From: an archaeon
GTDB taxonomy: Archaea; Nanobdellota; Nanobdellia; Woesearchaeales; GW2011-AR9
Direction of reading: 5' to 3'
NCBI GenBank assembly: GCA_018670085.1
Contig: JABHRS010000008.1
Location: 70,136 to 134,135 of the forward strand
Length of the DNA stretch: 64,000 nucleotides
In this document: in pieces, positions 1 through 64,000 of the stretch
Position numbering within the stretch: position 1 is the first letter of the stretch
Layout of the letters: each line of letters starts with the position of its first letter
The notes under the pieces: model-generated
Told to the model about the DNA's origin: nothing
What the model saw: the letters and a program-made list of their open reading frames with translations, nothing else
The model's database searches: none
Position numbers and translations under genes: made by a program

Positions 1-1
1 T

Positions 2-382
2 AAAGCAGCTAAAAAGAAAAAAGCTCCTAAACGAAAAGCAGCTAAGAAGAAAGTAGCTAAGAAGAAGGCAACTAAGCGTAAAGCGGCTAAAAAGAAACCA
101 GCTAAACGAAAAGTAGCTAAAAAGAAGAAAGTAGCTAAGAAGAAACCAGCTAAGAAAAAATCTGCTGTTAGGAGAAAGGCTGCTAAGAAAGGCGTTGCTA
201 CTAAGAAGCGAAAGAAGGCTGTTCGGGTTAAAGCAGGTAAGAAAGGTGCTGCAACCAAGAAGCGAAAGAAGGCTGCACATGTTAAAGCAGGTAAGAAAGG
301 AGCTGCAACTAAGGCGCGAAAGAAAGCTGTGAGAAGAAAAGCTGGTAAAAAAGCAGCAAGAACTCGTAAGCGAAATAAATAA
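2..382 (+). CDS. 3' part of a gene for an extremely basic Lys/Ala-rich protein (histone-H1-like AKKK-type tail); 5' end lies outside the window
   Basis: Frame 2 is open from the window edge to TAA at 380-382. The translation is almost only K/A/R/V/G (KAAKKKKAPKRKAAKKKVAKKK...KKGAATKKRKKA...RTRKRNK*). A T17 run follows. It is absent from the ORF track because it is edge-truncated. Confidence 0.6.
   Translation, partial: KAAKKKKAPKRKAAKKKVAKKKATKRKAAKKKPAKRKVAKKKKVAKKKPAKKKSAVRRKAAKKGVATKKRKKAVRVKAGKKGAATKKRKKAAHVKAGKKGAATKARKKAVRRKAGKKAARTRKRNK
194..355 (+). repeat. three in-frame 54-nt (18-aa) tandem repeats inside the Lys-rich gene
   Basis: 194-247, 248-301 and 302-355 align position by position with few substitutions. 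The peptide unit is roughly (V/A)ATK(K/A)RKKA(V/A)xxKAGKK(G/A). Confidence 0.8.
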
Positions 383-388
383 TTCTTC

Positions 389-405
389 TTTTTTTTTTTT
401 TTTTT
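389..405 (+). terminator. oligo-T tract (T17), archaeal-type terminator
   Basis: 17 consecutive T shortly after the stop codon at 380-382. Confidence 0.5.
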
Positions 406-474
406 AATTTTTATTTTAAACTAAAAATCAACTAATTTAGTTATTTCTATTTGTTTTAAACAAACTGATTGGAT

Positions 475-2514
475 TTAAAAAAATCCTAAGAATTGATTGA
501 ATAATTGTTTAATTGAATCAACAAAAGAGCCTGCCTCAACTGTAATTTGAGTGGTTTCAGTCAATGAATATTCTCTTTTTAACGCATCATTCCAAGTTAT
601 TTGAATTTCTAACTGGTTGTTTTTAGCTAAAGTTGAAGAATCAATCTCAAGATTCAAATTTTCACTAGATGAAAGCTGCTCAACATCAAAAGTAAATTTT
701 TGGCGTCCAGTGTCTATAATCACTTCAACATTCATTGGAGTTGCAATACTGTCTTTGTTTATAGCTAAGGTGATTGGAATTGTTTCACCAAAATTAACTG
801 TGTTTTTAGCGTTAATATCCAATGAAACCTGCGCAGCATCAAGAACTAATATGCTTAGAATTTCTTTATCTTCAGTGTTATCAATTTCAACTGATGTTTC
901 TAAATTTTGATAACCTGTTTCAGTAAATGAGATTGTCTCTTTAACTGTTTTTGATTCTGAAAGTAGTAGTCCGAAAGATTCACAGATTTCAGTGATACAA
1001 ACTTTTACTTCATCAATTATCTGATTGCCTACATTTTCAACTTCACAAGTAATTGTTGCTGAGTTTTCGATTGCAATTTGGTCTGGATAGTTACAGTTGA
1101 TTTGAACATCTTGATTAAGTGACTGTGTTTCTACCTCTATTAATGAAGTAATTTCATCTTCTGAATATGTTGGTTTATTGATACCTGCATTAAAAGTATT
1201 TGTAGAGTTAACAATTGAATTTGCAAAAACTATATATGGGAAGCTGTAAGTATATTCGCTCTTTAAAGCATCATCTACTTCAACTATCCACTCTTCAGTG
1301 TGAGAGCCAAGAGCATCAATTACAATGACTTTCTTTTCGTCTAAAATGTTAATCTCTTCTGGTGCGATTAACCTTAACTCAACAGCTTGTCTTGAATTTT
1401 TATTATTGTAAATATTGGCTGTGATTAAATTAAAACTGCCAAAATTAACCATTGATGCGTAATGTTCTGTTTCAATTTCTAAACTTGGAGAAATTTTGTA
1501 TCCGAATTTAGAATTTTCTACATTGAATTCTAAATCTTCACTTTCAAGTCCAATATTTTTAGCAGTCCATTCATAATAAATACTTGGTTCAGTTGGGTCA
1601 ACACTATATTTTAATGGGATGTGTGTTGCATCAACAAAACCATACTGACCAAAGGTTGGATCAAAAGAAACCCATCCTGAATGAGGGATATAAACTTCTG
1701 CCCATCCATGTGCTTGCCAAGGATCACTGAATAAATCACTTCTAGTATAAGTTAATCCTGAAACGAACCTTGCTGGAATTCCAAGTGATCTGGAAAAAGA
1801 AATGAACAGGCTTGTCATCTCATCACAAACACCTTCTCTTGTTTCTAAAACTGAACTTGCAGGAAGAGATGCTTCCGCGTTTAACGTCGACAAATTGTAT
1901 TCAATATTACCTTCAACCCATGAAGCCATTTCAACTAATGCTTCAAATAAATTAGTGTGACCTTGAGCTAAGGCAGATGCTCTGCGTTTAATTTCATCAT
2001 TCTCCCAATCAATTGTATCTGTAACTGAGAGATATTCTTCCAAACCGTTTGCAGAAATTTCGCTTGCGGAAAGTTCTATTGGAAAATTATCAGAATTCTG
2101 AATTAAATGTTTAGTACTATCAATTGTAACTTTAGCATCATAGGTGAATGATTTGTCAAGTGGGTCTTTGTTGGTGAATGTATAGGTGATAGTGTCATCT
2201 GCAATTTCCCCTTCTGAACTGGTAGATTCTGAAATTAAGGTGACATAATTATTGTCTTCTTGAACATAAAGGTGTAAATTAGTTGTTGCTGATTGTAATG
2301 AAGCTGAGCTGGACTGTTCTATTAACTCAAAATCTCCAGAAACGGTGATGTCATAAGTAACTGATTCATAAGTTGCAAGATCTGCTAGGCCTTCATTTAC
2401 TTCTGCTAGTGTGTTGGAGGCAATAATTACTGTAGTAAAAATAACAAATAAAAGTAAAAATAGTGATTTTGATAAGAACTTTTTAGTGGATTTTTGATCT
2501 TTTTTATTTGCCAT
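475..2514 (-). CDS. anchored/secreted transglutaminase-like (papain-fold) protein with C-terminal beta-sandwich repeats
   Basis: N-terminal hydrophobic anchor (LFLLLFVIFTTVIIAS). Transglutaminase-core Cys-His-Asp context: GVCDEMTSLF ... AHGWAEVY ... SFDPT. Long C-terminal region of Ig/CARDB-like composition. Confidence 0.8.
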   Translation of the reverse strand: MANKKDQKSTKKFLSKSLFLLLFVIFTTVIIASNTLAEVNEGLADLATYESVTYDITVSGDFELIEQSSSASLQSATTNLHLYVQEDNNYVTLISESTSSEGEIADDTITYTFTNKDPLDKSFTYDAKVTIDSTKHLIQNSDNFPIELSASEISANGLEEYLSVTDTIDWENDEIKRRASALAQGHTNLFEALVEMASWVEGNIEYNLSTLNAEASLPASSVLETREGVCDEMTSLFISFSRSLGIPARFVSGLTYTRSDLFSDPWQAHGWAEVYIPHSGWVSFDPTFGQYGFVDATHIPLKYSVDPTEPSIYYEWTAKNIGLESEDLEFNVENSKFGYKISPSLEIETEHYASMVNFGSFNLITANIYNNKNSRQAVELRLIAPEEINILDEKKVIVIDALGSHTEEWIVEVDDALKSEYTYSFPYIVFANSIVNSTNTFNAGINKPTYSEDEITSLIEVETQSLNQDVQINCNYPDQIAIENSATITCEVENVGNQIIDEVKVCITEICESFGLLLSESKTVKETISFTETGYQNLETSVEIDNTEDKEILSILVLDAAQVSLDINAKNTVNFGETIPITLAINKDSIATPMNVEVIIDTGRQKFTFDVEQLSSSENLNLEIDSSTLAKNNQLEIQITWNDALKREYSLTETTQITVEAGSFVDSIKQLFNQFLGFF

Positions 2515-2701
2515 AGGTATTGGAAGATTTTAAGGTACTTAAATATTGTTTTTATGACTTATTTTTGTTAAAACATTTATTTTACCAATGTATTTTACTT
2601 GTGGTTAAATAATAAATGGTGCTCAATAAATTTGGACCGAGCCAAAGGCGAGCATGCAACTATATCTATTGACTGGTGGTGTTTAAATTTGTTTGACATA
2701 G

Positions 2702-2711
2702 TTTATAAAAA
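2702..2711 (+). promoter_or_regulatory. TATA box (TTTATAAAAA) for a leaderless transcript
   Basis: Starts 29 nt upstream of ATG 2731, the same spacing seen at many genes in this window. Confidence 0.5.
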
Positions 2712-2730
2712 AAGGACTTAATTGTAACTT

Positions 2731-3375
2731 ATGTCAAAAATAGAATCAAAAGCTGTCGCTTTACTCAGTGGAGGGATAGATAGTCCAGTTGCAATTCACT
2801 TGCTTCAAGATAAATTAGATATTTTAGCAGTACATTTTCATCAAATTCCACTTACTGATGAGCGAGAGCGAGAAAAGGTAAGAGAACTTGCTAAACATTT
2901 AGGTATTAAAAAAATGTATTTAATCTCATTTGCTGAAATTTTGAAAATATTGGTTGAAAAATGTGATCATCGATATTATTTTGTTCTAAGTAAAATTTTA
3001 ATGTATAAAGTAGCTGAAAAAATTGCAGTTAAAGAATCTGCTGATTTTTTGATAACTGGGGGAAATCTGGCGCAAGTTAGTAGTCAAACTTTACCAAGTA
3101 TGCATGCAATTACTAGTCAAATTAAGATGACTATTTTGCGTCCATTACTTTGTTTTGATAAACAAGAAATTATTGATATTGCTCGTGAGATTGGAACATT
3201 TGAGATCTCCAAAGGACCTGAGATGTGCAGTTTGCTCGGACCAAAAAATCCAGTGACTAAGGCAAGATTGCATTTAGTTGAGAAAGAGCTTTTGAAGTTG
3301 GATGTTGACAAATTGATTGAGATATCTTTGAGTAGTGAGAATGTTGAGATTGTTGAGATTGTTGAGGCAAAATAA
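2731..3375 (+). CDS. PP-loop ATPase of the ThiI / tRNA thiolation type (adenylation domain only, no THUMP domain)
   Basis: AVALLSGGIDSPVA matches the SGGxDS PP-loop. Only 214 aa. The C-terminus has a short coding repeat (VEIVEIVE). Confidence 0.65.
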   Translation: MSKIESKAVALLSGGIDSPVAIHLLQDKLDILAVHFHQIPLTDEREREKVRELAKHLGIKKMYLISFAEILKILVEKCDHRYYFVLSKILMYKVAEKIAVKESADFLITGGNLAQVSSQTLPSMHAITSQIKMTILRPLLCFDKQEIIDIAREIGTFEISKGPEMCSLLGPKNPVTKARLHLVEKELLKLDVDKLIEISLSSENVEIVEIVEAK

Positions 3376-3440
3376 TAATAATATGATTTTTATTGTAATC
3401 TAACTTGATAATTTTACGATTTTCATATTTGTATCGAAGA

Positions 3441-3449
3441 ATATTTAAA
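3441..3449 (+). promoter_or_regulatory. TATA box (ATATTTAAA) for leaderless cysS
   Basis: Starts 31 nt upstream of ATG 3472. Confidence 0.5.
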
Positions 3450-3471
3450 CAAAAGATCTTAATTGTAAAAA

Positions 3472-4923
3472 ATGGTTCAGGATTCTAAAACTCAAGTATT
3501 GTTGTACAACACTCTTAGTCACAAAAAAGAAGAATTTACTCCTTTAAATTCAAAGGAAGTTAGTTTATACACTTGCGGACCTACTGTTTATAATTACGCG
3601 CATATTGGAAATCTTCGGAGCTATATTTTTGAAGATTTCTTGCGGCGAATGTTAGAATATTCTGGTTATAAAGTTAAACATGTGATGAACATTACTGATG
3701 TTGGACATCTCACCTCAGATGCTGATAGTGGCGAAGATAAAATGCTTAAAGGAGCTAAGAGAGAGAAAAAAACTGTTTGGGAAATCGCGGAATTTTACAC
3801 TGAAGCTTTTATGCAAGATATGAGTGCCTTGAATTTGCTCGCACCTTCAATTGTCTGCAAGGCAACTGATCACATAAAAGAGCAGATTTCTATGATTGAG
3901 TCTCTTGAGAAAAAAGGATTTACTTATACTGCTGGTGGAAATGTGTATTTTGACACTTCAAAATTGTCTGATTATGGGAAACTTGCTGGCTTGGATTTGA
4001 AAGCAGAAGATAAATCTCAAGCTCGAGTTGCTGTTGATGAAAATAAAAAGAATTCGCATGATTTTGTGTTATGGTTTACAAAAAGTAAATTTGATGACCA
4101 AGCAATGAAATGGAAGAGCCCATGGGGCGAGGAAGGTTATCCTGGATGGCATATTGAGTGTAGTGCAATGGCGAGTAAATATTTGGGAGATCAATTTGAT
4201 ATTCATTGTGGTGGAATTGATCATATCTCTGTCCACCATACAAATGAGATTGCACAGAGTGAAGCTGCATTATCTGTGAATAAATGGGTTCAATTTTGGA
4301 TGCATGGAGAATTTTTAGTTGTTGGAAAAGATCAGAAAATGTCTAAATCAAAAGATAATTTTTTGACACTTGCTGTTATTTTTGATAAAGGATATTCTGC
4401 ACTTGATTATAGGTATTTTTGTTTAGGTGCGCATTACAGAAAGGCACTTACTTTTAGTTTTGAAGCTTTGGAGTCAGCTAAAGTTGCGCGTCTTAAGTTG
4501 CAAGAAAAAATTTGGGCACTTCATGAATTGGCGGCAGGGATTACCTTGGACAAATTAGGATTTGAAAATCTGTCTGAATCTGCTAAAGGTTATTATACTA
4601 AATTTAATGAACAAATTTTTAGTGACTTGAACATGCCTCGGGCATTGGCGGTTGTTTGGGATCTACTTAAAGACAATGATCTGTCTGATAATGAAAAATA
4701 TTTACTTGTAATTAATTTTGATTCTGTGCTTGGTTTAAGACTTGATTCAGTTAAACCTGCTCCTGACGTACCTGAAGAAGTAGTTGCACTTGCTGAGAAG
4801 CGTTCTGTTGCTCGGGCAAGTAAAGATTGGGAAGTTGGTGATAAACTTCGAGAAGAAGTTAAAAAAATGGGTTACAAAATTCAAGATAATCCTGATGGTA
4901 GTTTTGAGTTAATTAAGAATTAG
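3472..4923 (+). CDS. cysS: cysteinyl-tRNA synthetase
   Basis: Class I signatures: AHIGNLRSY (HIGH) and QKMSKSKDN (KMSKS). Typical CysRS motifs CGPTVYNYAHIGN and WHIECSAM. 483 aa. Confidence 0.95.
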   Translation: MVQDSKTQVLLYNTLSHKKEEFTPLNSKEVSLYTCGPTVYNYAHIGNLRSYIFEDFLRRMLEYSGYKVKHVMNITDVGHLTSDADSGEDKMLKGAKREKKTVWEIAEFYTEAFMQDMSALNLLAPSIVCKATDHIKEQISMIESLEKKGFTYTAGGNVYFDTSKLSDYGKLAGLDLKAEDKSQARVAVDENKKNSHDFVLWFTKSKFDDQAMKWKSPWGEEGYPGWHIECSAMASKYLGDQFDIHCGGIDHISVHHTNEIAQSEAALSVNKWVQFWMHGEFLVVGKDQKMSKSKDNFLTLAVIFDKGYSALDYRYFCLGAHYRKALTFSFEALESAKVARLKLQEKIWALHELAAGITLDKLGFENLSESAKGYYTKFNEQIFSDLNMPRALAVVWDLLKDNDLSDNEKYLLVINFDSVLGLRLDSVKPAPDVPEEVVALAEKRSVARASKDWEVGDKLREEVKKMGYKIQDNPDGSFELIKN

Positions 4924-4930
4924 AATAAAT

Positions 4931-4960
4931 AAATGTTAAAAAATGTTAAAAAATGTTGAA
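4931..4960. repeat. three tandem 10-mers (AAATGTTAAA x2, AAATGTTGAA) between convergent genes
   Basis: Read directly. The last unit forms the palindrome ATGTTgaaaAACAT with the following bases. Confidence 0.6.
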
Positions 4961-4988
4961 AAACATAAAAAAAAAATCAAAAAAATAA

Positions 4989-6992
4989 TTAAAATTTCTT
5001 AGTTAATTGATACACTGGTTGTTCATGAGTTCCGTTAGTAGTTAAAGCATGGTAAGCCATGTTCTGAGTGTTTTCAATTCCTGTGCTTAAGATTTCTTCA
5101 CGTAACATAGAAGCACTTTGGGATTTAAATCCAAGTTCTTTAGCTGCAACCATTAACCTTTTACTTGCAGTTGTTCCACCAATACCTAAATTGTCGCCTA
5201 CATTTTGCATGCTAGATTTAATCCTAGCATAATCACCATTTGTATTTGCAGTGTTTACAATATCTGCAAAGTCAATAACTGCTTGAAGTCCTTGGTAATC
5301 TCTTAAAGCTTGATGTTCATCTTTTGTTAATGCGCCAACTAGCATAGTATCTTGGTAGATTCTAGTTGTTGGGTTATCAAAAGCTTCTGCTCCTGCTCTA
5401 AAAGTACTATAAACTTCATCCCCAAATTGAGATAAGTTGCTTGCATTTGGAACACTTGCGTACTGAGGCGAAGAAACTTTAGTTGAAATGTCACCTTCGT
5501 TTCTTGATGCAACAGTTGCAGGGACTAAATTTGCAAGATTAACAACTCTAGCAACTGGTTTTATTGCAACAACTCTGTCTATTGAGACATCGTTTGGAGT
5601 AAATGGTGAAGGTGTTATACTATCATTATCATTTTCAACCACAACAGTTGGCGTTGGATTATTTTTAGCTGCAAGTGCCACATGATATGCATCTTCGAAT
5701 TTAACTGGAAGTAATAAAGTTGCATCTCCACTAGCAAATCCTTCTCGAACTAACTTGTCCATCTCAACTTTTGTTTGATGGTACCCATTAAATTCAATAT
5801 TGGTTCTGATAACTTCTGACCAGCTTGAAAAGTTACTTGCTCCTAAATGAGTTTTTCCTCTTAACTCATGGACATTTGCAAGATCTGCATAAATTGAATT
5901 GTCTTCTCCTACAAAATTAGTGTTGGACATTCCGTTATTCCATGCGCCAGTATTAGCTGATTCAACGTTTAACCAATCTGTACCTAAGGCTAAATTGTCA
6001 TATAAATGCCAGATGTGATCTGTTTCCATATCTTCTGGATTATATTCTGCAATAAAATATCCTTCTGGGATTTCTTTTGCCGGAGTGCTTTGGATAGCTA
6101 AGGTTTTTGGAATTGGTGAATTCACTGCTGTGTTTTGAGCTGGAGCTGTATCTTTAGCTAGAAGTTGTTTTGCTACAACGCTGCTTGGATTTGAATTTGG
6201 TTTTTCTACTATATCAACTGCTGCAAGTAATTCTGTATTTGAATTTGCATAAAGTTTTGGAAAAATTCTTTCAAGTTGTGTTGTGTCATAGGTTGCGGTA
6301 AATGCATCTCCATTTGGAATAATTGTTTGTTTTCCTCTTGTTTCAGCTAAATGTTGCTTAAATCCATTTACTAATTCTACATTTGTTGCTGTTTCTAGAC
6401 CAAGTGCACTTGTATAAACAACTGCGCCATTGATATCCCGAGCAATAAATGCTTCGTTAACCTTAGTGGTTGGTACACCTCTCATGTTAACAGTGTAAAC
6501 TGTACCATTGTTTGTATTTACAGTTGTAACATCAGTATGAAGTCCAATTGAGAATAACTCTGCAGTATCATTACAACTTTCATATCCATCAAAAGTTCCA
6601 GATAATCCTTTCCATAATGCATAAGCTGAGACTAATCCGTTGGTGTTGAATGCAGAAATTGTGGTGGTTGATGTTCTGTGTTTTCCTAAACCTTCATAAC
6701 TTTTGTCAATTGTGAGTGCACTTGGAAGAGATTGTGGTCCTAAACTTTGATCTGTTTGGATAAATGACCCATAGTTTCCTTCGCATCCTTGAGATTCAAT
6801 TAAATTTGCAAGGCCAGTTGCGAATTCAATATCAACTGGACTTAAAGGAGATAATCTAACTCCAGTATCATCAAAGACAATTTGATTTGATTTTATACCA
6901 TGTGTTGAATCAGCAAATGCTGCTGTTGGTGTGTTAAGGCTTGCTGCCACTAATGCTGAGAGTAAAATTGATCTTTTGGTTGGTTTTGACAT
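4989..6992 (-). CDS. secreted protein of unknown function (Sec-type signal peptide)
   Basis: The ORF is open to 7043. However, ATG 6992 is preceded by AGGAGA (7001-7006, 8-nt spacer) and gives MSKPTKRSILLSALVAASLNTPTAAFA, a classic n-h-c signal peptide with AxA. I recognise no catalytic motif. Confidence 0.6.
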   Translation of the reverse strand: MSKPTKRSILLSALVAASLNTPTAAFADSTHGIKSNQIVFDDTGVRLSPLSPVDIEFATGLANLIESQGCEGNYGSFIQTDQSLGPQSLPSALTIDKSYEGLGKHRTSTTTISAFNTNGLVSAYALWKGLSGTFDGYESCNDTAELFSIGLHTDVTTVNTNNGTVYTVNMRGVPTTKVNEAFIARDINGAVVYTSALGLETATNVELVNGFKQHLAETRGKQTIIPNGDAFTATYDTTQLERIFPKLYANSNTELLAAVDIVEKPNSNPSSVVAKQLLAKDTAPAQNTAVNSPIPKTLAIQSTPAKEIPEGYFIAEYNPEDMETDHIWHLYDNLALGTDWLNVESANTGAWNNGMSNTNFVGEDNSIYADLANVHELRGKTHLGASNFSSWSEVIRTNIEFNGYHQTKVEMDKLVREGFASGDATLLLPVKFEDAYHVALAAKNNPTPTVVVENDNDSITPSPFTPNDVSIDRVVAIKPVARVVNLANLVPATVASRNEGDISTKVSSPQYASVPNASNLSQFGDEVYSTFRAGAEAFDNPTTRIYQDTMLVGALTKDEHQALRDYQGLQAVIDFADIVNTANTNGDYARIKSSMQNVGDNLGIGGTTASKRLMVAAKELGFKSQSASMLREEILSTGIENTQNMAYHALTTNGTHEQPVYQLTKKF

Positions 6993-7577
6993 TTTTGTAT
7001 TCTCCTGTTGGTTATATTTTGTTATTTTGATTGATTTTTTCAATATTATCTGGTTATTTCAAATGACAGGGATTTATTTGTCATTCACTAGTAGTTCAAA
7101 TTCAGTATATTCTTTATATATTTTTCCCTCGATTTTGATGGTTTTTGAGGTTATTTAAAAGGATTGTCCATTTAAAATGCTTATTTTTGTTGTTTTTCAT
7201 CAGAAATTTTGAAATTTTTAACTGATTTGAATCTTTGGAAGGATTAGAAGTTAAATTTCAATCATTACTATTTTTTTTACTATTTTTGAAACTTTTTTGC
7301 AATTTATTTTCAATCTTTTTAGAATTTTTTTACATGTTGTATTTTTGTTGTAGTTTTTGTTTTTGTTGTTATTTTTTATTTTAACTTTTTAATTTCTTAA
7401 AATAATCTTGCCATCATCTTACCACAATTTCACTACAATTTCATCATTATTTTTTAATTTTTTTTAATGTGTTCATATCTATAGTTAATAAAAAACTGTA
7501 TCAAATTAATGCTTTAGTAATTAATGCGAGGAATTTAGTTGTTTTAAACATTTTCTCGACTGCAATTTTGCAGAAGC

Positions 7578-7585
7578 TTTATAAA
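7578..7585 (+). promoter_or_regulatory. TATA box (TTTATAAA) of the giant-protein operon
   Basis: Starts 31 nt upstream of in-frame ATG 7609. It abuts the ORF-track ATG at 7585, so 7609 is the more likely leaderless start. Confidence 0.45.
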
Positions 7586-7608
7586 TGTCAAAGTGTATCT
7601 TTGAACTT

Positions 7609-9795
7609 ATGTTTTTTAATAGAGGGGTTGGTGGTAGAGATAGTACTATTACTACTAAATCCACTACTAATATCACAACTAACAATTTTAAACAAATAAC
7701 TGATAAGATTTCTACTAAAAATAAAAAAGGACAAGTTACTATTTTCATAATCCTTGGTATTCTTTTATTACTCTCTGTCGCTTTGATTCTTTTACTCCGA
7801 GCAGAACAAGTTGGGTTTGAAATTTCTGAGATTATTCCAACTAAAAAAGGGGTTGTGGAAGAATATATTAGCAGCTGTATCAACGAAGTAGGATCCGATG
7901 CATTAAGTCTAATTGGTTTACAAGGAGGGTATATTGAAGTACCTGAGAGATATACTGATGATATCAATTGGCATATCCCTGTTAGTGATTTTATTGCTGT
8001 TCCACTTTGGGGAAGTGGAAATTTAATCGACCGACCTTCAATCTCTCAAATTAAAAATGATGTAGATGAATATGTTGAAGAAAATGTTCGTAATTGTTTA
8101 TTCGAAAATGAGATTAATGGAGGAGTATTTGATGAAATTTATACTCTAATTGAACTTGATGACATTGTAAGTGATGTGAAATTTGAAGATTCACATACAG
8201 ATTTTGATGTGACTTGGGACATTGTAGTTCAAGATAAAAGTGGAGAAGTGTTAAGTGAAATTATTCAACACAGTTCTAGAAGTGATGTTCAGTTTAAAAC
8301 CATGTATGATACAGCTTCAGACATTTTGGACACTGAAATGCTTGAATTAAAGTTAGAAGATATTACTCAGGATCTAATCTCTCTTGAACATGATAATTTG
8401 CCAGTTGCTGGAATGGAAATCAGTTGTGCTCCAAAACAATGGCGAACAAGTCAAGTTGAAGAAACATTAAAAGAAATGCTTCGAATAAATATTAGAGCAC
8501 TTCGAGTTGAAGGAACTAGTTTTACTGAATATTCAGAAGCTTTTCCATATTATCAAAATCATTATACTTGGAATATTGATGGGGAGGTAAGTGAGGATGT
8601 GGAAGTTAACTTTAGATATGAAAATAACTACCCATTCACATTTCAAGTAACTCCAACTAGCGGTGGATTAATGAAAAGTAATCAATTAGGTGGTGGAAAA
8701 TTATTGGATTTTCTTTGTTTGCAACAGTGGAAATTTACTTATGATGTTGTTTACCCTGTAATGATTCAAGTTTATGATGAAGACACCGGTGCTGTACTTC
8801 AAATGGGTGTTAGTGTAAATTTGGTAACTAATTATCCAGATAAAGGAGGAGTTGTTTACGCAAGAGAATCATACTTTGGAAATGATGCTGTAAATGAGGA
8901 AGAATATTGTCAAGATAGCAGTTATGTCTTGCCAGTAAGTGTAACCACTTATTCAGAAATTTCAAACGGTGCGAACGGAGTTTATTACCGGGAAACACTT
9001 GAAGATGTGAACATTAGCTATACTTGTCTGCTCTATACTTGTCCGATGGGTGCTAGTGAATACGATTATGAACAACGTGGAGATGTTGCTGGTCTTACTG
9101 CATTAATTCCATACTGTGCTGGCGGAATTCTTCGAGGAGAGAAAGATGGTTATTTAGACACTTGGACTTTTACCGATGTTAGAGAAGGTGATGAACATGA
9201 ATTGAATTTACGTCCTTTGCTTTCATTCCCACTTTCTCAAGTAGAAATAGTTAAACATACTATTAGTTCTTATGATTGCGGGGATGATGAACCAGTTGAT
9301 AACAACGGTCTTTGCGTAACAGTTGATACTGATGGTAGTGCACTTGATGAAGATGAAACTGTACTTGTGAATCTTCGAATGCTTGATGATGATATTGAAA
9401 TTATAACAGGTCAAGATGTGGGATCTAATGAGTCTACTGAATCTGAGTTATCAGATGAATTTGCTTTTTTTGCTTTAGAAGAAGAAGGGAATGAAGTTCA
9501 TAGTGTTGAGTTTGTAATGTCACCAACTTTTGAAGAAGAATTTTTAACCGAAGCCGTTGTAGATTTGTTATACGGTGCTGACTTTGAATATGAATTAATC
9601 ATCACACTAGTGAATGAAGAAGAATTACTTGGTGGATATGAAGGAATTGTGACTTTACCTTGGAGTGGGTTGGGCGCAGCAGAAACATTGAAATTTCATG
9701 TTTTTGATATCAAAGCAGGAGATGATGAATTTTATACCATCTTAGGTGGATTAGAAGAGTATACTAATTTGATCCCAGATATTGAGGTTGAATGA
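7609..9795 (+). CDS. acidic surface protein of unknown function with a pilin-like KKGQ + hydrophobic helix segment
   Basis: ORF open from 7585. KNKKGQVTIFIILGILLLLSVALILLL is followed by about 680 aa of acidic extracellular-looking sequence. No known catalytic motif. Confidence 0.6.
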   Translation: MFFNRGVGGRDSTITTKSTTNITTNNFKQITDKISTKNKKGQVTIFIILGILLLLSVALILLLRAEQVGFEISEIIPTKKGVVEEYISSCINEVGSDALSLIGLQGGYIEVPERYTDDINWHIPVSDFIAVPLWGSGNLIDRPSISQIKNDVDEYVEENVRNCLFENEINGGVFDEIYTLIELDDIVSDVKFEDSHTDFDVTWDIVVQDKSGEVLSEIIQHSSRSDVQFKTMYDTASDILDTEMLELKLEDITQDLISLEHDNLPVAGMEISCAPKQWRTSQVEETLKEMLRINIRALRVEGTSFTEYSEAFPYYQNHYTWNIDGEVSEDVEVNFRYENNYPFTFQVTPTSGGLMKSNQLGGGKLLDFLCLQQWKFTYDVVYPVMIQVYDEDTGAVLQMGVSVNLVTNYPDKGGVVYARESYFGNDAVNEEEYCQDSSYVLPVSVTTYSEISNGANGVYYRETLEDVNISYTCLLYTCPMGASEYDYEQRGDVAGLTALIPYCAGGILRGEKDGYLDTWTFTDVREGDEHELNLRPLLSFPLSQVEIVKHTISSYDCGDDEPVDNNGLCVTVDTDGSALDEDETVLVNLRMLDDDIEIITGQDVGSNESTESELSDEFAFFALEEEGNEVHSVEFVMSPTFEEEFLTEAVVDLLYGADFEYELIITLVNEEELLGGYEGIVTLPWSGLGAAETLKFHVFDIKAGDDEFYTILGGLEEYTNLIPDIEVE

Positions 9796-9863
9796 AATTT
9801 GAATTATAACTGAGTTAAGACAATAAAAATAATAATAAAGATCACAACAAAAATAATAATTAG

Positions 9864-12800
9864 ATGATGGTTGGAAAAAATAACGGTGCTGCTAAGAGTA
9901 ATTGGACTTTAATTCAGCGAAAGCTATTAGCACTATTTGTAATTTTATTATTTGTAAACATGCCAATAGTTGTGGCACTAGATATTAGTTCAGTTACTAG
10001 TAGTGATATAACTGGGTCAGATGCTGTTGTAACTTGGAACACTGATGAAGAGGCAAGTAGTTCAATTTATTATGGAACTGATATAAGTGATCTTAACTTA
10101 GTTGAAAGTAATTCTGATACTGTGTCTGAACATAGTTTAGCATTATCAGGATTGGAATCTGAAACTGAATATTATTATTATGTTGAGAGTGAGACTGCAA
10201 ATGATTCTGCTAGTGATGATAATTCTGGTGATTATTATTCTTTTACAACAGATGTTGCTGAAGAAGCTGAAACTGCAGAAGAAGCTAGCGAAACTGCAGA
10301 AACAACTGGAGAATCAAGCGAAAGTGAAGACACAAGTTCCATTGGACTAATTGTTGAACATGAAGCTTATGTCGGAAGTGACGAGTTAGATGTTGCGGTG
10401 ACAGCTACTGATAACACTGAAATTCGTGTATATGTAAATGGAGGATATTTTTCTAAAGACTCAGTTGATGCTGAAGAGAGCGGGACTGGAACTTTAACAT
10501 TTAGAAGTGTTCCATTAAATGAAGATCAATTAAACCAGATCACAGTTGAAGCTGTGCTTGGTGATTTAGAAGAAACTGTTACAAGTGATGTATATAGCGA
10601 TGCAACTCATCCAACATTATCTGTTAATAAGATAAATGATTATGTTGAAGAGAGCTCAATTACAATCAGTGGATCCGCAAGTGAGTTGGTTTCAGTTTCT
10701 ATAAAAGTCAATGGAGAAGAAGTAATATCTGGATCTGAAGAGCTGTCTGTAGATTTTTCAGAATCAGTTAATTTAGAAGAAGGTTCCAACACTATAATTA
10801 TCTCTGCAACAGATGCTGGTGGATTAACTACAACTGAAACCGTAAGAGTTACAAGTGATACTGAAGACCCGACAGTGGATGCAGTAATTGAAAAAGGAAA
10901 TGAATATTATCAAAATAGGGCTGAAACTGATATCACAGGAACCACTGAAGCTGGTGCTAAAGTATACTTATTTGTTTATCGACCACAAACTCATGATTAT
11001 TCCCCTGATTTTGATGATGCATGGGAAAAAGTTGAAGCTGATGAAAATGGTGAATTTAGATTCTCAGATATTGATTTTGAAAATGAACCAATTAGTTTTG
11101 ATGACTTAGCACCTTCACAAGTTCCAGCTGGGTTAGAGGAAGTTTCTATCAGCGGAGTTGATACATTAAATGATGCTGATGATTATACTTTTTACATTTA
11201 TATTATCTCAGAAGATGCTAGTGGAAAAACCGGTTATTACAAAGATAGTGTGACTGTTCATTCTTGTTATTCACAGAGTTTGGATTTTCAAATTACTGAT
11301 GTTGCTAAGTTCCAATCACCACTTAGATTAGATCCTACTTTGATGGATGATGGACGCGAGGTAATCTCAGCTGTATTCACACTTGATTACAGAGGAACTG
11401 GTTCAAGTGAAGTAGATGTGTCAACTGGAGCAGTTACAGAAAGTCCATTTCAAATTGGATCTGTAACTATCGAAAAAGCATGTACTCAAAGTATGCTTGA
11501 AGATGAAAAATTCTCACTTGGATGTACATTACTTGGAAGTAAACCAACTGAAATGGAACCAAACAGTGATGGGACTGCATATTATGTAACTTGGAATTTA
11601 GGATCTAGTGAAGATTTAAGTGAAAGAGATACTGATTTTTGGGATGATTTGAAAAAGAGAAAAATTGTTTTTCCATTAAAAGTTTCAGTTAATTATCAAG
11701 AACGTGAAGCAACAGGTGGACAGACTGGATCAAAAACTCAAACTAGTTGTACAGACATTTCTTATTTTGTAGATGTTCCAGTTGATAGTAAGGAATACAT
11801 CCCAGATTGGCTTGCAGAGGATGGAATAAAGGCAATTAATGTAACCATTGAAAAAATCGATAAAATTTTACCTTACTTAGAAAAAGCAATATTGATCACA
11901 AGTATTGGATGTGTAACTTCATTTCTTGGAAAAATTGTAATGCGTTTTGCTAGAATTGCAAGCAGTAATGTGGAAGCTATTAGTGGTGCGGTAAAACAAA
12001 AAACTGGAGAAAAAATCTATTGTCCAAGTTCAACTGAACAATGGAATATGTATTTAGATAGCTCAATTGAGTCTTGGAAAGACAGTATTGAAGATCATGA
12101 TCCTTCTGTAGAGAGCAGAATTAAAGATTACGATAACAGTTATATTGAAGATGAAGATAAACATGGTAAAAGTTTGGATGATAATTGTCCAAGTACAGCT
12201 AACATGTGGAAATTAGAATCTGGTCTTGAGCAAGCTTACAAGTGGACTTGTGATCGGGTATTTTGCCGAGCAGTGCCCGCGAAATGGACTGAAACAAAAG
12301 AGACTTATGAAATTGCAAGTGTGATTCAAAAACAACAACAATGTTCAGTTAGTGGGGCTTGTGTACCACTTCGTGAACAAGAGAACTGTCGTCAGTTCAT
12401 TCAAGATAATCAAAAGGGATTAACATTGGCACAAAATGTTGATGCAGATTTAGATGGGTTAGAAATTGATGGTGGAACTTGCTGGTGGAAAGATGATGAT
12501 GTGGAATTAATTGGAAATTCATTTTCAACATCATTATATTATTTTGATGGAAGTGATGAGGCTGGTGTTGTTAATGAAGATAATGGAGTTTACAAATTAA
12601 AAAAGATTGGAAGAACACTTGCAGATCCTGGAACTGTTTCTGGAGATTCTATCCTAGTGTACAAAGAAGGGGATTCTTATTGTAGTGCTCGTGATGCTTC
12701 ATGTTCCAAACTTTGTGGAAGTAGCCAAGCTGGAAATTTTAGGGCATATGAACCAAGAGATGGTGAAGGATATACTGTTAATCTTAAAGAGGGATTGGCA

Positions 12801-15488
12801 ACTCCTGGTGGTTCTTGTTTTATTGAGACTGAAGATGGTTTAAGTAGTAAGAAGGTAGGCGGAGATGCTCCAAAAGGCAAACAATTTGCAGCAGGATATA
12901 CCGATGATTGTTTTGTTGATAGTGTAGGAGATAAATATCAATGTATCTGTGAGAAGGATGATGATAAAGATGAAGGTGCACTAAAAGGAGCACGTCAAGC
13001 AATTGCAACAATCGAAGGCGAAGGAGATGCCGGAGAAATTCGAGAGAAATTTTTGTACCGCCAAGATCGAGTCTTTAAAGAAAGTTCAAGACTTAGAGGA
13101 ACATATTATCCATCTGAACGTTACTATGCTGGACGTGATTTAGCTGGAGCATTTGGGCAAGATTATTTGCTTGATTATTTGAACAGTGATGGAAACAAAA
13201 GACATCATGAAATTAATCCTAGCACTCAACATATTGGAGCATTTCAATCAATGTGTTTAAGTGGGATTCGTGGACGTTTAGTTTTACTTCGAAATGTTTT
13301 AGATGGACTTCGTCAATGTATTACTGAAGCAAAATATACTGGTCTTCAAGATGCTGGAATGTGTAAAACAATTTTTACTCAACATGTATGTGGTTTAGTT
13401 TACAAAGCAGTTTCTTATTTTACTGATAGCTGTACTCCTTATGGATTTTCAGACAACGGAAAAAGTGGAGATATTTTAGGTGAACAAATTAAAGCAACTT
13501 TTGCCAGTGTTGAACCTGCTATGCAAAGTAGTGTAGATGATTTACTTGCGGATTATGACAATGCTCATTTGAACGAATTTTTCTCTGGTGGCGCTCAAGG
13601 ACTTACTCAATCACTTTGTTTAGCTGCCTTTGGATATGATTTTCCACTTGGTGCTGATTTTATTCAAGATGCAGCTTATTCAGTTGCTATGAAAACTATG
13701 GTTTTAATCACACCAGCTAATAGGGAGTTTACAAATTATAATCCAAAAGATTTGACAACTGTTCATAACTATGAAGTTGCAGCTGTGATCTTTGCTGGTT
13801 GTAGAATTAATAATTATAACACTTATTTGAAATGTATCGGAACTGAAGATCAAGGTCGTCCAGGGATTGATACTAGCTGTGATGGGGAAGGATGTGATTG
13901 CTTATCAATTAAAACAGACACTTATGCTAGTCAAAGAATCCGTAATTTGGATGGCGGGACAGGATATGGGGTAGCTGCAGGTGAAATGGTTGATATTAAA
14001 CTTACAAGTCCTCAAAAAATTGATAGTCCTTACAGATACGATCATGTGGTTGTGGAAGTTGATTTGGATCCAAACGAGAACCCAGAGAAATGTTTTGATG
14101 AAGGTTATCGAACAGACACTGGTGGAATTTTTTATATGCCAATTAATGATATTACACCACCTGGGTTAGTTAGTTGTCAAGTTGAATCATTAACTGGGAG
14201 ATATACTTGTCCTGAGATTGGCGAATTATTTTATGGAGACGAAGGTCTTGCTTATTTAGAAGCACCTTACATTGAATGCCGTGATCCTTCAACAGGTGAC
14301 TTTGAAAGTTGTGGTACTCCTAACATGCTCTTGCTAAATAATAATGATAAAGATTTGGTAATCAAACCGTATGTATACACAGATGGTGCTGGTTATTGTA
14401 TGAAAATAAAAGTGACTGGTTCTGGAACAGATTATGGGACTGAAATTGTAAAAATACCTGTTGGACAAACAGGAGGAATGGCACCAAGTATTGATATCGG
14501 AGAAATTTCAGATGAAATGTTTGGTGAATACAGTAATGATCTGAAATTAGTTAGTGGAAGTAATGTTGGATGTACTCAACTCGGAGTTACTAACAGTCCG
14601 TCAAGTGTTAGCAGTTCAAGTATCAATTTTAAGTATTCAATCGGAGCTAGAAGTGATGGTAGTGATGGATACAAAGTGACAATCCCTGAAGATGTAACAT
14701 TTGTAACAACCGGTTATGAACTAAGTAGTAGCGCAAATAGATATCTAATATCTACAACATCTTCGGAAACCTATTTGGATTTAGATGAGATTAATGATAT
14801 CTCTTTTGAATATGAAGGATTCGAATTTCATAATATTTTAGGGAAAGCTAGTGCAGCAGGAGATAAATATTGTAAATATAAAGTACAAGTAGCATCTAGT
14901 TCAATAAATACTCGTAATGAAGCAAGTATAGGTGTAGAAGTCGCATTACTTCAAATGCCAGAAGGTGGATCCTGTTATTCTGCAAAAATTCCAGTAACTG
15001 ATAATGCACTTGGAGCTAGTAGTAAGAAAGTGACAGTTGTAATTCAAAAAGAGTCAGTTGCTGTTGCAAGTACTAGTAACCTTCATAGTAATTTTTTAGC
15101 AGGAGATTATGAGGATGTAATTGATATGGCCTCAACTCTGATCTTAGAAGAACCTGGAACACTTAGTGAAGCAGAAGGAATTTATTATTATGTGATGAGT
15201 TTGGGTGCCTTGGGAGTTAAAGGTAGTGGTATCGATTATTATGAAACTGAAATGGTGAACCTGATGAAAAGGTTCTTTTTCCGAGTTGATACTTCAAGTG
15301 ATTTAGTAACTACTTTTGATGATGATGTTCAAAGTTATGCTGAATTTCAAAATTATAGAAATTATCTTTGTAAAATTGCAGATGAACTTAGTGTTGGAAG
15401 TAGAAATTTTGTAGATGTTAATAATCAAAAAGATGTAACTTATGATTCTTCAACAGGGAAGGGGACTAGTATGTGGGGATGTATTTAG
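9864..15488 (+). CDS. giant (1874 aa) surface protein: signal anchor, FN3-like domain, acidic linker, Ig-like repeats, internal hydrophobic segment, about 1150-aa Cys-rich region
   Basis: LLALFVILLFVNMPIVVA anchor. VVTWNTDEEASSSIYYG...ETEYYYYV (FN3-like). EEAETAEEASETAETT linker. Repeats ending in DTEDPTV. AILITSIGCVTSFLGKIVMRFA. More than 40 Cys by eye downstream. Confidence 0.7.
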   Translation: MMVGKNNGAAKSNWTLIQRKLLALFVILLFVNMPIVVALDISSVTSSDITGSDAVVTWNTDEEASSSIYYGTDISDLNLVESNSDTVSEHSLALSGLESETEYYYYVESETANDSASDDNSGDYYSFTTDVAEEAETAEEASETAETTGESSESEDTSSIGLIVEHEAYVGSDELDVAVTATDNTEIRVYVNGGYFSKDSVDAEESGTGTLTFRSVPLNEDQLNQITVEAVLGDLEETVTSDVYSDATHPTLSVNKINDYVEESSITISGSASELVSVSIKVNGEEVISGSEELSVDFSESVNLEEGSNTIIISATDAGGLTTTETVRVTSDTEDPTVDAVIEKGNEYYQNRAETDITGTTEAGAKVYLFVYRPQTHDYSPDFDDAWEKVEADENGEFRFSDIDFENEPISFDDLAPSQVPAGLEEVSISGVDTLNDADDYTFYIYIISEDASGKTGYYKDSVTVHSCYSQSLDFQITDVAKFQSPLRLDPTLMDDGREVISAVFTLDYRGTGSSEVDVSTGAVTESPFQIGSVTIEKACTQSMLEDEKFSLGCTLLGSKPTEMEPNSDGTAYYVTWNLGSSEDLSERDTDFWDDLKKRKIVFPLKVSVNYQEREATGGQTGSKTQTSCTDISYFVDVPVDSKEYIPDWLAEDGIKAINVTIEKIDKILPYLEKAILITSIGCVTSFLGKIVMRFARIASSNVEAISGAVKQKTGEKIYCPSSTEQWNMYLDSSIESWKDSIEDHDPSVESRIKDYDNSYIEDEDKHGKSLDDNCPSTANMWKLESGLEQAYKWTCDRVFCRAVPAKWTETKETYEIASVIQKQQQCSVSGACVPLREQENCRQFIQDNQKGLTLAQNVDADLDGLEIDGGTCWWKDDDVELIGNSFSTSLYYFDGSDEAGVVNEDNGVYKLKKIGRTLADPGTVSGDSILVYKEGDSYCSARDASCSKLCGSSQAGNFRAYEPRDGEGYTVNLKEGLATPGGSCFIETEDGLSSKKVGGDAPKGKQFAAGYTDDCFVDSVGDKYQCICEKDDDKDEGALKGARQAIATIEGEGDAGEIREKFLYRQDRVFKESSRLRGTYYPSERYYAGRDLAGAFGQDYLLDYLNSDGNKRHHEINPSTQHIGAFQSMCLSGIRGRLVLLRNVLDGLRQCITEAKYTGLQDAGMCKTIFTQHVCGLVYKAVSYFTDSCTPYGFSDNGKSGDILGEQIKATFASVEPAMQSSVDDLLADYDNAHLNEFFSGGAQGLTQSLCLAAFGYDFPLGADFIQDAAYSVAMKTMVLITPANREFTNYNPKDLTTVHNYEVAAVIFAGCRINNYNTYLKCIGTEDQGRPGIDTSCDGEGCDCLSIKTDTYASQRIRNLDGGTGYGVAAGEMVDIKLTSPQKIDSPYRYDHVVVEVDLDPNENPEKCFDEGYRTDTGGIFYMPINDITPPGLVSCQVESLTGRYTCPEIGELFYGDEGLAYLEAPYIECRDPSTGDFESCGTPNMLLLNNNDKDLVIKPYVYTDGAGYCMKIKVTGSGTDYGTEIVKIPVGQTGGMAPSIDIGEISDEMFGEYSNDLKLVSGSNVGCTQLGVTNSPSSVSSSSINFKYSIGARSDGSDGYKVTIPEDVTFVTTGYELSSSANRYLISTTSSETYLDLDEINDISFEYEGFEFHNILGKASAAGDKYCKYKVQVASSSINTRNEASIGVEVALLQMPEGGSCYSAKIPVTDNALGASSKKVTVVIQKESVAVASTSNLHSNFLAGDYEDVIDMASTLILEEPGTLSEAEGIYYYVMSLGALGVKGSGIDYYETEMVNLMKRFFFRVDTSSDLVTTFDDDVQSYAEFQNYRNYLCKIADELSVGSRNFVDVNNQKDVTYDSSTGKGTSMWGCI

Positions 15489-15525
15489 TGATTGAGGTTA
15501 ATTGATTCAAATTTAAAATAAAAAA

Positions 15526-16113
15526 ATGGTTGGAAATAAAGGGGGGTTGGCAATAGAATCTTTGGCACTATTAGTCACAGTGTTAATCACTAGTGCTGCA
15601 GTTTTTTATTTAGTCCAGAGTGGGATTGTAACTGTTGAAGGTTCAGGTAATGGAGCTGGTTCTGCAAGTTTACAAGACCAATTTTTGAATGTGGAATTTT
15701 TCCCTATAGCTCAAGGGGGAACTTTAGCAATCCAAGATTTCACTCTTTGTTATGAAGATGATGTAAATCATAACAGTCTACTTTGTGATCAAGAGAGGGA
15801 GTTATTTTTTGTTGGTGATCAGGTGCATTTTAGTTTTCAAGTTATTAGTAGTAGTTACCTCGGATCAATTGAACTGTTTGAGAATTACCGGCTTCTTGGA
15901 CCAGGCGGAGACATTCTTTTAGATGTGAATGCAAAGGAAGACTTTGAGTTTGAAGCAGATGCAGATGAATCAGTCGAAGGGGTATTTTTTCATGATTATT
16001 TTATCTTAGATGATAGTGATCCTGTTGGTGTTTATACCTTGGAACTTGTAATTACTAATCCATTGATTGGAAAGGAAGTAGTACTTAGAAAAGAAGTTGT
16101 AGTGACTGGGTAG
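15526..16113 (+). CDS. small anchored protein with a type IV pilin-like N-terminus and a beta-sandwich-like body
   Basis: MVGNKGGLAIESLALLVTVLITSAAVFYLV has Gly then Glu at +5 if cleaved after KG, followed by a hydrophobic helix. It lies 37 nt after the giant ORF with no separate TATA at -30. Confidence 0.55.
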   Translation: MVGNKGGLAIESLALLVTVLITSAAVFYLVQSGIVTVEGSGNGAGSASLQDQFLNVEFFPIAQGGTLAIQDFTLCYEDDVNHNSLLCDQERELFFVGDQVHFSFQVISSSYLGSIELFENYRLLGPGGDILLDVNAKEDFEFEADADESVEGVFFHDYFILDDSDPVGVYTLELVITNPLIGKEVVLRKEVVVTG

Positions 16114-16125
16114 ATTAACTATTGC

Positions 16126-16167
16126 TTGTTAACTTTTGATTATAACTTTTCATTGTTAACTTTTGAT
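16126..16167. repeat. two copies of TTGTTAACTTTTGAT (16126-16140, 16153-16167) upstream of eno
   Basis: Perfect 15-nt direct repeat with 27-nt periodicity. Each copy contains the palindrome GTTAAC. Confidence 0.6.
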
Positions 16168-16196
16168 CATTTTGAATATTTACTGGGAAAAATAAA

Positions 16197-17489
16197 ATGA
16201 AAATAAATTCAGTGCATGCCAGGGAAATTTTAGACAGTAGAGGAAATCCAACTGTGGAGGTTGAGATTTCAACTAAACTTGGATCTTTTATAGGGGTAAG
16301 CCCTAGCGGTGCGTCTACTGGAGAGCATGAAGCCGTTGAAAAACGTGATGGAGGATCTCGCTATTTAGGTAAGGGAGTTAAAAAATCTGTTCAACTGATA
16401 AATTCTAAAATTGCTAAATCACTAATAGGTAAATCTTGTCTGAATCAAAAAAAATTGGATGAATTGCTTTGTTTAATTGATGGGACTGATGATAAACGAA
16501 AAATTGGAGCAAATGGTATTGTTGCATGTTCAATGGCTATTGCAAGGGCAGGAGCTGCAAGTTATAAAAAACCACTTTATACTCATTTGAATGATATTTA
16601 TTCTAAACTGTATGGGAAAAAAATTGCTGTGAAAATTCCTCAAGGATATTTTAATGTACTAAACGGGGGGAGGCATGCAGCAAATAAACTAGCTTTTCAA
16701 GAATTTATGTTGGTACCTAGTGCAAATTCATTTGCTAAACAATTACAAATGGTCAGTGAGATTTATCATCATTTGCAAGTTTTGCTGATTAAAAAATTTC
16801 CTGGTCAAGTAATTGCAGTTGGCGATGAAGGAGGATTTGCACCGCCACTTAGTAAACCTGAAGAAGCTCTTAATTTATTAGTTAAAGCAGTTGAGATTGC
16901 AGGATATTCAAAGAAGGTATCTTTTGCAATGGATGTTGCAGCTAGTGAATTTTATTCTGAAAGAAAAGGCCGTGGAAAATCAAGTGGAGAGTATAGAGCA
17001 CACAAGATGTTTAATGCTAGTAGTTTAATGAAATACTATATCTCTCTTTGTGAAAAATATAATATAGTTTCTATTGAAGATCCATTTGATGAAAATGCAT
17101 TTGTAGATTTTGCTAGCTTAAGAAAATTAATATCTCAAAATTCTAACTTGAAAAAAAGGAAGATTCAAATAGTCGGAGATGATCTTACTTGTACTAACAG
17201 TTTGCGGGTAAAGGTTGCAGTTCTTGAAGAGAGTTGTGATTGTTTACTCTTGAAAGTAAATCAAATTGGGACCGTAACTGAGGCGATGCAATCAGCTGTG
17301 CTTGCTCAAAAAAATGGATGGAAAGTAATGGTGTCTCACAGAAGTGGAGAAACTTCCGATACTTTTATTGCAGACCTTGCTGTTGGAATTGGCTGTGGTC
17401 AAATTAAATCAGGATCAACTGCTCGAGGCGAGAGAGTTGCTAAATACAATCAATTACTCAGAATTGAAGAGAGGATGAAAAGGAGATGA
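16197..17489 (+). CDS. eno: enolase
   Basis: MKINSVHAREILDSRGNPTVEVEI, SHRSGETSDTFIADLAVG and KYNQLLRIEE are canonical enolase motifs. 430 aa. Confidence 0.95.
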   Translation: MKINSVHAREILDSRGNPTVEVEISTKLGSFIGVSPSGASTGEHEAVEKRDGGSRYLGKGVKKSVQLINSKIAKSLIGKSCLNQKKLDELLCLIDGTDDKRKIGANGIVACSMAIARAGAASYKKPLYTHLNDIYSKLYGKKIAVKIPQGYFNVLNGGRHAANKLAFQEFMLVPSANSFAKQLQMVSEIYHHLQVLLIKKFPGQVIAVGDEGGFAPPLSKPEEALNLLVKAVEIAGYSKKVSFAMDVAASEFYSERKGRGKSSGEYRAHKMFNASSLMKYYISLCEKYNIVSIEDPFDENAFVDFASLRKLISQNSNLKKRKIQIVGDDLTCTNSLRVKVAVLEESCDCLLLKVNQIGTVTEAMQSAVLAQKNGWKVMVSHRSGETSDTFIADLAVGIGCGQIKSGSTARGERVAKYNQLLRIEERMKRR

Positions 17490-18862
17490 ATTTTCGATTT
17501 AAATTATTGTTTCAATTATTCTTAATGATTCTAGTAGTTAGTAGTTTATCATTTGTGGTTTTTGCTCCAGCTCCCGGTAGTGGTTCTGCATCTTTAGGTG
17601 AAGATGATTTGGCTTGTCGTGATCAAAATGACTGTGATGAAATTGATGAAGCGTGGGTATTGTTTGTTAGTATTACTGGAGTGAATGGTGGAAGTCAAGA
17701 TGTTTGGCAAGCAAAAGAGAAGAGTAGTGGTGATTATGGTGGAGATTGGGTAGCTTATTCTGAGAAGTATCCAAGTGATGATGATTTAACAATTGAATGT
17801 GATGAGAAATTAACTTGTGGTGATTTAACAGAGATTAAAAGTGGAGATAATATTGATGCAAACTCTGGGTCTGAATCTAATTGTGCAAAGAGTGAGGTAG
17901 TATCAGATTTTGAAAAGGCAGCCGCAGCGTTTGAATCAAAATCAAGTAAAAAAATAGTTTTAACTAGTGGGTTTAGAACTATTCAAAGTCAAGCTGAACT
18001 TTATTGGACTAACTGTTATGATAAAACTGGCACTGGAGACACCGGAAGACTTGGTAGTTGTGATCCTCCAACAGCTGCTTTAGGTATTAGTTCAACTGTG
18101 TTAGATGATTACACAAGTCATGATGAAGTTATTAATGAGTTTTGTGAAAATGGTAATTATAATGTTGGTTATCATACTAAAGGAACTGCGCTTGACATTT
18201 GGCCTGAAGGAACTGTTGATGATTGGGTTGCAAACGTGAAGTTAATGAATCAAATGCAAGACAAAATGGAAGATAATGGATTTTGTAGATTAGCTTCAGA
18301 AGGATGGCATTATGATTATAAGAGTTCATGCGGCAGTTCTGGAAGTGCTGCTAAAGGTGATTATACTTATAGTAGAAGTGGAGTTACTGATGATTATGAT
18401 CCAGTTAGTGAATGTAAAAAAAATGGTTGTGCTTTGGAAGACTGTTGGTGGGATTATCTTAAACATGAAATTGATGAGTCTAAATCAGTTTGTAATTTAA
18501 CTCCATGTTCAGAATATCAAGAAGATGGATATTATTGCAGTGTTAATGTAGGATCAGATTCAGATGCAAAATGTGTAGATCCTTCTGATAATGAGGAATA
18601 TGTCTGTGATAATGATTTAGAGTATTGTTCTGTTTATGATGATGAAGAGGTTTATTCTTGTGAGGTGTTGAATAATAAATGTTATATCATAACTTCTAGT
18701 TCATCTTATAACTTAGGAGATGGATTTGATTGTATAAATGATCAAAAAAGTTGTTCATCATATTCTCTGGATGATTATGATTGTGGGTCTATCATCTTGA
18801 GTAATACTGATTGTACTGATAAATTAACTGGAAAGTCTTATTATTGTTATAATGATTATTGA
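17486..18862 (+). CDS. secreted Cys-rich protein with an M15 (LAS-family, VanY/D-Ala-D-Ala carboxypeptidase-like) zinc peptidase domain
   Basis: Signal anchor LLFQLFLMILVVSSLSFVVFA. TSGFRTIQSQAELYW, GYHTKGTALDIW (HxxGxAxD) and SEGWHYDY (ExWH). The C-terminal 150 aa is very Cys/Asp-rich. The start overlaps the eno stop (ATGA). Confidence 0.7.
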   Translation: MNFRFKLLFQLFLMILVVSSLSFVVFAPAPGSGSASLGEDDLACRDQNDCDEIDEAWVLFVSITGVNGGSQDVWQAKEKSSGDYGGDWVAYSEKYPSDDDLTIECDEKLTCGDLTEIKSGDNIDANSGSESNCAKSEVVSDFEKAAAAFESKSSKKIVLTSGFRTIQSQAELYWTNCYDKTGTGDTGRLGSCDPPTAALGISSTVLDDYTSHDEVINEFCENGNYNVGYHTKGTALDIWPEGTVDDWVANVKLMNQMQDKMEDNGFCRLASEGWHYDYKSSCGSSGSAAKGDYTYSRSGVTDDYDPVSECKKNGCALEDCWWDYLKHEIDESKSVCNLTPCSEYQEDGYYCSVNVGSDSDAKCVDPSDNEEYVCDNDLEYCSVYDDEEVYSCEVLNNKCYIITSSSSYNLGDGFDCINDQKSCSSYSLDDYDCGSIILSNTDCTDKLTGKSYYCYNDY

Positions 18863-18959
18863 TCATGTTCATTATTTTTATTGTCAAAAGAGGTTAATTA
18901 ATGATAATGTCTTTCCTTCTTCGAAATCTTTTTGAACAAGTTCCACTTTTGGTAGTTAA

Positions 18960-20882
18960 ATGACTAATAATTCTACTGAGCAAGATTCAAAGCTACTTGA
19001 AGAACAGATTCTTCAAAATAGTAACTACTCTGAACAAGATCAATTATTATTCAAAAAAGCAATTGAACTTGCTAAAAAAACATTGGCTGATAAGAAAAGG
19101 TTAGCAGGTGATAGTTTCTTTGACCATAATTTAAGGGTAGCTAATTATTTACAATCAATTAAATCAGCTCCAGAAGTTGTCGCAGCAGGACTGGTACATG
19201 CTATCATTAAATATATCCCAGAAAGAGAACTTCATGATTTTTTCAAAGAGAGAGGGAAAGATATTTTGGCTCTTGTTAAGGGAGTTGAAGAGATTACAGT
19301 TATTAAAAATAAAAACTTAAAATTAACAGCTGAAGCACTTCGAAAAATTCTTTTAACTACAATAAAAGATGCTAGAATAATCCTAATTAAATTAGCTGAC
19401 AAATTAGATAATTTGGCAGATGTGACGGTTTTAAGTGTAGATGAGCAACAAAGAATTTGCCAAGAAATACTTGATATGTATGCTCCACTTGCATATAGGT
19501 TAGGAGTTGAGAAATTTAAAATTCAATTAGAAGATTTAGCACTTAAGGTGTTAAACCCTGAGGAATTCAATAATATTTCAAAATTTTTAGAACATTCTAA
19601 ACAAGAAAGAGATGAGCTGATCTCTTTGTTAATTCAAGAGATTAAAACTAAGTTAAAATCCGTAGATTTGAAGAGTGTTAAGGGAAGAAGTAAACATGTT
19701 TACAGTATTCATAAAAAAATTGCTGAGAGGGGAGTTGCACTTGAAGATCATTATGATCACTTAGCGATTAGAATAATTGTTGAAAATGAAAGAGAATGTT
19801 ACGAAGTGTTGGGATTTTTGCATGAATTTCATGAAATTCTTGAAAGTAGATTAAAGGATTACATTGCTAATCCTAAACCAAATGGATATCAATCTATTCA
19901 TACAGGAATTTTATTCAATAATAAAAGAGTAGAAGTTCAAATTCGAACACAACAAATGGATGAGTTTGCAGAAGAAGGACTTGCTGCTCATTGGAGATAT
20001 AAAGGTGGAAAAGGCGAAGCTGATTTTGAACGACGAATGGGCTGGCTTAAAGGAGTACTTGATTTAAATCAAGATTCAACTGCAAGAGAGTTCTTAGAAC
20101 ATGTGAATGTGGATTTATTCACAGATGAGATATACTGTTACACCCCAAAAGGAGAAGTTAGGTATTATCCAAAGGGCGCTGGAGTACTTGATTTCGCTTA
20201 CTCTATTCATGAAAAAGTAGGGAGTTGTGCTATCGGAGCTAGAGTTAATGGACAATTTTTACCGCTTAGAACAAAATTAAAATCAGGTGATGTAATTGAA
20301 ATTATCACTGCAAAAAATCAAGTGCCTGGCCGTGGTTGGTTAAAATGGGTAAAGTCACCTCGAGCTAAACAAAAAATTAGGAAGGCGCTGAAGGAGCATA
20401 AAGGACTTCCAGCAATGCGATACTCCAAGTTTAAACCAGTAATTCAAACAGAATATGATACTTTGGTTCATTCTTTGAAATATGAAAATGCGGCTTGTGT
20501 ACTTGCAAAATGTTGTCAGCCAATTCCTCCTCAAAAAATAGTTGGAATTGTAACTAAAAAAAGATTAATTTCTATTCATGAAGTAGAATGTCGTCAAGCC
20601 ATCAAAGTTCAAGATCGCTGGGAAACTGTAGAATGGAAAGAACAATTTAACAAAGCCTTGCAGTTTCATGTAATTGCAGTAGAAAGAAGTGGGTTGTTAG
20701 CTGATTTATTGCATACAATTGCAAATGCAAAATTTGAAGTTAGAGAAGCTAAAGCAAAAGTGGAAGGCACTGGTCGAAATCAATGTAGTTTTGTGATTAT
20801 CCCTCAAAGTTTAAACAGAATAGTTGAATTAATTGATAGAGTGCGTAAAGTAAAAGGAGTGAAAAAAATATTTTTTGAATAG
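18960..20882 (+). CDS. long RelA/SpoT homologue (pseudo-HD, synthetase, TGS, Cys-rich helical/ZFD and ACT/RRM regions)
   Basis: Synthetase motifs GRSKHVYSIHKKI, DHLAIRIIV, RLKDYIANPKPNGYQSIHT and EVQIRTQQMDEFAEEGLAAHWRYK. TGS: YCYTPKGEVRYYPKGAGVLDFAYSIH. The HD site is degenerate (GLVHAIIKY instead of LLHDxxED; LADKLDNL instead of ADRLHNM). Confidence 0.85.
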   Translation: MTNNSTEQDSKLLEEQILQNSNYSEQDQLLFKKAIELAKKTLADKKRLAGDSFFDHNLRVANYLQSIKSAPEVVAAGLVHAIIKYIPERELHDFFKERGKDILALVKGVEEITVIKNKNLKLTAEALRKILLTTIKDARIILIKLADKLDNLADVTVLSVDEQQRICQEILDMYAPLAYRLGVEKFKIQLEDLALKVLNPEEFNNISKFLEHSKQERDELISLLIQEIKTKLKSVDLKSVKGRSKHVYSIHKKIAERGVALEDHYDHLAIRIIVENERECYEVLGFLHEFHEILESRLKDYIANPKPNGYQSIHTGILFNNKRVEVQIRTQQMDEFAEEGLAAHWRYKGGKGEADFERRMGWLKGVLDLNQDSTAREFLEHVNVDLFTDEIYCYTPKGEVRYYPKGAGVLDFAYSIHEKVGSCAIGARVNGQFLPLRTKLKSGDVIEIITAKNQVPGRGWLKWVKSPRAKQKIRKALKEHKGLPAMRYSKFKPVIQTEYDTLVHSLKYENAACVLAKCCQPIPPQKIVGIVTKKRLISIHEVECRQAIKVQDRWETVEWKEQFNKALQFHVIAVERSGLLADLLHTIANAKFEVREAKAKVEGTGRNQCSFVIIPQSLNRIVELIDRVRKVKGVKKIFFE

Positions 20883-20918
20883 ATTTTTAATATATTGTTG
20901 AATTGTTAAGGTATAAAC

Positions 20919-21353
20919 ATGAAAGAGAGAAGAAATGTAAGAGCAATATTGTTTGATGACTCTAAAGGTGAAATAAATTTTTTGCTTTTATATGCGCGAA
21001 AAGAATATTGGCAGTTTCCTCAAGGTGGAGTCGATAAAGGTGAAACTGAAGTTGATGCTGTACAAAGAGAAGTTATGGAAGAAACCGGTCTTAGAATTTG
21101 GAAAAGAGATGTTCTCAAAAAAAGCAAAGTAGATACAATTTATTTTGCTGAACGAGATAGGGAACCAATAAAGGTGTTACTCTCTGCATATGCTGTAAAG
21201 GTTAACAGTGATAAGGATGTGGTTATAGGTAGAGGCGGAGATGCACATCAAGATTATCAATGGGTAAAATTGGATAGAGTTTTGAAGTTACTCACTAAAT
21301 ACCCTGAACAATTAAAGATATTTAAGAAAGTAGCTGAATTAATGGATTTTTGA
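20919..21353 (+). CDS. Nudix hydrolase
   Basis: Nudix box GGVDKGETEVDAVQREVMEETGL (GX5EX7REUXEEXGU). 144 aa. Confidence 0.85.
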   Translation: MKERRNVRAILFDDSKGEINFLLLYARKEYWQFPQGGVDKGETEVDAVQREVMEETGLRIWKRDVLKKSKVDTIYFAERDREPIKVLLSAYAVKVNSDKDVVIGRGGDAHQDYQWVKLDRVLKLLTKYPEQLKIFKKVAELMDF

Positions 21354-21401
21354 TTTGTATATTTTAATTATCATAAACTATTACAATAATTTTTGAGTTA
21401 A

Positions 21402-22382
21402 TTACAGTTTTTCTAATAACAATGGAAATAGTCCTGGGGGAATAATATTACCTCTAGGTTCTGCATATAATAACATAATTTTCTCAATTTCAAATACATG
21501 ACCATAAACTTTACGAATTTCGTTCATTATTTTTTTGAATTCTAATGGGTTTTTTGCAAAAATTCCAACTTCAATACTAGTTTGGACTGCAGGTCTTACA
21601 AATGAACTGACATTTGGATGTGATTTAATGTATGCAATAAATTTTTTTTCTTCTTGAAGAGAATTACCATAAATATTAAATTGAGCATAATATCTTTGAA
21701 TTCCAATTTTATCTTGATCAAAATGAATGGTATAATTTTTTATTATTCCTGAATTTTCCAAATTAGTCATTCTTTTTTTTAATGTGGGGAAGGAGATATT
21801 TATTTTTTTGGAAATTGATCTTAAATCAATTCTTGCATCATAAGACAGAATTTTAATTATTTCAATATCCTTCTCTTTTAATTGAATTTTAATCTCTTTT
21901 TTCTTAGATTTAGATATTTTTCCTTGAGTGCTTGAAAAATATCTACTTGGGAATACATCCATCTCTAATTGAGTAGTTAGTTCAAATTCATTGATTAAAT
22001 TAAACATCTGTTTTTTGAGATCAGATAGGTATTGATCTAACTGAGACATGTCTTGGGTGAATACATCATAGATTAAATTCCATTTTCCAGGAGTTAAGGT
22101 GGTCCAACCAACTAAGGGATGAGAGATTATTTTTTTAACAAGAGCATCCATATCTTTGGCATTTTGAAATGAGAGAAATATAATATGGTGCAAAAAACCA
22201 AGTTTTTGGTAATCTACTGAAATTGTGAAATTAGTAATTACTTTTTTTTCAACTAATCTTTGAATTCGATAATGAGTGCTCTCCCGGCTCATTCCAATTT
22301 TTTTTGCAATATGACCAGTTGGAGTTCTGCAATTTTGAGATAGCAATTTGAGAATTTGTACATCTTTTTTGTCTAACTTCAT
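21402..22382 (-). CDS. tandem (duplicated) Lrp/AsnC-family transcription regulator
   Basis: Two HTH+RAM units: DVQILKLLSQNCRTPTGHIAKKIGMSRESTHYRIQRLVEKKVI and DIEIIKILSYDARIDLRSISKKINISFPTLKKRMTNLENSGII. Confidence 0.75.
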   Translation of the reverse strand: MKLDKKDVQILKLLSQNCRTPTGHIAKKIGMSRESTHYRIQRLVEKKVITNFTISVDYQKLGFLHHIIFLSFQNAKDMDALVKKIISHPLVGWTTLTPGKWNLIYDVFTQDMSQLDQYLSDLKKQMFNLINEFELTTQLEMDVFPSRYFSSTQGKISKSKKKEIKIQLKEKDIEIIKILSYDARIDLRSISKKINISFPTLKKRMTNLENSGIIKNYTIHFDQDKIGIQRYYAQFNIYGNSLQEEKKFIAYIKSHPNVSSFVRPAVQTSIEVGIFAKNPLEFKKIMNEIRKVYGHVFEIEKIMLLYAEPRGNIIPPGLFPLLLEKL

Positions 22383-22405
22383 ACTTGTTTAGATTATTTT
22401 CCTTA

Positions 22406-22414
22406 TTTATAAAT
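22406..22414 (-). promoter_or_regulatory. TATA box (ATTTATAAA on minus strand) of the Lrp-like gene
   Basis: Its 5' end is 32 nt upstream of ATG 22382. Confidence 0.45.
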
Positions 22415-22472
22415 TATTTGGGTATTTTTTTAATTTTAGTAAATATTATTCAGAGTATTTTTCTTATTATAA

Positions 22473-23486
22473 TTAAAGAATTTTAACCAAATCAACTAAG
22501 CGACAACTATAACCCCATTCATTATCATACCAAGCAACTATCTTGACAGTATTGTTACCAAGTACCTTGGTTAGCTTACTATCAATAATTGCAGAGTGTG
22601 GGTTACCAATAATGTCTTTGGACACTAAATCATGTGTTGAGTATTCTAATATCCCTTTGAGTTTTCCTTTACTTGCTTTTTCTAAAACTTTATTCACTGT
22701 CTCAACCGTTACTTTCTTTTTTGTTTGAATTACAAAATCAGTGACGCTGCCATCTGGAATTGGAACACGAAAAGCTGTGCCTCTGATCTTTCCTTTTAAT
22801 ATTGGGAGAACCTCGGTAGTTGCAATATCAGCTCCAGTTGAAGATGGGATTATATTAACAGCAGCTGCTCTTGCTCTTCGTAAATCTTTATGTGGACCAT
22901 CAACTAATCTTTGGGTTGAGGTATAACCATGAATTGTGGTAAAAAAACAATTAGTAATTCCAAAACTATCTTGAATTACTTTTAATGTTGGTGCTACACT
23001 GTTTGTTGTACAAGAAGCATTAGAGATTATATGAACTGATTTTTTGGTTTTTTTGTAATCTTTTTCGTTTACTCCATAAACTATTGTTTGATGTTTAGTT
23101 TTAGTGTTGTCTTTTGGTTTAGCTGGAGCTGAAAGTAGAACTTTTTTGGCACCAGCAAATAGATGCAGAGTCGCAAAATCTGGATTTGTAAAAAATCCTG
23201 TAGATTCAAGAACAATATCAACTTTTAATTTTTTCCAAGGCAATTTAGCGGGATCTTTTTCTGCAAAAATAGGGATTGATTGATTTGCAATTTTGATACC
23301 TGTTTTAGTTGCGGTGACATTTTTTGGAAATTTTCCATGTACAGAATCATATTGAAATAATGTTGCTAAAGTTTCTGGATGAGTAAGGTCGTTTATAGCT
23401 ACAACCTTAATCTTTTTGTCTGTCAATGCTGCTTTTAAGAACATTCTTCCAATTCTACCAAATCCATTAATTGCAACTCTTACCAT
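22473..23486 (-). CDS. gap: glyceraldehyde-3-phosphate dehydrogenase, type I (bacterial/eukaryotic type)
   Basis: VAINGFGRIGR, SNASCTTNS (catalytic Cys) and WYDNEWGYS. 337 aa. Confidence 0.9.
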   Translation of the reverse strand: MVRVAINGFGRIGRMFLKAALTDKKIKVVAINDLTHPETLATLFQYDSVHGKFPKNVTATKTGIKIANQSIPIFAEKDPAKLPWKKLKVDIVLESTGFFTNPDFATLHLFAGAKKVLLSAPAKPKDNTKTKHQTIVYGVNEKDYKKTKKSVHIISNASCTTNSVAPTLKVIQDSFGITNCFFTTIHGYTSTQRLVDGPHKDLRRARAAAVNIIPSSTGADIATTEVLPILKGKIRGTAFRVPIPDGSVTDFVIQTKKKVTVETVNKVLEKASKGKLKGILEYSTHDLVSKDIIGNPHSAIIDSKLTKVLGNNTVKIVAWYDNEWGYSCRLVDLVKIL

Positions 23487-23506
23487 TATTAATCACCGAT
23501 TTTTTA

Positions 23507-23515
23507 TTTTAATAT
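23507..23515 (-). promoter_or_regulatory. TATA box (ATATTAAAA on minus strand) of gap
   Basis: Its 5' end is 29 nt upstream of ATG 23486. Confidence 0.45.
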
Positions 23516-23657
23516 GGTTAGTAAATAGTTCAGCTTTTAATAGCTTTGGATTTTTGTTTATTGTTTTTTCTTTTTTTAATGTGTGGTATTTGATGAGGTA
23601 CTTGAAAATAAGTTGCGATAAAGAAACGTTTATATTAGATGAACTCTTTATTTATGT

Positions 23658-23687
23658 AATTAAACATAATTAAACATAATTAAACAA
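23658..23687. repeat. three tandem 10-mers AATTAAACA(T/A) in a promoter region
   Basis: Read directly. The last unit sits at the -30 position relative to ATG 23705. Confidence 0.6.
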
Positions 23688-23704
23688 TTTTGATAACAAT
23701 AAAG

Positions 23705-24640
23705 ATGGCTGTAAGAAAAAATAAAGAAGATGTATTCTTATCATTTCATTTAAGAAATACCAGAAATGCAGCAATTTTAAGTTTTGTAGTATATTTTTTA
23801 TTCATTTTTGCAGTTGCATGGTTTGCAATTGAAGAATTGTTCACAGTGTTTATCGGGTTTTCTCCAGTATTTATTTTTCTATTACTAATGTTTGTGTTAT
23901 TTTATTTAGATCTTGCAATTGCTGAGTTAGTTTACTTACTTCCAATTGCATTGTCAGCAATTTTTTATGGATTGTGGTTTTTTGATGTTTCAATAGTACT
24001 TAGTGGTATGAATGGACCAATGTTGACAGTTCTAAACATTATTGTGTCTTTTGTATTCGCGGCAGTTCTTAGCATTTTACATCCGCAAGGGGTTGATAAG
24101 GTACAAGGTGGTCTTGGGTTCAAGATAGAACATCCTGCACCAATTGTGAAAGACAGTAAAGAAGATATTAACTTTGAGACAACTCATGCGAAGCCAGTTC
24201 CATCTGTTTTGAAATTACCAGATAAGCCAATGTCAGTTACTATCCGAGGGATAGAAGATAAATGTAAAGCAATTAATTTTGTGATTGGTAGGGTTTACAG
24301 TGCTAAACGTGGTGGAAGTAAAGAAATAAGAGGAATGATCGGAATTCCTAAAGAATTATATAATGCTTTTAGTGAATTAGTTCAAGGAGATGAAGTTGTT
24401 GATAATAAAAGATTACTTGGGGTTGTTGAACAAATATCTGGTAGACTAAACCAATTAGATACAAAAGAGTCAGAATTATTTGATCTTAAAAGAGCAAAGA
24501 TTGAAGTGGATAGAGCAGAAAATGGGAGTGATACTGTGCTTTCTGTCTTGTCTAGAAATGATAAAGACCCAGTTGAAGAATATCGAAGTGAGGCACTGGA
24601 AGTTTGTTCTCAAGTTATTGAGTACCTAAAAATGATCTAA
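23705..24640 (+). CDS. membrane protein of unknown function (about 4 TM helices plus a soluble C-terminal domain)
   Basis: The ORF track starts at TTG 23690. ATG 23705 (MAVRKNKED) fits the -30 TATA-like spacing. Hydrophobic N-terminal 120 aa. No recognisable motif. Confidence 0.5.
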   Translation: MAVRKNKEDVFLSFHLRNTRNAAILSFVVYFLFIFAVAWFAIEELFTVFIGFSPVFIFLLLMFVLFYLDLAIAELVYLLPIALSAIFYGLWFFDVSIVLSGMNGPMLTVLNIIVSFVFAAVLSILHPQGVDKVQGGLGFKIEHPAPIVKDSKEDINFETTHAKPVPSVLKLPDKPMSVTIRGIEDKCKAINFVIGRVYSAKRGGSKEIRGMIGIPKELYNAFSELVQGDEVVDNKRLLGVVEQISGRLNQLDTKESELFDLKRAKIEVDRAENGSDTVLSVLSRNDKDPVEEYRSEALEVCSQVIEYLKMI

Positions 24641-24673
24641 TAATCACTAGATTCGTATTTGATTCAACAAGTA

Positions 24674-24681
24674 TTTTAAAG
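24674..24681 (+). promoter_or_regulatory. TATA box (TTTTAAAG)
   Basis: Starts 30 nt upstream of ATG 24704. Confidence 0.5.
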
Positions 24682-24703
24682 CAGCTTTAAGTTTAATGAT
24701 TCT

Positions 24704-25663
24704 ATGCCAAAACTTGAAATTATGCCAATAGCTGACACAATAGTGTTTAAACCAAAATTTATTGAAAGATATAGTAAACTCACTGATTGGGATGAGTTCA
24801 AAAAATACTGTTTAGCATTTCTACCTCGGAGTATTAGGGTGAATACACTTAAAGCAAATGTTGCTGATGTGAAAAAATCAATTGAAGCTAAAGGGTGGAT
24901 TCTTGAAGCAATCCCATGGTGTGATACAGGTTTTTGGATACATCATCCAGATCGACGGGATACTGGAAATTTACTTGAACATAAGTTAGGATATATTTAC
25001 ATTCAAGAGTCAGTTAGTATGCTTCCTCCTTTATTCTTAGACCCGAAACCTGGAGAAATGGTCTTGGATATGTGCGCTGCACCGGGAAGTAAAACTAGTC
25101 AAATTGCAACTATGATGAAAAATGAAGGTTTATTGCTTGCTAATGATTATAGGGGACAGAGAATCCAGTCTCTTGGGATTAATTTGCAGCGAATGGGTGT
25201 GACTAATTGTGTTGTGACTTTAATGAATGGAGAGAAATTTTCAGGTCTCACTTGTGATAAAATTTTAGTTGATGCACCTTGTAGTGGAACTGGGACTATT
25301 CGAAAAAGCTTGAAAACAATTCGAATTTGGAACCCTAAAATGCTTCGTAAAATTTCTAATCAGCAGAAAAAGCTACTTATGACTGCTTGGAAAAATGTAG
25401 TTCCAGGTGGAGTTGTTGTTTATTCAACTTGTAGCCTTGAACCTGAAGAAAACGAAGCTGTAGTGACTTGGCTTTTGGAAAACGTTGATGATGCTGAACT
25501 TGAAGAAGTAAAGTTGCCAGGACTCAAAGTTGGAAAAGCAGTTAAGGAATTTGAAGGTGCTGTTTACCATAAAGATATTGATAAGGTTTGTAGAGTTTGG
25601 CCGCAGGATAATAATACTGAGGGATTTTTCGTAGCTAAATTTCGCAAGAAAGATAACGATTAA
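24704..25663 (+). CDS. NOL1/NOP2/Sun-family RNA (cytosine-C5)-methyltransferase
   Basis: DMCAAPGSKT (SAM site), DAPCSGTGTIRK and YSTCSLEPEENE (the two catalytic Cys motifs). Confidence 0.85.
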   Translation: MPKLEIMPIADTIVFKPKFIERYSKLTDWDEFKKYCLAFLPRSIRVNTLKANVADVKKSIEAKGWILEAIPWCDTGFWIHHPDRRDTGNLLEHKLGYIYIQESVSMLPPLFLDPKPGEMVLDMCAAPGSKTSQIATMMKNEGLLLANDYRGQRIQSLGINLQRMGVTNCVVTLMNGEKFSGLTCDKILVDAPCSGTGTIRKSLKTIRIWNPKMLRKISNQQKKLLMTAWKNVVPGGVVVYSTCSLEPEENEAVVTWLLENVDDAELEEVKLPGLKVGKAVKEFEGAVYHKDIDKVCRVWPQDNNTEGFFVAKFRKKDND

Positions 25664-25701
25664 TAATTTGGATCAATAGTTTCTTTAATCCAAGAATTTA
25701 G

Positions 25702-25711
25702 TTTTTTTTTT
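25702..25711 (+). terminator. oligo-T tract (T10) followed by further T-rich runs
   Basis: Lies about 40 nt downstream of stop 25663. Confidence 0.4.
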
Positions 25712-25792
25712 GCAACTTGTTTTTTCTGATTTTTTTATTTTTTTTATTTTTTAATTGAAAAGTGATCTGTTTATTATTTGTTAAATCAAACA

Positions 25793-25800
25793 TTTTAAAT
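25793..25800 (+). promoter_or_regulatory. TATA box (TTTTAAAT)
   Basis: Starts 30 nt upstream of ATG 25823. Confidence 0.5.
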
Positions 25801-25822
25801 GGTCAAAGTAATTTCTTTGTAA

Positions 25823-27595
25823 ATGATGGATATTAAGAAAATTCTAAACGAACCTGTACTCTACATGTTTCGAAAAACTTGGAGATTTTCAGAGGGAAAT
25901 CGGTTGAAAGTAATTTTTTACTTATGCTGTTTTATTATTTCAAATTCCATTTATTTGCTTTGGCCACTAGTAATGGCTGAAATATTAAATCTGGTTCAGA
26001 CAGGTGGAATGAGTTTAGACAATTTACCTAAAATTATTTTATTGTTGAGTTCTTTTGTTTTAATCACACTTGGTTTTTGGCTATTTCATGGACCAGCTAG
26101 AGTGATTGAACATAATAATGCTTTTTTAGTTAGAGCAAAGTACAAAAAATATTTACTTGATGGAGTAATGAACTTGCCCGCTGCTTGGCATACCAATCAT
26201 CATTCAGGAGATACTATTGATAGAATCGAAAAATCAAGTAGGGCGTTACATGACTTTGCACATGATACTTATGAAGTGATTGAAACTGTAGTTCAATTAA
26301 TTGGGGCGTATATAGCTTTAATTTATTTTAATGTTCATTCAAGCTATTTTGTGATCACAATTGGAATTATGGCAGTAATAGTTATTTTGCTTTTTGATCG
26401 AGTTTTAATTAGGCAGTATTACAAATTGAACAGAGAAGAGAATAAAATTTCCGCTAAAATTTATGATACTGTGGGTAACATCACTACAGTGATTATTTTA
26501 CGAATTGAAAAATTGTTATCTAAATCTATTTGGAAAAGAATGATTGCGCCTTATAATTTGTCATCACAGAATGTAAAAATTGATGAGACAAAATGGTTTG
26601 TAGTTTCAATCTTGACATCTTTGATGTTTTTGACCGTAATGGGTTCTTATATTGTGTTTGAATTGCGTGCAGGTGCTGTGATCTTAGTTGGAACTTTGGC
26701 TGCGTTATATGGATATATTGATATGATTAATCATTTGTTTTTCAGATTCGCCTATAGATATGGTGATATTGTGAAATTCAAAACTGCAATGCTTAATGGT
26801 GAGGAAATTGCAGTACAGTTTGAGAAATTGAAAAAGGTTAAAACAGTAAACTTGCCCAAAGCATGGAAGGAAATTTCTGTTAATGGATTATCTTTCTCAT
26901 ACACAGGGGCTAGTAAGGATTTGAGTGATGTCTCTTTATCATTTAGGCATGGGGAAAAAATCGCTTTGGTTGGAGAGAGTGGAAGTGGGAAAACTACATT
27001 TATGAAAATTATGCGTAATTTATACTCAATGAAATCTGGAAAAGTGTTTGTTGATGGAGAAAAGTTGATTGGAGGATTTGCTGCAATTGGGCCGTCAGTA
27101 TCTTTAATCCCTCAAGAGCCAGAAATTTTTGCAACTAATATCTTGGAAAATATCACCATGGGTGTTCGTCATCCATTTTCGGTTGTTAAAGTTTATACAG
27201 ATATGGCGGAGTTCACTAGAGTAGCTAATGGACTTCCTAATAAATTTAAGTCTTCAATAGTTGAAAAAGGAGTGAACCTTAGTGGTGGACAAAAACAAAG
27301 GCTTGCGCTTGCTCGTGGTTTGCTTGCTTCAGTTGATAAAGAAATTGTATTACTTGATGAGTCAACTAGCAGTGTTGATACTTTAACTGAGAGAAAAATT
27401 TATCATAATATTTTTAAGAAGTTCAGGAATAAAACTATTATTGTGTCAGTTCACAGATTACATCTTTTGCCAGAATTTGATAGAATTATGTACTTTTCTA
27501 AAGGAAAATTAATTGGGGTTGGAACTTTACTTGAGCTTCGACGTAGTAGTCGAAGTTTTGCGAATTTATGGCATAAATATAAAAATTTAAAATAA
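25823..27595 (+). CDS. ABC exporter, fused permease-ATPase (ABCB/MsbA-like half transporter)
   Basis: N-terminal multi-TM domain. Walker A GESGSGKTT, signature LSGGQKQRLALAR, Walker B VLLDESTSSVD. Confidence 0.85.
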   Translation: MMDIKKILNEPVLYMFRKTWRFSEGNRLKVIFYLCCFIISNSIYLLWPLVMAEILNLVQTGGMSLDNLPKIILLLSSFVLITLGFWLFHGPARVIEHNNAFLVRAKYKKYLLDGVMNLPAAWHTNHHSGDTIDRIEKSSRALHDFAHDTYEVIETVVQLIGAYIALIYFNVHSSYFVITIGIMAVIVILLFDRVLIRQYYKLNREENKISAKIYDTVGNITTVIILRIEKLLSKSIWKRMIAPYNLSSQNVKIDETKWFVVSILTSLMFLTVMGSYIVFELRAGAVILVGTLAALYGYIDMINHLFFRFAYRYGDIVKFKTAMLNGEEIAVQFEKLKKVKTVNLPKAWKEISVNGLSFSYTGASKDLSDVSLSFRHGEKIALVGESGSGKTTFMKIMRNLYSMKSGKVFVDGEKLIGGFAAIGPSVSLIPQEPEIFATNILENITMGVRHPFSVVKVYTDMAEFTRVANGLPNKFKSSIVEKGVNLSGGQKQRLALARGLLASVDKEIVLLDESTSSVDTLTERKIYHNIFKKFRNKTIIVSVHRLHLLPEFDRIMYFSKGKLIGVGTLLELRRSSRSFANLWHKYKNLK

Positions 27596-27627
27596 TTATC
27601 TGAAGATGCTTCGCTACACTAACAATC

Positions 27628-27635
27628 TTTTTAAG
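27628..27635 (+). promoter_or_regulatory. TATA box (TTTTTAAG)
   Basis: Starts 30 nt upstream of ATG 27658. Confidence 0.5.
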
Positions 27636-27657
27636 TGGTAAATCGCATTATATTGTT

Positions 27658-28707
27658 ATGTACTTTCTTCCTAAGGAATATCAGGACCAACTAGACCAAA
27701 ATATCGCTACCTTCTGGGCTGTTCTTAAAACTTGTATAAAAATTAAAAAAGATGAAAAAATCTTAATTATTACTGATTATGGGAATACAAATCATAATCT
27801 TTCTTATTTGCTTGCTAAAGGGTATCAAAAGGCACTTGAAAAAAAAGGATTCATGGTGGAGTTTTTAGTGCAAGATATCAAAAAGGGATTCATGCATGTT
27901 GATTCACATGTTCGTCAGGCGCTTGATCTATTGCCAGAGAATAATGTGATTATTGTAAGTGTATCAAATAAATTAGGTCGCTTTGGAGAGCGGCGTAGTT
28001 TTCGACAATTTGCTCGGGAAAAAGGTCATAGGTTTTTGTCAGCGTCAGGGTTAAAAGATGCTAGGAATAGTCAATTTCCTCTGTTTATGGAAGCTATGAG
28101 AATAAATTATCACAGAATGCAAAAACGTGGAAAGGCGATCAAGAAATTGTGGGACAAAGGGAAAGAGCTGCGGATTACTTCAGAACTTGGAACAGACTTA
28201 AAAGTTGATATCACAGAAATGGAAGCTATATCCAACGCAGGAGAATATGATTCAGTGGGAAAAGGCGGAAACTTGCCGGCAGGAGAAGTATACATTGCGC
28301 CACGAGGGATGAAAGGCGTTAGTGGGAAGGTTGTTTTAGATGGAAGTATTCGTCATGAGTCTGGGAGTAAGTTATTGTCTTCACCTTTAACTATGTACAT
28401 TGAATCTGGTGCCATTGTTAAAATGGAAGGAGAAGATGCTGCTCTAATGGAGGAAACTTTTGCAACATTTGAAGCACGGGCAAAATTTCCTGAACGAGTT
28501 AGGTTAATTGGAGAAATTGGTTTTGGGATTAATTCTGGTGCTGTATTAATGGGTCTTGCTTTAATGGATGAGAAGGTAGCTGGAACTGCACATATTGGAA
28601 TTGGATCAAATGCTTGGTTTGGTGGCGCTATTAAAACAATATTTCATGGTGATCAAACTTTTAAGAATCCAACTGTTTATGTTGATGGGGTAAAAATGCT
28701 GTTGTAG
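27658..28707 (+). CDS. aminopeptidase, M29 (AmpS/PepS/aminopeptidase T) family
   Basis: GNLPAGEVYIAP, GEIGFGIN and HIGIGSN blocks are typical of the family. 349 aa. Confidence 0.7.
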   Translation: MYFLPKEYQDQLDQNIATFWAVLKTCIKIKKDEKILIITDYGNTNHNLSYLLAKGYQKALEKKGFMVEFLVQDIKKGFMHVDSHVRQALDLLPENNVIIVSVSNKLGRFGERRSFRQFAREKGHRFLSASGLKDARNSQFPLFMEAMRINYHRMQKRGKAIKKLWDKGKELRITSELGTDLKVDITEMEAISNAGEYDSVGKGGNLPAGEVYIAPRGMKGVSGKVVLDGSIRHESGSKLLSSPLTMYIESGAIVKMEGEDAALMEETFATFEARAKFPERVRLIGEIGFGINSGAVLMGLALMDEKVAGTAHIGIGSNAWFGGAIKTIFHGDQTFKNPTVYVDGVKMLL

Positions 28708-28733
28708 TGATCTTGGTGCTGTAGAATTGAACT

Positions 28734-29306
28734 TTATTCTCTTTCAATTTCTTCCTTAGTTACACAATTTATTATCTTAGAAGGTTTGTTTTTGATTTCA
28801 CCATCATAGATAATAAAATTTACTTGAGCTTGAATGTCTGGATCTAAAGTTTCAAGTGTAGTCATGAACCTTTCACCTGATTTGTTAACTGAAGTTGTGA
28901 TGATTGGAATTTCCATCTCATGGAAGAAATTTGACAAGTAATGGTGAGGAATTCTTACTCCTAGTGAATTTTTTGCTGGGTTAATAATCTCTGGTAGATG
29001 ATGACCTTTTTTTTGTAGAAGGATTAAAGTGTATGGTCCTGGAAGTTTGTCTAAATATTCTGTAGCCAATTCGCTGCTTGTGTCACAATTATTTTGAATC
29101 CATTCTTTATTTGGAGCCCAAATCGAAAAAGCAGAATTTGGCCTTTGTTTGATCTTTCTAATTTTTTGAATTGCAGCAGAGTTGAGCGCATTACAACCAA
29201 TTCCATAAATTGTATCAGTTGGATAAATGAAAATAGCACCTTCCATTATTTTTCTTTGAAGTTCACGTTTTCTTAAGGTAAAATCACGTTTGGTTAATAT
29301 TTCCAT
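28734..29306 (-). CDS. L-threonylcarbamoyladenylate synthase, short YrdC/TsaC(Sua5)-type (t6A pathway)
   Basis: IFIYPTDTIYGIGCNA, LPGPYTLIL, GVRIP and ITTSVNKSGE. 190 aa. Confidence 0.85.
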   Translation of the reverse strand: MEILTKRDFTLRKRELQRKIMEGAIFIYPTDTIYGIGCNALNSAAIQKIRKIKQRPNSAFSIWAPNKEWIQNNCDTSSELATEYLDKLPGPYTLILLQKKGHHLPEIINPAKNSLGVRIPHHYLSNFFHEMEIPIITTSVNKSGERFMTTLETLDPDIQAQVNFIIYDGEIKNKPSKIINCVTKEEIERE

Positions 29307-29355
29307 CTTGATTGTGTGGAGAAAAAGTTTGCTTTAAAAACTTATGGAAAGTAAG

Positions 29356-29387
29356 AAAAAAATGCTCAGAAACAAAGTGTTTCTGGC
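29356..29387 (-). terminator. hairpin plus U7 on the minus strand (GCCAGAAACacuuuGUUUCUGaGC-A-UUUUUUU)
   Basis: 7-bp stem plus 2 outer pairs with one bulge, followed by T7 (29356-29362 as A7 on the plus strand). A near-identical element occurs at 39830-39861 (+). Confidence 0.5.
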
Positions 29388-29541
29388 ATATAGAAATCAG
29401 GGATTTCTTGTTCAAGAAAGCAATGCTTTCTTTGCACCCATTGCTGGGAAACTGCGCCCAATTGGACGCAGGGAACTAGAGGTGACATTTGGGTGGTAGA
29501 GGTGATTGTTGGCTAAACTTGAATAAATAAAATGTCAGCGA

Positions 29542-29766
29542 TTAAACGCTGTTATAAAAATGTAAAAAATTTGGGTCTTCATCAATATACTGATTACGGT
29601 CAGATGCTGTATAGCTGCTGACCTGTTCTGCTACATGTTGAACCTTGATACTGTATTTTTCAAGTAAATACCTCACTCGCTCTTTGGTTGTTACATGCTG
29701 AACTTCTAACCTGTTCATATTGTTTAATTCCACATTGTTTAATTCAATCATATTTGTTGTATTCAT
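29542..29766 (-). CDS. small hypothetical protein (74 aa from ATG 29766; ORF open to 29775)
   Basis: GGAGG lies 9 nt upstream of ATG 29766. This ATG overlaps the TGA of the upstream 42-aa ORF as ATGA. No recognisable motif. Confidence 0.4.
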   Translation of the reverse strand: MNTTNMIELNNVELNNMNRLEVQHVTTKERVRYLLEKYSIKVQHVAEQVSSYTASDRNQYIDEDPNFLHFYNSV

Positions 29767-29891
29767 CTGATCCATCCTCCACTAAATTGGTAATTCATTA
29801 TTTGTTCTTGACTAGCAATTGTTTGCTGAGTTAATTCTCTAACTGTTTGTTCAAATAGATGTTTGATTGTTTCTGGCCTCATATCTGACAT
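29763..29891 (-). CDS. small hypothetical protein (42 aa), below the ORF-track cutoff
   Basis: GAGGTGA (29898-29904) lies 6 nt upstream of ATG 29891. Translation: MSDMRPETIKHLFEQTVRELTQQTIASQEQIMNYQFSGGWIR*. ATGA coupling to the next ORF. Confidence 0.35.
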   Translation of the reverse strand: MSDMRPETIKHLFEQTVRELTQQTIASQEQIMNYQFSGGWIR

Positions 29892-29946
29892 TTGACATCA
29901 CCTCAATTTTGTGTTTTTTGCTGTTTTTTGTTAATTAATTGTTGCG

Positions 29947-30100
29947 GCATTGGTAAAGCCAGGCTGCTCCATTCGAGTTATCTCGAAGATCACTGGGCTT
30001 TTCATATGTCTTGGCAAGGAACGCTTGCCACAACAACTTGTTATGTTTCTTGATATTATACTAGTTGTAGAAGTTGTTTAAATACTCTATTCGCACTTGT
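29947..30100 (+). repeat. copy X of a diverged dispersed repeat (partner at 39909-40128, same orientation)
   Basis: Shared blocks in the same order: CAT..TGGTxAxGCCxGGCT, TGCTCC, TCACTG, ATGTCT(T/C)GGCAAG, ACGC..CCACxACA..AAC..TTGTT..ATG, TGTAG..TTGT..AATAC..TCTA..TTCGC. Confidence 0.5.
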
Positions 30101-30289
30101 CCAGTGGCCAGTGGCTAGCAGAAATTCTCATTGTAGGAGTGATTTTGTGTGGAAATTGAGGTGTTTTGATTGGTGTCCAGTGGCTTTGGGATCAGGGGAT
30201 CTTGAAACAAATAATCACTTAAAAAACTTGAAATTAAGAAATAATTAGTGATTTTTTAGAAATAATTAATTAAAAATTAAATTAAAAAA

Positions 30290-30667
30290 TTATACAAGAA
30301 CCGCATTCATACATCCTTCTTGTCCAGGACGTGATGTGATCTTTGCTTTACCAAGTTTTGTTTCAACAACTGCACCTTTAGTTAAAATGTTTCGACGTAC
30401 AAGATGAGGATTAGCTGCGTTTTCAACTACATTTACAATAGTTGTTTTTTGAGCTTTTCCATCTTTACCCATTACATTTACTTGGTCACCAGCTAAAAGA
30501 ACACGCTTAACTGTTCCACCACATGCTCGAACAGATTTGGTTCGGGTCTCAGTTGAAATTTTTGTGTTAGCTGCAAATCTAGAAAGTTCTTTTTTTCTTT
30601 TAGTTCGATCATCCCAGTATCTTCCACCAGTTGATTTTCGCTTTGCTCTTCGTTGACTTGTTGCCAT
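30290..30667 (-). CDS. rps8e: 30S ribosomal protein S8e
   Basis: RKSTGGRY...KRKKEL...GGTVKRVLL...NPHLVRRNILTKGAVVET...ITSRPGQEGCMNAVL matches the S8e pattern, an archaeal/eukaryotic-only family. Confidence 0.9.
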   Translation of the reverse strand: MATSQRRAKRKSTGGRYWDDRTKRKKELSRFAANTKISTETRTKSVRACGGTVKRVLLAGDQVNVMGKDGKAQKTTIVNVVENAANPHLVRRNILTKGAVVETKLGKAKITSRPGQEGCMNAVLV

Positions 30668-30690
30668 TAAACATGTTTGAAGACTGGTTC

Positions 30691-30698
30691 TTTTTAAA
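30691..30698 (-). promoter_or_regulatory. TATA box (TTTAAAAA on minus strand) of rps8e
   Basis: Its 5' end is 31 nt upstream of ATG 30667. Confidence 0.5.
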
Positions 30699-30910
30699 CG
30701 TTACGGTTTGCGAGCCTCTATTTGATCAATCTGATACAATTTGAATAATAATTTTTCTATTTTTGGGGATTTATGGCTCATTTCCCTTATTTAAGGTAAT
30801 TTCTGCCTTATCTGTTTAAAATAGGTAGTTAATTGTTTATTCTGATCCGAATATATATCAATTTTACTTTCAAAAGTTATATATAGTCTATTATCTTTTC
30901 TTTTTCTTGG

Positions 30911-31693
30911 ATGGGAGCAAAAAAGTTATATTCTGAACTAAAGATAATCGATGGCTGTGGCTACTTTTTATTTGGCGCAGAGCATTATTCTCCGACTGAT
31001 ACATTTGTTGGTAAGGTTCCATTTCAGGGTGAAATGAATTTGTATGTGTTCTCTGAAGCCTTTCAAGGTGAAGCTGGTGACAAGTTTGTAAATTTTCAGG
31101 GGCACTTGGCTAGATTACGGGATTTGTATGAGGATGTAATGCAACATGCGGACCCTATCAAAGCTTTACGAAATTCTCATCAAAGTTTGGATGCAAAGTT
31201 TGACAGTAAGGTATCGGCGCATTTGAACAGTCGTGCTGGACATATTGGATTGCAGAGAATGCTTCGAGATAATGGTTATAATTGGATGAGTGCTGAGTTA
31301 GCGCTATTTAGAGATAAGGTGCCAGCTGAGTTTGTTGATAGTTACCTCAGAGAAAATGGTCAACTTGGTTATGGGATTGCTGCAGCTAGTTCGCAGCTTA
31401 AACTTGAACAACAGTTAGAGCGTTTGGAATCTGTTGATGGACAAATGAGGGAGTTTAATCAGTTGTTGTATAATGAACTTCGTAAAACTGTTTTAAGTGC
31501 TAGAGGGCAAAAAATTATCTTGGATAAATTTGGTTCTGAAGGTATTAAAGAAGCATCTGTTTATTTTGCAAACACCGTTAAATTACTCCCAGAATTTTGT
31601 CCAAGGTTAGAAGGTTTGCGTCGGCTATCGTCTGATTCTTTGTTGGAGCGAAGTTATGTAACTGATGACTTAAGAGAATATTCTGCTAGTTGA
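30911..31693 (+). CDS. hypothetical cytoplasmic protein (260 aa)
   Basis: Long ORF with no signal peptide or known motif. TTATATATA box about 33 nt upstream. Visibly more G+C and more Arg/Gly/Ala than its neighbours. Confidence 0.5.
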   Translation: MGAKKLYSELKIIDGCGYFLFGAEHYSPTDTFVGKVPFQGEMNLYVFSEAFQGEAGDKFVNFQGHLARLRDLYEDVMQHADPIKALRNSHQSLDAKFDSKVSAHLNSRAGHIGLQRMLRDNGYNWMSAELALFRDKVPAEFVDSYLRENGQLGYGIAAASSQLKLEQQLERLESVDGQMREFNQLLYNELRKTVLSARGQKIILDKFGSEGIKEASVYFANTVKLLPEFCPRLEGLRRLSSDSLLERSYVTDDLREYSAS

Positions 31694-31701
31694 TTGTTAG
31701 G

Positions 31702-31736
31702 TTTTTTTTTTTTTTAGTATCTTTTTTTTTTTTTTT
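31702..31736 (+). terminator. two oligo-T tracts (T14 and T15)
   Basis: Starts 9 nt after stop 31693. Followed by the palindrome AATGAAT-T-ATTCATT (31738-31752) between convergent genes. Confidence 0.5.
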
Positions 31737-31764
31737 GAATGAATTATTCATTGAAATTCTTAAT

Positions 31765-33630
31765 TTATTTTTTACTTAGAACTTTCTTCATTAATGATTT
31801 TTTACCAGTCCAATCAAGTGCATGTTCTAAAACTTCACTAATTGTACTAACAGGAATAATCTCAACTTTTTCTAATTCTTCTTTACTCAAAACAATGTCT
31901 TGTAAGTTGCTACTTGGAACTAATACCTTTGCAATTCCACTATGAATTGCAGCTTCTATTTTATACGAAACACCACCAATTGGAAGTACTTCTCCACGTA
32001 CAGAAAGGGAACCTGTCATTGCAATATTTTGATGAATTGGAATTTGTTTTAACGCTGAGATGATGGAAGTTGCAACAGCAATACTCGCACTATCACCTTC
32101 AACACCTTCATAAGTTTGTAAAAATTGAACGAAAATATCTTTGTTCTCTTTAATGTCTTCACCGAAATAAGACATAATAATTGCTGAAACATTTGTGATA
32201 GCTTCCTTTGCAATTTCACCTAGTTTTCCAGTTGCAACAATTTGTGCTTTCTTTCCACCAATAGTTACTTCGGATTCGATTGGTAGCAGAACACCAGAAT
32301 AACCTTCACCATTACCCATCACAGCTAAACCATTTACACGCCCAACTCTTACACCTTCGGTAATAAAAACTTCATACTCACGCTTACGTTCAATGTGACG
32401 ATCAGCCATTTGTTGTTCTAGAGGTCTTGCAAATAATCTGGCGTTTTTAACATGAGATGCCCTTACAAACTCTGCATTTTCTTCTTTAGCTAAATCTCCA
32501 GCAGCTCGAACAAGCCCACCAAGCCCACGTAGTTTGAGAGTTAGACAATGTTTTCTGTTAGCTCTACGTTTTGCTTCTTGAATAATTTCTTTAATAGCAT
32601 CGATTGCAAAATGAGGGATTTTTCCATTTTCTCTTTTAACTTCTTGAGCAATGAATTTGGCAATTTTTAATCTGTTATCTTTATTGTCTTCCATGGTTTC
32701 ATGCATATAAATTTCGTAACCGTAACCACGGATTCTACTCCTTAATGCTGGGTGCATGTTTTTGACAGTGTCTAAGTTACCTGCTGCGACGAGAATAAAA
32801 TCGCAAGGAACAGCTTCAGTTCGAACCATTGCTCCACTACTACGTTCTGATTGACCAGTAATTGGAAACTTTTTTTCTTGAATTGCACTTAATAGTTCTT
32901 GTTGAGTTCGAAGCGCTAAGGTTGCAATTTCATCAATAAATAAAACGCCCTTGTTTGCTTTGTGGATCATTCCACCAACTACACGTTGATTTGCAGGAGT
33001 TCCAAGTCCGCCGGACTGGAGTGGATCGTGAAGAACATCACCTAAAAGGGCACCTGCGTGCGCTCCAGTTGCATCATAAAAAGCAGTAGCTTTTTTGTTT
33101 TTTTTATCGCTTTTGTCGACGATAAGTTTTGGATAAATAACTTTGTCTCCACCAAACGCTTTTGGTCCAATGTTCATCATAACTGAAAAAGCTACTAAAA
33201 ACATCATCCCACCTAAGAAGAATGCTGCGAACATAATGTCTGAATTGTAATAATGTCTTGCCCACCAAGGAGCAATCATAACTATAATTGCTAAAATGAA
33301 AGTTAAAAAACGCATATTTTTGAAAGCTTGTTTGCTATCAACTTGGGCTCTACGAACTGTATCTCTTCCAGTTCCGGCTGCAATTTCTTTGATCATAGGT
33401 TCGTTTTCGTCGTGAGGATTTGGAAGTGAGAGAATGTCTTTTAGTTCGCTTTTTGGCAGTAGTTCTGAAAGAGCTAAACCTAACATTGATTTACCAGTTC
33501 CAGGTTCGCCAATTAAGAGGACATGTCTTCTTTGAAGCGCTGCTTTTTTGATGACAGCGATTGCTTCTTCTTGGCCTACTACCTGTTCGATCAATTTACT
33601 AGAAACTTTGATGTCTTTAGTGGATTTCAT
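31765..33630 (-). CDS. lonB: archaeal membrane-bound Lon protease (LonB)
   Basis: Walker [11 protein letters not shown] insertion in the AAA+ module ([16 protein letters not shown]...[16 protein letters not shown]). C-terminal Lon protease domain ([16 protein letters not shown]; [16 protein letters not shown]). Confidence 0.9.
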
Positions 33631-33800
33631 ATTGTTTTCTTTTACACAGGATAAATGAGCTTGTATATGATCTTGTACAGAAATCGATATTTTATAAGGG
33701 TTGTGGAGCTGTGGTAGTTATAGGGGGGAAATGATTGTTGAATCAAAAATAACTGGTTTATTTGGAATAATTGAGAATTTACTTTTTTTTGAGCTGAAGA

Positions 33801-33809
33801 TTTTTAAAT
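33801..33809 (+). promoter_or_regulatory. TATA box (TTTTTAAAT)
   Basis: Starts 30 nt upstream of ATG 33831. Confidence 0.5.
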
Positions 33810-33830
33810 GTGGGCCTTTAATTAGGGTTT

Positions 33831-34262
33831 ATGTCAAACGATGCTACAAATACATCTACTTCCACTGATACTAAGTCTACTCAATATTCTCGCTCGGAAA
33901 TGAGAATCATAGGTGGAACTATAGGTGAGTTGGATTCAGCTATTGGTGAATTTATGGCGGCTCATGGAAGTTATAATCGTTGTTATGGTGAATTGGCGAA
34001 AAAAGGTTTATTTGATGAAAATCCTTCCAAAAGAGAATTTGCTGAGAGAAGACTTACTACAGATGAACGTGTGAAATGGGGAATTGCTACTGATCGATGT
34101 AAGAGAGCTGCAAATAGGTATTTTAGCGCTGCTGAAAATTACGCTGGACTTCCAGTTGATTTTCCTGAACATGAGGTTGGGCTTTCAGCAAGGTTACAAA
34201 CAGCGTTTGAAACAGCAGCAGGCATCTTTGATGATCCTAAGAATGAGTATGGAGCTTTTTGA
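33831..34262 (+). CDS. hypothetical protein (143 aa)
   Basis: ORF with a canonical -30 TATA. No known motif. Arg/Gly/Ala-richer than its neighbours. Confidence 0.5.
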   Translation: MSNDATNTSTSTDTKSTQYSRSEMRIIGGTIGELDSAIGEFMAAHGSYNRCYGELAKKGLFDENPSKREFAERRLTTDERVKWGIATDRCKRAANRYFSAAENYAGLPVDFPEHEVGLSARLQTAFETAAGIFDDPKNEYGAF

Positions 34263-34305
34263 TTTATTCTTGTTTTAATTTTTTATTAGAATTCTATTAA
34301 TTTAA

Positions 34306-35181
34306 TTAAGCAGCTTCTGCTTTCGCTTTTCTTTTAGCAACTCTTGCTTCCCTTGCTTTTGCAAAATTAGCTTTTCTTTTCTCTTTAGCAGCTTCAATTT
34401 CAGCTTCTTCTAATTTCTTCTCTTTAAGCGCCTCAGATTTGGCTTTCTTTTTTGCGTGTTTTTCAGAATACATTCTTAAATAAATTTCATCAAAAGGTTT
34501 TTCTTGTGTAGTATCAATTTTTTTTTCGTTTGATAAATGTAGAAGTGGAATGAAAGTATGTACTTTTTCCTGTTTACCTGCACGTGGCGGCAAAAGTGAA
34601 GTAAAAGTTAAGGTTTCTTGTTCTTTCTTTTTAGTGTAATAAGTAATTTTGTTTAACAGTTCACGGATACTATTAGTTACATCAAATGAACCTTCTGGCA
34701 TTTTGAAATCGTAATTTGGTCTGTCTGCTGTTAATTTTCTTTTCCTAGTCTTCATTGCTTTTTGAAGCGCTTCAACTAAATCATGAATGGAAACTTTACG
34801 TCTTCTAGGTTGAGGATTACGTCTAATCAGAGTGTAAGGATCTAGGTTTCTTTTCTTTCTAGAAGTATCAGTATCATAATAGTCGTCGTCAAATTCTTCT
34901 TCATCATTATCATTTAGAAGTTGATCAAGCATTGTAATGTCATGTTCAAGTAAATGGTGACTCTTTAGTTTGAAAAGCATAGCGGCTGCTAAAAACATTT
35001 TCCCAGAAACTTTTAGGTCTGCTTCTTGCATTTTTTGAACAGTTTTGATGAAGGTCTTAGTTAATTCAGTGATATCAATATCCCAGGGATCCATACCTTC
35101 TTTGTTTACTAAGTCTACTAGAAGATTTTTCCAATCAATATCACTGTGTTTTAAGACAATGTGTTCAATGTGTTCTTGCAT
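34306..35181 (-). CDS. scpA: segregation and condensation protein A (kleisin ScpA) with a Lys-rich C-terminal tail
   Basis: MDPWDIDITELTKTFI N-terminal ScpA motif. C-terminal tail KKAKSEALKEKKLEEAEIEAAKEKRKANFAKAREARVAKRKAKAEAA. Confidence 0.75.
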   Translation of the reverse strand: MQEHIEHIVLKHSDIDWKNLLVDLVNKEGMDPWDIDITELTKTFIKTVQKMQEADLKVSGKMFLAAAMLFKLKSHHLLEHDITMLDQLLNDNDEEEFDDDYYDTDTSRKKRNLDPYTLIRRNPQPRRRKVSIHDLVEALQKAMKTRKRKLTADRPNYDFKMPEGSFDVTNSIRELLNKITYYTKKKEQETLTFTSLLPPRAGKQEKVHTFIPLLHLSNEKKIDTTQEKPFDEIYLRMYSEKHAKKKAKSEALKEKKLEEAEIEAAKEKRKANFAKAREARVAKRKAKAEAA

Positions 35182-35203
35182 GGCTTTAATGAAGGGTTGA
35201 GGG

Positions 35204-35211
35204 TTTTAAAG
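35204..35211 (-). promoter_or_regulatory. TATA box (CTTTAAAA on minus strand) of scpA
   Basis: Its 5' end is 30 nt upstream of ATG 35181. Confidence 0.5.
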
Positions 35212-35266
35212 CGTTTTGGTTTTTGAAGTGTATAACTGATCTGTTGGGATTTAATCTCTTTTTAAC

Positions 35267-35416
35267 CAGTTCTGTAGAAACCCGGCCTTAGATTCTGGGT
35301 GGGGCCAAGGTTCGCGCTTCTTAACTTCATCTTTACAAGGCTCAGGTCGATTAATTTAGCTCTTTCGAATTTTATTTGCTCTGGCAGGTTCTTCCCCAAA
35401 AAGGTTTCTACAGAGC
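35267..35416. mobile_element. MITE-like 150-bp element with terminal inverted repeats and flanking direct repeats
   Basis: GTTCTGTAGAAACC (35269-35282) is the reverse complement of GGTTTCTACAGAGC (35403-35416) at 13 of 14 positions. CTTTTTAAC flanks both sides (35258-35266 and 35417-35425). The interior is GC-richer than the surrounding spacer and has no ORF. Confidence 0.4.
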
Positions 35417-35431
35417 CTTTTTAACAATAAC

Positions 35432-35440
35432 TTTTATAAA
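35432..35440 (+). promoter_or_regulatory. TATA box (TTTTATAAA) of tRNA-Val
   Basis: Starts 37 nt upstream of the mature tRNA 5' end. With the -30 rule this implies a leader of about 7 nt. Confidence 0.45.
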
Positions 35441-35468
35441 CAGCTAGTAATCTTGATTAGCTTATTGT

Positions 35469-35568
35469 GGGCTTGTGGTCTAGTGGCTATGACAGTGCCC
35501 TTACATTTCAGTTTTTCGGAATTGGATAAGTGAGGCATTGATCCCCGGTTCGAGTCCGGGCAGGCCCA
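35469..35568 (+). tRNA. tRNA-Val (anticodon UAC) with a 27-nt intron (35506-35532) at the canonical 37/38 position
   Basis: Acceptor GGGCUUG/CAGGCCC, discriminator A. D arm GUCU-AGUGGCUA-UGAC. Anticodon stem GUGCC/GGCAU, loop CU-UAC-A|intron|A. T arm CCCGG-UUCGAGU-CCGGG. The junctions fold into hBHBh': central helix CUUA/UAAG, 3-nt bulges CA|U and UG|A, inner helix UUCA/UGGA. CCA is not encoded. Confidence 0.9.
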
Positions 35569-35592
35569 CTCTTTATTCTAATAGGTAAATTG

Positions 35593-36150
35593 ATGGAAAT
35601 GACAATAATTGAAGGCAAAGACTTTGCTGCTGCAAAGCTTTCTGAAGAAGATTATGAACTAATTGAATTCAAAAACTGTTCATTTCAAGATTGTGATTTA
35701 AGCAATATCTCATTCTCAGATTGTATATTTACTGGATGTAATCTTAGTTTAGTTACTATCGCGAACACAAAATTTCAAGATTGTGAGTTTATTGATTCTA
35801 AACTGTTAGGATTGCGTTTTGATGAGATTAATACTATTCTAATGGATTTTAGTTTTACAAGGTGTGTGATTTTAAATTGTCATTTCTCTAACTTGGAATT
35901 AAAAAAATTTAAATTTGAAGGATGCCAAATAAATGAATGTGATTTTTTTGGAACTAATTTGGAATCTGCCTCATTTAAGGAATGTGATTTAAACAAATCA
36001 GTGTTTAGAGAATGTGATCTGAAAAAAGTAGATTTTTCAACTGCGAAAAATTATGATATTGATATTAATTTTAATGAAATTAGTAAAGCAGTATTTACTT
36101 TACCAGAAGCTACAAATCTACTTAGAAGTTTAGATATTGTGTTGAAATGA
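35593..36150 (+). CDS. pentapeptide-repeat protein
   Basis: Continuous A(D/N)LxX-type repeats (FKNCSFQDCDLSNISFSDCIFTGCNLSLV...). The ORF track starts at TTG 35590. Confidence 0.8.
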   Translation: MEMTIIEGKDFAAAKLSEEDYELIEFKNCSFQDCDLSNISFSDCIFTGCNLSLVTIANTKFQDCEFIDSKLLGLRFDEINTILMDFSFTRCVILNCHFSNLELKKFKFEGCQINECDFFGTNLESASFKECDLNKSVFRECDLKKVDFSTAKNYDIDINFNEISKAVFTLPEATNLLRSLDIVLK

Positions 36151-37394
36151 AAATGGACGAAACAAATAACATCTATCAACCAGCAGAAGACTCTGAATTA
36201 CTTGTGAAATTTGTTAGGGTGAAATCATTTGGACGAGTACTTGATATGGGTACAGGTTCTGGGATTCAAGCAATCACAGCTGCAAAAGTTCCTGGTATTC
36301 GAAATGTTTTAGCAGTTGACATCAATTCAAAAGCAGTTGATCATGTTAAAAACGAAGCTAAGAAACAGATGCTTTCTCGTTTTAAAGTAATTGAAAGTGA
36401 TTTGTTCGAAAATGTTGATGGGCAATTTGAAACTATTATTTTTAATGCGCCGTATTTACCTCAAGATTATTTGAGCGGAGTAAATGGTGAAAAAGTTGCA
36501 ATTGATGATGTTGCTCTTTATGGTGGGAAAAAAGGGTATGAGATAATTCTTCGTTTTTTGAACTCAGTTGGACCTCATTTGGCACGTGGAGGGAAAATAT
36601 TGTTGTTGTTCTCCTCACTTTCTGGTAAAGATGTGATCGATAAATGCGTTAAGAATAATTTGTTTGAGTTTAATTTATTGGCTGAAGAAAAAATGCCGAT
36701 GATGGAAACCTTGTATGTGTATGAAATCTCTTCTTTGCCTGTGCGTGAAAGTTTGCTTGCACTTGGTGTAACTGATTTGCATTATCATGCTAAGGGTGCT
36801 CGGGGAATTGTCTATAAAGCAAAGTGGGATATTAATTCACAAGAGAAAAAGTTTTTGGCTTCAAAAGATTTGCGGGATGTGGCAATTAAAATGAAACTTG
36901 ATTCAAGTACAGCTCCTGGAACTTTGGAACTTGAAACTCGTAATCTGAGACTTGTGAACCGTGGAGGAATTGGTCCAAAATTGTATTATTTCTCTAAAGA
37001 TTTTTTGATTATGGAATTCGTTGAAGGGATTGCTTTGGATAAGTTTATTGAAGCTAAAGGTAAAGATTCTGACTTGGTAAAACTTGCTTTGGTGCAACTG
37101 TTGATACAAGCAAGGCAATTAGATAAAATGAAATTGAACAAAGACGAAATGCATCGACCGTTTGCGAATGTTTTAGTTTCAGAGTTGGAAGGGTCTAAGG
37201 TGTCGGTCGTTTTACTGGATTTTGAAAGATGCCGAAATCATCAAACACCATCGAACGTGACTCAAGTTGTATCTTTTTTAATGAAGTTTGGTTTTATTGA
37301 TCATGAGCAGGGAATTAAGGCTGCTGAAGAATATAAGAAGAAGTATGGCGATGAACTATTTCAAAGAATAGTTGGTCTGCTTAATGAGGTATAA
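36147..37394 (+). CDS. fusion of an Mtq2/HemK-like (NPPY-type) methyltransferase with a divergent protein-kinase-like domain
   Basis: N-terminal VLDMGTGSGIQAI (SAM motif I) and IIFNAPYLP (NPPY-like). The C-terminal half has AKGARGIVYKA (G-loop-like), VAIKMK (Lys), IMEFVEG (hinge) and LLDFERC (DFG-like), but no canonical HxD catalytic loop. ATGA overlap with the pentapeptide gene. Confidence 0.6.
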   Translation: MKMDETNNIYQPAEDSELLVKFVRVKSFGRVLDMGTGSGIQAITAAKVPGIRNVLAVDINSKAVDHVKNEAKKQMLSRFKVIESDLFENVDGQFETIIFNAPYLPQDYLSGVNGEKVAIDDVALYGGKKGYEIILRFLNSVGPHLARGGKILLLFSSLSGKDVIDKCVKNNLFEFNLLAEEKMPMMETLYVYEISSLPVRESLLALGVTDLHYHAKGARGIVYKAKWDINSQEKKFLASKDLRDVAIKMKLDSSTAPGTLELETRNLRLVNRGGIGPKLYYFSKDFLIMEFVEGIALDKFIEAKGKDSDLVKLALVQLLIQARQLDKMKLNKDEMHRPFANVLVSELEGSKVSVVLLDFERCRNHQTPSNVTQVVSFLMKFGFIDHEQGIKAAEEYKKKYGDELFQRIVGLLNEV

Positions 37395-37426
37395 TTGTTT
37401 TTTCTTTTCTTTTCAAAAAGAACATA

Positions 37427-37435
37427 TTTTTAAAT
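37427..37435 (+). promoter_or_regulatory. TATA box (TTTTTAAAT)
   Basis: Starts 30 nt upstream of ATG 37457. Confidence 0.5.
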
Positions 37436-37456
37436 TCAATTTACATTCTTATCTAC

Positions 37457-38077
37457 ATGTTGTCTAAACGAGTACAATTTCTATGGATTGCAGTAATAGT
37501 AATTGCAACTAGTTTCTTATTCATCTTCGCTTCTGAAAGATTAGGTGCTTCTGCAATAGCAGGACATGCTATCTCTTATGGGCCGGAATGTTCAGATGAA
37601 ACTGATGCTGGGATTGAAGTATCTGTTTATGGTGAGTTGTATGTTGAAAGCGTTGATGTGACTATGAAGGATGTATGTGTAGATAATGATAAATTGTCTG
37701 AATTTGAATGTATGGATAAGGGAGTTACTAGAACTTATTTTTCATGTAACTCTGTTGGTGCTATCTGTAACAATGGTGCTTGTGTATCAACTAAGGCAAG
37801 TGGTGATTCCAATGAATATTTTGCTTTACTCGATGACACTGGGTTTAGTCCAGACAGGTTCACAATTTCTGTTGGAGACACAGTGACTTGGATAAATGTG
37901 CGCGAAGAGTATGATTCTGCTTTTTTAATCGGAGCTCAGAAAAACACACATATCAAAAGTGAAATATTGGCAGTTGGTGAATCTTTCTCATACACATTTA
38001 ATGAAGAAGATGTTGGAAAGAACGTTTTTGTTGATGGAATTTTGATTTCTTATGATCAATGGATTTTTGTTGAGTGA
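37457..38077 (+). CDS. anchored 6-Cys-module protein with a cupredoxin-like C-terminal domain (family member 1)
   Basis: TM anchor, AIAGHAIS, and the Cys pattern C..C..KLSEFEC..C..GAICNNGACV. C-terminus FSPDRFTISVGDTVTWINV (cupredoxin-like strand pattern; no obvious Cu ligands). Confidence 0.55.
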   Translation: MLSKRVQFLWIAVIVIATSFLFIFASERLGASAIAGHAISYGPECSDETDAGIEVSVYGELYVESVDVTMKDVCVDNDKLSEFECMDKGVTRTYFSCNSVGAICNNGACVSTKASGDSNEYFALLDDTGFSPDRFTISVGDTVTWINVREEYDSAFLIGAQKNTHIKSEILAVGESFSYTFNEEDVGKNVFVDGILISYDQWIFVE

Positions 38078-38264
38078 ATTTCTTATTTTATTTTGTTAAA
38101 TGCAATTATTTTGTTCCCTTATTGTTGTTTTTATGAAGACAATTTAAGAAATGTTTATTAAGGGGAATTACTTGGTGATCAGTATTAATCTGAATTAAAA
38201 GAGGTGGCGAGAAACTAAAAAGTTTTTGAACCATCTTTTTGTAAACAAAAAGAGGTATGGAATT

Positions 38265-39116
38265 ATGGAATCAAAAGTTAAAGGTTTTTTCTTTGTTACT
38301 ATTTTAGTTATTGTGGGATTATTTGTGTGGTCTGGAATGTCTGGTAGTTTAGGTGATGGAGCAATTGCTGGGAATGCAGTTAGTTTAGGGATTAGTTGTA
38401 ATGACAGCGAAGCAACAAATGAAAGACAAGTTATGACTTTTGGATATAACACAGATCTTGATAATGGCGATGTTTATGAAGATGAATGTCGTACTGAAAC
38501 AAAATTGACTGAGTATTTTTGTCGTGGTGGAGATTTGTCCTCTCAAAGAGTAAATTGTGATAAAAAAGGATTGGTTTGTGAAGACGGAGCTTGTGTTGCA
38601 GATGTTGAGTTACCTGATTTAGTTTATTATGACAATAGTAGTTTAGTTGATATTGTTCAGGTTGCAAATGTTACATATACAAGACTTAGTAGTGGTGATT
38701 TGGAGTCAGTTTCTGTAATTGGTTTTGAAGTCTATTTAGAAGTTGTTAATGAAGGGGATGTCACTGCAAGTGGTTATACTTCAAACTCTATTGATCTTGG
38801 ATCTCCATTAACTGATGTATCATTGTTTGAGTTTAATGGATCTATGGCAATTCGGACTAGTGCTGATGTTTATGGCCATAGGGACATAAGTTGGAGTATG
38901 ACAAGTTCTAAAGATCTATACTTTGAACATGGATCCCCTGGTTGGTCTGCAACTGCGGCAATGTTTGAAGATTTAATTGCTGGGAATTCAGTTGATCTGG
39001 ATATGACTTATTCATTGGATGTTGAAGATGCAATCAGAGAATCAGATGTTTCTAACAATGTTGGAACTGTTACTGTTGTAGTTGATCCGAGTGGATGGTT
39101 GTTTGTAGAACAATAA
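38265..39116 (+). CDS. anchored 6-Cys-module protein (family member 2)
   Basis: The ORF track starts at TTG 38226. ATG 38265 is preceded by AAGAGGT (38250-38256) and matches the start of the paralog at 39181. MESKVKGFFFVTILVIVGLFVWSG...AIAGNAVS...ECRTETKLTEYFCRGG...CDKKGLVCEDGACV. Confidence 0.6.
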   Translation: MESKVKGFFFVTILVIVGLFVWSGMSGSLGDGAIAGNAVSLGISCNDSEATNERQVMTFGYNTDLDNGDVYEDECRTETKLTEYFCRGGDLSSQRVNCDKKGLVCEDGACVADVELPDLVYYDNSSLVDIVQVANVTYTRLSSGDLESVSVIGFEVYLEVVNEGDVTASGYTSNSIDLGSPLTDVSLFEFNGSMAIRTSADVYGHRDISWSMTSSKDLYFEHGSPGWSATAAMFEDLIAGNSVDLDMTYSLDVEDAIRESDVSNNVGTVTVVVDPSGWLFVEQ

Positions 39117-39180
39117 ACTGTTGTATTTTTTTTATTTTTTATTTTATTTTTTAAATTTACATTAAAAGAGGTATGGAATT

Positions 39181-39777
39181 ATGGAATCAAAAGTAAAAGG
39201 ATTTTTTCTAGTAACTGTTTTAGTTGCAGTTGCATTATTTTTATGGTCAGGAATGGCTGGTGGTTTAGGTGATGGTGCACTAGCTGGAAACGCAGTTTCT
39301 ATGGGTGGATCTTGTTCACCTGATGTTGCTAAGAATTTTTATTCTGCTGATACAATAACTGACACTAATACTGGGGCTAATTATACAGATGAATGTCGAA
39401 CTGCAACAAAAATAACTGAATATTTTTGTCGAAGTGGGAGTATTTTATCACAACGAACAGATTGTTCTAAAAAAGGAATGGTTTGTGAAAGTGGGGCTTG
39501 TGTTGATGATAGTTTAGTATACACAGCGGATTTAAGACAAAATGGTACAACTTATCTGTTTGAAGTTGATTTGGATAAAGAAGTAGTAACTTTCACTTCA
39601 TGGATCTTAGGAGTTGAAGTACAGAGATCACTTACTGATATTGGTGACGAGAATTATACTGCTGACCATAGGGCAAGTGGTTATACTCATTCAATCGTTG
39701 CAGATATTAATGATCTGAAACTACATATTGAAACTTCTGCTGGTGTGTTTGTTGAACGATCTTTGACAGAAGAATAA
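39181..39777 (+). CDS. anchored 6-Cys-module protein (family member 3)
   Basis: MESKVKGFFLVTVLVAVALFLWSG...ALAGNAVS...ECRTATKITEYFCRSG...CSKKGMVCESGACV. The 5' region, including SD AAGAGGT (39166-39172), is nearly identical to member 2. The C-terminus is unrelated. Confidence 0.6.
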   Translation: MESKVKGFFLVTVLVAVALFLWSGMAGGLGDGALAGNAVSMGGSCSPDVAKNFYSADTITDTNTGANYTDECRTATKITEYFCRSGSILSQRTDCSKKGMVCESGACVDDSLVYTADLRQNGTTYLFEVDLDKEVVTFTSWILGVEVQRSLTDIGDENYTADHRASGYTHSIVADINDLKLHIETSAGVFVERSLTEE

Positions 39778-39794
39778 TTCTCTTATTTTTTATC

Positions 39795-39809
39795 TTTTTT
39801 TTTTTTTTT
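39795..39809 (+). terminator. oligo-T tract (T15)
   Basis: Lies 18 nt after stop 39777. Confidence 0.5.
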
Positions 39810-39829
39810 ATTTTATTCCACAGAGTGGT

Positions 39830-39861
39830 GCCAGAAACAGATTATTTCTAAGCATTTTTTT
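39830..39861 (+). terminator. hairpin plus U7 (GCCAGAAAcagauuaUUUCUaaGC-A-UUUUUUU), second copy of the element at 29356-29387
   Basis: Shares TGCCAGAAACA-N5-TTTCT-R-AGCATTTTTTT with the reverse complement of 29356-29390. Confidence 0.45.
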
Positions 39862-39908
39862 ATTTTTAACTTTAATTGTTTAATCTCTTTAGAATCACTA
39901 TATTATTA

Positions 39909-40128
39909 TCATGGTGGTCAGGCCGGGCTAATACATTTCAGTTCACCTATGATTTTTATTTTTAAATTTTTTAATATAGAATAAAAATTGCTCCTGAAAA
40001 TTCACTGCTTTTATTTTATGTCTCGGCAAGAGACGCCCACGACAATAACATTGTTTTATGCAGACATTCCTAACTTGAGTTAACTGTAGCTTGTAACGGT
40101 GTTCAATACATCTCTACTTCGCCATCCA
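39909..40128 (+). repeat. copy Y of the diverged dispersed repeat (partner at 29947-30100)
   Basis: Same ordered blocks as copy X. It carries an AT-rich insertion of about 57 nt (39929-39988) and a shorter middle segment. Its right end overlaps the last codons and stop of the helicase fragment. Confidence 0.5.
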
Positions 40129-40771
40129 TAAAAATCCCCTTATGCAACTTTACAGGACGCCAAGTATCAATAACTAACTTAGCTTCAAGCCAATCTGCAA
40201 GCGCTTTTGGATTACCAATTGTTGCTGATAAACCTACTAATTGCGGCTTAATTCGACTTTTTAGAATTGTTAAGATCACTTCTAATGTTGGACCACGACT
40301 AGCATCGTTAAGCAAATGAATTTCATCAATTACAACCAACTTAATTTTATTTAACCAAGAAACATTGTGTCGCATTAAAGAATCTAATTTTTCCGTCGTT
40401 AAAACAAGTAAATCGTAATTTGCTAAATTAGGGCTTGATGAATCCATATCACCAGTTGACATTACAACTTTATATTCAGTGTCTTCTAAAAGTGATTTGA
40501 ACTCTTTATATTTTTCATTCGCTAGTGCACGTAGAGGAACTAAATAAATTGCCTTGCCTTTACCTAATGTGTTTGCTATTGCCATTGAGGCAACTAAAGT
40601 TTTTCCAGAGGCCGTTGGTGCACAAATTAACTGTGAACTAGCTTTTGGATTGTTTGAATCTTGATCTAAAAGGCCGGCTTTGACTGCTTTTTCTTGGATC
40701 GGTGTTAAATTTGGAAATTTATTGTAGTGATCTTTGAAAAATACAGGAAGTGATAATTTTTTGATCTCCAT
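40103..40771 (-). CDS. Ski2/Hel308-like superfamily-2 helicase, N-terminal RecA1 domain only (truncated or split gene)
   Basis: Motif I APTASGKT, Ia YLVPLRALANEK, II DEIH, III SATIGN, then WRPVKL. The ORF stops after 222 aa, whereas family members are about 700 aa. No RecA2 or ratchet domain follows. It has its own TATA-like box (ATTTATAT, 40797-40804). Confidence 0.7.
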   Translation of the reverse strand: MEIKKLSLPVFFKDHYNKFPNLTPIQEKAVKAGLLDQDSNNPKASSQLICAPTASGKTLVASMAIANTLGKGKAIYLVPLRALANEKYKEFKSLLEDTEYKVVMSTGDMDSSSPNLANYDLLVLTTEKLDSLMRHNVSWLNKIKLVVIDEIHLLNDASRGPTLEVILTILKSRIKPQLVGLSATIGNPKALADWLEAKLVIDTWRPVKLHKGIFMDGEVEMY

Positions 40772-40996
40772 AAGTTATCTTTTAGATTAGAAATAGATAT
40801 AAATGTGTTTGTTAATTTGAATTATTATCAATTTAGTCTATTAAACATTAACATAAGATCTTAGAAATTACACTAAAATATAGAACTTTGTTCTAGTTGT
40901 CATTTTCAAGGTGTGAACTGCTAATCTCTTTAAATTTCCCTCAATTGACGGGTGTGTGGTGTTTAATCGATGTTCTGCTCTGTTGTTTTGCGAAAA

Positions 40997-41166
40997 GCTT
41001 ATAAACCGATTTTGAGTGTTTTAGTAGAATTACACTCGGTTTGTATCAGAGCTTCCTCTGTAAAATCGAATAAGGTCTTCCTCTGGGAAGCCTTTTCGGG
41101 ATTTTTACTCGAGGGAGCAGTGTGGTATGAAGAGGTTAAAACGAAACACTGGAGGTGTTTTTGAAC
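40997..41166 (+). promoter_or_regulatory. candidate promoter (TTATAAA 40999-41005) plus long structured 5' leader and SD of the S-layer gene
   Basis: There is no TATA at -30 from the ATG. The -30 rule would place the TSS near 41029, giving a leader of about 140 nt. Hairpins at 41003-41042 and CTTCC-TCTG-GGAAG (41077-41090). CTTCCTCTG is repeated (41052, 41077). GGAGGTG at 41151-41157. Confidence 0.35.
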
Positions 41167-43722
41167 ATGAATACAAAAAAAGTAATTAAGAGGTTGGCTG
41201 CTGTTGCAACAGGAGCTGCTATGCTAGGAGCAACCGTTATGGGTGCATTCGCAGCAGATTTAAGTGATTATCCGGATATGTTTGTTTCCGACGGAACCTT
41301 TGATGGTTATTTCGTAGTTGGAGAAGCAGCATCATCAGTTGATAACTTAGCTATGACTGATATCGCAACTAACATGTGGTATATGGGCGCAGATAGTGAC
41401 TCAACAACAACAACAACCCTTGAAGGGGACGCATGGCTTGCAGCTACAAGTTCTAACTTTTTAGAACTTAATGAACATGTAAGTGCAGTAGAATCCTATT
41501 TAGATGAGTCTATGTTAGGCGCTCTAGCAGATGGAGAAATTTCTAATGCAAAAGGATCAGCAGAATACGAACAATTCATGTACTTCAACGGAAGTGCAGC
41601 AGTAACTGCTTTTCAAGAAGATGATGAAGATAGTATCGGATTTTTCTACAAAATTGCATCAGGTGCTGAAATTGCTCATTACGTATTGGAATTTACAACT
41701 TCTTTAGAATCAGACATTGATTCAAACAGTGTTTATGATGACATTGAAGATGAAGTAGTTACCATTATGGGTAAATCATTTACTATTGTAACTGCAACAA
41801 ACGAATCCGCTGGACCTAAATTGGTTTTAATGGGTGGAGCTGCTTCAGATACATTAAGTGAAGGTGAAACTACCACATATACTGTAAATGAAGTAGACTA
41901 CGAAGTAGAAGTACTTTCAGTTACAAGTACACAAGTACAATTTTCAGTAAACGGAGAAACAACTAGTAAATTAGCTGATTCCGAAACTGACGTACTTGAT
42001 GATGGAGTTAACATCGGAGTTACTGACCTTACTTACCAAGATTATGCTGGTGGTATTCATGCAGTAACTTTCTTTATTGGATCTGACAAGTTAGAACTAA
42101 AACACGGATCTTCAATGAAGTACAACGAAGAAACAATTTCAGACGCAGCTGTAAGTATCGCATCTACTGAATCAGGTGGAGATATTGCAATTGATAGAAT
42201 TGAAATTAGAATGACTGCAGAAGATGACCTATACATTGGTGAAGGTCAAAAACTAAGTGAAGCTGTAAACCTTGATGAACCACAAGTTCTAGTAACTGGA
42301 AATTGGGACATTGAAATGACTGAAGTTACTGTAGGAGATCTTGAAACTACTAAGTTATCTTTCTCCGAAAGTGATGAACAGGCAGACTTAAGTGTAGAAC
42401 TTGCAGATGGAGAAGTTAGTATCCCTCTTCTATTCTCAAACAGTACCTCAACATGGGCTGCAGGAGAAAAAGATGGAGAATGGCTTGTTGCTGCAGGAAT
42501 GATGGCAATTGAAGATGAGAACTATTTCATCTTAAGTACCAACGATCCTGACACCGCAAGTAATGATGCAAGATCTTACCTACTTCAGTATAAAGGAGCA
42601 GATGGACCTGGAGAAGATAATCCTAAAGTTCGGATTAAAAACGTTGCTACTTCAGAAACATATGAAAGAAGTATGGGATCAAGTGGAGCATTCGATTTGA
42701 AGTTAGGTGGAACTACATTTAACTTTGTAAATGCAACAGGTACTCCTGCAACACTTAACAAAGACCACTACGTTAACTTTTCAGGATCAGATTCCCTTGC
42801 TGGATTCGCTATGATTCAAGAAGTTAATGCAACTGGAGCTGGTGGAGAAGAAGATTCTTTAGCAGGTTGGGGAGTTAAACTTCGTACTGCAGATAACCAT
42901 GAAGTAGAAGTTCGTTACAACGGAACAAGTAGCGTTAATGTAAACCAATCAGGTTTAGCTAGCGGTTCTTCAGTAGGAGTAGTTGTTCGAGCAGATGACA
43001 CAGACTTATTTGATAACTCAAGTATGTCTGCGCAAGTTGTTTTAAACGCAACAATCAGCCACGATACAACAAACAACGAACTTGATACAGCATCAGGAAC
43101 TGTTACATTTGGATCTCTTGTAAGTGATCCTGATGACAGCGACTTACAATATGCAAGAAGCAGATATGGAGAATTATACACTGTTTCAGCTAGCGGAAAC
43201 TCAGGTGGACCTAGCAAGTATACTGTAGATATCCCATCTAGTCAAGCAGAAGTAATGTTCTACGTATCTAGTGGATCTGTTACAAGCGCAACTTCAAGCA
43301 CAACCGATGGAAGTCTTTCATCAGTTAGAGTTGTTGATGCAACTAAACTTGACAGTGAAGTATCTAGCGTAAGTAGCCAAAACTTAATTGTTGTTGGTGG
43401 ACCTTGTGTTAACACAGTAGCTGCTGAACTTATGGGCAATCCAAGCGATTGTACAGAAGGTTACAGTGCAGGTGTTGCAAGCGTTAAACTCTTTGAAAAC
43501 GGTGACAGCGTAGCTATGCTAGTAGCTGGTTACAGTGGAGACGATACCCGTCTTGCTGGACAAGTTCTTGCACACAGATACGATGAACTTTCTGGAGATG
43601 CTGTAGAAATCGAAGGTACCACATACAGTGATGCTAGTATCGGTGAAGCATCTGAAGAAATGGCTGTTGAAGAAGAAGAAGTAGTTGAAGAAGAAGCTGC
43701 TGAAGAAACAACTGAAGAATAA
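41167..43722 (+). CDS. S-layer protein (Methanococcales-type S_layer_N / S_layer_C architecture) with an acidic C-terminal tail
   Basis: The ORF track starts at GTG 41155, inside the SD. ATG 41167 gives MNTKKVIKRLAAVATGAAMLGATVMGAFA (signal). Then DMFVSDGTFDGYFVVGEAASSVDNLAMTDIA (N-domain), NLIVVGGPCVNTVAAELMG (C-domain) and the tail EEEEVVEEEAAEETTEE. Codon usage is visibly biased. Confidence 0.85.
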   Translation: MNTKKVIKRLAAVATGAAMLGATVMGAFAADLSDYPDMFVSDGTFDGYFVVGEAASSVDNLAMTDIATNMWYMGADSDSTTTTTLEGDAWLAATSSNFLELNEHVSAVESYLDESMLGALADGEISNAKGSAEYEQFMYFNGSAAVTAFQEDDEDSIGFFYKIASGAEIAHYVLEFTTSLESDIDSNSVYDDIEDEVVTIMGKSFTIVTATNESAGPKLVLMGGAASDTLSEGETTTYTVNEVDYEVEVLSVTSTQVQFSVNGETTSKLADSETDVLDDGVNIGVTDLTYQDYAGGIHAVTFFIGSDKLELKHGSSMKYNEETISDAAVSIASTESGGDIAIDRIEIRMTAEDDLYIGEGQKLSEAVNLDEPQVLVTGNWDIEMTEVTVGDLETTKLSFSESDEQADLSVELADGEVSIPLLFSNSTSTWAAGEKDGEWLVAAGMMAIEDENYFILSTNDPDTASNDARSYLLQYKGADGPGEDNPKVRIKNVATSETYERSMGSSGAFDLKLGGTTFNFVNATGTPATLNKDHYVNFSGSDSLAGFAMIQEVNATGAGGEEDSLAGWGVKLRTADNHEVEVRYNGTSSVNVNQSGLASGSSVGVVVRADDTDLFDNSSMSAQVVLNATISHDTTNNELDTASGTVTFGSLVSDPDDSDLQYARSRYGELYTVSASGNSGGPSKYTVDIPSSQAEVMFYVSSGSVTSATSSTTDGSLSSVRVVDATKLDSEVSSVSSQNLIVVGGPCVNTVAAELMGNPSDCTEGYSAGVASVKLFENGDSVAMLVAGYSGDDTRLAGQVLAHRYDELSGDAVEIEGTTYSDASIGEASEEMAVEEEEVVEEEAAEETTEE

Positions 43723-43755
43723 GCCTTCGGGTTTTATTTATTTTTTTTTTTTTTT
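43721..43755 (+). terminator. short hairpin (AAGCC-UUCG-GGUUU) followed by T-rich tract including T15
   Basis: Begins at the stop codon. T15 at 43741-43755. Confidence 0.55.
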
Positions 43756-43803
43756 AATTTAACTTTTTAATCTCTTTCTAAAATCAAGTATACTTTCCTA
43801 ACA

Positions 43804-43812
43804 TTTTTAAAC
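43804..43812 (+). promoter_or_regulatory. TATA box (TTTTTAAAC)
   Basis: Starts 30 nt upstream of ATG 43834. Confidence 0.5.
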
Positions 43813-43833
43813 AAGTAAAAAAGCTTTATTTCT

Positions 43834-45057
43834 ATGAAATTAAAGGAATTTGAAGGCAAACAATTATTTCAAAAAGTAGGAATTATTGTAAGCAAAGGAA
43901 CCGTGATTAGATCTGTATCAGAGATCCAAGAGTTTAGTGGATCGCGGCTTTTGAAAGTACAAACTATTGCTGGTGGTCGTGGTAAGGCTGGAGGAATAAT
44001 TTTAGTAAATAATTCTAAAGAAGCAAAAGAGAAGGCAGCTGAATTCTTAGGACAGGAATTTTTAGGAGAAAAAATTACTGAGATTGTTTTAGATGAAAAA
44101 ATTGATATTAAGAAGGAGTTGTATTTAGGATTACTATTTAACACTAAAAAAAGGGTGCCAGTGTTTATTTTTAGCACTGAAGGTGGAGTTGAGATTGAAG
44201 AATTACAATTAAACTCCCCTGAAAAAATTAAATTACAAGAAATTGATATCTTAACTGGATTAACTGATGAAGATTGTGATATACTTTTAGATGGATCTTC
44301 CTTAGGCTCTGATGTTACTTTGCAACTTAAAGTTGTGATGAACCAGCTTTGGAAATGTTTTACTGAGTTTGATTGTAAGATGCTTGAAGTAAATCCACTT
44401 GTAATTACTGGTGATGATAAATTAGTTGCTGTTGACTCAGTAATTGTACTTGATGATGATGCGAATTATCGGCGTGAAATTAAGTTTCCAAAACGTTTAG
44501 ATGGCCGTGAAAAGACTGCAAGGGAAATCGCAGCGAACAAAATTGATGAAAATGATCCAAAAGGAGTTGCTGGAAAAACTTATTTGGATTTAGATGGTGA
44601 TATTGGAGTTTTGACAAGTGGAGGGGGAGCTTCAATGACCTTAATGGACGCATTATTAGAATTTGGTGGAAAGGCTGCAAATTTCACTGAATATAGTGGA
44701 GATCCTACGCGTGAAAAAGTTCAAAAATTAACTAGGGTTGTGCTTGGAAAAGAAAACCTCTCTGGATTACTTGTTGCTGGTGCAATTGCAAATTTCACTA
44801 ACATTAAAGAAACATTAACTGGAGTTGCAGACATATTAGTTGAGAAAAAACCAGATTACCCTATTGTAATTAGACGGGCTGGTCCGTATGATCAAGAAGC
44901 AAAAATAATGCTTGCGAATGTGAAAAAAGAACATGGACTTGACATTCATTACTTTGATGAGAAAATTCCAATGACTAAGGCAGCTGAAATGATGGTTGAG
45001 TTATCCAATAAATATAAACAAGAAAAAATCGCAAAAAGCGTTGGAGCTGAACAATGA
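43834..45057 (+). CDS. ATP-grasp subunit of a succinyl-CoA-synthetase-family ligase (SucC / citryl-CoA synthetase large subunit / AclB-like)
   Basis: MKLKEFEGKQLF, TIAGGRGKAGGI and DGDIGVLTSGGGASMTLMDALLEFGGKAANFTEYSG are typical beta-subunit blocks. Confidence 0.8.
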   Translation: MKLKEFEGKQLFQKVGIIVSKGTVIRSVSEIQEFSGSRLLKVQTIAGGRGKAGGIILVNNSKEAKEKAAEFLGQEFLGEKITEIVLDEKIDIKKELYLGLLFNTKKRVPVFIFSTEGGVEIEELQLNSPEKIKLQEIDILTGLTDEDCDILLDGSSLGSDVTLQLKVVMNQLWKCFTEFDCKMLEVNPLVITGDDKLVAVDSVIVLDDDANYRREIKFPKRLDGREKTAREIAANKIDENDPKGVAGKTYLDLDGDIGVLTSGGGASMTLMDALLEFGGKAANFTEYSGDPTREKVQKLTRVVLGKENLSGLLVAGAIANFTNIKETLTGVADILVEKKPDYPIVIRRAGPYDQEAKIMLANVKKEHGLDIHYFDEKIPMTKAAEMMVELSNKYKQEKIAKSVGAEQ

Positions 45058-45980
45058 GTATTCTAATAGATGAAAATACCAAATTTATTATCCAAGGAAT
45101 AACTGGAAAACAAGGTACGCGTTCTACAATTGATATGCTTGCGTCAGGATCAAAATTAGTCGCTGGAGTTACACCAGGAAAAGGTGGACAACAAGTTGAA
45201 GGAGTTCCTGTGTTTAACTCAATAAAAGAAGCACAAGAAATTGTAGGCGAGATAAACTGTTCAGTTGTAATGGTTCCACCAAGATTTGCAAAAGGAGCAG
45301 TAGTTGAAGCAATTGAAGCTGGTATTCTGTTAATAAACATTATCACAGAAAATATCCCTATTCATGATATGGCAGAATGTTTGAAACTTGCAAAAGAAAA
45401 AAATGTTAGAATAATTGGTGCAACCTCAGCTGGAATTTATTCTGTTGGAAAATCAAAATGTGGGCCAGTTGCTTCAGGAAAATCAAAAATTGCATTATCA
45501 AAAGGATCAGTTGGAATAATCTCTAGAAGTGGAGGGATGAGTTGTGAGACAGCACTTGTTTTAACACAAGCAGAACTTGGGCAAAGTACAATTGTGAGTA
45601 TTGGAAGCGATGTTTTGATGGGAAGTACTTTCAAAGAAATTGTTGAATTGTTCGAAAATGATTCAGAGACAAAAGGAATAGTTCTTTTTGGAGAAATCGG
45701 TGGGACAAGTGAAGAAGATTTGGCTGAGTGGTTATTAAAAAGAAGAGAACTTGGTAATCTATTCACAAAACCAATAGTAGCTTTTATCTCAGGAAAATTT
45801 GCTGAAAATTTAGGAGTACAAAATGTGTCTTTGGGTCACGCAGGAGCTATTATTGAAGGAACTAAAGGAACTCGTGAAGGAAAAGTGAAAGCACTTAAAG
45901 AGGCTGGAGTTATTATTGCAGAGTATCACCATAAAGTTGCTGAGTTGATGAAAAAAGAGTTAGAATTAAAAAATAATTAA
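45054..45980 (+). CDS. CoA-binding/phosphohistidine subunit of the same ligase (SucD / citryl-CoA synthetase small subunit-like)
   Basis: IIQGITGKQGT (CoA-binding Rossmann) and SLGHAGAIIEG (phosphohistidine loop). ATGA overlap with the upstream gene. Confidence 0.8.
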   Translation: MSILIDENTKFIIQGITGKQGTRSTIDMLASGSKLVAGVTPGKGGQQVEGVPVFNSIKEAQEIVGEINCSVVMVPPRFAKGAVVEAIEAGILLINIITENIPIHDMAECLKLAKEKNVRIIGATSAGIYSVGKSKCGPVASGKSKIALSKGSVGIISRSGGMSCETALVLTQAELGQSTIVSIGSDVLMGSTFKEIVELFENDSETKGIVLFGEIGGTSEEDLAEWLLKRRELGNLFTKPIVAFISGKFAENLGVQNVSLGHAGAIIEGTKGTREGKVKALKEAGVIIAEYHHKVAELMKKELELKNN

Positions 45981-45993
45981 GAGGAAAAACAAA

Positions 45994-46740
45994 ATGAAAT
46001 TTCAAACAAGAATATCTAAAATGAACACTGCGGATGAAAAAAATCCAATGCATGAAATTAGGGGGAAGTCACTTAGCAGCCTGATTGAGAAAAAAACATT
46101 TAGTGAAACTGTTTTCTTTTTATTGTCTGGTCGTGAAGCTAAGAAAAGTGAAGCTGTGTTGTTTGATAAAATGCTTTTGTCTGTAATAGATCATGGGATG
46201 GGAACAACATCAAGTATGACAAGTCGGTTTGTAGCATCTGGTGGAAATAGCTTGCACGTTGCAGTTGCAGGTGGAGTTCTGAGTGTTGGAAATTACCATG
46301 GAGGGGCTGTTGAAAAAGCTATGCAACAATTTTATGCTTGGAAAAATATGAACGAGTCTGAGTTGAAAGAAGAGCTAATTCGAAAAGTGACTAAGAAAGA
46401 AACAATTTATGGTTTTGGTCATAAAGTGTATAAACTTGGTGATCCAAGAGTTGAAGTATTACTTAACGAATCAGCAAAGTTAGAATTTGAATCAAAATTT
46501 TTGTATCTAAAAGATCTTGTTGAAGATGCTTTTAGTCAGGTAAAGGGTAAAAACATTCATATCAATATTGATGGGTTACTTGCAATCTTTTTATGTGATT
46601 TTAACTTTGATCATGTACTTGGAAAGGGAATCTTTTTAATTGGAAGAGTTCCTGGATTAATTGCACAATCACATGAGGAAATGACTCATGAGAAACCAGT
46701 GCGTCGTGTACCTGAAGAAAGAATAGAATTAATAAAATAG
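45994..46740 (+). CDS. short citrate-synthase-family protein (citryl-CoA lyase-like)
   Basis: Only 248 aa. VIDHGMGTTS...GNYHGGAVEKA and GFGHKVYKLGDPRV (citrate synthase signature G-[FYA]-[GA]-H-x-[IV]-x(1,2)-[RKT]-x(2)-D-[PS]-R), plus NIDGLLAIF. It lacks the N-terminal large-domain part of true citrate synthases. Confidence 0.7.
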   Translation: MKFQTRISKMNTADEKNPMHEIRGKSLSSLIEKKTFSETVFFLLSGREAKKSEAVLFDKMLLSVIDHGMGTTSSMTSRFVASGGNSLHVAVAGGVLSVGNYHGGAVEKAMQQFYAWKNMNESELKEELIRKVTKKETIYGFGHKVYKLGDPRVEVLLNESAKLEFESKFLYLKDLVEDAFSQVKGKNIHINIDGLLAIFLCDFNFDHVLGKGIFLIGRVPGLIAQSHEEMTHEKPVRRVPEERIELIK

Positions 46741-46771
46741 AAATAATACTGCTTTATTGAGATAATAAAAA

Positions 46772-47764
46772 ATGGTTGATTTAAGACTGATAATACTTTT
46801 TTTACTTGTTTTTAGTGTCAGCTATTTTTCTTTAAAATTTTGGGTTACTAGAGCAGCGGCAGCAGGACTTGTTGGTAAAGACATTCATAAGAAAGATCAA
46901 CCAGCTGTTGCAGAAATGGGTGGACTTCCGGTTGTATTCTCTTTTATCGTAGGATCATTTGCTTATCTTGGAATGAGGGTTTTTTTATTCGGTACTCATC
47001 AATTTAGTGAGTCAATATTTGCAGTAGTCCTTGCAGTATTAATTGCAGCAGTTATAGGAATGGTTGATGATATACTTGGTTGGAAAATTGGGCTTCGTCA
47101 ATGGCAAAAACCAGTTCTCACTTTACTAGTTGCTTTTCCAATCATGGCAGTTGATGCCGGTGTTAGAATTATGAGTATACCATTAATTGGACAAATTGAT
47201 TTAGGATTATTGTACCCATTTTTAGTGATCCCGGCTGTGGTATTAGTTGGAAGTAATGGGACTAATATGCTAGCTGGATTTAATGGACTTGAAGCAGGAT
47301 TAGCAGGGATTATAATTGCAACTCTTGGTTGGCTTTCATATGTTAGTGGGGCAAGTTGGATCGCAGCGCTTTGTTTATTGATGTTAGTTAGTTTGGCTGT
47401 ATTTTGGTTATTTTTTAATCGATATCCTTCAAAGGTGTTTCCAGGAGATACTTTTACTTATGCAACAGGGGCATTTATTGCAGCTGTGGTAATTTTTGCA
47501 GATTTAGAAAAAGCATTCATAATTTTGTTTGTTCCTTTTGTAATTCAATTCTTTTTGAAAGCGAGAGGAAAATTTCAGAAGGAAAGTTTTGCTAAATTAA
47601 AAGAAAATGGTGAACTTACTTTGCGTTATGACAAATTGTATGGCCTTGAACATGTGGCTGTTTGGTTTTTGAAGAGATGTTCACTTGAAGTAACTGAGAG
47701 AAAAGCAGTTTGGAGTCTATTAATTTTTCAGAGTTTGTTTGCTTTAGTTGCTTTAATTTTATAA
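46772..47764 (+). CDS. polyprenyl-phosphate GlcNAc-1-phosphate transferase (GT4 family of MraY/WecA/AglH type)
   Basis: About 10 TM helices. MVDDILGWK, NGTNMLAGFNGLEAG and VFPGDTFTY blocks. Confidence 0.8.
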   Translation: MVDLRLIILFLLVFSVSYFSLKFWVTRAAAAGLVGKDIHKKDQPAVAEMGGLPVVFSFIVGSFAYLGMRVFLFGTHQFSESIFAVVLAVLIAAVIGMVDDILGWKIGLRQWQKPVLTLLVAFPIMAVDAGVRIMSIPLIGQIDLGLLYPFLVIPAVVLVGSNGTNMLAGFNGLEAGLAGIIIATLGWLSYVSGASWIAALCLLMLVSLAVFWLFFNRYPSKVFPGDTFTYATGAFIAAVVIFADLEKAFIILFVPFVIQFFLKARGKFQKESFAKLKENGELTLRYDKLYGLEHVAVWFLKRCSLEVTERKAVWSLLIFQSLFALVALIL

Positions 47765-47780
47765 AGGGATTTTCTAAATT

Positions 47781-48476
47781 ATGGAGATAATAATGATTCA
47801 AAACAATGAAAACATGGTTCAGAGGAAAGTTTGTGCTATAATTCCAGCATATAACGAGGAGAAATATCTTGCTGAAGTGATTAGTGAAACTAAGAAATAT
47901 GTTGATTCAGTTATTGTTGTTGATGATGGGAGTTTAGATAAAACTGCCATAATTGCAAGTAATGAAGCAGATCATTTTTTGAAACATCCAGTGAACAGTG
48001 GGAAGGGCGTTGCCTTGCAAACAGGTTTTTTGTATGCACAAAAATTAGATTTTGATGTAATTATCACAATTGATGCTGATTTACAGCATGATCCAGCTAG
48101 AATTCCTGAATTTTTGAAGGTCTTAGATGAAAAAAAAGCAGACATCATTATTGGGGCTCGAGGTCTTGGAAAATCAGCACCAATTGTGTATAGATTTGGA
48201 AATTTTGTTTTAAATACCACATTTAGTATTTTATATGGTCAGAAAATTACAGATACTCAATCAGGATATCGGGCATTTTTAATGAAATCTTACCCTCACT
48301 TTGTTTGGCAAAGTTCAGGATATGATGTAGAAACTGAAATGCTCACAAATGCTCGTAAACATGGGTTAGTATTAGCTGAGATTCCTATTGCAACAAAGTA
48401 TCATAATTCATATAAAGGGACAACCATCTTTGATGGAGTGAAGATATTTTGTAAGATGCTCCTTTGGCGGGTTTAG
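47781..48476 (+). CDS. GT2-family glycosyltransferase (dolichyl/polyprenyl-phosphate sugar synthase-like)
   Basis: CAIIPAYNEE, VVDDGSLDKT and TIDADLQHDP. Confidence 0.8.
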   Translation: MEIIMIQNNENMVQRKVCAIIPAYNEEKYLAEVISETKKYVDSVIVVDDGSLDKTAIIASNEADHFLKHPVNSGKGVALQTGFLYAQKLDFDVIITIDADLQHDPARIPEFLKVLDEKKADIIIGARGLGKSAPIVYRFGNFVLNTTFSILYGQKITDTQSGYRAFLMKSYPHFVWQSSGYDVETEMLTNARKHGLVLAEIPIATKYHNSYKGTTIFDGVKIFCKMLLWRV

Positions 48477-48499
48477 TCATATATCAAAAGGGAAAAAAT

Positions 48500-48856
48500 A
48501 TGGAAATAATATTACAATCAATTGGATTTGGATTTGCACTTTTTATGCTTTACATTACTTTTACTCAGTTTAAACGCGGAGATTTAACAAGTAAAGACTT
48601 GGCTTTGTGGGGAATTGCATGGGTTGTGCTTGGAATTTTTATTCTGTTTCCGCAAGTAATTGATTCATTTGCGGGGTCTTTGTCTGTGCAAGGAGCGATG
48701 CAGTTTATCATTTTAATTAGTATTGGATTTTTGTTTATTGTAAGTTTTATTGTGTATCAAAAAATGCGAAAACAAGAGATGAAAATCAATAAATTAATCA
48801 GTGCAGTAACTATTGAAAAAACTCCTGAACCAATGGAAGGAAAAAAAGAAGAATAA
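48500..48856 (+). CDS. small multi-TM membrane protein (resembles the small partners found next to GT2 genes)
   Basis: The ORF track starts at TTG 48464, overlapping the GT2 gene. ATG 48500 gives MEIILQSIGFGFALFMLYITF. There are 3-4 hydrophobic helices. Confidence 0.45.
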   Translation: MEIILQSIGFGFALFMLYITFTQFKRGDLTSKDLALWGIAWVVLGIFILFPQVIDSFAGSLSVQGAMQFIILISIGFLFIVSFIVYQKMRKQEMKINKLISAVTIEKTPEPMEGKKEE

Positions 48857-48861
48857 TTGAG

Positions 48862-49665
48862 ATGAATAAGATGACTCTTAGAATAATGACAGTGGATCTT
48901 GAAGGAGATTTTGACACTAAAAATGTTAAGTCATTGGAAAAAATAGTCCCTAAATTGCTTGATTTGTTTGATTCTCGCTCAATAAAAGCCACATTTTTTG
49001 TGGTATCAGAATTACTTGATTCTCATTTAAATTTGATTTTAGAAATAAGAAGACGTGGACATGAAATTGCTTCACACTCAAAAACTCATAGTTTCTTGAA
49101 CTCTAAAAATAGTTTAATTGAAATACAAGAATCTAAGGCACAGTTTGAAGGTGCAGGGATTTATGTCACTGGTTTTAGATCACCTGGATTTATTACAGCA
49201 AATTCACATTTTGAAGATTTGAAAAAATGTGGGTACTCTTATGATTCTTCACTTGCTGTTTTTTGGCCAGGAAGATATATGAATTTTTGGTTAGGTTTTA
49301 GGCCGCAGGCATTTGTTCAAGAATCTCAAGAAACAAGTGGAAATAAAACTAAGATTGTAGAACTGCCAATGCCTACCTTTTTTTGGCCATTGATTAACTC
49401 TGGATTATCATATTTGAGATTATTTAGTCCAGTATCTTTATTGTTTAGAAATCAGTACATGTTCTATCTACATCCTTGGGAGTTTTTAGAAAAGAGTGAT
49501 TTACCTCAGGAAAAGTTGAAATCATTTTTAGGTAAGTTATTACAAAGAAATACTGGAGATAAGGCTTGGAAAATATTTGAGAAATTTTTAGATCAGTGTG
49601 AGAAGAAAAAAGTTGAGTGGGTAAGTTGTTCTGAGTATATTGAGAAGGTTGGCGTTGCTAAGTGA
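48862..49665 (+). CDS. polysaccharide deacetylase (CE4-like)
   Basis: MTVDLEGDF, RRGHEIASHSKTH and GFRSPGF. Confidence 0.7.
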   Translation: MNKMTLRIMTVDLEGDFDTKNVKSLEKIVPKLLDLFDSRSIKATFFVVSELLDSHLNLILEIRRRGHEIASHSKTHSFLNSKNSLIEIQESKAQFEGAGIYVTGFRSPGFITANSHFEDLKKCGYSYDSSLAVFWPGRYMNFWLGFRPQAFVQESQETSGNKTKIVELPMPTFFWPLINSGLSYLRLFSPVSLLFRNQYMFYLHPWEFLEKSDLPQEKLKSFLGKLLQRNTGDKAWKIFEKFLDQCEKKKVEWVSCSEYIEKVGVAK

Positions 49666-49667
49666 GA

Positions 49668-50735
49668 TTAAATACCTAATTCCCTTCTTAGCCTCATTCC
49701 CATCCATTCTGTAACTTTTAGTGGAAGATGTTGCCATATTTTAATTGCAAGTTTGTATTTACTGCTATTTGGATCAAGTTGTTCTGGAATACTTTTGGAT
49801 TTAAGATTCATATAAAATGTAGGCAGATTTGATAACTCTCCCCCCCATTTGCGTTTGTATTCAAAATGACCAGAAGCTTCTCTCACGACTCCAAAATCAA
49901 ATGATTCAAAACCATTTTTGGTAGCCCAACTGATAAATTCCCAATGCATTAAGTCGCTTGGTCTGTATGAAGAAAATTTTGGGTTAGAGATAGCTGTTGT
50001 AATGTGAATTGTTTTGTTATGAGTAAATCCGAGCAATGCAGATATTAATTTATTCTCTTTGAAACACCCATACACTCTTCCCTGATTATTTTTTTGAATT
50101 AATTGGAAAAAGTTACTAAAATAATTTTTACTATATGGTGGACTTCCAAATCTTCGCATATTTTGCAGATAGAGCTTATAGAGGGGATTTAGATCTTGAA
50201 TAGTTAATTCTCTACAAGTGCAATTTTTCCTTGCTTTGTTTATTGCTTTGCGTTTTGATTTTTGGATATTTTTCCATAAAGTTTCTTCGTCTGTTAATTT
50301 AAGAACAAAACGCTTAACACTTTCTTTTTTGATAATATTATATCGGTTTATCTTAGTAGAATTTTTTGGATTATTCTCTTTGTCTATTGATCCATTAATG
50401 ATTAAGTTTTGAAATTCGTTTTGGTATTTTTTTTTGATAAAATCTAAGATTTGTGATAAGAATTTTTGATCTCCTACCATCCCACCATACTCTTGATATC
50501 CAGTTGAGATGATTCTGTTACCAAAAATTATGCTTTTAACTTTGGTGATTGGTAGAACTGTTTTAATCTCTTGTGTATCTTGGTCTTTTGCAATAATGAA
50601 ACATTGTTGATCATTTTTGAAGCTAAAACTTTTGGTGATGAATTCATTCCAAATGTTTGTATGGTATAGAAATGTTTCAGTCTGTAATTCTGTTGTGAAA
50701 TCTACAGAAGATACTTCTTCAATTACGATATTCAT
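49668..50735 (-). CDS. FemAB/CelD-like GNAT-fold acyl- or aminoacyl-transferase
   Basis: 355 aa. The C-terminal block SDLMHWEFISWATKNGFESFDFGVVREASGHFEYKRKWGG is typical of the FemAB-like acetyltransferase family. Confidence 0.55.
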   Translation of the reverse strand: MNIVIEEVSSVDFTTELQTETFLYHTNIWNEFITKSFSFKNDQQCFIIAKDQDTQEIKTVLPITKVKSIIFGNRIISTGYQEYGGMVGDQKFLSQILDFIKKKYQNEFQNLIINGSIDKENNPKNSTKINRYNIIKKESVKRFVLKLTDEETLWKNIQKSKRKAINKARKNCTCRELTIQDLNPLYKLYLQNMRRFGSPPYSKNYFSNFFQLIQKNNQGRVYGCFKENKLISALLGFTHNKTIHITTAISNPKFSSYRPSDLMHWEFISWATKNGFESFDFGVVREASGHFEYKRKWGGELSNLPTFYMNLKSKSIPEQLDPNSSKYKLAIKIWQHLPLKVTEWMGMRLRRELGI

Positions 50736-51787
50736 TGAATCACCTGTTTGATTTTTTCAATTTCTTTTTTGGATCTTAATAATGCAAACGCTAGATGATT
50801 CTTGGCAGCAAATCTTGCTTTTGGAAATTTTGACTTTTGATTTTCTGGTGCTAGAAATTTGAATGATTTCATATTGTCTAGTTCTATTTCTTTTTTTGCA
50901 GCTTTGGTTTTAATTTCAGTTGATTTTTCTTTGATAATTGGCAAATACAAACAAGCGTCTGTGCTTTGGTTTCCAGTGAGCACAGTATAGTTTTTTCTGC
51001 GTTTATTTATTACGCTCGCGTAGCAGTTTGCTTTGTAATTGATCACATTTTGAGCAAATTTAGGTAGAGTATATTGTTTTGCAGGATAATTTTTGATGTT
51101 GGAAACTTGTTTGTTAAGTAATTTTTGAGTCAGTGGAAATAGTAAGTTACTAACAATTATTGGACCAATGATACTTTGAATTATTGATTTTGTCAGATTA
51201 ACCAATGGCATCTTTTTTTGTGATGGTAATTTGAGCTGATTGTCAGATGCAATTAATCCTCCAGTGAATCCAATATTTTTACTAATACCAAACGAGTAAA
51301 TGGCATAGTCTCCAATGGCTCCTGCTAATTTGTTGTTTTGGCTAGCACCAAGAGCTTGTGCACAGTCTTCGATAACCGTAATATTGTTCTGTTTGCAAAG
51401 ATTAGATATTTGTTGAATGTTAGATGGAAGATATCCAAAGTTGTAACATAGTAGAAGAACATCTGGTTTTTGAATGATTACAGATTCAATGTCTTCTTTG
51501 GAGCAGGTAACGCTACTGTCATAGTAGATGATTTTGCAATCTGCGTTTTGGGCTGCTTCTTTGACAACTTGACAAGTGAATGCAGGAATTGCAATAGTTA
51601 GTTTATTTTCGGACTTTTGTTGTAATGATCTGAGTAATAGAAATAATGCGTTTCTTGCGCTAGAAGTCCAGTATAAATTTGATTTTGGGATAAATAATCT
51701 AAGACTGCTATCTGATTGCGGAATGAATCCTGCTAACCAGTCCCATGGTTTGATCATTAATTTTTGTTGGGGAATTGTGTACATCAT
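50732..51787 (-). CDS. DegT/DnrJ/EryC1/StrS-family PLP-dependent sugar aminotransferase
   Basis: Fold-type I pattern with VIEDCAQALGA and YSFGISKNIGFTGGL (Schiff-base Lys). 4-nt overlap with the FemAB-like gene. Confidence 0.65.
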   Translation of the reverse strand: MMYTIPQQKLMIKPWDWLAGFIPQSDSSLRLFIPKSNLYWTSSARNALFLLLRSLQQKSENKLTIAIPAFTCQVVKEAAQNADCKIIYYDSSVTCSKEDIESVIIQKPDVLLLCYNFGYLPSNIQQISNLCKQNNITVIEDCAQALGASQNNKLAGAIGDYAIYSFGISKNIGFTGGLIASDNQLKLPSQKKMPLVNLTKSIIQSIIGPIIVSNLLFPLTQKLLNKQVSNIKNYPAKQYTLPKFAQNVINYKANCYASVINKRRKNYTVLTGNQSTDACLYLPIIKEKSTEIKTKAAKKEIELDNMKSFKFLAPENQKSKFPKARFAAKNHLAFALLRSKKEIEKIKQVIQ

Positions 51788-51836
51788 TTTCTTTTTGCAG
51801 TAAGTATTTAAATAGATTGTGTAGGGAAATACTTAG

Positions 51837-52997
51837 ATGAAAATAACTTATATCTGTCCTACAAATTGTGTTCGTAGACCAATTGCTGAACTTGCTATTT
51901 TGCTTTCAAAAAAAGGGCACGAAGTTAGTGTTGCATATCCATATAGTAAAGAATGTCCTACAGATCACTGGGCTCCAAACAAAAAAATCTTGGATTATAA
52001 AAATGTGAAAAATGTTCACATATCATCATACTATCTCTCTTCTTTACCTTACAATTTTGTCAAACCGATGTCAATGCTCCGTCACGTTCGTGAAATTTTT
52101 AAAGCAGATGTTGTGCACTTGTGGGAATATTGGTATCCAATTTGTATGTTTATTATTTTCTACGCTCTAGTTACTGGACAGCGCAAGAAATTGATTATGA
52201 CAACAGATGGCTTAGTTGGATATTCATATGTTCCAAAGGATCCTTGGTGGGCAGTACCTGTGTTTAAAGTTTATACAAAGACAATTGGACAAATTTTATT
52301 CCGAATTCCTGGAAAGTTGACTACTTATGGGAATGCAATGCTTTCACATGCTAAAAAAGCTGGAATGCCAATGAAAAAATTGATGGTTCAGGGAACGGGA
52401 ATCCATTTAGATAAATTTCAACATGTTTCTGAAGAGAAAGTAAATGACTTGAGAGAGGAATTTTCAGTTGAATCTGATGAGAAAGTGTTATTATTTGTTG
52501 GAATGTTAACTGAGAGGAAGGGAGTTAAAACAGTAATTGAAGTTGGAATCAGATTATTGGATACTGGTAAAAAAATTAAGGTTTTGTTGGTAGGAAGTAC
52601 TGATGATAAACTTTTTTATAAAAAATTAGTGCCTAAAAAATATTCAAAAAAAATAGTATTTGTAGGTGGAAGAACTGATATCCCTGTTTGGATGAATCTA
52701 GCTGATGTGTTATTGCTTCCATCAGAAGGAGAAGGACTCCCTGGTGTTGTAATGGAGGCTATGGCTTCAGGAACAGCTTGTGTAGCTACAAATGAAGGAT
52801 GTACTCCAGATTTAATTGACTCTGGGACTAATGGTTTCTTGGTTGAACATGCTGATGTAGCTAGCTATACTGACGCTGTGAAACAGGTGCTTGATGACTC
52901 AAAGAAATTTGGCGATGCCGCATATGAAAAAATAAAAAATTTTGGATGGGAAAAAGTTGCTAAAGAGTATTTGGAAATTTATAATAAAGAAGTGTAA
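51837..52997 (+). CDS. GT4-family (group 1) glycosyltransferase
   Basis: LLPSEGEGLPGVVMEAMASGTACVATNEGCTPDLI..GTNGFLV (EX7E region). Confidence 0.8.
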   Translation: MKITYICPTNCVRRPIAELAILLSKKGHEVSVAYPYSKECPTDHWAPNKKILDYKNVKNVHISSYYLSSLPYNFVKPMSMLRHVREIFKADVVHLWEYWYPICMFIIFYALVTGQRKKLIMTTDGLVGYSYVPKDPWWAVPVFKVYTKTIGQILFRIPGKLTTYGNAMLSHAKKAGMPMKKLMVQGTGIHLDKFQHVSEEKVNDLREEFSVESDEKVLLFVGMLTERKGVKTVIEVGIRLLDTGKKIKVLLVGSTDDKLFYKKLVPKKYSKKIVFVGGRTDIPVWMNLADVLLLPSEGEGLPGVVMEAMASGTACVATNEGCTPDLIDSGTNGFLVEHADVASYTDAVKQVLDDSKKFGDAAYEKIKNFGWEKVAKEYLEIYNKEV

Positions 52998-54100
52998 ACT
53001 TGTTCTAGATCAATTGCAATTTTTTCTGTTGTAAACTTGATGGCAGAATTGTGACCTTGTTCTAATGTTTCTAACTGTTCTTTACTGCCGTGAAGATTTA
53101 AAGATTTTATTATTGACTTTGCAAGTTCAGCTGGATTATTCTTTTTGAAGATTGTTGCAAACCCAGAGGCTGCTTCTGGAAGTGCACCATTATTGGCAAT
53201 TACAAGTGGAATTTTATTCAAGAGACCTTCAATTATTACATTTCCAAATCCTTCGTCACGAGAGGGAATGATCATAGTAGAACTATTTTGGTAAATCTTT
53301 GCTTTTTCGGTCCCACGTTTGTATCCTAAAAATTCAATACAATCTTGAAGGTGATTTATTTTGCATATTTTTTTGAGTTTGTTAGTATATTTTTCTGAAC
53401 CATTTCCTACAATCTGAAGTTTAGCAGATGGGATTTGTTTTTTGACTTCTTTCATTGATTTGATTAGAAGATCAACTCCTTTTTGGTGAGAAAGTCTGCC
53501 AATGTAGAGAATATTTTTGGCACTTTGTGTGATTATTTCTTTGGTGCCAAGATATCTTGGAGCAGGAATTTGGTTGTACACTACTGAAGATTTATTTTTT
53601 ACTAATTTGAATCTCCATTTGTTTTGGAGATATTTGGAGATGAAAGTTGTATGATCATAGAATGGAAGAAATAATTGCATTGCTGTGAGATAAATTGAGG
53701 CTAGAATTTTCATTGGTACTGAGCCTTCAGTAAAGGAGTTGTGGATTGTCAGAACTATTGGGATTCTGTTCATTTTTGCATGTAACAGACTGAGCTCTGG
53801 AATGAAAGAAGCGTAATGGTGCGTGTGGATAATATCTGGTTTTAGATTTTTTAGCTCTGTTGTGAAATTTTTTAGGATCTTGGTGGAATTTGTCAATTTG
53901 ATCTTTGATGGTAATTGAATTACTTTGATATTATTCCAAATAAACTCCTGACGTGTATCGGTTCTGGATCCACAGAGAAGGGTGACTTGATGTCCACGTT
54001 TGGCTAGGGAGACTAAACCCCACTTTTGTGCGAAGCTATGTTTTGATTCATCGTTTTGATCAATGTACATATTGTCAATGTATGTGTGTACTATGTTCAT
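52979..54100 (-). CDS. GT4-family (group 1) glycosyltransferase
   Basis: IIPSRDEGFGNVIIEGLLNKIPLVIANNGALPE. Its 3' end overlaps the convergent GT gene by 19 nt. Confidence 0.8.
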   Translation of the reverse strand: MNIVHTYIDNMYIDQNDESKHSFAQKWGLVSLAKRGHQVTLLCGSRTDTRQEFIWNNIKVIQLPSKIKLTNSTKILKNFTTELKNLKPDIIHTHHYASFIPELSLLHAKMNRIPIVLTIHNSFTEGSVPMKILASIYLTAMQLFLPFYDHTTFISKYLQNKWRFKLVKNKSSVVYNQIPAPRYLGTKEIITQSAKNILYIGRLSHQKGVDLLIKSMKEVKKQIPSAKLQIVGNGSEKYTNKLKKICKINHLQDCIEFLGYKRGTEKAKIYQNSSTMIIPSRDEGFGNVIIEGLLNKIPLVIANNGALPEAASGFATIFKKNNPAELAKSIIKSLNLHGSKEQLETLEQGHNSAIKFTTEKIAIDLEQVYTSLL

Positions 54101-54192
54101 AAAATATAAAATTGCTATATTGTTTTAAAATGCTTGTGAATAAAGCGATTAGTTGCAAAAATTATATAAACAACTATTTAGGGTAATTATTT

Positions 54193-54447
54193 ATGCCAGA
54201 ATTAAATTTACAAATTAAAGATGAAGATTTTGAAGTATTAAAATCAAGAGCAATAGCTCAAGGTTTCTCTGATGTTGAATCTTATTTATTGGATCTTGTT
54301 GGGCAGGTTTTGTTGCAAATTAAAGAAGATATACCAAAAGTTGAGTCAACTGATTCTGAAGATGCTAAACATTCGAAGAATCCAGATTCTGAAATAGACC
54401 CTGATCAAGCAGCTAAAGATGTTTTGCGGGATTTGGGATATATCTGA
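54193..54447 (+). CDS. small acidic protein with a possible ribbon-helix-helix N-terminus
   Basis: LNLQIKDEDFEVLKSRAIAQGFSDVESYLLDLV has the strand-helix-helix pattern of CopG/Arc-type proteins. The acidic tail looks disordered. Confidence 0.4.
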   Translation: MPELNLQIKDEDFEVLKSRAIAQGFSDVESYLLDLVGQVLLQIKEDIPKVESTDSEDAKHSKNPDSEIDPDQAAKDVLRDLGYI

Positions 54448-54605
54448 TTTTTCTTCTTATTCTTATGATTCTTTAAACCAATTTTATGTTTTTCTTCATT
54501 TATTTTTCTGAATCTGAATTGTGCTCCACATCTAAGTTTAATAAGACTTATAAGCTGAAATTTCAGATCAATTTCTGATATATTTGAATTATAAGAGGAA
54601 TAACT

Positions 54606-55919
54606 ATGAAAACAGGATATGATGGATTAAAAACAGTTTACGTTGGAATGTGTGCAGATTTGATACACCACGGACATATTAATATTATAAATCAAGCAAG
54701 ACAATATGGTGAGGTGATCGTAGGGCTCTTAACAGATCAAGCAATTTCTAGTTACAAAAGATTACCTGCTTTAACATTTGCACAGCGGAAAACTATTGTA
54801 GAAAATTTGCGTGGAGTTGCTGAAGTTATCCCTCAACACAGCCTAAGTTATGTTGATAATTTGCGAAGATTGAAACCACACTTTGTTGTACATGGTGATG
54901 ATTGGAAAAATGGAGTTCAAAGAGAAACAAGACAACTTGTAATTGATACATTGTCTGAATGGGGTGGACAATTAATTGAGGTTCCTTATACTAAAGATAT
55001 TTCTTCAACTAAGTTGCATAGAGGAATGAAAGAGATTGGAACAACACCAGAAATGAGAATGAAAAAACTTCGTAGACTTTTGGATGTGAAAGATATTGTT
55101 AGAGTTTTGGAAGCACATAATGGATTAAGTGGATTAATTGTTGAAAATACTGCTGTCCTCAAAGAAGGTAGAGCAAAAGTGTTTGATGCAATGTGGATTA
55201 GTAGTTTAACAGATTCAACTGCGAAAGGAAAACCAGATATTGAACTTGTTCAAAGAATGGATACTCTACATCAAGTAATTGAAGCTACTAGTAAACCTAT
55301 AATTGTCGATGGAGACACAGGTGGACGAGTGGAACATTTTGTTTTCACCGTTCGAAGTTTAGAGCGGCTTGGAGTTTCAGCTGTAATTATTGAAGACAAA
55401 GTAGGTCTTAAGAAAAATTCATTATTTGGAACTGGTGCAAATCAAAAACAAGATACTATTGAAAATTTTTCTTATAAAATTAACAGTGGGAAAAAAGCAC
55501 AGGTTACAGATGATTTTATGATTATTGCAAGAATTGAAAGTTTGATTTTGAAAGCTGGACTTGAAGACGCTTTAGCTCGTGCTAAAGCATATATCGAAGC
55601 TGGAGCTGACGGAATCATGATTCACAGTAAAGAGAAAGAATCTACTGAGATTTTAGAATTTTGTAGTAGGTATAAGATGTTTGATAGAAAGGTCCCATTA
55701 GTTGTGGTACCTTCTACTTATTGTCATATTACTGAGAATGAATTGATTGAAAATGGAATTAGTGTAGTAATTTATGCAAACCATTTGCTTCGTAGCGCTT
55801 ACCCTGCTATGCAAAAAACTGCTGAGTCAATTCTGATGGAGAGTCGAAGTTTAGAGGCTAGTACAACCCATTGTATGCCGATAAAGGAGATTTTGACTTT
55901 GATACCAGGTGGTAAGTGA
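54606..55919 (+). CDS. pepM: bifunctional cytidylyltransferase / phosphoenolpyruvate mutase (Fom1- or PntC-PepM-like fusion)
   Basis: N-terminus [15 protein letters not shown] (HxGH) and [10 protein letters not shown] (RTxGISTT-like). C-terminus [28 protein letters not shown] (EDKxxxKxNS PepM signature) and IARIES. Confidence 0.85.
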
Positions 55920-56044
55920 TCTATTTATTCTTTCTTTTTTTAATTCTTTTTTTAATCAATTTGATCTTGAAAATTCATAAGATTTAAAAGGTAACTCTCA
56001 ACTAGTAGTGTCATAAATGTACAACATTTTGGAGATGAAAAACT

Positions 56045-57172
56045 ATGATTAAACCACAAATTTTTTATGATACTTTATCAGAGCATGGCTTAAACACATT
56101 TGCAGGAGTACCTGATTCTTTACTAAAAGCGCTTTGTGCGTATGTTGCTGATAATGCTGCGCCACAGAATAATGTGACTACAGCAAACGAAGGTAACGCA
56201 ATTGGTTTTGCAGCTGGACACTACATGGCTACAGGAAAACCTGCAGTTGTATACATGCAAAATTCTGGGCTTGGAAACACTGTGAACCCACTTACATCTT
56301 TAACAGATCCTCAAGCTTATTCAATTCCAGCATTGTTGATTGTTGGATGGAGAGGAGAACCAGATGTAAAGGATGAACCTCAACATAAAAAGATGGGAGA
56401 GATTACATGTAGTCAATTAGATTTACTTGGAATCCCATATAGTGTGATTGACAAAGATACTGCTAATGTTGCAGATATAATTCAAACAGCATCAAAACAT
56501 ATGGCAGAAAAAAATAGTCCATATGCAATTGTTGTTAGGAAGGGAGCGTTTGAAGCATACAAGTTACAGAGTATTGTTACTACAAGTTTTGAATTAAGTC
56601 GTGAAGATGCTGTAAAATTAGTTGCAGATTCAGTTGATGAAAGTGGAGTTATTGTTTCAACTACTGGAAAAACTTCTCGTGAATTATTTGAACATCGTGT
56701 ATCAAAAGGCCAAGGGCATGAAAAAGACTTTTTGTCAATTGGTTCAATGGGACATGCATCTTCTATTGCACTTGCTATTGCGCTTGCGAAACCTGAACGT
56801 CAAGTATATTGTTTTGACGGTGACGGAGCTGCATTAATGCATATGGGTTCATTGCCAGTTATCGCAGGACTAAGTCCTTCAAACTATAAACACATTGTAT
56901 TCAACAATGGGGCACATGATTCTGTTGGTGGACAACCAACTGTTGGACATGGAATTGATTTACCAGCAATTGCTTTAGCTTCAGGGTATAAAGCTGCGTT
57001 TAAGGCGGAAACAGCAGAAGAAGTTCGTGCACGTTTATCTGAGATGCAGAAAATGGATGGACCAGTTCTTTTGGAAATTTTAGTGAATAAAGGCGCAAGA
57101 AGCGATTTGGGTAGACCAACTAACACTCCGCATGGGAATAGGGCTGCGTTTATGGCTGCTTTGAAAGGGTAA
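56045..57172 (+). CDS. ppd: phosphonopyruvate decarboxylase (ThDP-dependent)
   Basis: 375 aa. ThDP motif GDGAALMHMGSLPV...FNNGAHDSVGGQ. N-terminal PYR-domain pattern FAGVPDSLLK. Genomic context next to pepM. Confidence 0.8.
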   Translation: MIKPQIFYDTLSEHGLNTFAGVPDSLLKALCAYVADNAAPQNNVTTANEGNAIGFAAGHYMATGKPAVVYMQNSGLGNTVNPLTSLTDPQAYSIPALLIVGWRGEPDVKDEPQHKKMGEITCSQLDLLGIPYSVIDKDTANVADIIQTASKHMAEKNSPYAIVVRKGAFEAYKLQSIVTTSFELSREDAVKLVADSVDESGVIVSTTGKTSRELFEHRVSKGQGHEKDFLSIGSMGHASSIALAIALAKPERQVYCFDGDGAALMHMGSLPVIAGLSPSNYKHIVFNNGAHDSVGGQPTVGHGIDLPAIALASGYKAAFKAETAEEVRARLSEMQKMDGPVLLEILVNKGARSDLGRPTNTPHGNRAAFMAALKG

Positions 57173-57211
57173 ATTTTTTAAAGTTCTTTTTTATTTTTAT
57201 TTTTATTGATT

Positions 57212-58339
57212 ATGGTAGTTGAACAAATAATATATACAGGTATTGAGCAAATTCAAAGTATTTTAGAATCTGCACTTGTGAAAGATGTTTTCTTAGTTAC
57301 TGGTAATAGGTCTTACGAACTAAGTGGTGCTAAGGAACAATTAGAAACTTTGCTATCTGACTATAATGTAACTGAGTTTTCTGATTTTGAAAAGAATCCT
57401 AAAGTTGAAGATTTAAGACGAGGAATTGAAAAATATCGTAATTCTAACTCAAACATTGTATTAGCAGTTGGTGGGGGAAGTGTTTTAGATATGGGAAAAT
57501 CAATTGCTTTACTTGCAGGACAATCTTTGGACCCTGAAGAATATATTACAAAGCGAAGTGCAATCGTTGGAGAAAGTGTTCCATTGATCGCAGTACCAAC
57601 AACATCAGGCAGTGGGAGCGAAGCAACACATTTTGCAGTTGTTTATATTAACAAACAAAAATATTCGTTGGCGCATCAAAGTATGTTACCAAAGTATGTG
57701 GTATTGGATTCCAAATTGACTGAAAGTTTGCCAGTTTCGATCACAGCTTCAACTACCATGGATGCCTTTTCTCAGGGGATGGAATCTTATTGGAGCGTAG
57801 CATCAACTGATGAATCAAAAAGTTACGCTAAAGGTGCTTTGGAATTAATTATGAAACATGGAGTTGCAAATGTTAATAATCCTAACTCTGAGACTAGAGC
57901 TGCTATACAAATTGCTGCTAACTTGGCTGGAAAAGCAATTAATATTTCTAAGACAACGGCTTGTCATGCAATCTCTTACACCTTTACTTCATATTTTGGA
58001 ATCCCTCATGGACATGCGGTTGGTTTGACGCTTGCTTCACTTTTTGAGTATAATGCAGCTGTTAGTTTGGATGATTGTAATGATCCGCGTGGATCTGAGT
58101 ATGTTCAAGGAGTGTTTTCTGACTTGAGAAATTTTTTGGGTGTTAATAGTTCAGCTGAAGCTGTCAGTAAAATCAATTCTTTGATGACAGATATGGGACT
58201 AGAGACTTCTTTGTCAGTTCTTGGAATTGGTGATTGTTCTGAAATTGCAGTTAAGAATGTGAATTTGGAGCGACTGGGAAATAATCCAAGGAAAATTGGC
58301 GCAGAAGAGATTAAAGAAGTGATATTGGGAATTCAGTGA
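57212..58339 (+). CDS. group III iron-dependent alcohol dehydrogenase (phosphonoacetaldehyde reductase candidate)
   Basis: AVGGGSVLDMGK and the His-rich metal site region CHAISY...PHGHAV. The ORF track starts at TTG 57206. Context follows pepM-ppd. Confidence 0.7.
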   Translation: MVVEQIIYTGIEQIQSILESALVKDVFLVTGNRSYELSGAKEQLETLLSDYNVTEFSDFEKNPKVEDLRRGIEKYRNSNSNIVLAVGGGSVLDMGKSIALLAGQSLDPEEYITKRSAIVGESVPLIAVPTTSGSGSEATHFAVVYINKQKYSLAHQSMLPKYVVLDSKLTESLPVSITASTTMDAFSQGMESYWSVASTDESKSYAKGALELIMKHGVANVNNPNSETRAAIQIAANLAGKAINISKTTACHAISYTFTSYFGIPHGHAVGLTLASLFEYNAAVSLDDCNDPRGSEYVQGVFSDLRNFLGVNSSAEAVSKINSLMTDMGLETSLSVLGIGDCSEIAVKNVNLERLGNNPRKIGAEEIKEVILGIQ

Positions 58340-58351
58340 TTGATGTTAAAA

Positions 58352-59512
58352 TTACTCTAAACTGATGTCTGCTTGTTGCTTTAAATGTTCTAACAGTTTT
58401 GTTCGGAGTTCTTGGAACTCAGCGTCTTGCTGCATGGTTTCAAATAAATTGTTTGTTTCTTGCGGGTCTTTTATGAGGTCGTAATACTCCCATGTTTTGG
58501 TTGTGTTGTTAAAAATTATTTTTTTGTTCTTGAACCTTAATGCAAATAAGTTATGTCTTTTTGGTGATGGGTTAGGTCCACCTAAACCGCCAGTTTCTAG
58601 ATAAGCTGGACGCTCTTGAATCTCTTCATTCTCAGCAACTAGTAGTGATTGACCTTGCATTTTTTTACTGGAATCTTTTGGAATTTGAAGCATTTCTAAC
58701 AATGTTGGAAGGATATCAATTGTTCTGACTTGCTGATTGATTTTTTTAATTGGAAGACTTGGTCCTTTGATACAAGCCCAGACTTTTGTTGTATAATCGT
58801 ATAAATATGTGCCATACATTTTTTCACCTGGTTTCTCGCCGCAACTAGTACCATGGTCAGCATGAATCATTAGAACTGTATTCTTGTCAAGTCCAGTCTT
58901 TTTTAGGTGTTCTTGAAGATCATTTAGAAACTTATCACAACCTTGAATTGATTTTTCATATTTTTGAAAGTTTTCATCTTGATTTGAGAAATATGTTTTA
59001 TCAAAATCATCTAAACCTTTGGTATGTTCAACAGAATAATGATGAATTTTACTGTATTGGAAATAGATGAAAAACGGCTGCTGATTTGTTTTTTGATTTT
59101 CTTGCTGCTTTTGAATTCCGGAATCGATGTGGGAGATGATTCTGGTTTTGAACTCAGTCTCTTCACTTTTGTGAGGATGTGTCTCATCAAATTCTTTGGT
59201 GGGAAATAAGTTAACATTTAATGCATCAAATATACAGTAATAATTTTGTTCTTTGAGGTATTCTACTAATGTTTTGGCAACTGTGTAGTCGAATTTGAAT
59301 ATGTTAAAATAAGCGTTCACTCCATGATTATAAGGGTAAAGTCCAGAAAACATAGATGTTAAGGAACCGATTGTGTATGGAACTGCAGTTACTAAATTTG
59401 AGAGGAAAAAACTTTCATCCATCATTTTTTTAATTGCTGGAATCTGCTCAATCTTGTCTCGTCTTAGTCCATCAAGGGTTACAACAATTAAATTTGGCTT
59501 TTGCTGATGCAT
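58352..59512 (-). CDS. alkaline-phosphatase-superfamily (sulfatase-like) hydrolase/transferase
   Basis: NLIVVTLDGLRRD, PYTIGSLTSMFSGLYP (Ser/Thr where sulfatases have CxPxR) and IHADHGTSCGE. Confidence 0.7.
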   Translation of the reverse strand: MHQQKPNLIVVTLDGLRRDKIEQIPAIKKMMDESFFLSNLVTAVPYTIGSLTSMFSGLYPYNHGVNAYFNIFKFDYTVAKTLVEYLKEQNYYCIFDALNVNLFPTKEFDETHPHKSEETEFKTRIISHIDSGIQKQQENQKTNQQPFFIYFQYSKIHHYSVEHTKGLDDFDKTYFSNQDENFQKYEKSIQGCDKFLNDLQEHLKKTGLDKNTVLMIHADHGTSCGEKPGEKMYGTYLYDYTTKVWACIKGPSLPIKKINQQVRTIDILPTLLEMLQIPKDSSKKMQGQSLLVAENEEIQERPAYLETGGLGGPNPSPKRHNLFALRFKNKKIIFNNTTKTWEYYDLIKDPQETNNLFETMQQDAEFQELRTKLLEHLKQQADISLE

Positions 59513-59605
59513 AGCTGGATATTGGATTTTTTGTTTATAAGAGTTATGGATTGCTGATAATAGAAATATTCTGTAGATAATTTGGATAATATAGATTTTG
59601 TAGAA

Positions 59606-61138
59606 TTAGATCTTTAATTTTTTGAATATTCTCTCTGTTGGGTTCCTCTTTGGTCTTACTTGATTGTATGTTCTGTTGAAAACATTCAAATTTTTTCCAT
59701 CTAAATTATTTGGAATTGAAAAATAATCTAACACAGTAGGAGCGATATCACACATTTCTCCTGTGATTCTCTTTCCAATTTCTGTTTTTTCTGGATCATT
59801 GTTTTTTGTATAAGCTAAGAAAAAAGCCTTACTGTCATGAAATTGAGCTTTTTTGTGGATAATAGTTTTGTCTGTGATCACATTGTCAAAATCATACTTA
59901 TCAATAATTTCAATTAGAATATGTCCAAACCGCCGATGAAGTGTTTCAATTTTCTTTGGATCAGAAACAGAATAATAATCCTCAGTGTTATAACAACGCA
60001 GGTCAAGTTCTGTTTCAATTATTTTTTTGATTTCTTCTTTGGTTTTTTCCCTTTGTTCTTTATTTTCTTCAAGTAACTTAATGATTGGAACGTGTTTTAA
60101 TTCTGCTACTGCTTTTGTAAGATTGCGATCAATTTTTAATCCTTTTTTATTCACAGGATCGTATGGCAAATATCCTCGGATTAGACGGTACCATTTTTTT
60201 GAGAGGTTATGCAGTGGACCATACTCTTTGATTTTTTTAACTAAATAATCAAAAAATATTTCAGTTTTTTTGTATTTGATAGCTTTACTATTCCCATCTT
60301 TGTCTTGAACTGTTGTTTTTTCGATCAAGTATCCATTTTGTTTTAGTAGACAATTGATGTGCAGAACCCCATCAAAGATACTAGACCCATGGTCACTAAA
60401 AAGCATAAAATCATCTTCTGATTGAATTTCTTCGATCATCCATTTGATGATATTGTCTATTCTGGTGAGAGTTTTTTTAGCAATCTTAGTTTCAGCTGAA
60501 TTTTTTTTAGCAATCAGATCTAGTAGGACTTTGTGTTGAATCCAATCGATCACGGCAAATTGAAAAAATAGTAAATCATACTCTTTGGTTTTTTTGTTAT
60601 GTAACATAACTTCTTTGAGAATTTTTTGGTTATTGATAACAGTTTGATCCATGTGTTCAAGGGCACCCAAAATACTTTTTGCTTTCCATTTAGTGTTGAT
60701 GTAGTCATTGATTGAAGGAAATTTTGACTTAAGAGATGCTGGTTTACAAGTCCCTTGAACTGTGGATGCGTCAAAAATATTTCTAACAATATCACCTTTG
60801 ATTTTGGTACTTCTAGAAAAAGGAAGATCCATTAAAAACATTTTATTGTTGGCTTTTTCAATGGTTTCATAAAAAAATTCTTCTGTAATATCCTCTTCTT
60901 TTACTAACTGTAATTCTCCTTCTTTGTCATAGAAACAATTAGCTACAAATCCATGTTTTCCAATACTTTTTCCAGTAAAAATAGAGGTCCAAGAAGATCC
61001 TGAAAGGTAGGGATTCACACCTTTAAGAGTTGCATGGAAACTTCTGTCTCTTAAGGAATATAAATATGGCATGGATTCTTTACAGAGTTCCAACAGTTCT
61101 TCATTCATTCCATCTAAACCAAGGATAATTAGGGCCAT
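59606..61138 (-). CDS. alkaline-phosphatase-superfamily (type I phosphodiesterase / nucleotide pyrophosphatase-like) protein
   Basis: MALIILGLDGMN, YLSGSSWTSIFTGKS and LFSDHGSS. Confidence 0.65.
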   Translation of the reverse strand: MALIILGLDGMNEELLELCKESMPYLYSLRDRSFHATLKGVNPYLSGSSWTSIFTGKSIGKHGFVANCFYDKEGELQLVKEEDITEEFFYETIEKANNKMFLMDLPFSRSTKIKGDIVRNIFDASTVQGTCKPASLKSKFPSINDYINTKWKAKSILGALEHMDQTVINNQKILKEVMLHNKKTKEYDLLFFQFAVIDWIQHKVLLDLIAKKNSAETKIAKKTLTRIDNIIKWMIEEIQSEDDFMLFSDHGSSIFDGVLHINCLLKQNGYLIEKTTVQDKDGNSKAIKYKKTEIFFDYLVKKIKEYGPLHNLSKKWYRLIRGYLPYDPVNKKGLKIDRNLTKAVAELKHVPIIKLLEENKEQREKTKEEIKKIIETELDLRCYNTEDYYSVSDPKKIETLHRRFGHILIEIIDKYDFDNVITDKTIIHKKAQFHDSKAFFLAYTKNNDPEKTEIGKRITGEMCDIAPTVLDYFSIPNNLDGKNLNVFNRTYNQVRPKRNPTERIFKKLKI

Positions 61139-61220
61139 TTGCTGTTTTTATGAGCCTTGTTTTAAATATCTTGTGAAGAGATATATACTGATATAAGATA
61201 TTTATAAATATAAAAATCAA

Positions 61221-61274
61221 AATAATCTCACTAATAATCTCACTAATAATTTCACTAATCTCATTAATTTCACT
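61221..61274. repeat. tandem 12-mer array AATAATCTCACT x2, AATAATTTCACT, then AATCTCATT and AATTTCACT
   Basis: Read directly. It lies in the divergent intergenic region between 59606-61138 (-) and 61342-62463 (+). Confidence 0.7.
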
Positions 61275-61341
61275 TTTTTATCCGGTCAGTGACTATAACT
61301 TATTCATAAGTTTAATAAAGCAAGATATGGCTGAAAATTAA

Positions 61342-62463
61342 GTGAAATATTGTAAAAAATGTGTTCAACCAGATACTAGGCCAAGTATTAAATTTGATGA
61401 GAACGGAATATGTCCTGCTTGCACTTATGTCGATAAAGCACAATATATTGACTGGGAAGAAAGGCAGCAAGAATTGCTCAAAATAGTTGAAAAGTATAAA
61501 AAACACAATAAAATAAATCATTATGATTGTATCATTGGTGTAAGTGGTGGAAAAGATAGTCTTCGTCAGGCAATGTATGTTAAAGATGTTCTAAAATTAA
61601 AGGCACTGCTTGTTTCTTGTACTTACCCTCCTGAACAACAAACAGAACGAGGAGCATATAATCTTGCAAATATGATTAAACTTGGTTTTGATACAATCTC
61701 TATTGGACCAAGCCCAAAAATTTGGAAACGTTTAATGCGACAGGGATTTTTGAAGTATGGGAATTGGGCAAAATCAACAGAAATGGCACTTTTTGCGAGT
61801 GTTCCACGTCTGGCAATTGCGTATCATATTCCATTAATTCTTTGGGGTGACAATCCAGCAATTCAATTTGGAAATTTAGGAGCAGGTTCAATGACTTGGG
61901 ATGGTAACCGAGCAAAAAATACTAACACACTTTCTGGAGGACCTGATGTTTTAATTGAAGAGGATATGCAAGAAAATGAAATTATTTGGTATAGGTATCC
62001 AAGCGATGAAGAAATGGTTATGGCAAATTTACAAATTGTGTATTTAGGATATTTTTGGAGTGATTGGAGTAAAATAAATAATGCGAATTTTTCCATTGCA
62101 CATGGAATTGATATTAGACAAAAGAATTCTTTGAAACAAGGAGCATTGAACCAGTTTGAAGCGCTTGATGATGATTTTGTGGTAGTAAACCAAATGATCA
62201 AACACATTAAATTTGGATTTGGAAAAGTAAGTGATGAAGTTTGTGAAATGATTCGTTCTGGGTCTCTAACTCGTGAAGAAGGGTTCAAATTAGTTAAAAA
62301 ATACGATGGAAAATGTGACAACGAGTATGTTAAAAGGTTTTGTCAGTATATTGAAATTAGTGAAGAAAAATTTTGGGAAATTGTAGAGTCTTATAGAAAT
62401 TTAGAAATCTGGAAAAAAAATGAAAGTGGGGAATGGCAGTTAATAGATTTTCCAGATGTATAA
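61342..62463 (+). CDS. N-acetyl sugar amidotransferase (PP-loop; WbpG/WbuX/PseA-like)
   Basis: GTG start. Zn-ribbon CKKCVQPDTRPSIKFDENGICPAC and PP-loop IIGVSGGKDS. Confidence 0.75.
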   Translation: MKYCKKCVQPDTRPSIKFDENGICPACTYVDKAQYIDWEERQQELLKIVEKYKKHNKINHYDCIIGVSGGKDSLRQAMYVKDVLKLKALLVSCTYPPEQQTERGAYNLANMIKLGFDTISIGPSPKIWKRLMRQGFLKYGNWAKSTEMALFASVPRLAIAYHIPLILWGDNPAIQFGNLGAGSMTWDGNRAKNTNTLSGGPDVLIEEDMQENEIIWYRYPSDEEMVMANLQIVYLGYFWSDWSKINNANFSIAHGIDIRQKNSLKQGALNQFEALDDDFVVVNQMIKHIKFGFGKVSDEVCEMIRSGSLTREEGFKLVKKYDGKCDNEYVKRFCQYIEISEEKFWEIVESYRNLEIWKKNESGEWQLIDFPDV

Positions 62464-62466
62464 AAA

Positions 62467-63150
62467 ATGGTAAAAGATAAATTTTTTTGGAAGAGACCAG
62501 TTGTGGTGATTGATTATGGAGTGGGAAATATTTTCTCTATCACTAATGCTCTTGAACATCTTGGTTATTCATATATGATATCAAATAAGGAAGCTGATAT
62601 TAAAGCAGCGTCTGCTTTGATTTTGCCTGGTGTTGGTGCGTTTAAAGAAGCTATGAATAATTTAAACTCACTTGGATTAATTCCAACACTTGAAGAGGCA
62701 GTACTAATACAGAAGAAACCAATACTTGGAATCTGTCTTGGAATGCAAATTCTTGGAACAAGTTCTGAAGAAAATGGACACTACAAAGGCCTTGATTGGA
62801 TTCCTGGAAAAAATGTGCTTTTTACAGAAATTGGAAATTTAAAAATACCTCATGTTGGATGGAACACAGTTAATATTAAAAGAAAAATTCCACTATTTTC
62901 TAACATTTTGGAAAATTCACAACCACATTATTATTTTGATCATAGTTATCACTTTGTTTGCGATGAAGAATTTATTAGCGCAACATGTAATTATGGGAAA
63001 GAAGTAGTGGTGGCAATTCAGAAAGAAAATATTTTTGGTGTGCAATTTCATCCTGAAAAAAGTCAAAACAGCGGATTTAGACTTTATAGAGGATTTTTTG
63101 AGTATGTAAAATCACAGTTCAAACATAGGATGGTGAAGATGGATGCTTAA
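62467..63150 (+). CDS. HisH-like class I glutamine amidotransferase subunit (WbuY-like)
   Basis: LGICLGMQIL (nucleophile Cys) and GVQFHPEKS (His-Glu). Confidence 0.85.
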   Translation: MVKDKFFWKRPVVVIDYGVGNIFSITNALEHLGYSYMISNKEADIKAASALILPGVGAFKEAMNNLNSLGLIPTLEEAVLIQKKPILGICLGMQILGTSSEENGHYKGLDWIPGKNVLFTEIGNLKIPHVGWNTVNIKRKIPLFSNILENSQPHYYFDHSYHFVCDEEFISATCNYGKEVVVAIQKENIFGVQFHPEKSQNSGFRLYRGFFEYVKSQFKHRMVKMDA

Positions 63151-64000
63151 GAAAAGAGTAATTGCTTGTTTAGTAATAAAAAATGGAATTGTAGTTCAAA
63201 GTATTGGGTTTGAGAAATATTTGCCTGTTGGAATTCCAGAAATTGCAGTAGAATTTCTTAACTCATGGGGAATTGATGAAATAGTTCTATTAGATATTGA
63301 TGCGACATTGGAAAACAGAGAGCCAGATTTTGAAATGATAAAGAGGATTTCAAAGAAATGTTTTGTTCCATTAACAATTGGTGGTGGGATAAAAAGTGTT
63401 GCAGTTATGAAAAAATTAATCAGAACTGGGGCTGATAAAATTGCAATCAACAGTTTGGCGGTAAATAATCCTTCTCTAATAAGTGAAGCTGCAGCAGTTC
63501 TTGGGAAACAATGTATTGTGGTTTCAATTGATGCTAAATGTAGAAAAAGAGAAGATGGAATTATCTGGCATGAAGTTATGATCAACAATGGGAAAGAAGG
63601 TACTGGACTTGATGTTGTCAATTTTTCCAAAAAATGCGAAGAGTTAGGTGCTGGGGAAATTATAGTTAACTCTATAGATAATGATGGATCAAAAAATGGT
63701 CTTGATATTGAATTAATCCGGAGCGTAAGTTCTGCTGTTTCTATTCCAGTAATTGCAATCGGAGGAGTTGGGCATCCAGAGCATTTTGCAGAAGGGTTTA
63801 TTCAAGGGAATGCAATGGCAGTAGCTGCTGCAAACTATTTCCATTTCACTGAACATAGCCCAATTATTGTAAAGGAGTATTTAATGTCATACACAACAAT
63901 TAGACCAAGGCATGAGACTTATATTAATTATGAGGGATTTTCATTTAACAAGTATGGACGAATTAAAAAACGTGAAGAAGATTATTTAGATAAGACCAGG
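63143..64000 (+). CDS. HisF-like (beta/alpha)8 cyclase subunit (WbuZ-like), 3' end outside the window
   Basis: Open frame from ATG 63143 (8-nt overlap with the HisH-like stop) to the window edge. Blocks: RVIACLVIKNGIVVQS, DEIVLLDIDA, LTIGGGI, GADKIAINS, GAGEIIVNSIDNDGSKNGLD, IAIGGVG. It is missing from the ORF track because it is edge-truncated. Confidence 0.8.
   Translation, partial: MLKKRVIACLVIKNGIVVQSIGFEKYLPVGIPEIAVEFLNSWGIDEIVLLDIDATLENREPDFEMIKRISKKCFVPLTIGGGIKSVAVMKKLIRTGADKIAINSLAVNNPSLISEAAAVLGKQCIVVSIDAKCRKREDGIIWHEVMINNGKEGTGLDVVNFSKKCEELGAGEIIVNSIDNDGSKNGLDIELIRSVSSAVSIPVIAIGGVGHPEHFAEGFIQGNAMAVAAANYFHFTEHSPIIVKEYLMSYTTIRPRHETYINYEGFSFNKYGRIKKREEDYLDKTR

What the first reader, a model, noticed from the sequence alone, without database searches (positions are those of the whole stretch)
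7578..16113. Three-gene operon built around a 1874-aa Cys-rich giant surface protein flanked by proteins with pilin-like N-termini
Seen in sequence:
- The three ORFs are co-directional with 68- and 37-nt gaps. Only the first has a TATA at the canonical -30 position, so they look like one transcription unit.
- ORF1 (728 aa from ATG 7609) carries KKGQ|VTIFIILGILLLLSVALILLL. This is a charged-Gly-Gln plus hydrophobic helix pattern like class III (type IV pilin-like) signal peptides, although it sits 41 aa from the N-terminus.
- ORF2 has a signal anchor, an FN3-like module, an acidic linker, Ig-like repeats and one internal hydrophobic segment. These are followed by about 1150 aa with more than 40 Cys (by eye) and no motif I can assign.
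- ORF3 begins MVGNKGGLAIESLALLV... (Gly, with Glu at +5 if cleaved after KG).

Established knowledge: DPANN-type genomes are known for very large surface proteins thought to mediate host contact. Type IV pilin-like signals mark archaeal surface filaments.

Inference: this may be a filament or tip-adhesin style host-attachment module. The Cys-rich 1150-aa region is a candidate new domain family.
Basis: partly seen in the sequence, partly recalled or inferred. Interest (0 to 1): 0.7.

Follow-up and report, generated by a model that had tools for sequence, protein, structure and literature searches.

The report
Woesearchaeal pilin-linked giant protein and lysin operon

Summary
ORF1 (7609-9795), ORF2 (9864-15488) and ORF3 (15526-16113) exist, with 68- and 37-nt gaps and one TATA box at -31.

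All 83 related loci with room downstream of an ORF1 homologue (85 examined) carry ORF2 next. ORF3 follows in 66 of the 68 with room.

- **ORF1:** the family has an invariant K-K-[G/A]|Q-V-T-x-F-I-I-x-G N-terminus, the same site type as EppA-processed Methanococcus pilins.
- **ORF3:** a 190-aa protein with K-K-[G/A]|xxxxE, a prepilin-type signature.
- **ORF2:** the 1,200-aa Cys-rich core has 36 Cys conserved at 97% or more. It has no Pfam, PDB or Foldseek relative and defines about 790 clusters at 50% identity.

New findings:
- A fourth gene (here 17486-18862, displaced by enolase) follows ORF3 almost everywhere. It has a conserved about 50-aa Cys-loop module plus swappable murein hydrolase, lipase or phosphoesterase domains.
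- ORF2 core, ORF3 and ORF4 almost completely lack N-x-S/T sequons (0 observed against 169 expected in one region). This places them outside the cell and argues against the internal hydrophobic helix being a membrane span.

Best reading: a pilin-anchored surface complex presenting polymorphic bacteriolytic enzymes. No pilus ATPase or peptidase is nearby. Filament formation and processing are untested.

The parts
7578..7584 (+). TATA box (TTTATAA), the only one in canonical position for the whole ORF1-to-RelA run
   Evidence: Sequence read directly. It lies -31 to -25 from ATG 7609.
7609..9795 (+). ORF1, 728 aa (the open frame extends back to ATG 7585). It has a variable cytoplasmic leader, a class III-type site, an unassigned alpha/beta domain with 8 invariant Cys, and C-terminal beta-sandwich domains.
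   Evidence: (more than 211 homologues, none named, no Pfam). AlphaFold pLDDT is 88.5. Foldseek finds only adhesin-stalk-type beta-sandwiches: SdrD B domains at E 1.3e-5, Gram-positive pilins and a carboxypeptidase regulatory-like domain.
7723..7800 (+). ORF1 putative prepilin-peptidase site K-K-G|Q-V-T-I-F-I-I-L-G plus a 22-aa hydrophobic helix
   Evidence: over 179 sequences: position -1 is G in 130, A in 48 and S in 1. Position -2 is K/R in 157. +1 Q, +3 T, +5 F and +9 G are invariant. The site type matches Methanococcus EpdB/EpdC 'KGQV' (PMC4371748).
9864..15488 (+). ORF2, 1874 aa giant secreted protein
9864..9980 (+). ORF2 Sec-type signal peptide (conserved N-L-P-x-V-S-A|L-E-I-S)
9996..11240 (+). 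ORF2 variable stalk: FN3-like domain (residues 45-129), acidic linker and Ig-like domains (residues 250-333). Other lineages insert a transglutaminase-core domain here.
   Evidence: Pfam results. Sequon content is normal, with observed/expected about 0.9.
11241..14840 (+). ORF2 conserved disulfide-rich core (residues 460-1659), fold unassigned
   Evidence: 36 Cys are conserved at 97% or more in 67 homologues. AlphaFold gives pLDDT 80 and pTM 0.61. Foldseek finds 0 hits at E<=1e-3 in PDB and in BFVD. The family has 790 clusters at 50% identity. Sequon observed/expected is 0 to 0.16 after residue 715 and 0.49 over 460-645.
11805..12002 (+). 66-residue helix (residues 648-713) containing the 'internal hydrophobic segment' 675-693
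   Evidence: The uncharged stretch is only about 15 residues here, but 20-24 in the distant homologues P0013 and P0202.
14841..15485 (+). ORF2 less conserved C-terminal region (residues 1660-1874), not modelled
   Evidence: Sequon observed/expected is 0.10.
15526..16113 (+). ORF3, 195 aa pilin-like protein with one conserved disulfide (C75, C87)
   Evidence: No Pfam or PDB match.
15526..15615 (+). ORF3 prepilin-type N-terminus M-x-K-[KQ]-[GA]|x-x-x-x-E followed by an approximately 22-aa helix with conserved T-S-A
   Evidence: G/A and E/Q lie five residues apart in most of about 60 homologues.
16197..17489 (+). Enolase, a housekeeping gene lying inside the unit in this clade (it comes after ORF4 in most others)
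   Evidence: Pfam E 1.8e-103. Gene order.
17486..18862 (+). ORF4, 458 aa secreted protein with 26 Cys, the fourth operon member. Here it carries a VanY/M15-type LAS metallopeptidase domain (residues 136-278).
   Evidence: Pfam VanY E 3.2e-5 at 24.2 bits, just under the 25-bit cut-off. The motifs SGFRT..Q, H-x-x-G-x-A-x-D and E-G-W-H are read from the sequence. There is no PDB sequence hit.
17615..17779 (+). ORF4 operon-specific Cys-loop module C-x6-C-x-E-I-D-x-[AV]-W ... V-W ... W
   Evidence: An HMM built from this module hits 59 ORFs in 57 loci. All are the gene after ORF3 or enolase, or (in two loci, L010 and L036) a second copy immediately downstream; nothing else in about 1.5 Mb of loci matches.
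475..2514 (-). Secreted transglutaminase-core protein, a possible accessory
   Evidence: Pfam E 2e-25. It is conserved upstream in this clade. The same domain is fused into the ORF2 stalk in P0167 and P0169.

Best explanation
**What it is.** ORF1, ORF2, ORF3 and ORF4 encode one extracellular, membrane-tethered complex. It is conserved across Woesearchaeota-type DPANN archaea and is aimed at bacterial cell envelopes.

**Shown.**
- The four genes are a conserved, often translationally coupled unit.
- ORF1 and ORF3 are the only members with a membrane-anchoring element. In both it has the form of a prepilin-peptidase substrate.
- ORF2 and ORF4 have Sec-type signals and no anchor.
- ORF2 core, ORF3 and ORF4 are disulfide-rich and purged of N-glycosylation sequons.
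- ORF4 combines an operon-specific module with interchangeable murein-hydrolase, lipase and phosphoesterase domains.

**Inferred.**
- A prepilin peptidase (EppA/PibD-type, encoded elsewhere) trims ORF1 after K-K-G and ORF3 after K-K-G/A.
- Their hydrophobic helices hold them in the membrane, or in a short pilus or pseudopilus-like stub assembled by a type IV filament machinery encoded elsewhere.
- Secreted ORF2 docks on them. Its glycosylatable FN3/Ig stalk and its large glycan-free core project beyond the S-layer.
- ORF4 binds through its Cys-loop module.
- On contact with a bacterium, the complex holds the cell wall while ORF4 cuts murein and/or lipids. This gives the metabolically reduced archaeon a foothold or access to cell contents.
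For: **Synteny.**
- 83 of 85 loci with an ORF1 homologue carry ORF2 immediately downstream. The other two are cut by the contig end.
- 66 of the 68 loci with room carry ORF3.
- Median gaps are 14 nt and -7.5 nt. ORF3-ORF4 overlaps by 4 nt in most loci.
- The ORF1-ORF2 pair persists at 20-25% identity in two unrelated genomic contexts, L003 and P0202.

**Signal motifs.** The ORF1 site is identical in type to the EppA substrates 'KGQV' (PMC4371748). A preprint reports Epd-like filament system 1 and subsystem 4A in some DPANN (10.64898/2026.04.22.720090).

**ORF4.**
- Over 53 members Pfam finds GDSL lipase in 14, SLT in 13, FGE-sulfatase-like in 11, DUF2272 in 8, Amidase_2 in 7, Metallophos in 5, M15_4 in 4, Hydrolase_2 in 4 and M23 in 3. 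GH25, glucosaminidase and M74 also occur.
- Domains differ even between close relatives. The window has M15, while L008 has M23 plus Amidase_2 although its ORF1 is 72% identical.
- The shared Cys-loop module is exclusive to this gene position.

**Extracellular location and shared constraint.**
- Sequon observed/expected is 0/169 (ORF2 residues 1280-1660), 1/67 (ORF3) and 6/321 (ORF4).
- It is about 1.0 for enolase and RelA, and 1.28 for the S-layer protein. The reverse-motif control is about 1.
- The number of conserved Cys is even: 36 in ORF2, 8 in ORF1 and 2 in ORF3.

**Literature.**
- Large extracellular SLT-domain proteins, and a module of 51 unknown families specific to Woese- and Pacearchaeota, are reported (PMC8204110).
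- Peptidoglycan hydrolases are prominent in Nanoarchaeota and can kill bacteria (PMC12352652).
- A 'vampiristic' lifestyle has been proposed for Woesearchaeota (PMC9723730).
Against: - There is no experimental or expression data.
- No assembly ATPase, platform protein or prepilin peptidase is in the window or in any of 87 loci, so processing and filament assembly are assumptions.
- Curated pilin N-terminal HMMs do not match.
- The N-termini of ORF1 and ORF3 are unlike each other, which argues against co-polymerisation in one filament.
- The ORF1 model lacks a continuous pilin alpha-1 helix.
- Physical association of the four proteins is inferred only from gene order.
- The unit is single-copy, strongly conserved and embedded among housekeeping genes (CysRS, enolase, RelA). 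That is also what a structural envelope component would look like.
- The distant L003 cluster has ORF1 and ORF2 paralogues, but no ORF3 or hydrolase was detected.
Confidence: 0.45

Rival explanations
1. This is a plain type IV pilus tip or adhesion module. ORF1 and ORF3 are minor pilins that prime a pilus and display ORF2 as a non-pilin tip adhesin, in the manner of PilY1. ORF4 is merely a co-transcribed exoenzyme with no physical link.
For: - Prepilin-type N-termini are conserved.
- A large Sec-dependent non-pilin is encoded between pilin-like genes, as in minor-pilin/PilY1 operons (PMC8179133).
- ORF1 has adhesin-like beta-sandwich domains.
- ORF2 has FN3 and Ig domains.
Against: - ORF4 carries a module found only at this gene position and overlaps the ORF3 stop codon in most loci.
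- ORF4 shares the extreme sequon avoidance of ORF2 core and ORF3.
- No filament machinery lies nearby.
- The N-terminal helices of ORF1 and ORF3 are dissimilar.
Confidence: 0.15
2. This is a housekeeping envelope structure of the archaeon itself, for example an S-layer-spanning scaffold, a cell-cell bridge or a division-site complex. The hydrolases are general nutrient-scavenging enzymes that happen to share the transcript.
For: - The unit is near-universal and single-copy, with conserved order next to CysRS, enolase and RelA.
- The core is strongly conserved, unlike typical fast-evolving host-contact proteins.
Against: - A canonical S-layer protein is encoded separately at 41155-43722.
- The ORF4 module is operon-specific and translationally coupled.
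- Murein-specific enzymes have no substrate in the archaeon itself.
Confidence: 0.2
3. This is a cell-surface 'degradosome' for scavenging free cell-wall debris, lipids and nucleic acids. It is cellulosome-like, is not contact-dependent, and involves no host or prey.
For: The ORF4 repertoire includes phosphoesterases and nucleases (Metallophos, Exo_endo_phos), deacetylases and lipases as well as muralytic domains. DPANN archaea are reported to lack most biosynthetic capacity, including lipid and nucleotide synthesis (own knowledge; cf. PMC8204110).
Against: This does not explain why a 1,400-aa glycan-free, disulfide-locked core and two pilin-like proteins are needed to display one enzyme. Rapid domain swapping between close relatives looks more like an arms race than like substrate scavenging.
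Confidence: 0.12
4. ORF2 is a type I membrane protein. The hydrophobic stretch 675-693 spans the membrane, and the Cys-rich 1,150 aa lie in the cytoplasm as a metal-binding domain.
For: - Kyte-Doolittle hydropathy is 1.86 over 19 residues.
- Basic residues follow the stretch (K/R-x-V-x-R-[WF]-x-R).
- The stretch is 20-24 uncharged residues long in P0013 and P0202.
Against: - Sequons are almost absent after the helix (46 observed against 538 expected), while cytoplasmic controls are at about 1. This implies exposure to the oligosaccharyltransferase.
- The number of conserved Cys is even, with few CxxC-type motifs.
- The C-terminal 380 modelled residues are Ig-like beta-sandwiches.
- The helix is part of a confidently modelled 66-residue helix.
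Confidence: 0.05

Closest known systems
Minor-pilin / PilY1 (PilC) tip complex of bacterial type IV pili, as discussed in PMC8179133. The example operon fimU-pilVWXY1E of Pseudomonas is from my own knowledge.
   Same: Pilin-like proteins with class III signals and a very large Sec-dependent non-pilin protein sit in one operon. The large protein is thought to be displayed by the pilin-like ones for adhesion, and its N-terminal part is modular and variable.
   Different: ORF2 has no PilY1 beta-propeller and no Pfam or Foldseek relation to it. No major pilin or assembly genes are nearby. The system is archaeal, and a lytic enzyme is part of the unit.
Modular or large minor pilins: S. sanguinis PilB, ETEC CofB and T2SS GspK (PMC8179133)
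   Same: ORF1 is a 700-aa protein with a prepilin-type N-terminus followed by bulky functional and beta-sandwich modules.
   Different: The ORF1 model shows no recognisable pilin module. The membrane helix is joined to the rest by a flexible linker, and the InterPro/Pfam pilin signatures are not matched.
EppA-processed Epd pilins of Methanococcus maripaludis (processing sites KGQV, KGQI, KGQL; PMC4371748)
   Same: ORF1 has the same K-G|Q-V site with an invariant +1 Gln. ORF3 has the +5 Glu typical of this class. A preprint reports Epd-like system 1 in some DPANN.
   Different: No single protein here has both +1 Q and +5 E. ORF1 is about five times larger than Epd pilins. ORF3 has virtually no sequons, whereas four of the five Epd pilins carry several (table in PMC4371748). 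No EppA has been identified.
[quoted passage not shown]
   Same: It is a precedent for large, non-filament archaeal surface proteins that use a prepilin-type signal for surface localisation.
   Different: Those proteins are solute-binding proteins with a dedicated Bas assembly system. There is no sequence relation.
Large extracellular SLT-domain proteins of Woese- and Pacearchaeota (fam00969, PMC8204110) and archaeal peptidoglycan hydrolases (PMC12352652)
   Same: ORF4 members with SLT, amidase, M23 or M15 domains are most likely among these already noted proteins.
   Different: Those papers, as far as the held text shows, treat the enzymes alone. The conserved operon with two pilin-like proteins and the giant Cys-rich protein, and the shared Cys-loop module, are not described.
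Omnitrophota giant 'archaeovorin' genes next to T2SS-like loci and small class III signal genes (bioRxiv 10.1101/2023.11.21.568195)
   Same: An ultra-small, host-dependent organism links a giant surface protein, pilin-like genes and cell-wall-degrading domains.
   Different: That system is bacterial and preys on archaea, its proteins are 10-40 times larger, and its enzymatic domains lie inside the giant protein. There is no homology.

Membership tests
Type IV pilin-like / class III signal peptide proteins (ORF1) | Short basic leader ending in G/A/S at -1 with K/R at -2, followed directly by a hydrophobic stretch of about 20 aa | tested here: met
   Over 179 homologues: -1 is G in 130, A in 48 and S in 1; -2 is K/R in 157. 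A 22-aa hydrophobic stretch follows, then [RKQ]-x-E. The leader is unusually long and variable, at 5-48 aa.
Type IV pilin-like / class III signal peptide proteins (ORF1) | +1 Gln, required by EppA-type peptidases | tested here: met
   Q is present at +1 in 179 of 179 sequences. The requirement is stated in PMC4371748.
Type IV pilin-like / class III signal peptide proteins (ORF1) | +5 Glu | tested here: not met
   +5 is an invariant Phe. [quoted passage not shown]
Type IV pilin-like / class III signal peptide proteins (ORF1) | Pilin fold: a continuous N-terminal alpha-1 helix packed onto a beta-sheet or Ig-like head | tested here: not met
   In the AlphaFold model (pLDDT 88.5) the helix covers residues 49-76, followed by a 10-aa low-confidence linker and then a separate alpha/beta domain. 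This is a model only.
Type IV pilin-like proteins (ORF3) | Leader ending in G/A, an acidic residue at +5, then a hydrophobic helix; size of about 130-200 aa | tested here: met
   The pattern is M-x-K-[KQ]-[GA]|xxxx[E/Q]. In the fixed register of 59 anchored sequences, G/A occupies -1 in 42 and E/Q occupies +5 in 41. Eleven more have E one position later, so one-residue register shifts blur the counts. Proteins are 178-223 aa.
Type IV pilin-like proteins (ORF1 and ORF3) | Match to curated pilin N-terminal models (Pfam Class_IIIsignal or Pilin_N; NCBIfam) | tested here: not met
   There are no hits even at E<=10 on isolated N-termini and none in NCBIfam. The ORF3 profile has no PDB hit at E<=10.
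Type IV filament systems | Assembly ATPase (PilB-like), platform protein (PilC-like) and prepilin peptidase encoded with or near the pilin genes | tested here: not met
   None appears among the window ORFs scanned with Pfam. No G-x-T-G-S-G-K-T Walker A motif occurs in any ORF of 87 loci. Presence elsewhere in the genome could not be tested.
Type IV filament systems | Experimental N-terminal processing and incorporation into a filament | not testable with these tools
   This needs proteomics or cryo-EM.
PilY1/PilC tip adhesins (ORF2) | C-terminal PilY1/PilC beta-propeller domain | tested here: not met
   Pfam hits are confined to the N-terminal FN3- and Ig-like domains (residues 45-129 and 250-333), with none to the PilY1/PilC beta-propeller. 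Foldseek finds 0 PDB matches at E<=1e-3.
Archaeal S-layer proteins (ORF2) | S-layer domains, or being the sole abundant envelope protein | tested here: not met
   ORF2 has no S-layer Pfam hit. A separate S_layer_C protein lies at 41155-43722.
LAS / M15 (VanY-type) metallopeptidases (window ORF4) | Pfam VanY/M15 match and the Zn-site motifs H-x(3-6)-D and E-x-x-H, plus S-x-x-R | tested here: inconclusive
   VanY scores E 3.2e-5 at 24.2 bits, just below the 25-bit cut-off. SGFRT..Q, HTKGTALD and EGWH are present in the sequence. There is no PDB sequence hit. Other ORF4s hit M15_4, M23, Amidase_2 and SLT well above their cut-offs.
Polymorphic effector architecture (ORF4 family) | A conserved system-specific module combined with interchangeable catalytic domains | tested here: met
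   The module HMM hits 59 ORFs in 57 loci, found only in this gene or an adjacent duplicate of it. 23 Pfam families occur among 53 members. Domains are swapped between close relatives.

The most novel reading that the evidence does not exclude
The four proteins form a previously unrecognised archaeal, contact-dependent, bacteria-breaching machine. It would be a pilin-anchored, glycan-free, disulfide-locked 'drill head' (ORF2 core, a new fold) that carries exchangeable murein and lipid hydrolases. Woesearchaeales, and probably Pacearchaeales, would use it to parasitise or prey on bacteria. That would make many DPANN archaea episymbionts or predators of bacteria rather than of archaea.
Probability: 0.3. 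Interest if true: 0.9.

Novelty: new variant of a known kind. Interest (0 to 1): 0.72.

Why it matters
Woesearchaeota and their relatives are among the most widespread uncultivated archaea. Their hosts and their way of interacting with other cells are unknown.

- **A concrete target.** This operon is the first well-defined and near-universal genetic candidate for that interaction. It ties the scattered reports of 'odd' murein hydrolases in DPANN genomes to specific partner proteins: two prepilin-like anchors and a giant protein of new fold.
- **A pointer to the host.** The enzymes imply bacteria as the target.
- **Direct handles for experiments:**
  - antibodies or FISH-cryo-ET against ORF2;
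  - lysis assays with ORF4 variants;
  - N-terminal proteomics for the K-K-G|Q site;
  - co-occurrence of ORF4 domain type with bacterial cell-wall chemotype.
- **Wider uses.** The ORF2 core (about 790 clusters at 50% identity, no Pfam model) and the ORF4 Cys-loop module deserve family definitions. The near-total sequon avoidance is a simple sequence signature that could find other glycan-free extracellular machines in archaea.

Tried and rejected
- **Known family for ORF1, ORF2 core or ORF3.** Searches of Pfam, NCBIfam, PHROGs, PDB sequences (single sequence and profile), Foldseek PDB and BFVD gave nothing beyond the N-terminal FN3/Ig domains and generic beta-sandwiches.
- **Virus or mobile element.** There is no relative in 2.9 million viral contigs. 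The chromosomal context is conserved.
- **Viral or cellular fusogen-like fold.** I considered this because of the long helix with a hydrophobic segment. There is no structural match.
- **S-layer protein.** A separate S_layer_C gene is present.
- **Internal helix as a membrane span with a cytoplasmic Cys-rich domain.** The sequon statistics disfavour this.
- **The L003 1,099-aa Cys-rich protein as a short ORF2 paralogue.** hhalign gives only 10.5% probability over 62 columns, so this is left open.
- **'QVT-type' N-termini on other proteins as evidence for a generic sorting signal.** I withdrew this. Those proteins also share the first residues of the ORF1 ectodomain and are probably paralogues.
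- **Taxonomic identity of the distant loci.** Cluster look-up gave no names.
- **Model coordinates.** These were not available, so Cys-Cys distances and helix packing could not be checked.
- **Literature.** Searches for a description of this operon found none.

Full report
**1. The observation**

The window is low-GC (about 33%) and archaeal. It encodes ribosomal protein S8e and LonB, and an intron-containing tRNA that Rfam finds.

The three ORFs are at the stated coordinates, co-directional, with gaps of 68 and 37 nt. TTTATAA at 7578-7584 lies -31 to -25 from ATG 7609. No TATA-like hexamer sits in that position before ORF2, ORF3, enolase, the next gene or RelA. The 728-aa start is also the one in the public annotation of the identical protein.

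- FN3-like domain at residues 45-129 and Ig-like domain at residues 250-333;
- an acidic linker;
- one internal hydrophobic stretch at 675-693;
- 42 Cys, all after residue 467.

**2. Conservation and true extent of the unit**

Homologue counts:
- A profile of ORF1 finds more than 211 unnamed homologues.
- ORF2 finds about 74 by word-seeded search.
- An exhaustive profile search of the ORF2 core finds 790 clusters at 50% identity (662 at E<=1e-10).

A scan of one genome per GTDB species found 108 with an ORF1 relative. The 80 loci kept are titled Woesearchaeota, Nanoarchaeota or Nanoarchaeia, unclassified 'archaeon', or, for many TPA assemblies, 'uncultured Methanosarcinales archaeon'. I take that last title to be a submitter placeholder, because these loci are syntenic and 35-72% identical to the others.

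Gene order across 85 loci:
- 83 have ORF2 directly after ORF1. The other two end at the contig edge.
- 66 of the 68 with room have ORF3 next.
- One exception has a divergent analogue with a similar N-terminus.
- Junctions are tight or overlapping.

The ORF1-ORF2 pair also occurs at 20-25% identity in two unrelated neighbourhoods. In one of them it is duplicated, as two ORF1 paralogues each followed by a Cys-rich giant.

A fourth gene follows ORF3 in almost every locus, usually overlapping its stop codon.

**3. The N-termini**

*ORF1 family (179 sequences).*
- Position -1 is G in 130, A in 48 and S in 1.
- Position -2 is K/R in 157.
- +1 Q, +3 T, +5 F and +9 G are invariant.
- A 22-residue hydrophobic stretch is closed by [RKQ]-x-E.
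- The preceding leader is unconserved and 5-48 aa long.

This is the site type 'KGQV' of the EppA-processed Methanococcus pilins EpdB and EpdC, and EppA requires the +1 Gln (PMC4371748).

*ORF3 family.* It has M-x-K-[KQ]-[GA], four residues, E (or Q), then a helix with a conserved T-S-A. This is the G(-1)/E(+5) prepilin signature.

*Against membership.*
- No curated pilin model matches, even at E<=10, and the ORF3 profile has no PDB hit.
- The ORF1 AlphaFold model (pLDDT 88.5) has a 28-residue helix joined by a low-confidence linker to an unassigned alpha/beta domain and then adhesin-type beta-sandwiches. It does not show a continuous pilin alpha-1 helix.
- The helices of ORF1 and ORF3 are unlike each other.
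- No secretion ATPase, platform protein or A24 peptidase is in the window or in 87 loci.

A preprint reports Epd-like system 1 and subsystem 4A filament machineries in some DPANN, so such genes may lie elsewhere in the genome. I could not test this.

**4. ORF2**

The N-terminus looks like a cleavable Sec signal. The first about 460 residues are variable and tolerate insertions, including a transglutaminase core in P0167 and P0169 at residues 229-369. From residue 460 on, the protein is conserved, and 36 Cys are present in 97% or more of 67 homologues.

AlphaFold on residues 460-1659, with 68 sequences, gives pLDDT 80 and pTM 0.61. The model contains beta-rich and helical regions, a 66-residue helix (648-713) that includes the hydrophobic segment, and C-terminal beta-sandwiches. 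Foldseek finds nothing at E<=1e-3 in PDB or BFVD, only weak Ig-like matches. The 'candidate new domain family' claim is therefore supported.

**5. Topology and an unexpected signature**

The hydrophobic stretch could in principle span the membrane. It is longer in the distant homologues.

N-x-S/T sequon counts across 67 ORF2 homologues argue against that:

| Region or family | Observed / expected | Ratio |
|---|---|---|
| ORF2 stalk, residues 40-460 | - | about 0.9 |
| ORF2 460-645 | - | 0.49 |
| ORF2 715-1065 | - | 0.15 |
| ORF2 1065-1280 | - | 0.16 |
| ORF2 1280-1660 | 0 / 169 | 0 |
| ORF2 1660-1874 | - | 0.10 |
| ORF3 ectodomains | 1 / 67 | 0.01 |
| ORF4 family | 6 / 321 | 0.02 |
| ORF1 | - | 0.49 |
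| Enolase | - | 1.02 |
| RelA | - | 1.10 |
| Window S-layer protein | - | 1.28 |

The reversed motif stays near 1 throughout.

Selection against sequons only makes sense for polypeptides exposed to the oligosaccharyltransferase. The Cys-rich region is therefore extracytoplasmic. ORF2 core, ORF3 and ORF4 share a constraint to remain glycan-free. Why they must stay glycan-free is unexplained.

**6. ORF4**

All 53 ORF4s examined have Sec-type signals. Their catalytic content is heterogeneous:

| Pfam domain | Members (of 53) |
|---|---|
| GDSL lipase | 14 |
| SLT | 13 |
| FGE-sulfatase-like | 11 |
| DUF2272 | 8 |
| Amidase_2 | 7 |
| Metallophos | 5 |
| M15_4 | 4 |
| Hydrolase_2 | 4 |
| Exo_endo_phos | 3 |
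| M23 | 3 |

Polysaccharide deacetylase, phage lysozyme, glucosaminidase, GH25 and M74 also occur. Domains are often present in pairs.

Close relatives differ. L008 has ORF1 at 72% identity to the window, yet its ORF4 carries M23 plus Amidase_2, where the window has a VanY/M15-like domain.

The ORF4s nevertheless share an approximately 50-aa module, C-x6-C-x-E-I-D-x-V-W...V-W-D...W. An HMM of this module hits 59 ORFs in 57 loci. All lie at this gene position or, in two loci, immediately after it, and nothing else in about 1.5 Mb matches. This is the architecture of a system-specific adaptor with exchangeable warheads.

As far as is known, these archaea make no murein (own knowledge), so the substrates are bacterial. 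The literature already notes large extracellular SLT proteins and a block of 51 unknown families specific to Woese- and Pacearchaeota (PMC8204110). It also reports abundant peptidoglycan hydrolases in Nanoarchaeota (PMC12352652) and a proposed 'vampiristic' lifestyle (PMC9723730). None of the texts I could search describes this operon.

**7. Mechanism**

*Shown.*
- The unit has four genes, is conserved and is tightly coupled.
- Only ORF1 and ORF3 have membrane-anchoring helices, and both carry prepilin-type sites.
- ORF2 and ORF4 are secreted without anchors.
- ORF2 core, ORF3 and ORF4 share disulfide richness and sequon avoidance.
- ORF4 is polymorphic and directed at murein or lipid.

*Inferred.*
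- ORF1 and ORF3 are processed and act as anchors or as a short pilus-like stub.
- ORF2 docks on them and projects through the S-layer.
- ORF4 docks via its module.
- The assembly binds and locally digests bacterial envelopes.

I put this at about 0.45. The rivals are:
- a plain pilus-tip adhesin with an unrelated co-transcribed enzyme (0.15);
- a housekeeping envelope structure (0.20);
- a non-contact scavenging display (0.12);
- a transmembrane ORF2 with a cytoplasmic Cys-rich domain (0.05).

**8. Comparison with what is known**

In function the unit resembles several known systems:
- minor-pilin/PilY1 tip complexes and modular minor pilins (PMC8179133);
- EppA-type pilins;
- the Sulfolobus bindosome;
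- conceptually, Omnitrophota giant proteins beside T2SS-like loci.

It is not a demonstrable member of any of these families. The PilY1 propeller, the pilin HMMs, the pilin fold (for ORF1) and neighbouring assembly genes were all tested and not met.

I rate it a new variant of a known kind: a type IV-pilin-associated surface adhesin system, with a new giant core fold and an integrated polymorphic lysin. There is a 0.3 chance that it is a genuinely new contact-dependent bacteriolytic machine.

Noticed in passing
window 18960-20882 (+): A full-length RelA/SpoT homologue (HD_4, RelA_SpoT, TGS and ACT_4 domains) sits in an archaeon. It is conserved just downstream of the operon in most related loci. 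To my knowledge, long RSH enzymes are unusual in archaea.
   Followed up: partly
window 16197-17489 (+): Enolase sits inside the operon here, between ORF3 and ORF4, with the ORF4 start overlapping its stop codon. In most other lineages it directly follows ORF4. The enolase-RelA linkage to the operon is conserved while the upstream context varies.
   Followed up: partly
ORF2 residues 715-1874, ORF3, ORF4 (window 12009-15485, 15526-16113, 17486-18862) and their families: N-x-S/T sequons are almost entirely avoided: 0 against 169 expected, 1 against 67 and 6 against 321. The ORF2 stalk, the S-layer protein and cytoplasmic proteins are not depleted. The reason is unknown.
   Followed up: yes
window 475-2514 (-): A secreted transglutaminase-core protein is conserved upstream in this clade. 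The same domain is fused into the ORF2 stalk in other lineages (P0167, P0169), which suggests a functional link.
   Followed up: partly
window 37457-38077, 38226-39116, 39181-39777 (+): Three paralogous small secreted proteins have six Cys each. Two of them have near-identical N-termini (MESKVKGFF.VT.LV...GDGA.AGNAVS). None has a Pfam match. They lie upstream of the S-layer gene.
   Followed up: no
window 41155-43722 (+): An 855-aa protein matches S_layer_C (E 4.6e-14). It is the likely S-layer subunit, with normal sequon content.
   Followed up: partly
window 43834-46740 (+): Three adjacent genes together resemble ATP-citrate lyase: ATP-grasp_2 plus Citrate_bind, CoA_binding plus Ligase_CoA, and the citrate synthase C-terminal domain. 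This seems notable in a reduced DPANN genome.
   Followed up: no
window 54606-58339 (+): A phosphonate biosynthesis set is present: PEP mutase fused to a cytidylyltransferase, a TPP-dependent decarboxylase and an Fe-alcohol dehydrogenase. It lies next to a glycosyltransferase island (46772-54100, including a FemAB-like gene at 49668-50735) and sulfatase/phosphodiesterase-type genes (58352-61138). This suggests phosphonate-decorated surface glycans.
   Followed up: no
window 35469-35568 (+): A 100-nt tRNA, presumably intron-containing, was found by Rfam (52.4 bits) but missed by ARAGORN.
   Followed up: no
L003 194-15772 (ENA ERZ10759792 NODE_37): A distant lineage has a larger co-directional cluster. 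It contains two ORF1 paralogues (741 and 648 aa), each followed by a Cys-rich giant (1,099 and 1,923 aa), with a 523-aa secreted protein and a 269-aa multi-pass membrane protein between them. No ORF3 or hydrolase was detected. It may be an ancestral or expanded form of the system.
   Followed up: partly
L005 5417-8632; L070 182-1207; L081 3420-4373 (-): Other Woesearchaeal proteins (1,071, 341 and 317 aa) share the K-G-Q-V-T-x-F-I-I-x-G N-terminus and the first residues of the ORF1 ectodomain. They look like a wider family of ORF1-like anchored proteins with different C-terminal parts.
   Followed up: partly
L012 and L050 (both NZCK01, MAG ARS1203): One MAG carries two divergent copies of the ORF1-ORF2 pair, at 69% and 36% identity to the window ORF1. 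Some genomes may therefore have two systems, unless the bin is mixed.
   Followed up: no
window 4989-7043 (-): A 684-aa secreted orphan protein lies directly upstream on the opposite strand. It matches no family, and a homologue was found only in the nearest relative (L012).
   Followed up: no

Follow-up and report, generated by a model that had tools for sequence, protein, structure and literature searches.

A compact long RelA/SpoT homologue with a degenerate hydrolase site in DPANN archaea and its Nudix neighbour in a marine clade

The window analysed here is a stretch of 64,000 nucleotides from an archaeal contig (GCA_018670085.1, JABHRS010000008.1:70136-134135). Between the genes for enolase and GAPDH it carries a long RelA/SpoT homologue (RSH) followed on the same strand by a Nudix hydrolase gene (Table 1). 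From its sequence the RSH is predicted to synthesise (p)ppGpp but not to hydrolyse it (monofunctional, [hS]). It belongs to a family, hereafter family A, with more than 100 members in DPANN archaea (MAGs labelled Woesearchaeota or Nanoarchaeota).

Table 1. Features of the enolase-RSH-Nudix-GAPDH region, in window coordinates.
Feature	Position	Strand	Support or remark
Enolase	16197..17489	+	conserved upstream anchor
VanY-like protein, secreted, Cys-rich	17486..18862	+	variable slot between enolase and RSH
Long RSH gene, 640 aa, DPANN family A	18960..20882	+	TIGR00691, Pfam, structure alignment
Predicted pseudo-hydrolase HD domain, aa 34-183	19059..19508	+	Pfam HD_4 1.6e-30; catalytic residues lost family-wide
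Codons H80-A81-I-I-K84-Y85 in place of the HDxxED hydrolase motif	19197..19214	+	alignment to 6yxa
Synthetase domain, aa 242-350	19683..20009	+	Pfam RelA_SpoT 7e-36; G-loop GRSKHVYSIHKK, D266, RLKD at 297-300, YQSIH, EVQIRT
TGS domain, aa 390-450	20127..20309	+	Pfam TGS (aa 391-450) 5e-19; invariant H417
Remnant of alpha-helical domain	20337..20465	+	single helix aa 467-481, then disordered loop
Zinc-finger/RIS domain, aa 503-560	20466..20639	+	C513, C518, C519, H540, C544 invariant
ACT/RRM domain, aa 567-639	20658..20876	+	Pfam ACT_4 (aa 568-637) 27.4 bits, cut-off 27
RSH-Nudix spacer, 36 nt	20883..20918	+	AAGGT 7 nt before ATG
Nudix hydrolase, 144 aa, Ap4A-hydrolase/RppH-like type	20919..21353	+	candidate alarmone-turnover partner
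Nudix box, aa 36-58	21024..21092	+	GGVDKGETEVDAVQREVMEETGL
Tandem double Lrp/AsnC regulator	21402..22382	-	convergent on Nudix
Type I GAPDH	22473..23486	-	conserved convergent downstream anchor

The protein scores above the NCBIfam cut-off for the long RSH family (TIGR00691 spoT_relA, 532.1 bits against 499.2) and shows at its N-terminus the HD then RelA_SpoT order of long RSHs (Pfam HD_4 and RelA_SpoT). It lies far below the cut-offs of the proteobacterial equivalogs for RelA (NF008124, 358.9 bits against 728) and SpoT (NF008303, 394.7 bits against 947), and its best matches among solved structures are bacterial bifunctional Rels (353 and 341 bits). The zinc-finger/RIS assignment is supported by a precomputed match to PF28438 RelA_RIS. 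The sensor-domain residues H417, C513, C518, C519, H540 and C544 are invariant in 46/46 family-A sequences; we take H417 to be the counterpart of the histidine with which bacterial Rel/RelA senses the tRNA CCA end. Mean identity of the ACT domain is 0.61 within family A, as against 0.37 in the bacterial set. A preliminary description of the locus, made from the sequence alone, had reported a 640-aa ORF with all regions of a long RSH. Every motif that it quoted, including those of the synthetase and RLKD, is present in the translation, as are the HD, synthetase, TGS, zinc-finger/RIS and ACT regions, but the alpha-helical domain is truncated.

In the window RSH, 63 aa separate the TGS domain from the first cysteine of the zinc finger, against a bacterial median of 139 aa. 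This linker is 63 aa in family A, 62.5 aa in a second DPANN family (family E, described below) and 139-141 aa in bacteria. An AlphaFold model places one helix only within it, and about 75 residues of the bacterial alpha-helical domain have no counterpart here. Loss of this segment may alter or abolish RelA-style ribosome binding. Short-linker forms are also found on two bacterial contigs, L023 (which carries prfA) and L024.

The hydrolase site is degenerate. In the HMMER alignment to Bacillus subtilis Rel (6yxa), GGFLHDVVEDT stands opposite AAGLVHAIIKYI and KLADRLHNM opposite KLADKLDNL: HD is replaced by H80-A81 and ED by K84-Y85. In Rel_Seq numbering, D78 has become A, E81 K and D82 Y, while H53, H77, D144 and N148 are retained, so that the full Rel_Seq set of hydrolase residues (H53, H77, D78, E81, D82, D144, N148) is not present. 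Among 120 family-A members the D78-equivalent is G in 87, R in 9, S in 7, A in 5 and D in 3; the E81-equivalent is K in 57 and E in 4; and 8 members keep D at the D82-equivalent. With the same alignment procedure, 59 of 60 bacterial controls have HD/ED intact. One Mn ligand (D78) and both catalytic acids (E81, D82) are replaced in the window protein and across family A, whose N-terminal HD domain is predicted to be a pseudo-hydrolase family-wide. Mean identities within the family are 0.55 for HD and 0.69 for the synthetase domain, compared with 0.63 and 0.64 in bacteria, which points to a relaxed HD domain in family A.

The synthetase site is intact. The window protein has the G-loop, the equivalents of D264 and of E323 (the latter within EVQIRT) and YxSxH. 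Across the family, G242, R243, K245, S249, K253, D266, R271 and D300, together with Y310, S312, H314, E325, Q327, R329 and T330, are each retained by 118-120 of the 120 members; at R297, the first residue of RLKD, 105 members have R and 11 have K. This charge motif is of the RxKD type of bifunctional Rel and not the ExDD of proteobacterial RelA. The two central claims of the preliminary description, that the catalytic positions of the HD domain are replaced (HD by HA and ED by KY in the proper alignment to 6yxa) and that the synthetase motifs are intact (in the window protein and across the family), are both borne out.

The contig is archaeal. Among the genes of the window are those for ribosomal protein S8e, an archaeal LonB with LID domain, an S-layer protein and an intron-bearing tRNA, in which 28 nt are inserted after position 37; S8e, LonB and this tRNA all lie within 10-17 kb of the RSH. 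GC content is uniform (0.30-0.39). The identical locus occurs in at least 22 independent contigs (JGI, ENA, NCBI, Logan) and in 20 marine metagenome runs. Some genes of the window are of bacterial type (type I GAPDH, VanY-like, RSH), as would be expected of a bacterial or chimeric assembly. Such an assembly is nevertheless contradicted by the archaeal genes close to the RSH, the even GC and the recurrence of the gene order in independent contigs, and we give it practically no credence; the archaeal origin of the contig stands. A defence-system reading of the RSH-Nudix pair was also considered and rejected because PADLOC returned only generic domain-level matches (PDC-S33, PDC-S07); the conserved housekeeping locus agrees with this rejection.

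The position of the gene is conserved. Of the 15 family-A loci long enough to show it, 14 have a convergent GAPDH downstream, and at least 12 of 16 loci have enolase upstream; the synteny set includes contigs of 1.56 Mb and about 485 kb. Syntenic members are only 50-75% identical to one another. These data indicate that family A has been inherited vertically between enolase and GAPDH. In 200 neighbour-joining (NJ) bootstraps, family A was recovered as a clade every time (200), A+E in 198 and all short-linker forms together in 189, whereas E by itself was a clade in 23. An earlier NJ tree with 5 short-form outgroups only had left the sister of family A unresolved (A+D in 13/100), a point resolved by denser sampling of family E. 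Family A sits on a long stem and its closest relatives are other DPANN archaea; it branches with or within family E. A single-protein search of genome contigs returned as its only match a distant bacterial protein from Thiotrichaceae (L001, 34% identity). A metagenome search with the family alignment gave mostly bacterial Rel, used as outgroups, and at least 8 new family-A loci.

Family E resembles family A in its compact architecture (linker of about 62 aa) and DPANN hosts, and the two form a joint clade. It retains HD (92/92), ED and D144 (91/92), so its hydrolase, unlike that of family A, is predicted to be active. Its synthetase is fully intact and its charge motif is mostly ExDD. It is also much closer to bacterial Rel, with 56-57% identity to the Thermosediminibacter type over the N-terminal 73%, whereas family A reaches 31-43%. 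At L022, the one family-E locus examined, the flanking genes include no enolase and no GAPDH. Since this sister or parent of family A is itself a DPANN family that keeps HD/ED, the hydrolase would have been lost within archaea. The tree, the shared deletion and the synteny indicate that family A descended from a bifunctional and equally compact DPANN Rel, family E, of bacterial ancestry.

The preliminary description had proposed horizontal acquisition and a search for the bacterial donor. The first proposal is correct in that the protein is ultimately of bacterial type, but acquisition by this genome does not agree with a monophyletic DPANN family of more than 100 members in a conserved enolase-RSH-GAPDH locus. 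As to the donor, the closest relatives are DPANN proteins and, as both families are found in DPANN, no single bacterial donor of the window RSH is to be expected. A recent acquisition from an identifiable bacterium, as a self-contained synthetase-plus-hydrolase module, would agree with the bacterial type of the protein (long RSHs are otherwise bacterial or plastid; PMC3153485) and with the adjoining Nudix gene. It is contradicted by the long stem, by synteny maintained at 50-75% identity among proteins whose nearest relatives are DPANN, by the low identity to bacterial Rel and by the native composition of the region, and is very improbable.

The Nudix gene lies 36 nt 3' of the RSH with a canonical box, as first described, and ORF 20919-21353 is confirmed. 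The ORF matches Pfam PF00293 (1e-17) and carries the sole Nudix box among the ORFs of the window (0.0 expected from shuffled ORF sets). The predicted fold (pLDDT 86) has Nudix enzymes as its top structure matches, in keeping with membership of PF00293, and residues G36, G37, E42, R50, E51, E54 and E55 of the box are invariant in 14 sequences. By sequence and structure alike, the protein comes closest to Ap4A hydrolases and RppH. The likeness to RppH is limited to the RxNV and WQFPQGG motifs, common to an RppH-annotated protein, and the best score against the RppH equivalogs (NCBIfam PRK00714) is 47.6 bits, with a cut-off of 118. In orthologous loci the gap to the RSH is 15-26 nt, giving an overall range of 15-36 nt; the two genes share a strand, and a GGT motif precedes the ATG. 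The 36-nt spacer contains T-runs and TATA-like strings, which are uninterpretable at 31% GC. The two genes are probably co-transcribed. Three marine metatranscriptomes, from a study whose samples contain this DNA, gave no coverage of the locus, only matches of 20-40 nt to conserved enolase/GAPDH motifs from other organisms.

All Nudix orthologues with visible context lie directly 3' of an RSH (the window, L002-L005, L012 and L013), and a further three (P0122, P0127, P0129) are on contigs equal in size to RSH-bearing contigs. This linkage holds down to 62% Nudix identity, and no free-standing orthologue is found among the orthologue matches listed. Same strand, short gap and linkage wherever the Nudix gene occurs are the features of a two-gene operon. 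The partner is however not conserved across the whole hydrolase-dead RSH family. Among 16 family-A loci, Nudix is present in 3, all of the window's clade, the PF01931 NTPase in 2 and neither in 11; none of the 13 loci picked without regard to Nudix has it. GAPDH directly abuts the RSH in 6 of the 16, and in other lineages the RSH-GAPDH slot is occupied by assorted unrelated genes, so the adjacency of Nudix could be incidental. In the window's clade the Nudix gene is accompanied by the Lrp/AsnC gene. In L009 and L014 the NTPase, which is unrelated to Nudix, lies 11-13 nt 3' of the RSH. The occurrence of an unrelated purine NTPase at the same spot in another clade suggests that nucleotide phosphohydrolases have been recruited repeatedly. 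Tight linkage is restricted to the window's marine clade, in which the Nudix gene always occupies this position. The two-gene module of the preliminary description is thus a real pair of neighbours, kept in relatives from this clade, but most family-A members are without it.

Overall, the explanation that we consider best, and probably correct, is that of a compact, RelA-like DPANN long RSH with a dead hydrolase, descended from family E, next to which a Nudix gene was inserted in a marine clade. The window RSH would produce (p)ppGpp from ATP and GDP or GTP, with uncharged tRNA as its probable trigger, and would be unable to degrade its own product. In the marine clade, a Nudix gene of the Ap4A-hydrolase/RppH type with an intact box was inserted 15-36 nt 3' of the RSH on the same strand. 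By analogy with known enzymes, the Nudix protein, co-transcribed with the RSH, might also remove (p)ppGpp and so replace the lost hydrolase, a suggestion that we make tentatively. Nudix enzymes with (p)ppGpp-degrading activity are polyphyletic, have little in common apart from the Nudix box and lack a sequence signature for the activity, so that the substrate cannot be predicted from sequence (PMC7584652). Against a replacement role, most family-A loci have no adjacent nucleotide hydrolase although they are equally hydrolase-dead.

The competing view of the Nudix protein, that it is unrelated to the RSH, has a chance somewhat below even. It would then be a housekeeping RppH-like RNA 5'-pyrophosphohydrolase or ApnA hydrolase that arrived with Lrp in a variable slot, and the alarmone would be removed by dilution, by other phosphatases or by an enzyme encoded elsewhere. 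Its nearest matches, the RxNV and WQFPQGG motifs shared with an RppH-annotated protein, its absence from 13/13 loci sampled blind to Nudix and the filling of the slot by other genes in other lineages all agree with this view. It accounts less well for the strict linkage down to 62% identity, the very short same-strand gaps with no free-standing orthologue among the matches listed, and the second, unrelated phosphohydrolase at the same position in another clade. Turnover could alternatively be divided as between RelA and SpoT, if family-A genomes also carried a family-E paralogue with a live hydrolase, making the Nudix protein redundant. The two DPANN families, sister or nested, complement each other in the state of the hydrolase, as would be expected after a duplication like that in Proteobacteria. 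However, the family-E synthetase is fully intact and, among the matches listed, no contig is common to the large contigs of family A (1.56 Mb, 922, 780, 663, 538, about 486 and 479 kb) and family E (1.30 Mb, 842 and 599 kb), DPANN genomes being about this size; the latter comparison is suggestive, and such a division seems unlikely. Less probable still is an RSH that, lacking the alpha-helical domain (which in bacteria spans the A-site tRNA), has a different product, for example (p)ppApp, or responds to another trigger away from the ribosome. The short linker (63 aa against 139 aa in bacteria) with its single modelled helix and the unusually conserved ACT domain could be read in this way, but the protein has the motifs of long RSHs that use GDP/GTP (RxKD, YQSIH), its TGS histidine and zinc-finger residues are invariant, and the bacterial forms on L023 and L024 are also short-linker.

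Among known systems, the window RSH resembles Escherichia coli RelA, a monofunctional long RSH, in predicted function. Both have a pseudo-hydrolase HD domain (predicted for the window protein), a synthetase that is active in RelA and predicted so here, and TGS, zinc-finger/RIS and ACT/RRM domains, and the window protein is predicted to be likewise non-degrading. It is not an orthologue of RelA (NF008124, 359 against 728 bits): its hydrolase would have been lost independently, inside archaea, it has RLKD in place of EFDD, it lacks about 75 alpha-helical residues and its host is an archaeon. With the bifunctional Rels of Firmicutes and Actinobacteria (B. subtilis 6yxa, M. smegmatis 8fr8, Rel_Seq 1vj7) it shares the RxKD motif and the overall domain order, and differs from them in its replaced HD/ED and truncated alpha-helical domain.

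The window Nudix protein is most similar to an ApnA/RppH-like group to which Arabidopsis NUDX26 (AtNUDX26) presumably belongs. Precedents for degradation of (p)ppGpp by Nudix enzymes are Thermus thermophilus Ndx8, E. coli MutT/NudG, B. subtilis NahA and AtNUDX26 (PMC5845004, PMC7584652, PMC5389931), the last being also an Ap5A hydrolase (PMC5389931). The window protein shares with them the Nudix fold and an intact catalytic box, and is likened to them by these and not by orthology; none of the enzymes in these reports is described as encoded beside a long RSH. A bicistronic arrangement of a synthetase with a candidate alarmone-degrading enzyme is also found in toxSAS with small alarmone hydrolase antitoxins (Jimmy et al., bioRxiv 10.1101/575399). 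The window synthetase is however a full regulatory long RSH in a housekeeping locus, and its partner is a Nudix protein and not an HD-type hydrolase.

A review of archaeal signalling states that (p)ppGpp is undescribed in archaea and unlikely to have an important role in them (PMC10249747), and the long RSHs listed in RSH classification papers include none from archaea (PMC3153485). RelA/SpoT genes in DPANN were noted in 2021 by comparative genomics, without their anatomy (PMC8407392); for this group, the premise of the preliminary description, that archaea have few long RSHs or none, is out of date. Presence of the gene in DPANN is already known, and what is new is its anatomy and origin. DPANN archaea have two RSH families, one predicted to be bifunctional and one synthetase-only, both without the alpha-helical domain with which bacterial factors engage the ribosome. 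The synthetase-only family would have arisen inside archaea, in parallel to the RelA/SpoT story in Proteobacteria. Activation of a bacterial-type stringent factor by archaeal ribosomes now becomes testable, as does removal of the alarmone when the HD site is dead, with Nudix or PF01931 in that role. Should the proteins prove inactive or the Nudix protein unrelated, the locus would still be an annotated example of a laterally acquired gene with a decayed domain. A more ambitious proposal, which we think rather doubtful, is that DPANN run a genuine (p)ppGpp stringent response. Once a compact bifunctional Rel had been acquired, one lineage would independently have arrived at the design of RelA, with a dead hydrolase, a sensor that evolves fast and a regulatory region without the alpha-helical domain working on archaeal ribosomes. 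It would then have recruited non-homologous replacement turnover enzymes directly 3' of the RSH, Nudix in marine clades and the PF01931 NTPase in others. If true, archaea would have gained their first alarmone system, and with it a natural experiment in compensating for the loss of a hydrolase.

The long RelA/SpoT homologue (RSH) of the window contains HD_4 (aa 34-183), RelA_SpoT (242-350), TGS (391-450) and ACT_4 (568-637) Pfam domains and reaches 532 bits with the NCBIfam spoT_relA model TIGR00691 (cut-off 499). With the NCBIfam equivalog models of proteobacterial RelA and SpoT it scores 359 and 395 bits, far below the respective cut-offs of 728 and 947. HMMER aligns B. subtilis Rel (6yxa) with the protein at 353 bits. 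Since the 6yxa segment GGFLHDVVEDT lies opposite AAGLVHAIIKYI, the catalytic HD and ED pairs correspond to H80-A81 and K84-Y85 (nt 19197-19214), and KLADRLHNM aligns with KLADKLDNL; it is at these hydrolase residues that the protein departs from bifunctional Rel. The preliminary description had recognised both the replaced hydrolase positions and the intact synthetase motifs with RLKD, which are present in the translation. It had also credited the protein with all long-RSH regions, and this was incorrect. Between the end of TGS and the first zinc-finger cysteine, family A, the DPANN family to which this RSH belongs, has a linker of 63 aa, against a bacterial median of 139 aa (range 128-161). 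In the local alignments, about 110 residues of M. smegmatis Rel or E. coli RelA are passed over where the query has about 31-38, and in the AlphaFold model (mean pLDDT 81.8) the only linker helix (467-481) is followed by a disordered loop up to the zinc-finger strands. The protein is thus a member of the long-RSH family that is not full length, one regulatory sub-domain, the alpha-helical domain, being missing. In RelA-ribosome structures this domain runs along the A-site tRNA; its loss could alter how, or whether, the RSH binds the ribosome.

The state of the hydrolase residues (Rel_Seq numbering) was counted in an alignment of 120 family-A members. D78 is replaced by G (87), R (9), S (7) or A (5) and kept in 3; E81 is K in 57 and E in 4; D82 is Y (40), H (21), F (11) or D (8); D144 is N (54), T (25) or D (20). 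The alignment is considered sound because the identical procedure recovers HD, ED and D144 in 59 of 60 bacterial Rel proteins. The synthetase residues G242, R243, K245, S249, K253, D266, R271, D300, Y310, S312, H314, E325, Q327, R329 and T330 are conserved in 118-120 of the 120 members. TGS H417, presumably the histidine touching the tRNA CCA end in bacterial Rel/RelA, and zinc-finger C513, C518, C519, H540 and C544 are invariant in 46/46 sequences. Mean identity within the family is 0.55 for HD, the lowest of the catalytic-region domains, versus 0.69 for the synthetase domain, the two being equal in the bacterial set (0.63 and 0.64). This low HD conservation fits a putative pseudo-enzyme retained for structural or allosteric reasons. 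A predicted dead hydrolase and live synthetase are traits of the whole family. At the level of sequence, these residue states and the relaxed HD domain lend good support to a RelA-like enzyme that is synthetase-only, as initially proposed. It is likewise predicted to work as RelA does, but is not a RelA orthologue.

More than 100 homologues of about 630 aa share 50-75% identity with the window RSH and are labelled Nanoarchaeota, Woesearchaeota, Nanoarchaeia or simply 'archaeon' by their sources; they include archaeon GW2011_AR9, where the annotation is GTP pyrophosphokinase. Synteny was compared in 16 distinct family-A loci, including contigs of 1.56 Mb and 485 kb. Of the 15 loci that reach far enough, 14 have a convergent GAPDH downstream; at least 12 of the 16 have enolase upstream. 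Because this position between enolase and GAPDH is conserved, family-A RSH is vertically inherited inside a DPANN lineage, and not a one-off horizontal acquisition by the host, as had been suggested. In the window, GAPDH, the convergent neighbour conserved across the family, is of bacterial type I, scoring 412 bits with TIGR01534 (cut-off 367) and only 18 bits with the archaeal type II model. The enolase-RSH slot holds a different secreted cell-wall-hydrolase-type enzyme in each lineage, VanY-like here and Peptidase_M15_4, Peptidase_M23, SLT transglycosylase or GDSL lipase elsewhere. That an archaeon encodes such peptidoglycan-directed enzymes suggests that it may interact with bacteria.

The archaeal nature of the contig is upheld by ribosomal protein S8e, an archaeal-type LonB with LID domain, an S-layer protein and a tRNA with an insertion, detected by Rfam and missed by ARAGORN in bacterial mode, whose anticodon is read as UAC (Val). 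A chimeric contig is excluded by an even GC content (0.30-0.39), by the identical RSH protein with unchanged neighbours on at least 22 contigs of independent assemblies and by RSH DNA in 20 marine/seawater metagenome runs. Several other genes of the window deserve mention (see table). Three successive genes look like a divided ATP-citrate lyase or citryl-CoA synthetase/lyase, encoding ATP-grasp_2 plus Citrate_bind, CoA_binding plus Ligase_CoA, and a C-terminal citrate synthase half, respectively; such a set is unexpected in a small DPANN genome. A phosphonate-type cluster (PEP mutase-cytidylyltransferase fusion, TPP-dependent decarboxylase, Fe-alcohol dehydrogenase), adjoined by several glycosyltransferases and sulfatase/phosphodiesterase-family genes, is probably involved in cell-surface phosphonate decoration. 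Upstream of enolase, two distant family-A loci (L006, L011) share with the window a 1874-aa protein, whose only matches (Pur_ac_phosph_N, Glucodextran_B) are weak, and the 195-aa ORF that follows it. A DEAD-box ORF that comprises a DEAD/ResIII domain but lacks the helicase C-terminal domain is possibly split or truncated.

Coordinates of the features discussed (in the window unless a locus, L0xx, on another contig is named)
Feature	Position	Strand	Remarks
1874-aa protein	9864-15488		
VanY-like protein	17486-18862		enolase-RSH slot
RSH	18960-20882	+	640 aa
Nudix hydrolase	20919-21353	+	144 aa; PF00293 1e-17; begins 36 nt past RSH stop
Double Lrp/AsnC protein	21402-22382	-	326 aa
Type I GAPDH	22473-23486	-	
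Ribosomal protein S8e	30290-30667		
LonB with LID domain	31765-33630		archaeal type
tRNA	35469-35568		28-nt insertion straight after anticodon-loop position 37
DEAD-box helicase ORF	40103-40771	-	222 aa
Citrate-lyase-like trio	43834-46740		
Glycosyltransferases, sulfatase/phosphodiesterase family	46772-54100; 58352-61138		
Phosphonate-type cluster	54606-58339		
Enolase-RSH slot, other loci	L014:1393-3876; L012:1142-2989; L006:3180-4937; L009:2105-3907; L004:2763-4403		
PF01931 (NTPase_I-T/DUF84)	L009:5904-6440; L014:5875-6432	as RSH	11-13 nt past RSH
Family-E reference RSH	L022:3989-5899		family proteins P0137-P0256

A second large DPANN family, family E, emerged from a metagenome scan and an additional search for homologues; it has at least about 92 members of about 636 aa and a linker of 62.5 aa. 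Family E retains an intact hydrolase site (HD 92/92, ED 80/92, D144 91/92), and all synthetase residues are intact as well. Among the matches listed it shares 56-57% identity (N-terminal 73%) with Rel of Thermosediminibacter, Koleobacter, Fervidicola and Caldanaerovirga; family A, at 31-43% identity, is much further from bacterial Rel. Oddly, the hydrolase-dead family A keeps the RxKD charge motif and the hydrolase-intact family E mostly has ExDD; for bacterial RelA and Rel the rule is the opposite. The third archaeal lineage, L025/L026, likewise combines a compact form with an intact hydrolase site; L026 has 54% GC, with LonB, archaeal Kae1 and TYW1 in its flanks, each above the NCBIfam cut-off. 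Compact forms also occur on two bacterial contigs, assigned from prfA above the NCBIfam cut-off (L023) and from SecF/DprA-like neighbours judged from N-terminal sequence alone (L024).

In neighbour-joining (NJ) trees (81 sequences, 630 columns, 200 bootstraps), family A is monophyletic in 200/200, families A and E group in 198/200, E alone in 23/200 and all short-linker forms in 189/200. Mean distance to Firmicutes Rel is 1.27 for family A and 0.90 for family E, and with family A on a long branch NJ is not decisive for its placement. The deletion of about 75 residues common to A and E is independent support for a shared origin. The bacterial ancestry expected in the preliminary description stands, but the nearest kin are the archaeal family E. 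The best reading of the sequences is that a compact bifunctional Rel would have passed from bacteria into DPANN, where one sub-lineage, leading to family A, would subsequently have dropped the hydrolase and evolved faster. This would parallel the origin of proteobacterial RelA by hydrolase loss, yet as an independent event.

The Nudix gene had been correctly identified, with its intact box and its distance from RSH. The canonical box (aa 36-58) is unique among window ORFs and was found in none of the shuffled ORF sets. About a dozen close homologues share 62-74% identity, the next matches dropping to about 35%, and the catalytic box is invariant among orthologues. In every context inspected (window, L002-L005, L012 and L013), the gene lies directly 3' of a family-A RSH on the same strand, at 15-36 nt, with a GGT/AGGT motif 7-10 nt ahead of the ATG. 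A further three orthologues are found on contigs matching RSH-bearing contigs in length. Within the marine clade, where RSH identity is at least 71%, the pair is therefore tightly linked and probably co-transcribed. The co-occurrence in relatives does not extend beyond this clade: Nudix is absent from all 13 other family-A loci, picked without regard to Nudix. GAPDH directly abuts RSH in 6 of these, unrelated or unknown genes follow in 5, and the non-marine L009 and L014 carry a PF01931 NTPase (E 1e-44 to 1e-46) in the Nudix position. A double Lrp/AsnC protein with two tandem units, convergent on Nudix, accompanies it in the marine clade, and a similar gene lies past GAPDH in L010; it may be an amino-acid-sensing regulator adjoining a starvation factor.

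According to PMC8407392, 41.7% of Woesearchaeota and 69% of Diapherotrites carry RelA/SpoT, for which a bacterial origin was predicted. That the gene occurs in DPANN is thus already known, contrary to the initial view of long RSH as rare or absent in archaea. Older RSH surveys had detected no long RSH there (PMC3153485), and in recent reviews on archaeal second messengers (p)ppGpp still counts as undescribed (PMC8646023, PMC10249747). Four features were not found in the literature searched: the pseudo-hydrolase state of the whole family, a compact architecture lacking the alpha-helical domain, the paired live- and dead-hydrolase families with loss inside archaea, and the clade-specific Nudix or PF01931 neighbours.

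The RSH very probably would synthesise (p)ppGpp and be unable to hydrolyse it. Synthesis would respond to uncharged tRNA via TGS, ZFD and ACT, a less certain proposal because the alpha-helical domain is missing. That Nudix would remove the alarmone can be suggested only tentatively. Ndx8, MutT and NudG degrade ppGpp to pGp, NahA produces pGpp from (p)ppGpp, and AtNUDX26 combines Ap5A hydrolase with ppGpp pyrophosphohydrolase activity (PMC5845004, PMC7584652, PMC5389931). Such precedent is solid but has no predictive force for the window protein; (p)ppGpp-degrading Nudix enzymes share little beyond the box (PMC7584652). The main alternative, a housekeeping RppH/ApnA-type enzyme that arrived in a variable slot, is a serious possibility, if somewhat short of an even chance. 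The nearest solved relatives by sequence are the C. elegans and human Ap4A hydrolases and RppH, and the predicted structure (pLDDT 86) ranks Aquifex and C. elegans Ap4A hydrolases ahead of MutT1, human NUDT2 and RppH. The N-terminal RxNV and WQFPQGG are common to RppH-annotated proteins, and the protein falls under every RppH equivalog cut-off. A family-E paralogue encoded at another site of the genome is an improbable source of the hydrolase: among the matches listed, no contig is common to the large A-bearing and large E-bearing contigs.

For alarmone turnover by the adjacent gene, the most suggestive comparative hint is the unrelated nucleotide phosphohydrolase PF01931 in the same slot of another clade, but the basis is slender, since a nucleotide phosphohydrolase follows RSH in 5 of 16 family-A loci, 3 of these from one clade. 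That these archaea would have a genuine stringent response, with replacement hydrolases recruited to it, is on balance rather unlikely, though it may be so.

Follow-up and report, generated by a model that had tools for sequence, protein, structure and literature searches.

Several described systems resemble the locus analysed here. In Fom1 of Streptomyces wedmorensis, a PF01467 cytidylyltransferase (CyTase) domain is followed by a PF13714 PEP mutase (PepM) domain, and the CyTase domain has been biochemically defined as a 2-hydroxyethylphosphonate (HEP) cytidylyltransferase (PMC6697681). The bacterial cell-surface phosphonyl-tailoring (Pnt) pathways share with this locus a Ppm-nucleotidyltransferase fusion, cytidylyl activation and surface-polymer attachment, but the characterised PntC is a PF12804 (LicC-like) enzyme acting on AEP, and its usual LicD-type transferase partner is missing in the window (Rice et al., 2019, PMC6697681). 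Here the domain is PF01467 and the predicted substrate HEP. Published precedents are the HEP-bearing phosphonoglycans of actinomycetes, the HEP and methylphosphonate esters of marine polysaccharides, and the arylsulfatase-like genes found near pepM/mpnS (PMC13576164, PMC8942020, PMC9381506, PMC8931226). The product predicted here, HEP esterified to a polysaccharide, resembles what Yu et al. described as HEP-containing phosphonoglycans in Glycomyces and Stackebrandtia; that chemistry was observed in actinomycetes and seawater, and the archaeal product is a prediction.

The window, a stretch of 64,000 nucleotides, contains all five ORFs of the original prediction at the positions in Table 1, and every motif quoted for them is present in the translations, including NNGAHDSVGG and GGGSVLDMGK. 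The domain matches given below are much stronger than chance would produce. The best explanation, with a probability of about 0.6, is a HEP biosynthesis-and-activation cassette set among the surface-glycan genes of a marine archaeon that resembles Woesearchaeota (DPANN), with CMP-HEP as the donor and two alkaline-phosphatase (AP)-superfamily proteins, AP386 and AP510, as candidate transferases. The PepM, Ppd, ADH and CyTase steps are deduced from family membership, the donor and transfer steps from genomic context.

Table 1. Positions of the cassette, its domains and the neighbouring genes in the window.
Feature	Position	Strand	Length or residues	Remarks
Upstream glycan-assembly genes	46772–54100			Pfam calls on sister contigs, TM profiles
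84-aa ORF	54193–54447	+	84 aa	158 bp 5′ of fusion gene; no Pfam family
CyTase-PEP mutase fusion	54606–55919	+	437 aa	
CyTase domain, N-terminal	54606–55040	+	~aa 1–145	PF01467, E = 2.8e-13
PEP mutase domain	55068–55919	+	aa 155–437	PF13714, E = 5e-55
Ppd	56045–57172	+	375 aa	ThDP-dependent, single-chain
Fe-ADH	57206–58339	+	377 aa	Group III metal-dependent; TTG start
AP386	58352–59512	-	386 aa	Soluble, sulfatase fold, AP superfamily
AP510	59606–61138	-	510 aa	Soluble, NPP-type, AP superfamily
Downstream glycan genes	61342–64000	+		WbuX-type N-acetyl-sugar amidotransferase, HisH-like, HisF-like

Cassette enzymes and the predicted product

The CyTase domain aligns with that of Fom1 in PDB 5X3D (phmmer E = 6.4e-57; 85/135 residues identical, 63%) and keeps the HxGH motif as HHGH (aa 21–24) and the ISST motif within ISSTKL (aa 132–137). 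It is predicted to convert HEP and CTP to CMP-HEP. The adjoining domain is, by its profile matches, a genuine PepM: it scores 393.6 bits against TIGR02320 (cut-off 319.55), matches the PepM structures 5UNC and 1M1B at E about 1e-40, and carries the PEP mutase signature at aa 263–272, in which E263, D264, N271 and S272 are invariant and K265 nearly so (≥90%) in alignment A1. Models for methylisocitrate lyase, PnPy hydrolase and CPEP mutase stayed far under their cut-offs. The decarboxylase gene likewise classifies as a genuine Ppd, with 492.3 bits against the phosphonopyruvate decarboxylase equivalog TIGR03297 (cut-off 312.5), and the sulfopyruvate decarboxylase and acetolactate synthase models also fell far under their cut-offs. 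The third protein belongs to PF00465 (E = 2e-38) and PF25137; its best NCBIfam match is TIGR03405 (Phn_Fe-ADH/PsrA) at 184 bits, under the cut-off of 423.7, and it is predicted to be a phosphonoacetaldehyde reductase of the PhpC/FomC type, yielding 2-HEP. Other annotations start this gene at ATG 57212, two codons after the TTG.

A Fom1-type fusion with the PepM signature, a Ppd and a PhpC-like Fe-ADH had all been proposed in the original prediction. The 5X3D and TIGR02320 matches bear out the first, TIGR03297 the second, and the best NCBIfam match together with conserved synteny the third; the extension of this architecture to PntC-type cytidylyltransferases does not hold, PntC being of another family.

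As in the Fom1 system, the fusion is followed by Ppd and a PhpC/FomC-type ADH, and the predicted product is therefore the same as that of Fom1. The PepM domain would convert PEP to phosphonopyruvate, and Ppd would decarboxylate this to phosphonoacetaldehyde, pulling the unfavourable mutase equilibrium forward. The ADH would then form HEP, which the CyTase domain would couple with CTP to give CMP-HEP.

The pathway probably ends there, because the window is devoid of the genes that would carry it further or elsewhere. A tblastn search with MpnS (E ≤ 10) and one with a B12-binding radical-SAM (rSAM) representative (E ≤ 1) gave no match to the window or to its sister contigs. Homologues of MpnS/HEPD, AEP transaminase, LicD, TagF-like proteins, CDP-alcohol phosphatidyltransferases and PF12804 nucleotidyltransferases are absent from the 64-kb window. 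The earlier claim that MpnS/HEPD, AEP transaminase and Fom3-like genes are lacking thus stands within the window.

The domain architecture of Fom1 was originally established for the fosfomycin pathway (PMC6697681), and a diffusible fosfomycin-type natural product, with CMP-HEP as a transient intermediate, might be considered. This is very improbable: the rSAM (Fom3-like) and MpnS/cupin (Fom4/HppE-like) queries matched nothing in the window, the Pfam calls for genes on either side include no DUF402 match that would point to FomD, tailoring genes of NRPS or ATP-grasp type are not apparent, and archaeal glycan assembly takes the place of an antibiotic cluster. With no Fom3/Fom4 homologue in the window and a glycan setting, CMP-HEP is predicted to be the end donor rather than transient.

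Related loci raise a further alternative, that HEP is an intermediate from which an enzyme of MpnS, HEPD or Fom3 type, its gene lying beyond the window, makes the methyl-, hydroxymethyl- or 2-hydroxypropylphosphonate that is attached. Archaeal loci with the same fusion include an MpnS/HEPD-like gene (L053, 39% identity; L017, partial), a B12-binding rSAM gene lies directly beside the fusion in L016, L045, L053 and L069, and an AP386 homologue is part of an mpnS cluster in L089. Such an intermediate is nevertheless unlikely here, given the empty tblastn searches of the window and sister contigs and the fact that related loci always keep their MpnS/rSAM genes within the cluster, never remote from it.

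Host and surface-glycan setting

The window is archaeal and DPANN-like, judging from an intron-containing tRNA and from its LonB, whose closest relatives (71–77% identity) are named Woesearchaeota, Nanoarchaeota or “archaeon.” Glycan genes adjoin the cassette on both sides. Upstream are a polytopic Glycos_transf_4 (PF00953) phosphosugar transferase, a GT2, a DUF2304 protein, a polysaccharide deacetylase, a FemAB-like acyltransferase, a DegT aminotransferase and two GT1 glycosyltransferases, TM profiles having been computed for the Glycos_transf_4 and DUF2304 proteins. Downstream, the WbuX-type gene scores 327.8 bits against TIGR03573 (cut-off 203.2) and the HisH-like gene is called by TIGR01855. 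The HisF-like gene is truncated by the window end; the sister contigs show His_biosynth and Epimerase_2, with a UDP-GlcNAc 2-epimerase coming next. An S-layer-family gene lies ~11 kb upstream of the cassette. These Pfam calls agree with the glycan-gene setting originally described. The 84-aa ORF is present on all sister contigs; it has no Pfam family and was not found in the best 80 related loci, and its membership of the cassette system is uncertain.

CMP-HEP would bypass Fom3/MpnS-type chemistry and supply HEP in activated form for ester formation with a sugar hydroxyl. The acceptor would be a lipid-linked or protein-linked surface glycan, built in the cytoplasm by the flanking PF00953, glycosyltransferase and amino-sugar genes. 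Phosphonolipids are also among the known fates of CMP-activated phosphonates (PMC6697681), and CDP-alcohol phosphatidyltransferase genes lie near the cassette in L016, L029, L034, L053, L066 and L076 (archaeal). That CMP-HEP builds a phosphonolipid head group instead of a phosphonoglycan is nonetheless quite unlikely, since the window contains no such phosphatidyltransferase homologue and its glycan genes lie immediately on both sides; moreover, DPANN archaea usually lack lipid synthesis of their own.

Spread of the cassette and the methylphosphonate parallel

The fusion-Ppd-ADH trio is a widespread mobile cassette and is not rare, being found at no fewer than 593 species-representative loci. 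Among 49 loci with full flanks, Ppd is present in 48 and the ADH in 45, and 39 keep the strict order fusion-Ppd-ADH; this conservation of the trio (45/49, with 39 in the same order) places the fusion type in the HEP branch. In an earlier count, PF01467 fusions made up 23.6% of Ppm enzymes overall (PMC6697681). The original description of a phosphonoglycan as unusual in a DPANN-like archaeon was overstated: at least nine other Woesearchaeota/Nanoarchaeota species-level MAGs carry the cassette among the best 80 loci, and it is already annotated in public databases. Elsewhere the cassette is accompanied by LicD, TagF-like or CDP-alcohol transferases, which are established users of CMP/CDP-activated donors.

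The proposed parallel with the methylphosphonate locus of Nitrosopumilus is supported by metagenome locus L089, taken to represent that cluster type (MpnS against PDB 6B9S, E = 5e-193). Both share an archaeal pepM-ppd-Fe-ADH core near glycosyltransferase, epimerase, nucleotidyltransferase and sulfatase-like genes, and one of the sulfatase-like genes of L089, between mpnS and a standalone PF12804 nucleotidyltransferase, is a Thr-nucleophile homologue of AP386 (34% identical). L089 differs in having mpnS, an unfused PepM (37–39% identity) and a split two-subunit Ppd, whereas the window has no mpnS, a fused PF01467 nucleotidyltransferase and the additional AP510.

Two AP-superfamily proteins as candidate transferases

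AP386 and AP510 are encoded on the same strand, convergent with the cassette genes. AP386 matches PF00884 (E = 1e-24) and PF01663 (E = 9e-16); in an alignment with S1 sulfatases, its Thr47 occupies the position of the formylglycine Cys and a Leu that of the motif Arg, and its metal site is D14/D219/H220, these residues and T47 being invariant in clade alignment A2. AP510 (PF01663, E = 2.4e-24) belongs to a narrow family of nine matches. Its nucleophile is Ser46, with Thr at the same position in distant relatives, and its two-metal ligands are complete (D9, D198, H202, D249, H250 and H434, in columns invariant in A3). A Ser or Thr nucleophile in place of Cys, as first proposed, is thus confirmed, but a likeness to LtaS/EptA-type proteins in architecture is not: neither protein has a predicted TM segment or signal peptide, and AP510 is NPP-type.

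Like EptA/MCR and LtaS, AP386 belongs to the sulfatase-like fold family and combines Thr as nucleophile with a metal site of the Asp/Asp-His type, and a covalent-intermediate transfer mechanism is conceivable for it. Known AP-type transferases such as EptA and LtaS work outside the membrane with lipid donors, and both have the N-terminal membrane domain that AP386 and AP510 lack. Without TM segments, the two proteins are predicted to be cytoplasmic; they would have access to nucleotide donors there, and the lipid-donor, outer-face chemistry of EptA/LtaS would not be possible for them. No AP-superfamily enzyme is known to transfer a group from a nucleotide-activated donor to a sugar. AP386 and AP510 are the best candidates at the locus for HEP transfer, a plausible role to judge by their residues and genomic context, and offer a testable lead to the enzyme that joins phosphonates to sugars. 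In a ping-pong reaction, the nucleophile would attack the phosphonyl P of CMP-HEP with departure of CMP, and a sugar hydroxyl would then resolve the phosphonyl-enzyme.

One or both proteins may instead have a hydrolytic or trimming role. It is possible, though doubtful, that CMP-HEP is made but AP386 and AP510 are hydrolases or act on another anionic glycan substituent, the HEP transferase being encoded elsewhere or unannotated; they may, for example, release HEP from CMP-HEP in a FomD-like manner, or trim or recycle phosphonate esters. Characterised soluble PF00884/PF01663 members are mostly hydrolases, as seen from PDB matches, and the top fold-search matches are PhnA and ENPP. Most cassette loci have LicD, TagF-like or CDP-alcohol phosphatidyltransferase genes instead of AP386/AP510: AP386 occurs in only 3 of the best 80 and AP510 in none (E ≤ 1e-5, coverage ≥50%). 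AP510 relatives are also found in polysaccharide loci devoid of pepM, and one of these relatives has sulfate-activation-type genes as neighbours. Against a hydrolytic role, none of those alternative transferases has a homologue in the 64-kb window, and a cytoplasmic hydrolase of its own operon's product would be futile unless FomD-like. The AP386 clade adjoins nucleotidyltransferases in three different head-group contexts, an association that persists in loci without pepM, and AP genes share an operon with the cassette in L066 and L069.

AP386 is best described as a candidate phosphonate-ester-forming or -processing enzyme. Both AP genes are linked to the cassette in a restricted lineage, as seen in L066 and L069. 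In L066, the Ppd-ADH operon is overlapped or adjoined by AP386 homologues. Both proteins recur beside the cassette in another Nanoarchaeota genome: in L069, homologues of AP386 and AP510 immediately precede the cassette, the gene order being different, and the AP510 homologue is full-length (23% identity, E = 5e-14; PF01663, E = 2e-35) and adjoins that of AP386.

Fom1-type fusion and its cassette partners

All five open reading frames, and every motif quoted from them, were confirmed where the original prediction had placed them. The cytidylyltransferase (CyTase) domain of the fusion protein matches that of Fom1 at 85 of 135 positions (63% identity; PDB 5X3D, E=6.4e-57) and contains both the HHGH (HxGH) and ISST motifs. 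The EDKxxxxxNS catalytic motif, which sets Ppm apart from the remaining ICL-family enzymes, was found in the mutase domain as predicted, at residues 263–272; E263, D264, N271 and S272 do not vary among 14 homologues, in at least 90% of which K265 is also kept. Against the NCBIfam equivalog for PEP mutase (TIGR02320) the fusion scores 393.6 bits (cut-off 319.55), while the sister models for PnPy hydrolase (132 bits, cut-off 374), methylisocitrate lyase (99, cut-off 354) and CPEP mutase (45, cut-off 420) remain far under theirs. The mutase is thus a PepM and not a lyase, a distinction on which the original prediction had been made to depend in advance. From its similarity to Fom1, and from its co-conservation with a PhpC-type alcohol dehydrogenase (ADH), the CyTase domain is predicted to cytidylylate 2-hydroxyethylphosphonate (HEP). 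Fom1-type and PntC-type cytidylyltransferases had initially been pooled, but PF01467 and PF12804 are unrelated nucleotidyltransferase (NTase) families (PMC6697681). Unlike PntC, which is LicC-like and has a PF12804/PF00483 fold, the fused domain in the window is PF01467. Fusion to PF01467, with Fom1 as the exemplar, is seen in 23.6% of genuine Ppm enzymes, and fusion to PF12804 (PntC/LicC type) in 33% (Rice et al., 2019; PMC6697681). An 84-aa open reading frame just 5′ of the fusion gene has no family match and no counterpart in 80 related cassette loci, and is kept on every sister contig, i.e., every other assembled contig carrying the same region.

Features of the window and of related loci (L-numbers denote loci from other genomes or metagenomes)
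Feature	Location	Strand	Remarks
1874-aa protein	9864-15488	+
VanY-like protein, 458 aa	17486-18862	+
RelA/SpoT homologue	18960-20882	+
Intron-containing tRNA, 100 nt	35469-35568	+	Rfam 52.4 bits; missed by ARAGORN
S_layer_C family protein, 855 aa	41155-43722	+
ATP-citrate-lyase-type genes (three)	43834-46740	+
84-aa open reading frame	54193-54447	+
CyTase-PepM fusion	54606-55919	+
CyTase-like domain PF01467	fusion aa 16-137		E=2.8e-13
PEP_mutase PF13714	fusion aa 155-410		E=5.2e-55; whole profile covered (positions 1-240 of 240)
Ppd	56045-57172	+
Fe-ADH	57206-58339	+
AP386	58352-59512	-
AP510	59606-61138	-
MpnS/HEPD-like cupin gene beside Fom1-type fusion, marine archaeal MAG	L053:8643-10001		39% identical to full-length L089 MpnS
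Partial MpnS/HEPD-like match, Woesearchaeota MAG	L017:6585-7823
B12-binding radical-SAM genes adjoining or near fusion, four archaeal loci	L016:13532-14959; L045:8010-9509; L053:11332-12591; L069:4764-6272
HIT-domain gene	L069:6335-6949
PPDK-like and sulfatase-like genes, marine	L087:2515-11544		L094 and L086 similar
CysD/CysN-type and PF01663 genes, Micrarchaeota	L167:4707-11104

Ppd starts 125 bp 3′ of the fusion gene and contains the GDG...NN ThDP motif. It scores 492.3 bits against the TIGR03297 equivalog (cut-off 312.5) and stays well under the cut-offs of the rival ThDP models (ComE, 117 against 221.5; ComD, 96.6 against 148; ALS, about 54 or less), so that the decarboxylase is, as had been proposed, a Ppd, and of neither the sulfopyruvate nor the acetolactate type. 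A group III ADH (PF00465) follows 33 bp 3′ of Ppd. At about residues 196–200 of this enzyme, Gln takes the place of the His of D-x-x-x-H (TMDAFSQGMESYW), which we take to be the usual metal motif of group III ADHs; its nearest solved relative, 6JKO, carries the same Gln. The top NCBIfam match of the ADH is TIGR03405, at 184 bits and below the 423.7 cut-off, followed by AdhE (161) and ErcA (154). This model of phosphonate-associated Fe-ADHs is now labelled PsrA, a PhpC homologue; members of the PhpC group are reportedly highly divergent (PMC13576164).

Fusion homologues number at least 8000 among the matches listed, all at E<=1e-20, and many are already named [quoted passage not shown] by JGI. 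A cassette scan of one genome per prokaryotic species returned at least 593 loci, the best 80 of which encode proteins 62–70% identical to the fusion. These 80 come from Cloacimonadota, Ignavibacteria, Bacteroidales, Elusimicrobia, Clostridium, Gammaproteobacteria and Methanosarcinales, and, within DPANN, from five Woesearchaeota and four Nanoarchaeota/Nanoarchaeia MAGs. Where at least 3.5 kb is available on each side of the fusion (49 loci), Ppd is present in 48 and Fe-ADH in 45, and the strict order fusion-Ppd-ADH is kept in 39; Clostridium loci account for three of the four exceptions. The best evidence for assigning the fusion type to the HEP branch, and for reading the ADH as a phosphonoacetaldehyde reductase, is this tight co-conservation. 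An AEP-transaminase-like gene lies alongside the cassette in a few related loci (e.g., L050). The HEP branch accounts for 8.5% of ppm neighbourhoods, and ppm is found in 1.6% of archaeal genomes (Li and Horsman, 2022; PMC8942020).

In an unbootstrapped neighbour-joining (NJ) tree, the window fusion groups with two other DPANN sequences, and archaeal copies overall fall into several groups interspersed with bacterial copies, as expected of a cassette exchanged repeatedly between domains. The GC content of the cassette (0.35–0.39) is only slightly higher than the window mean (0.339). From this near-mean GC content and the DPANN grouping in the unbootstrapped tree, a recent horizontal transfer from bacteria was set aside; old, repeated transfer is suggested rather than a recent event at this locus. 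The view that a phosphonoglycan would be unusual in DPANN is overstated at the genomic level, because MAGs of Woesearchaeota and Nanoarchaeota, in which the cassette recurs, have these genes annotated already at NCBI and JGI. Archaeal phosphonate clusters are known from Thaumarchaeota, and no paper discussing DPANN phosphonate clusters was found in the literature searched. In its Fom1-type fusion, its HEP branch and its phosphonoglycan-type context, the cassette core is of an already known type. The chemistry of PepM, Ppd, PhpC and Fom1-type CyTase is textbook knowledge and occurs widely, so the finding counts chiefly as a lead and not a surprise.

Predicted pathway and glycan context

Judging from family membership, the PepM domain would convert PEP to phosphonopyruvate, from which Ppd would form phosphonoacetaldehyde and CO2, pulling the PepM equilibrium forward as the adjacent enzyme. 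The PhpC-type ADH would turn phosphonoacetaldehyde into HEP, and the CyTase domain would join HEP and CTP to give CMP-HEP. Representatives from related loci were used as tblastn queries, and no homologue of MpnS, B12-rSAM, AEP transaminase, LicD, TagF-like protein, CDP-alcohol phosphatidyltransferase or PF12804 NTase was found in the 64-kb window, with limits of E<=1 for B12-rSAM and E<=10 for MpnS/cupin-type proteins. The MpnS query, taken from locus L089, was verified against N. maritimus MpnS (PDB 6B9S; E=5e-193); neither it nor the PF12804 NTase query had a tblastn match on the sister contigs. DUF402 (FomD) is absent from the Pfam matches of the flanking genes. Whereas the fosfomycin (fom) pathway has Fom3 (B12-rSAM) and Fom4 (HppE epoxidase), the window has no B12-rSAM or MpnS/cupin-type homologue. 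The proposal that the pathway stops at (CMP-)HEP therefore holds within the window, where tblastn revealed no onward enzyme, and the predicted end point in the sequence available is CMP-HEP. In some related archaeal loci the pathway would continue past this point: L053 has an MpnS/HEPD-like gene, and the B12-binding radical-SAM genes at or near the fusion in L016, L045, L053 and L069 may encode Fom3-like methyltransferases acting on CMP-HEP outside antibiotic clusters.

The genes 5′ of the cassette encode a polytopic PF00953 (Glycos_transf_4) phosphosugar transferase, a GT2, a DUF2304 protein, a polysaccharide deacetylase, a FemAB-like acyltransferase, a DegT aminotransferase and two GT1 enzymes. 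On the 3′ side are WbuX (above cut-off), HisH-like and HisF-like genes, with a UDP-GlcNAc 2-epimerase on the sister contigs. It is reasonable to suppose that the acceptor is a surface glycan, perhaps an S-layer N-glycan; the AglB (WWDYG) motif was not found in any of the six frames of the window. The 1874-aa protein has only weak Glucodextran_B and purple-acid-phosphatase-N-like matches. Together with the 855-aa S_layer_C protein, it is possibly a glycosylated surface protein and hence a glycan acceptor.

AP386 and AP510 as candidates for phosphonate attachment

AP386 has a sulfatase fold (PF00884 and PF01663). S1 formylglycine sulfatases need C/S-x-P-x-R, whereas AP386 reads T-I-G-S-L at this position: Thr47 aligns with the formylglycine Cys, and the motif Arg is replaced by Leu. 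In the AP386 clade alignment, D14, T47, D219 and H220 are invariant. AP510 is of the NPP type (PF01663, 87 bits against a gathering score of 23); its family shows no variation at D9, D198, H202, D249, H250 and H434, and Ser46 occupies a column in which distant relatives have Thr. No 19-residue segment reaches a hydrophobicity of 1.6 in either protein (maxima 1.19 for AP386 and 1.14 for AP510), neither has a signal peptide, and the catalytic domains begin at about residue 3–6. LtaS and EptA, in contrast, have an N-terminal multi-pass membrane domain and an extracytoplasmic catalytic domain. Lacking a hydrophobic segment and a signal peptide, AP386 and AP510 are therefore unlike LtaS/EptA in architecture and are predicted to be cytoplasmic. 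The likeness to these transferases drawn in the original prediction stands for the Thr nucleophile and the Asp/Asp-His metal site of AP386, but does not extend to an N-terminal membrane domain. Structural models of AP510 (8-sequence alignment; mean pLDDT 55.8, pTM 0.49) and AP386 (single sequence; pLDDT 39.8) were too poor for active-site inspection. A Foldseek search with the low-confidence AP510 model returned PhnA (1EI6, E=5e-5) and ENPP1 at weak TM-scores of 0.2–0.3, which would confirm the superfamily only; a sequence search of the PDB with AP510 gave nothing meaningful.

At the first threshold, AP386 homologues were present in three and AP510 homologues in none of the best 80 of at least 593 cassette loci, so the linkage to the cassette is not general. 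Elsewhere, the cassette is accompanied by LicD, a TagF-like protein, a CDP-alcohol phosphatidyltransferase or a YidC-sulfatase membrane protein. In the main rival reading, the AP proteins would be hydrolases or take part in another modification, and the true transferase would be encoded elsewhere. The linkage does recur in DPANN genomes: Nanoarchaeota locus L066 has two AP386-type genes right after Ppd-ADH on the same strand, and in locus L069 homologues of AP510 (23% identical over about 480 aa, E=5e-14, same Ser context) and AP386 (41% identical) lie immediately 5′ of the cassette, also on the same strand. A HIT-domain gene is found directly 5′ of the AP510-like, AP386-like, CyTase and fusion genes of L069, on the same strand; the HIT family comprises nucleotide hydrolases and transferases.

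When metagenomes were scanned with the alignment of the AP386 clade, 12 relatives emerged (29–36% identity). Three of them (L088, L089 and L096) have an unfused PepM, a split Ppd and an Fe-ADH at a distance of 1–3 kb. The gene order in L089 is GT1, sulfatase-like, MpnS, AP386 homologue, PF12804 NTase, Ppd-beta, Ppd-alpha, PepM, Fe-ADH and epimerase, i.e., a Nitrosopumilus-type methylphosphonate (MPn) cluster; what is said here of the N. maritimus cluster is drawn from PMC9381506 and from the analysis of L089. As the original prediction anticipated, this cluster type shares with the window sulfatase-like and NTase genes beside pepM-ppd-adh, and AP386 is 34% identical to the 374-aa gene product adjoining mpnS in L089. 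It differs in that the window NTase is fused and of another family than the PF12804 NTase of L089, and in having MpnS, of which the L089 query found none in the window or sister contigs.

Where a long locus lacks pepM (L086, L087 and L094), the AP386 relative still adjoins a LicC-like NTase and more sulfatase-like paralogues, together with a PPDK-like protein and a GATase whose best NCBIfam match, below cut-off, is gamma-glutamyl-CDP-amidate hydrolase. These loci resemble a phosphoramidate-type activation pathway coupled to AP-family genes. The PPDK-like protein of marine locus L087 (PRK05849) is 814 aa long, and the AP386 relative is one of three to four sulfatase-like paralogues. Distant AP510 relatives are found in polysaccharide clusters with other AP paralogues. 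One Micrarchaeota locus, L167, has CysD/CysN-type genes (PAPS_reduct, GTP_EFTU) beside a trio of PF01663 genes that includes an AP510 relative; it also contains a polysaccharide flippase. Across the neighbourhoods of AP386 and AP510 relatives, the constant partner is therefore a module making a nucleotide-activated anionic group, which fits a transferase role of the soluble AP proteins but is no proof of it. Arylsulfatase-like, NTase and GT genes in pepM/phpC and mpnS neighbourhoods have been read as signs of phosphonate-ester synthesis (Lockwood et al., 2022; PMC9381506).

In this genomic context, the phosphonyl group of CMP-HEP would be passed in the cytoplasm to a sugar hydroxyl of the growing glycan, with AP386 and/or AP510 acting via a covalent Thr/Ser-phosphonyl intermediate. 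To our knowledge, no enzyme has yet been identified for attaching HEP or MPn to sugars, and little is known of which organisms make the HEP fraction. We tentatively propose, at roughly one chance in four, that the AP386 clade, possibly with AP510, is the missing enzyme class that esterifies alkylphosphonates (HEP here, MPn in Nitrosopumilus-type clusters) onto sugars from a CMP-phosphonate donor through a covalent phosphonyl-Thr/Ser. If so, the AP386 reaction would be of a new type for the alkaline-phosphatase superfamily, the step producing the phosphonate-ester polysaccharides of marine dissolved organic matter would be identified, and DPANN archaea would be an unrecognised source of the HEP fraction. 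Marine Woesearchaeota-type DPANN archaea are genomically plausible HEP-glycan producers, and AP386 and AP510 form a concrete candidate pair for the attachment step, common to methylphosphonate clusters and the more interesting part of the locus. Much of the dissolved organic phosphorus in the sea consists of polysaccharide esters of HEP and methylphosphonate, which also fuel the aerobic production of methane (PMC9381506; PMC8931226).

Host, habitat and other genes in the window

The window is archaeal: besides the intron-containing tRNA, it has an archaeal LonB and the S_layer_C family protein. The nearest named relatives of LonB (71–77% identity) are all labelled Woesearchaeota, Nanoarchaeota or “archaeon,” which supports the earlier guess of a DPANN-like host. 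An identical fusion protein is found, in a constant arrangement, on at least 24 assembled contigs (including NCBI MAG GCA_018656565.1 and JGI and ENA metagenomes), and the “tara” source tag on close relatives, together with contig names, suggests a marine habitat. Scans with bacterial models, which are not applicable to an archaeon, gave fewer sigma-70 promoter-like sites in the window than in shuffled controls and no intrinsic terminator-like sites.

Three successive ATP-citrate-lyase-type genes (ATP-grasp_2/Citrate_bind, CoA_binding/Ligase_CoA and Citrate_synt) lie directly 5′ of the glycan locus, which is unexpected in a reduced DPANN genome. The window also encodes a long RelA/SpoT homologue with HD_4, RelA_SpoT, TGS and ACT domains; among archaea, (p)ppGpp enzymes built in this way are not often found. 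The 458-aa protein has a weak match to VanY (D-Ala-D-Ala carboxypeptidase; E=3e-5), just under the gathering score. Such a protein is odd for an archaeon; it might be connected with a bacterial host or prey.
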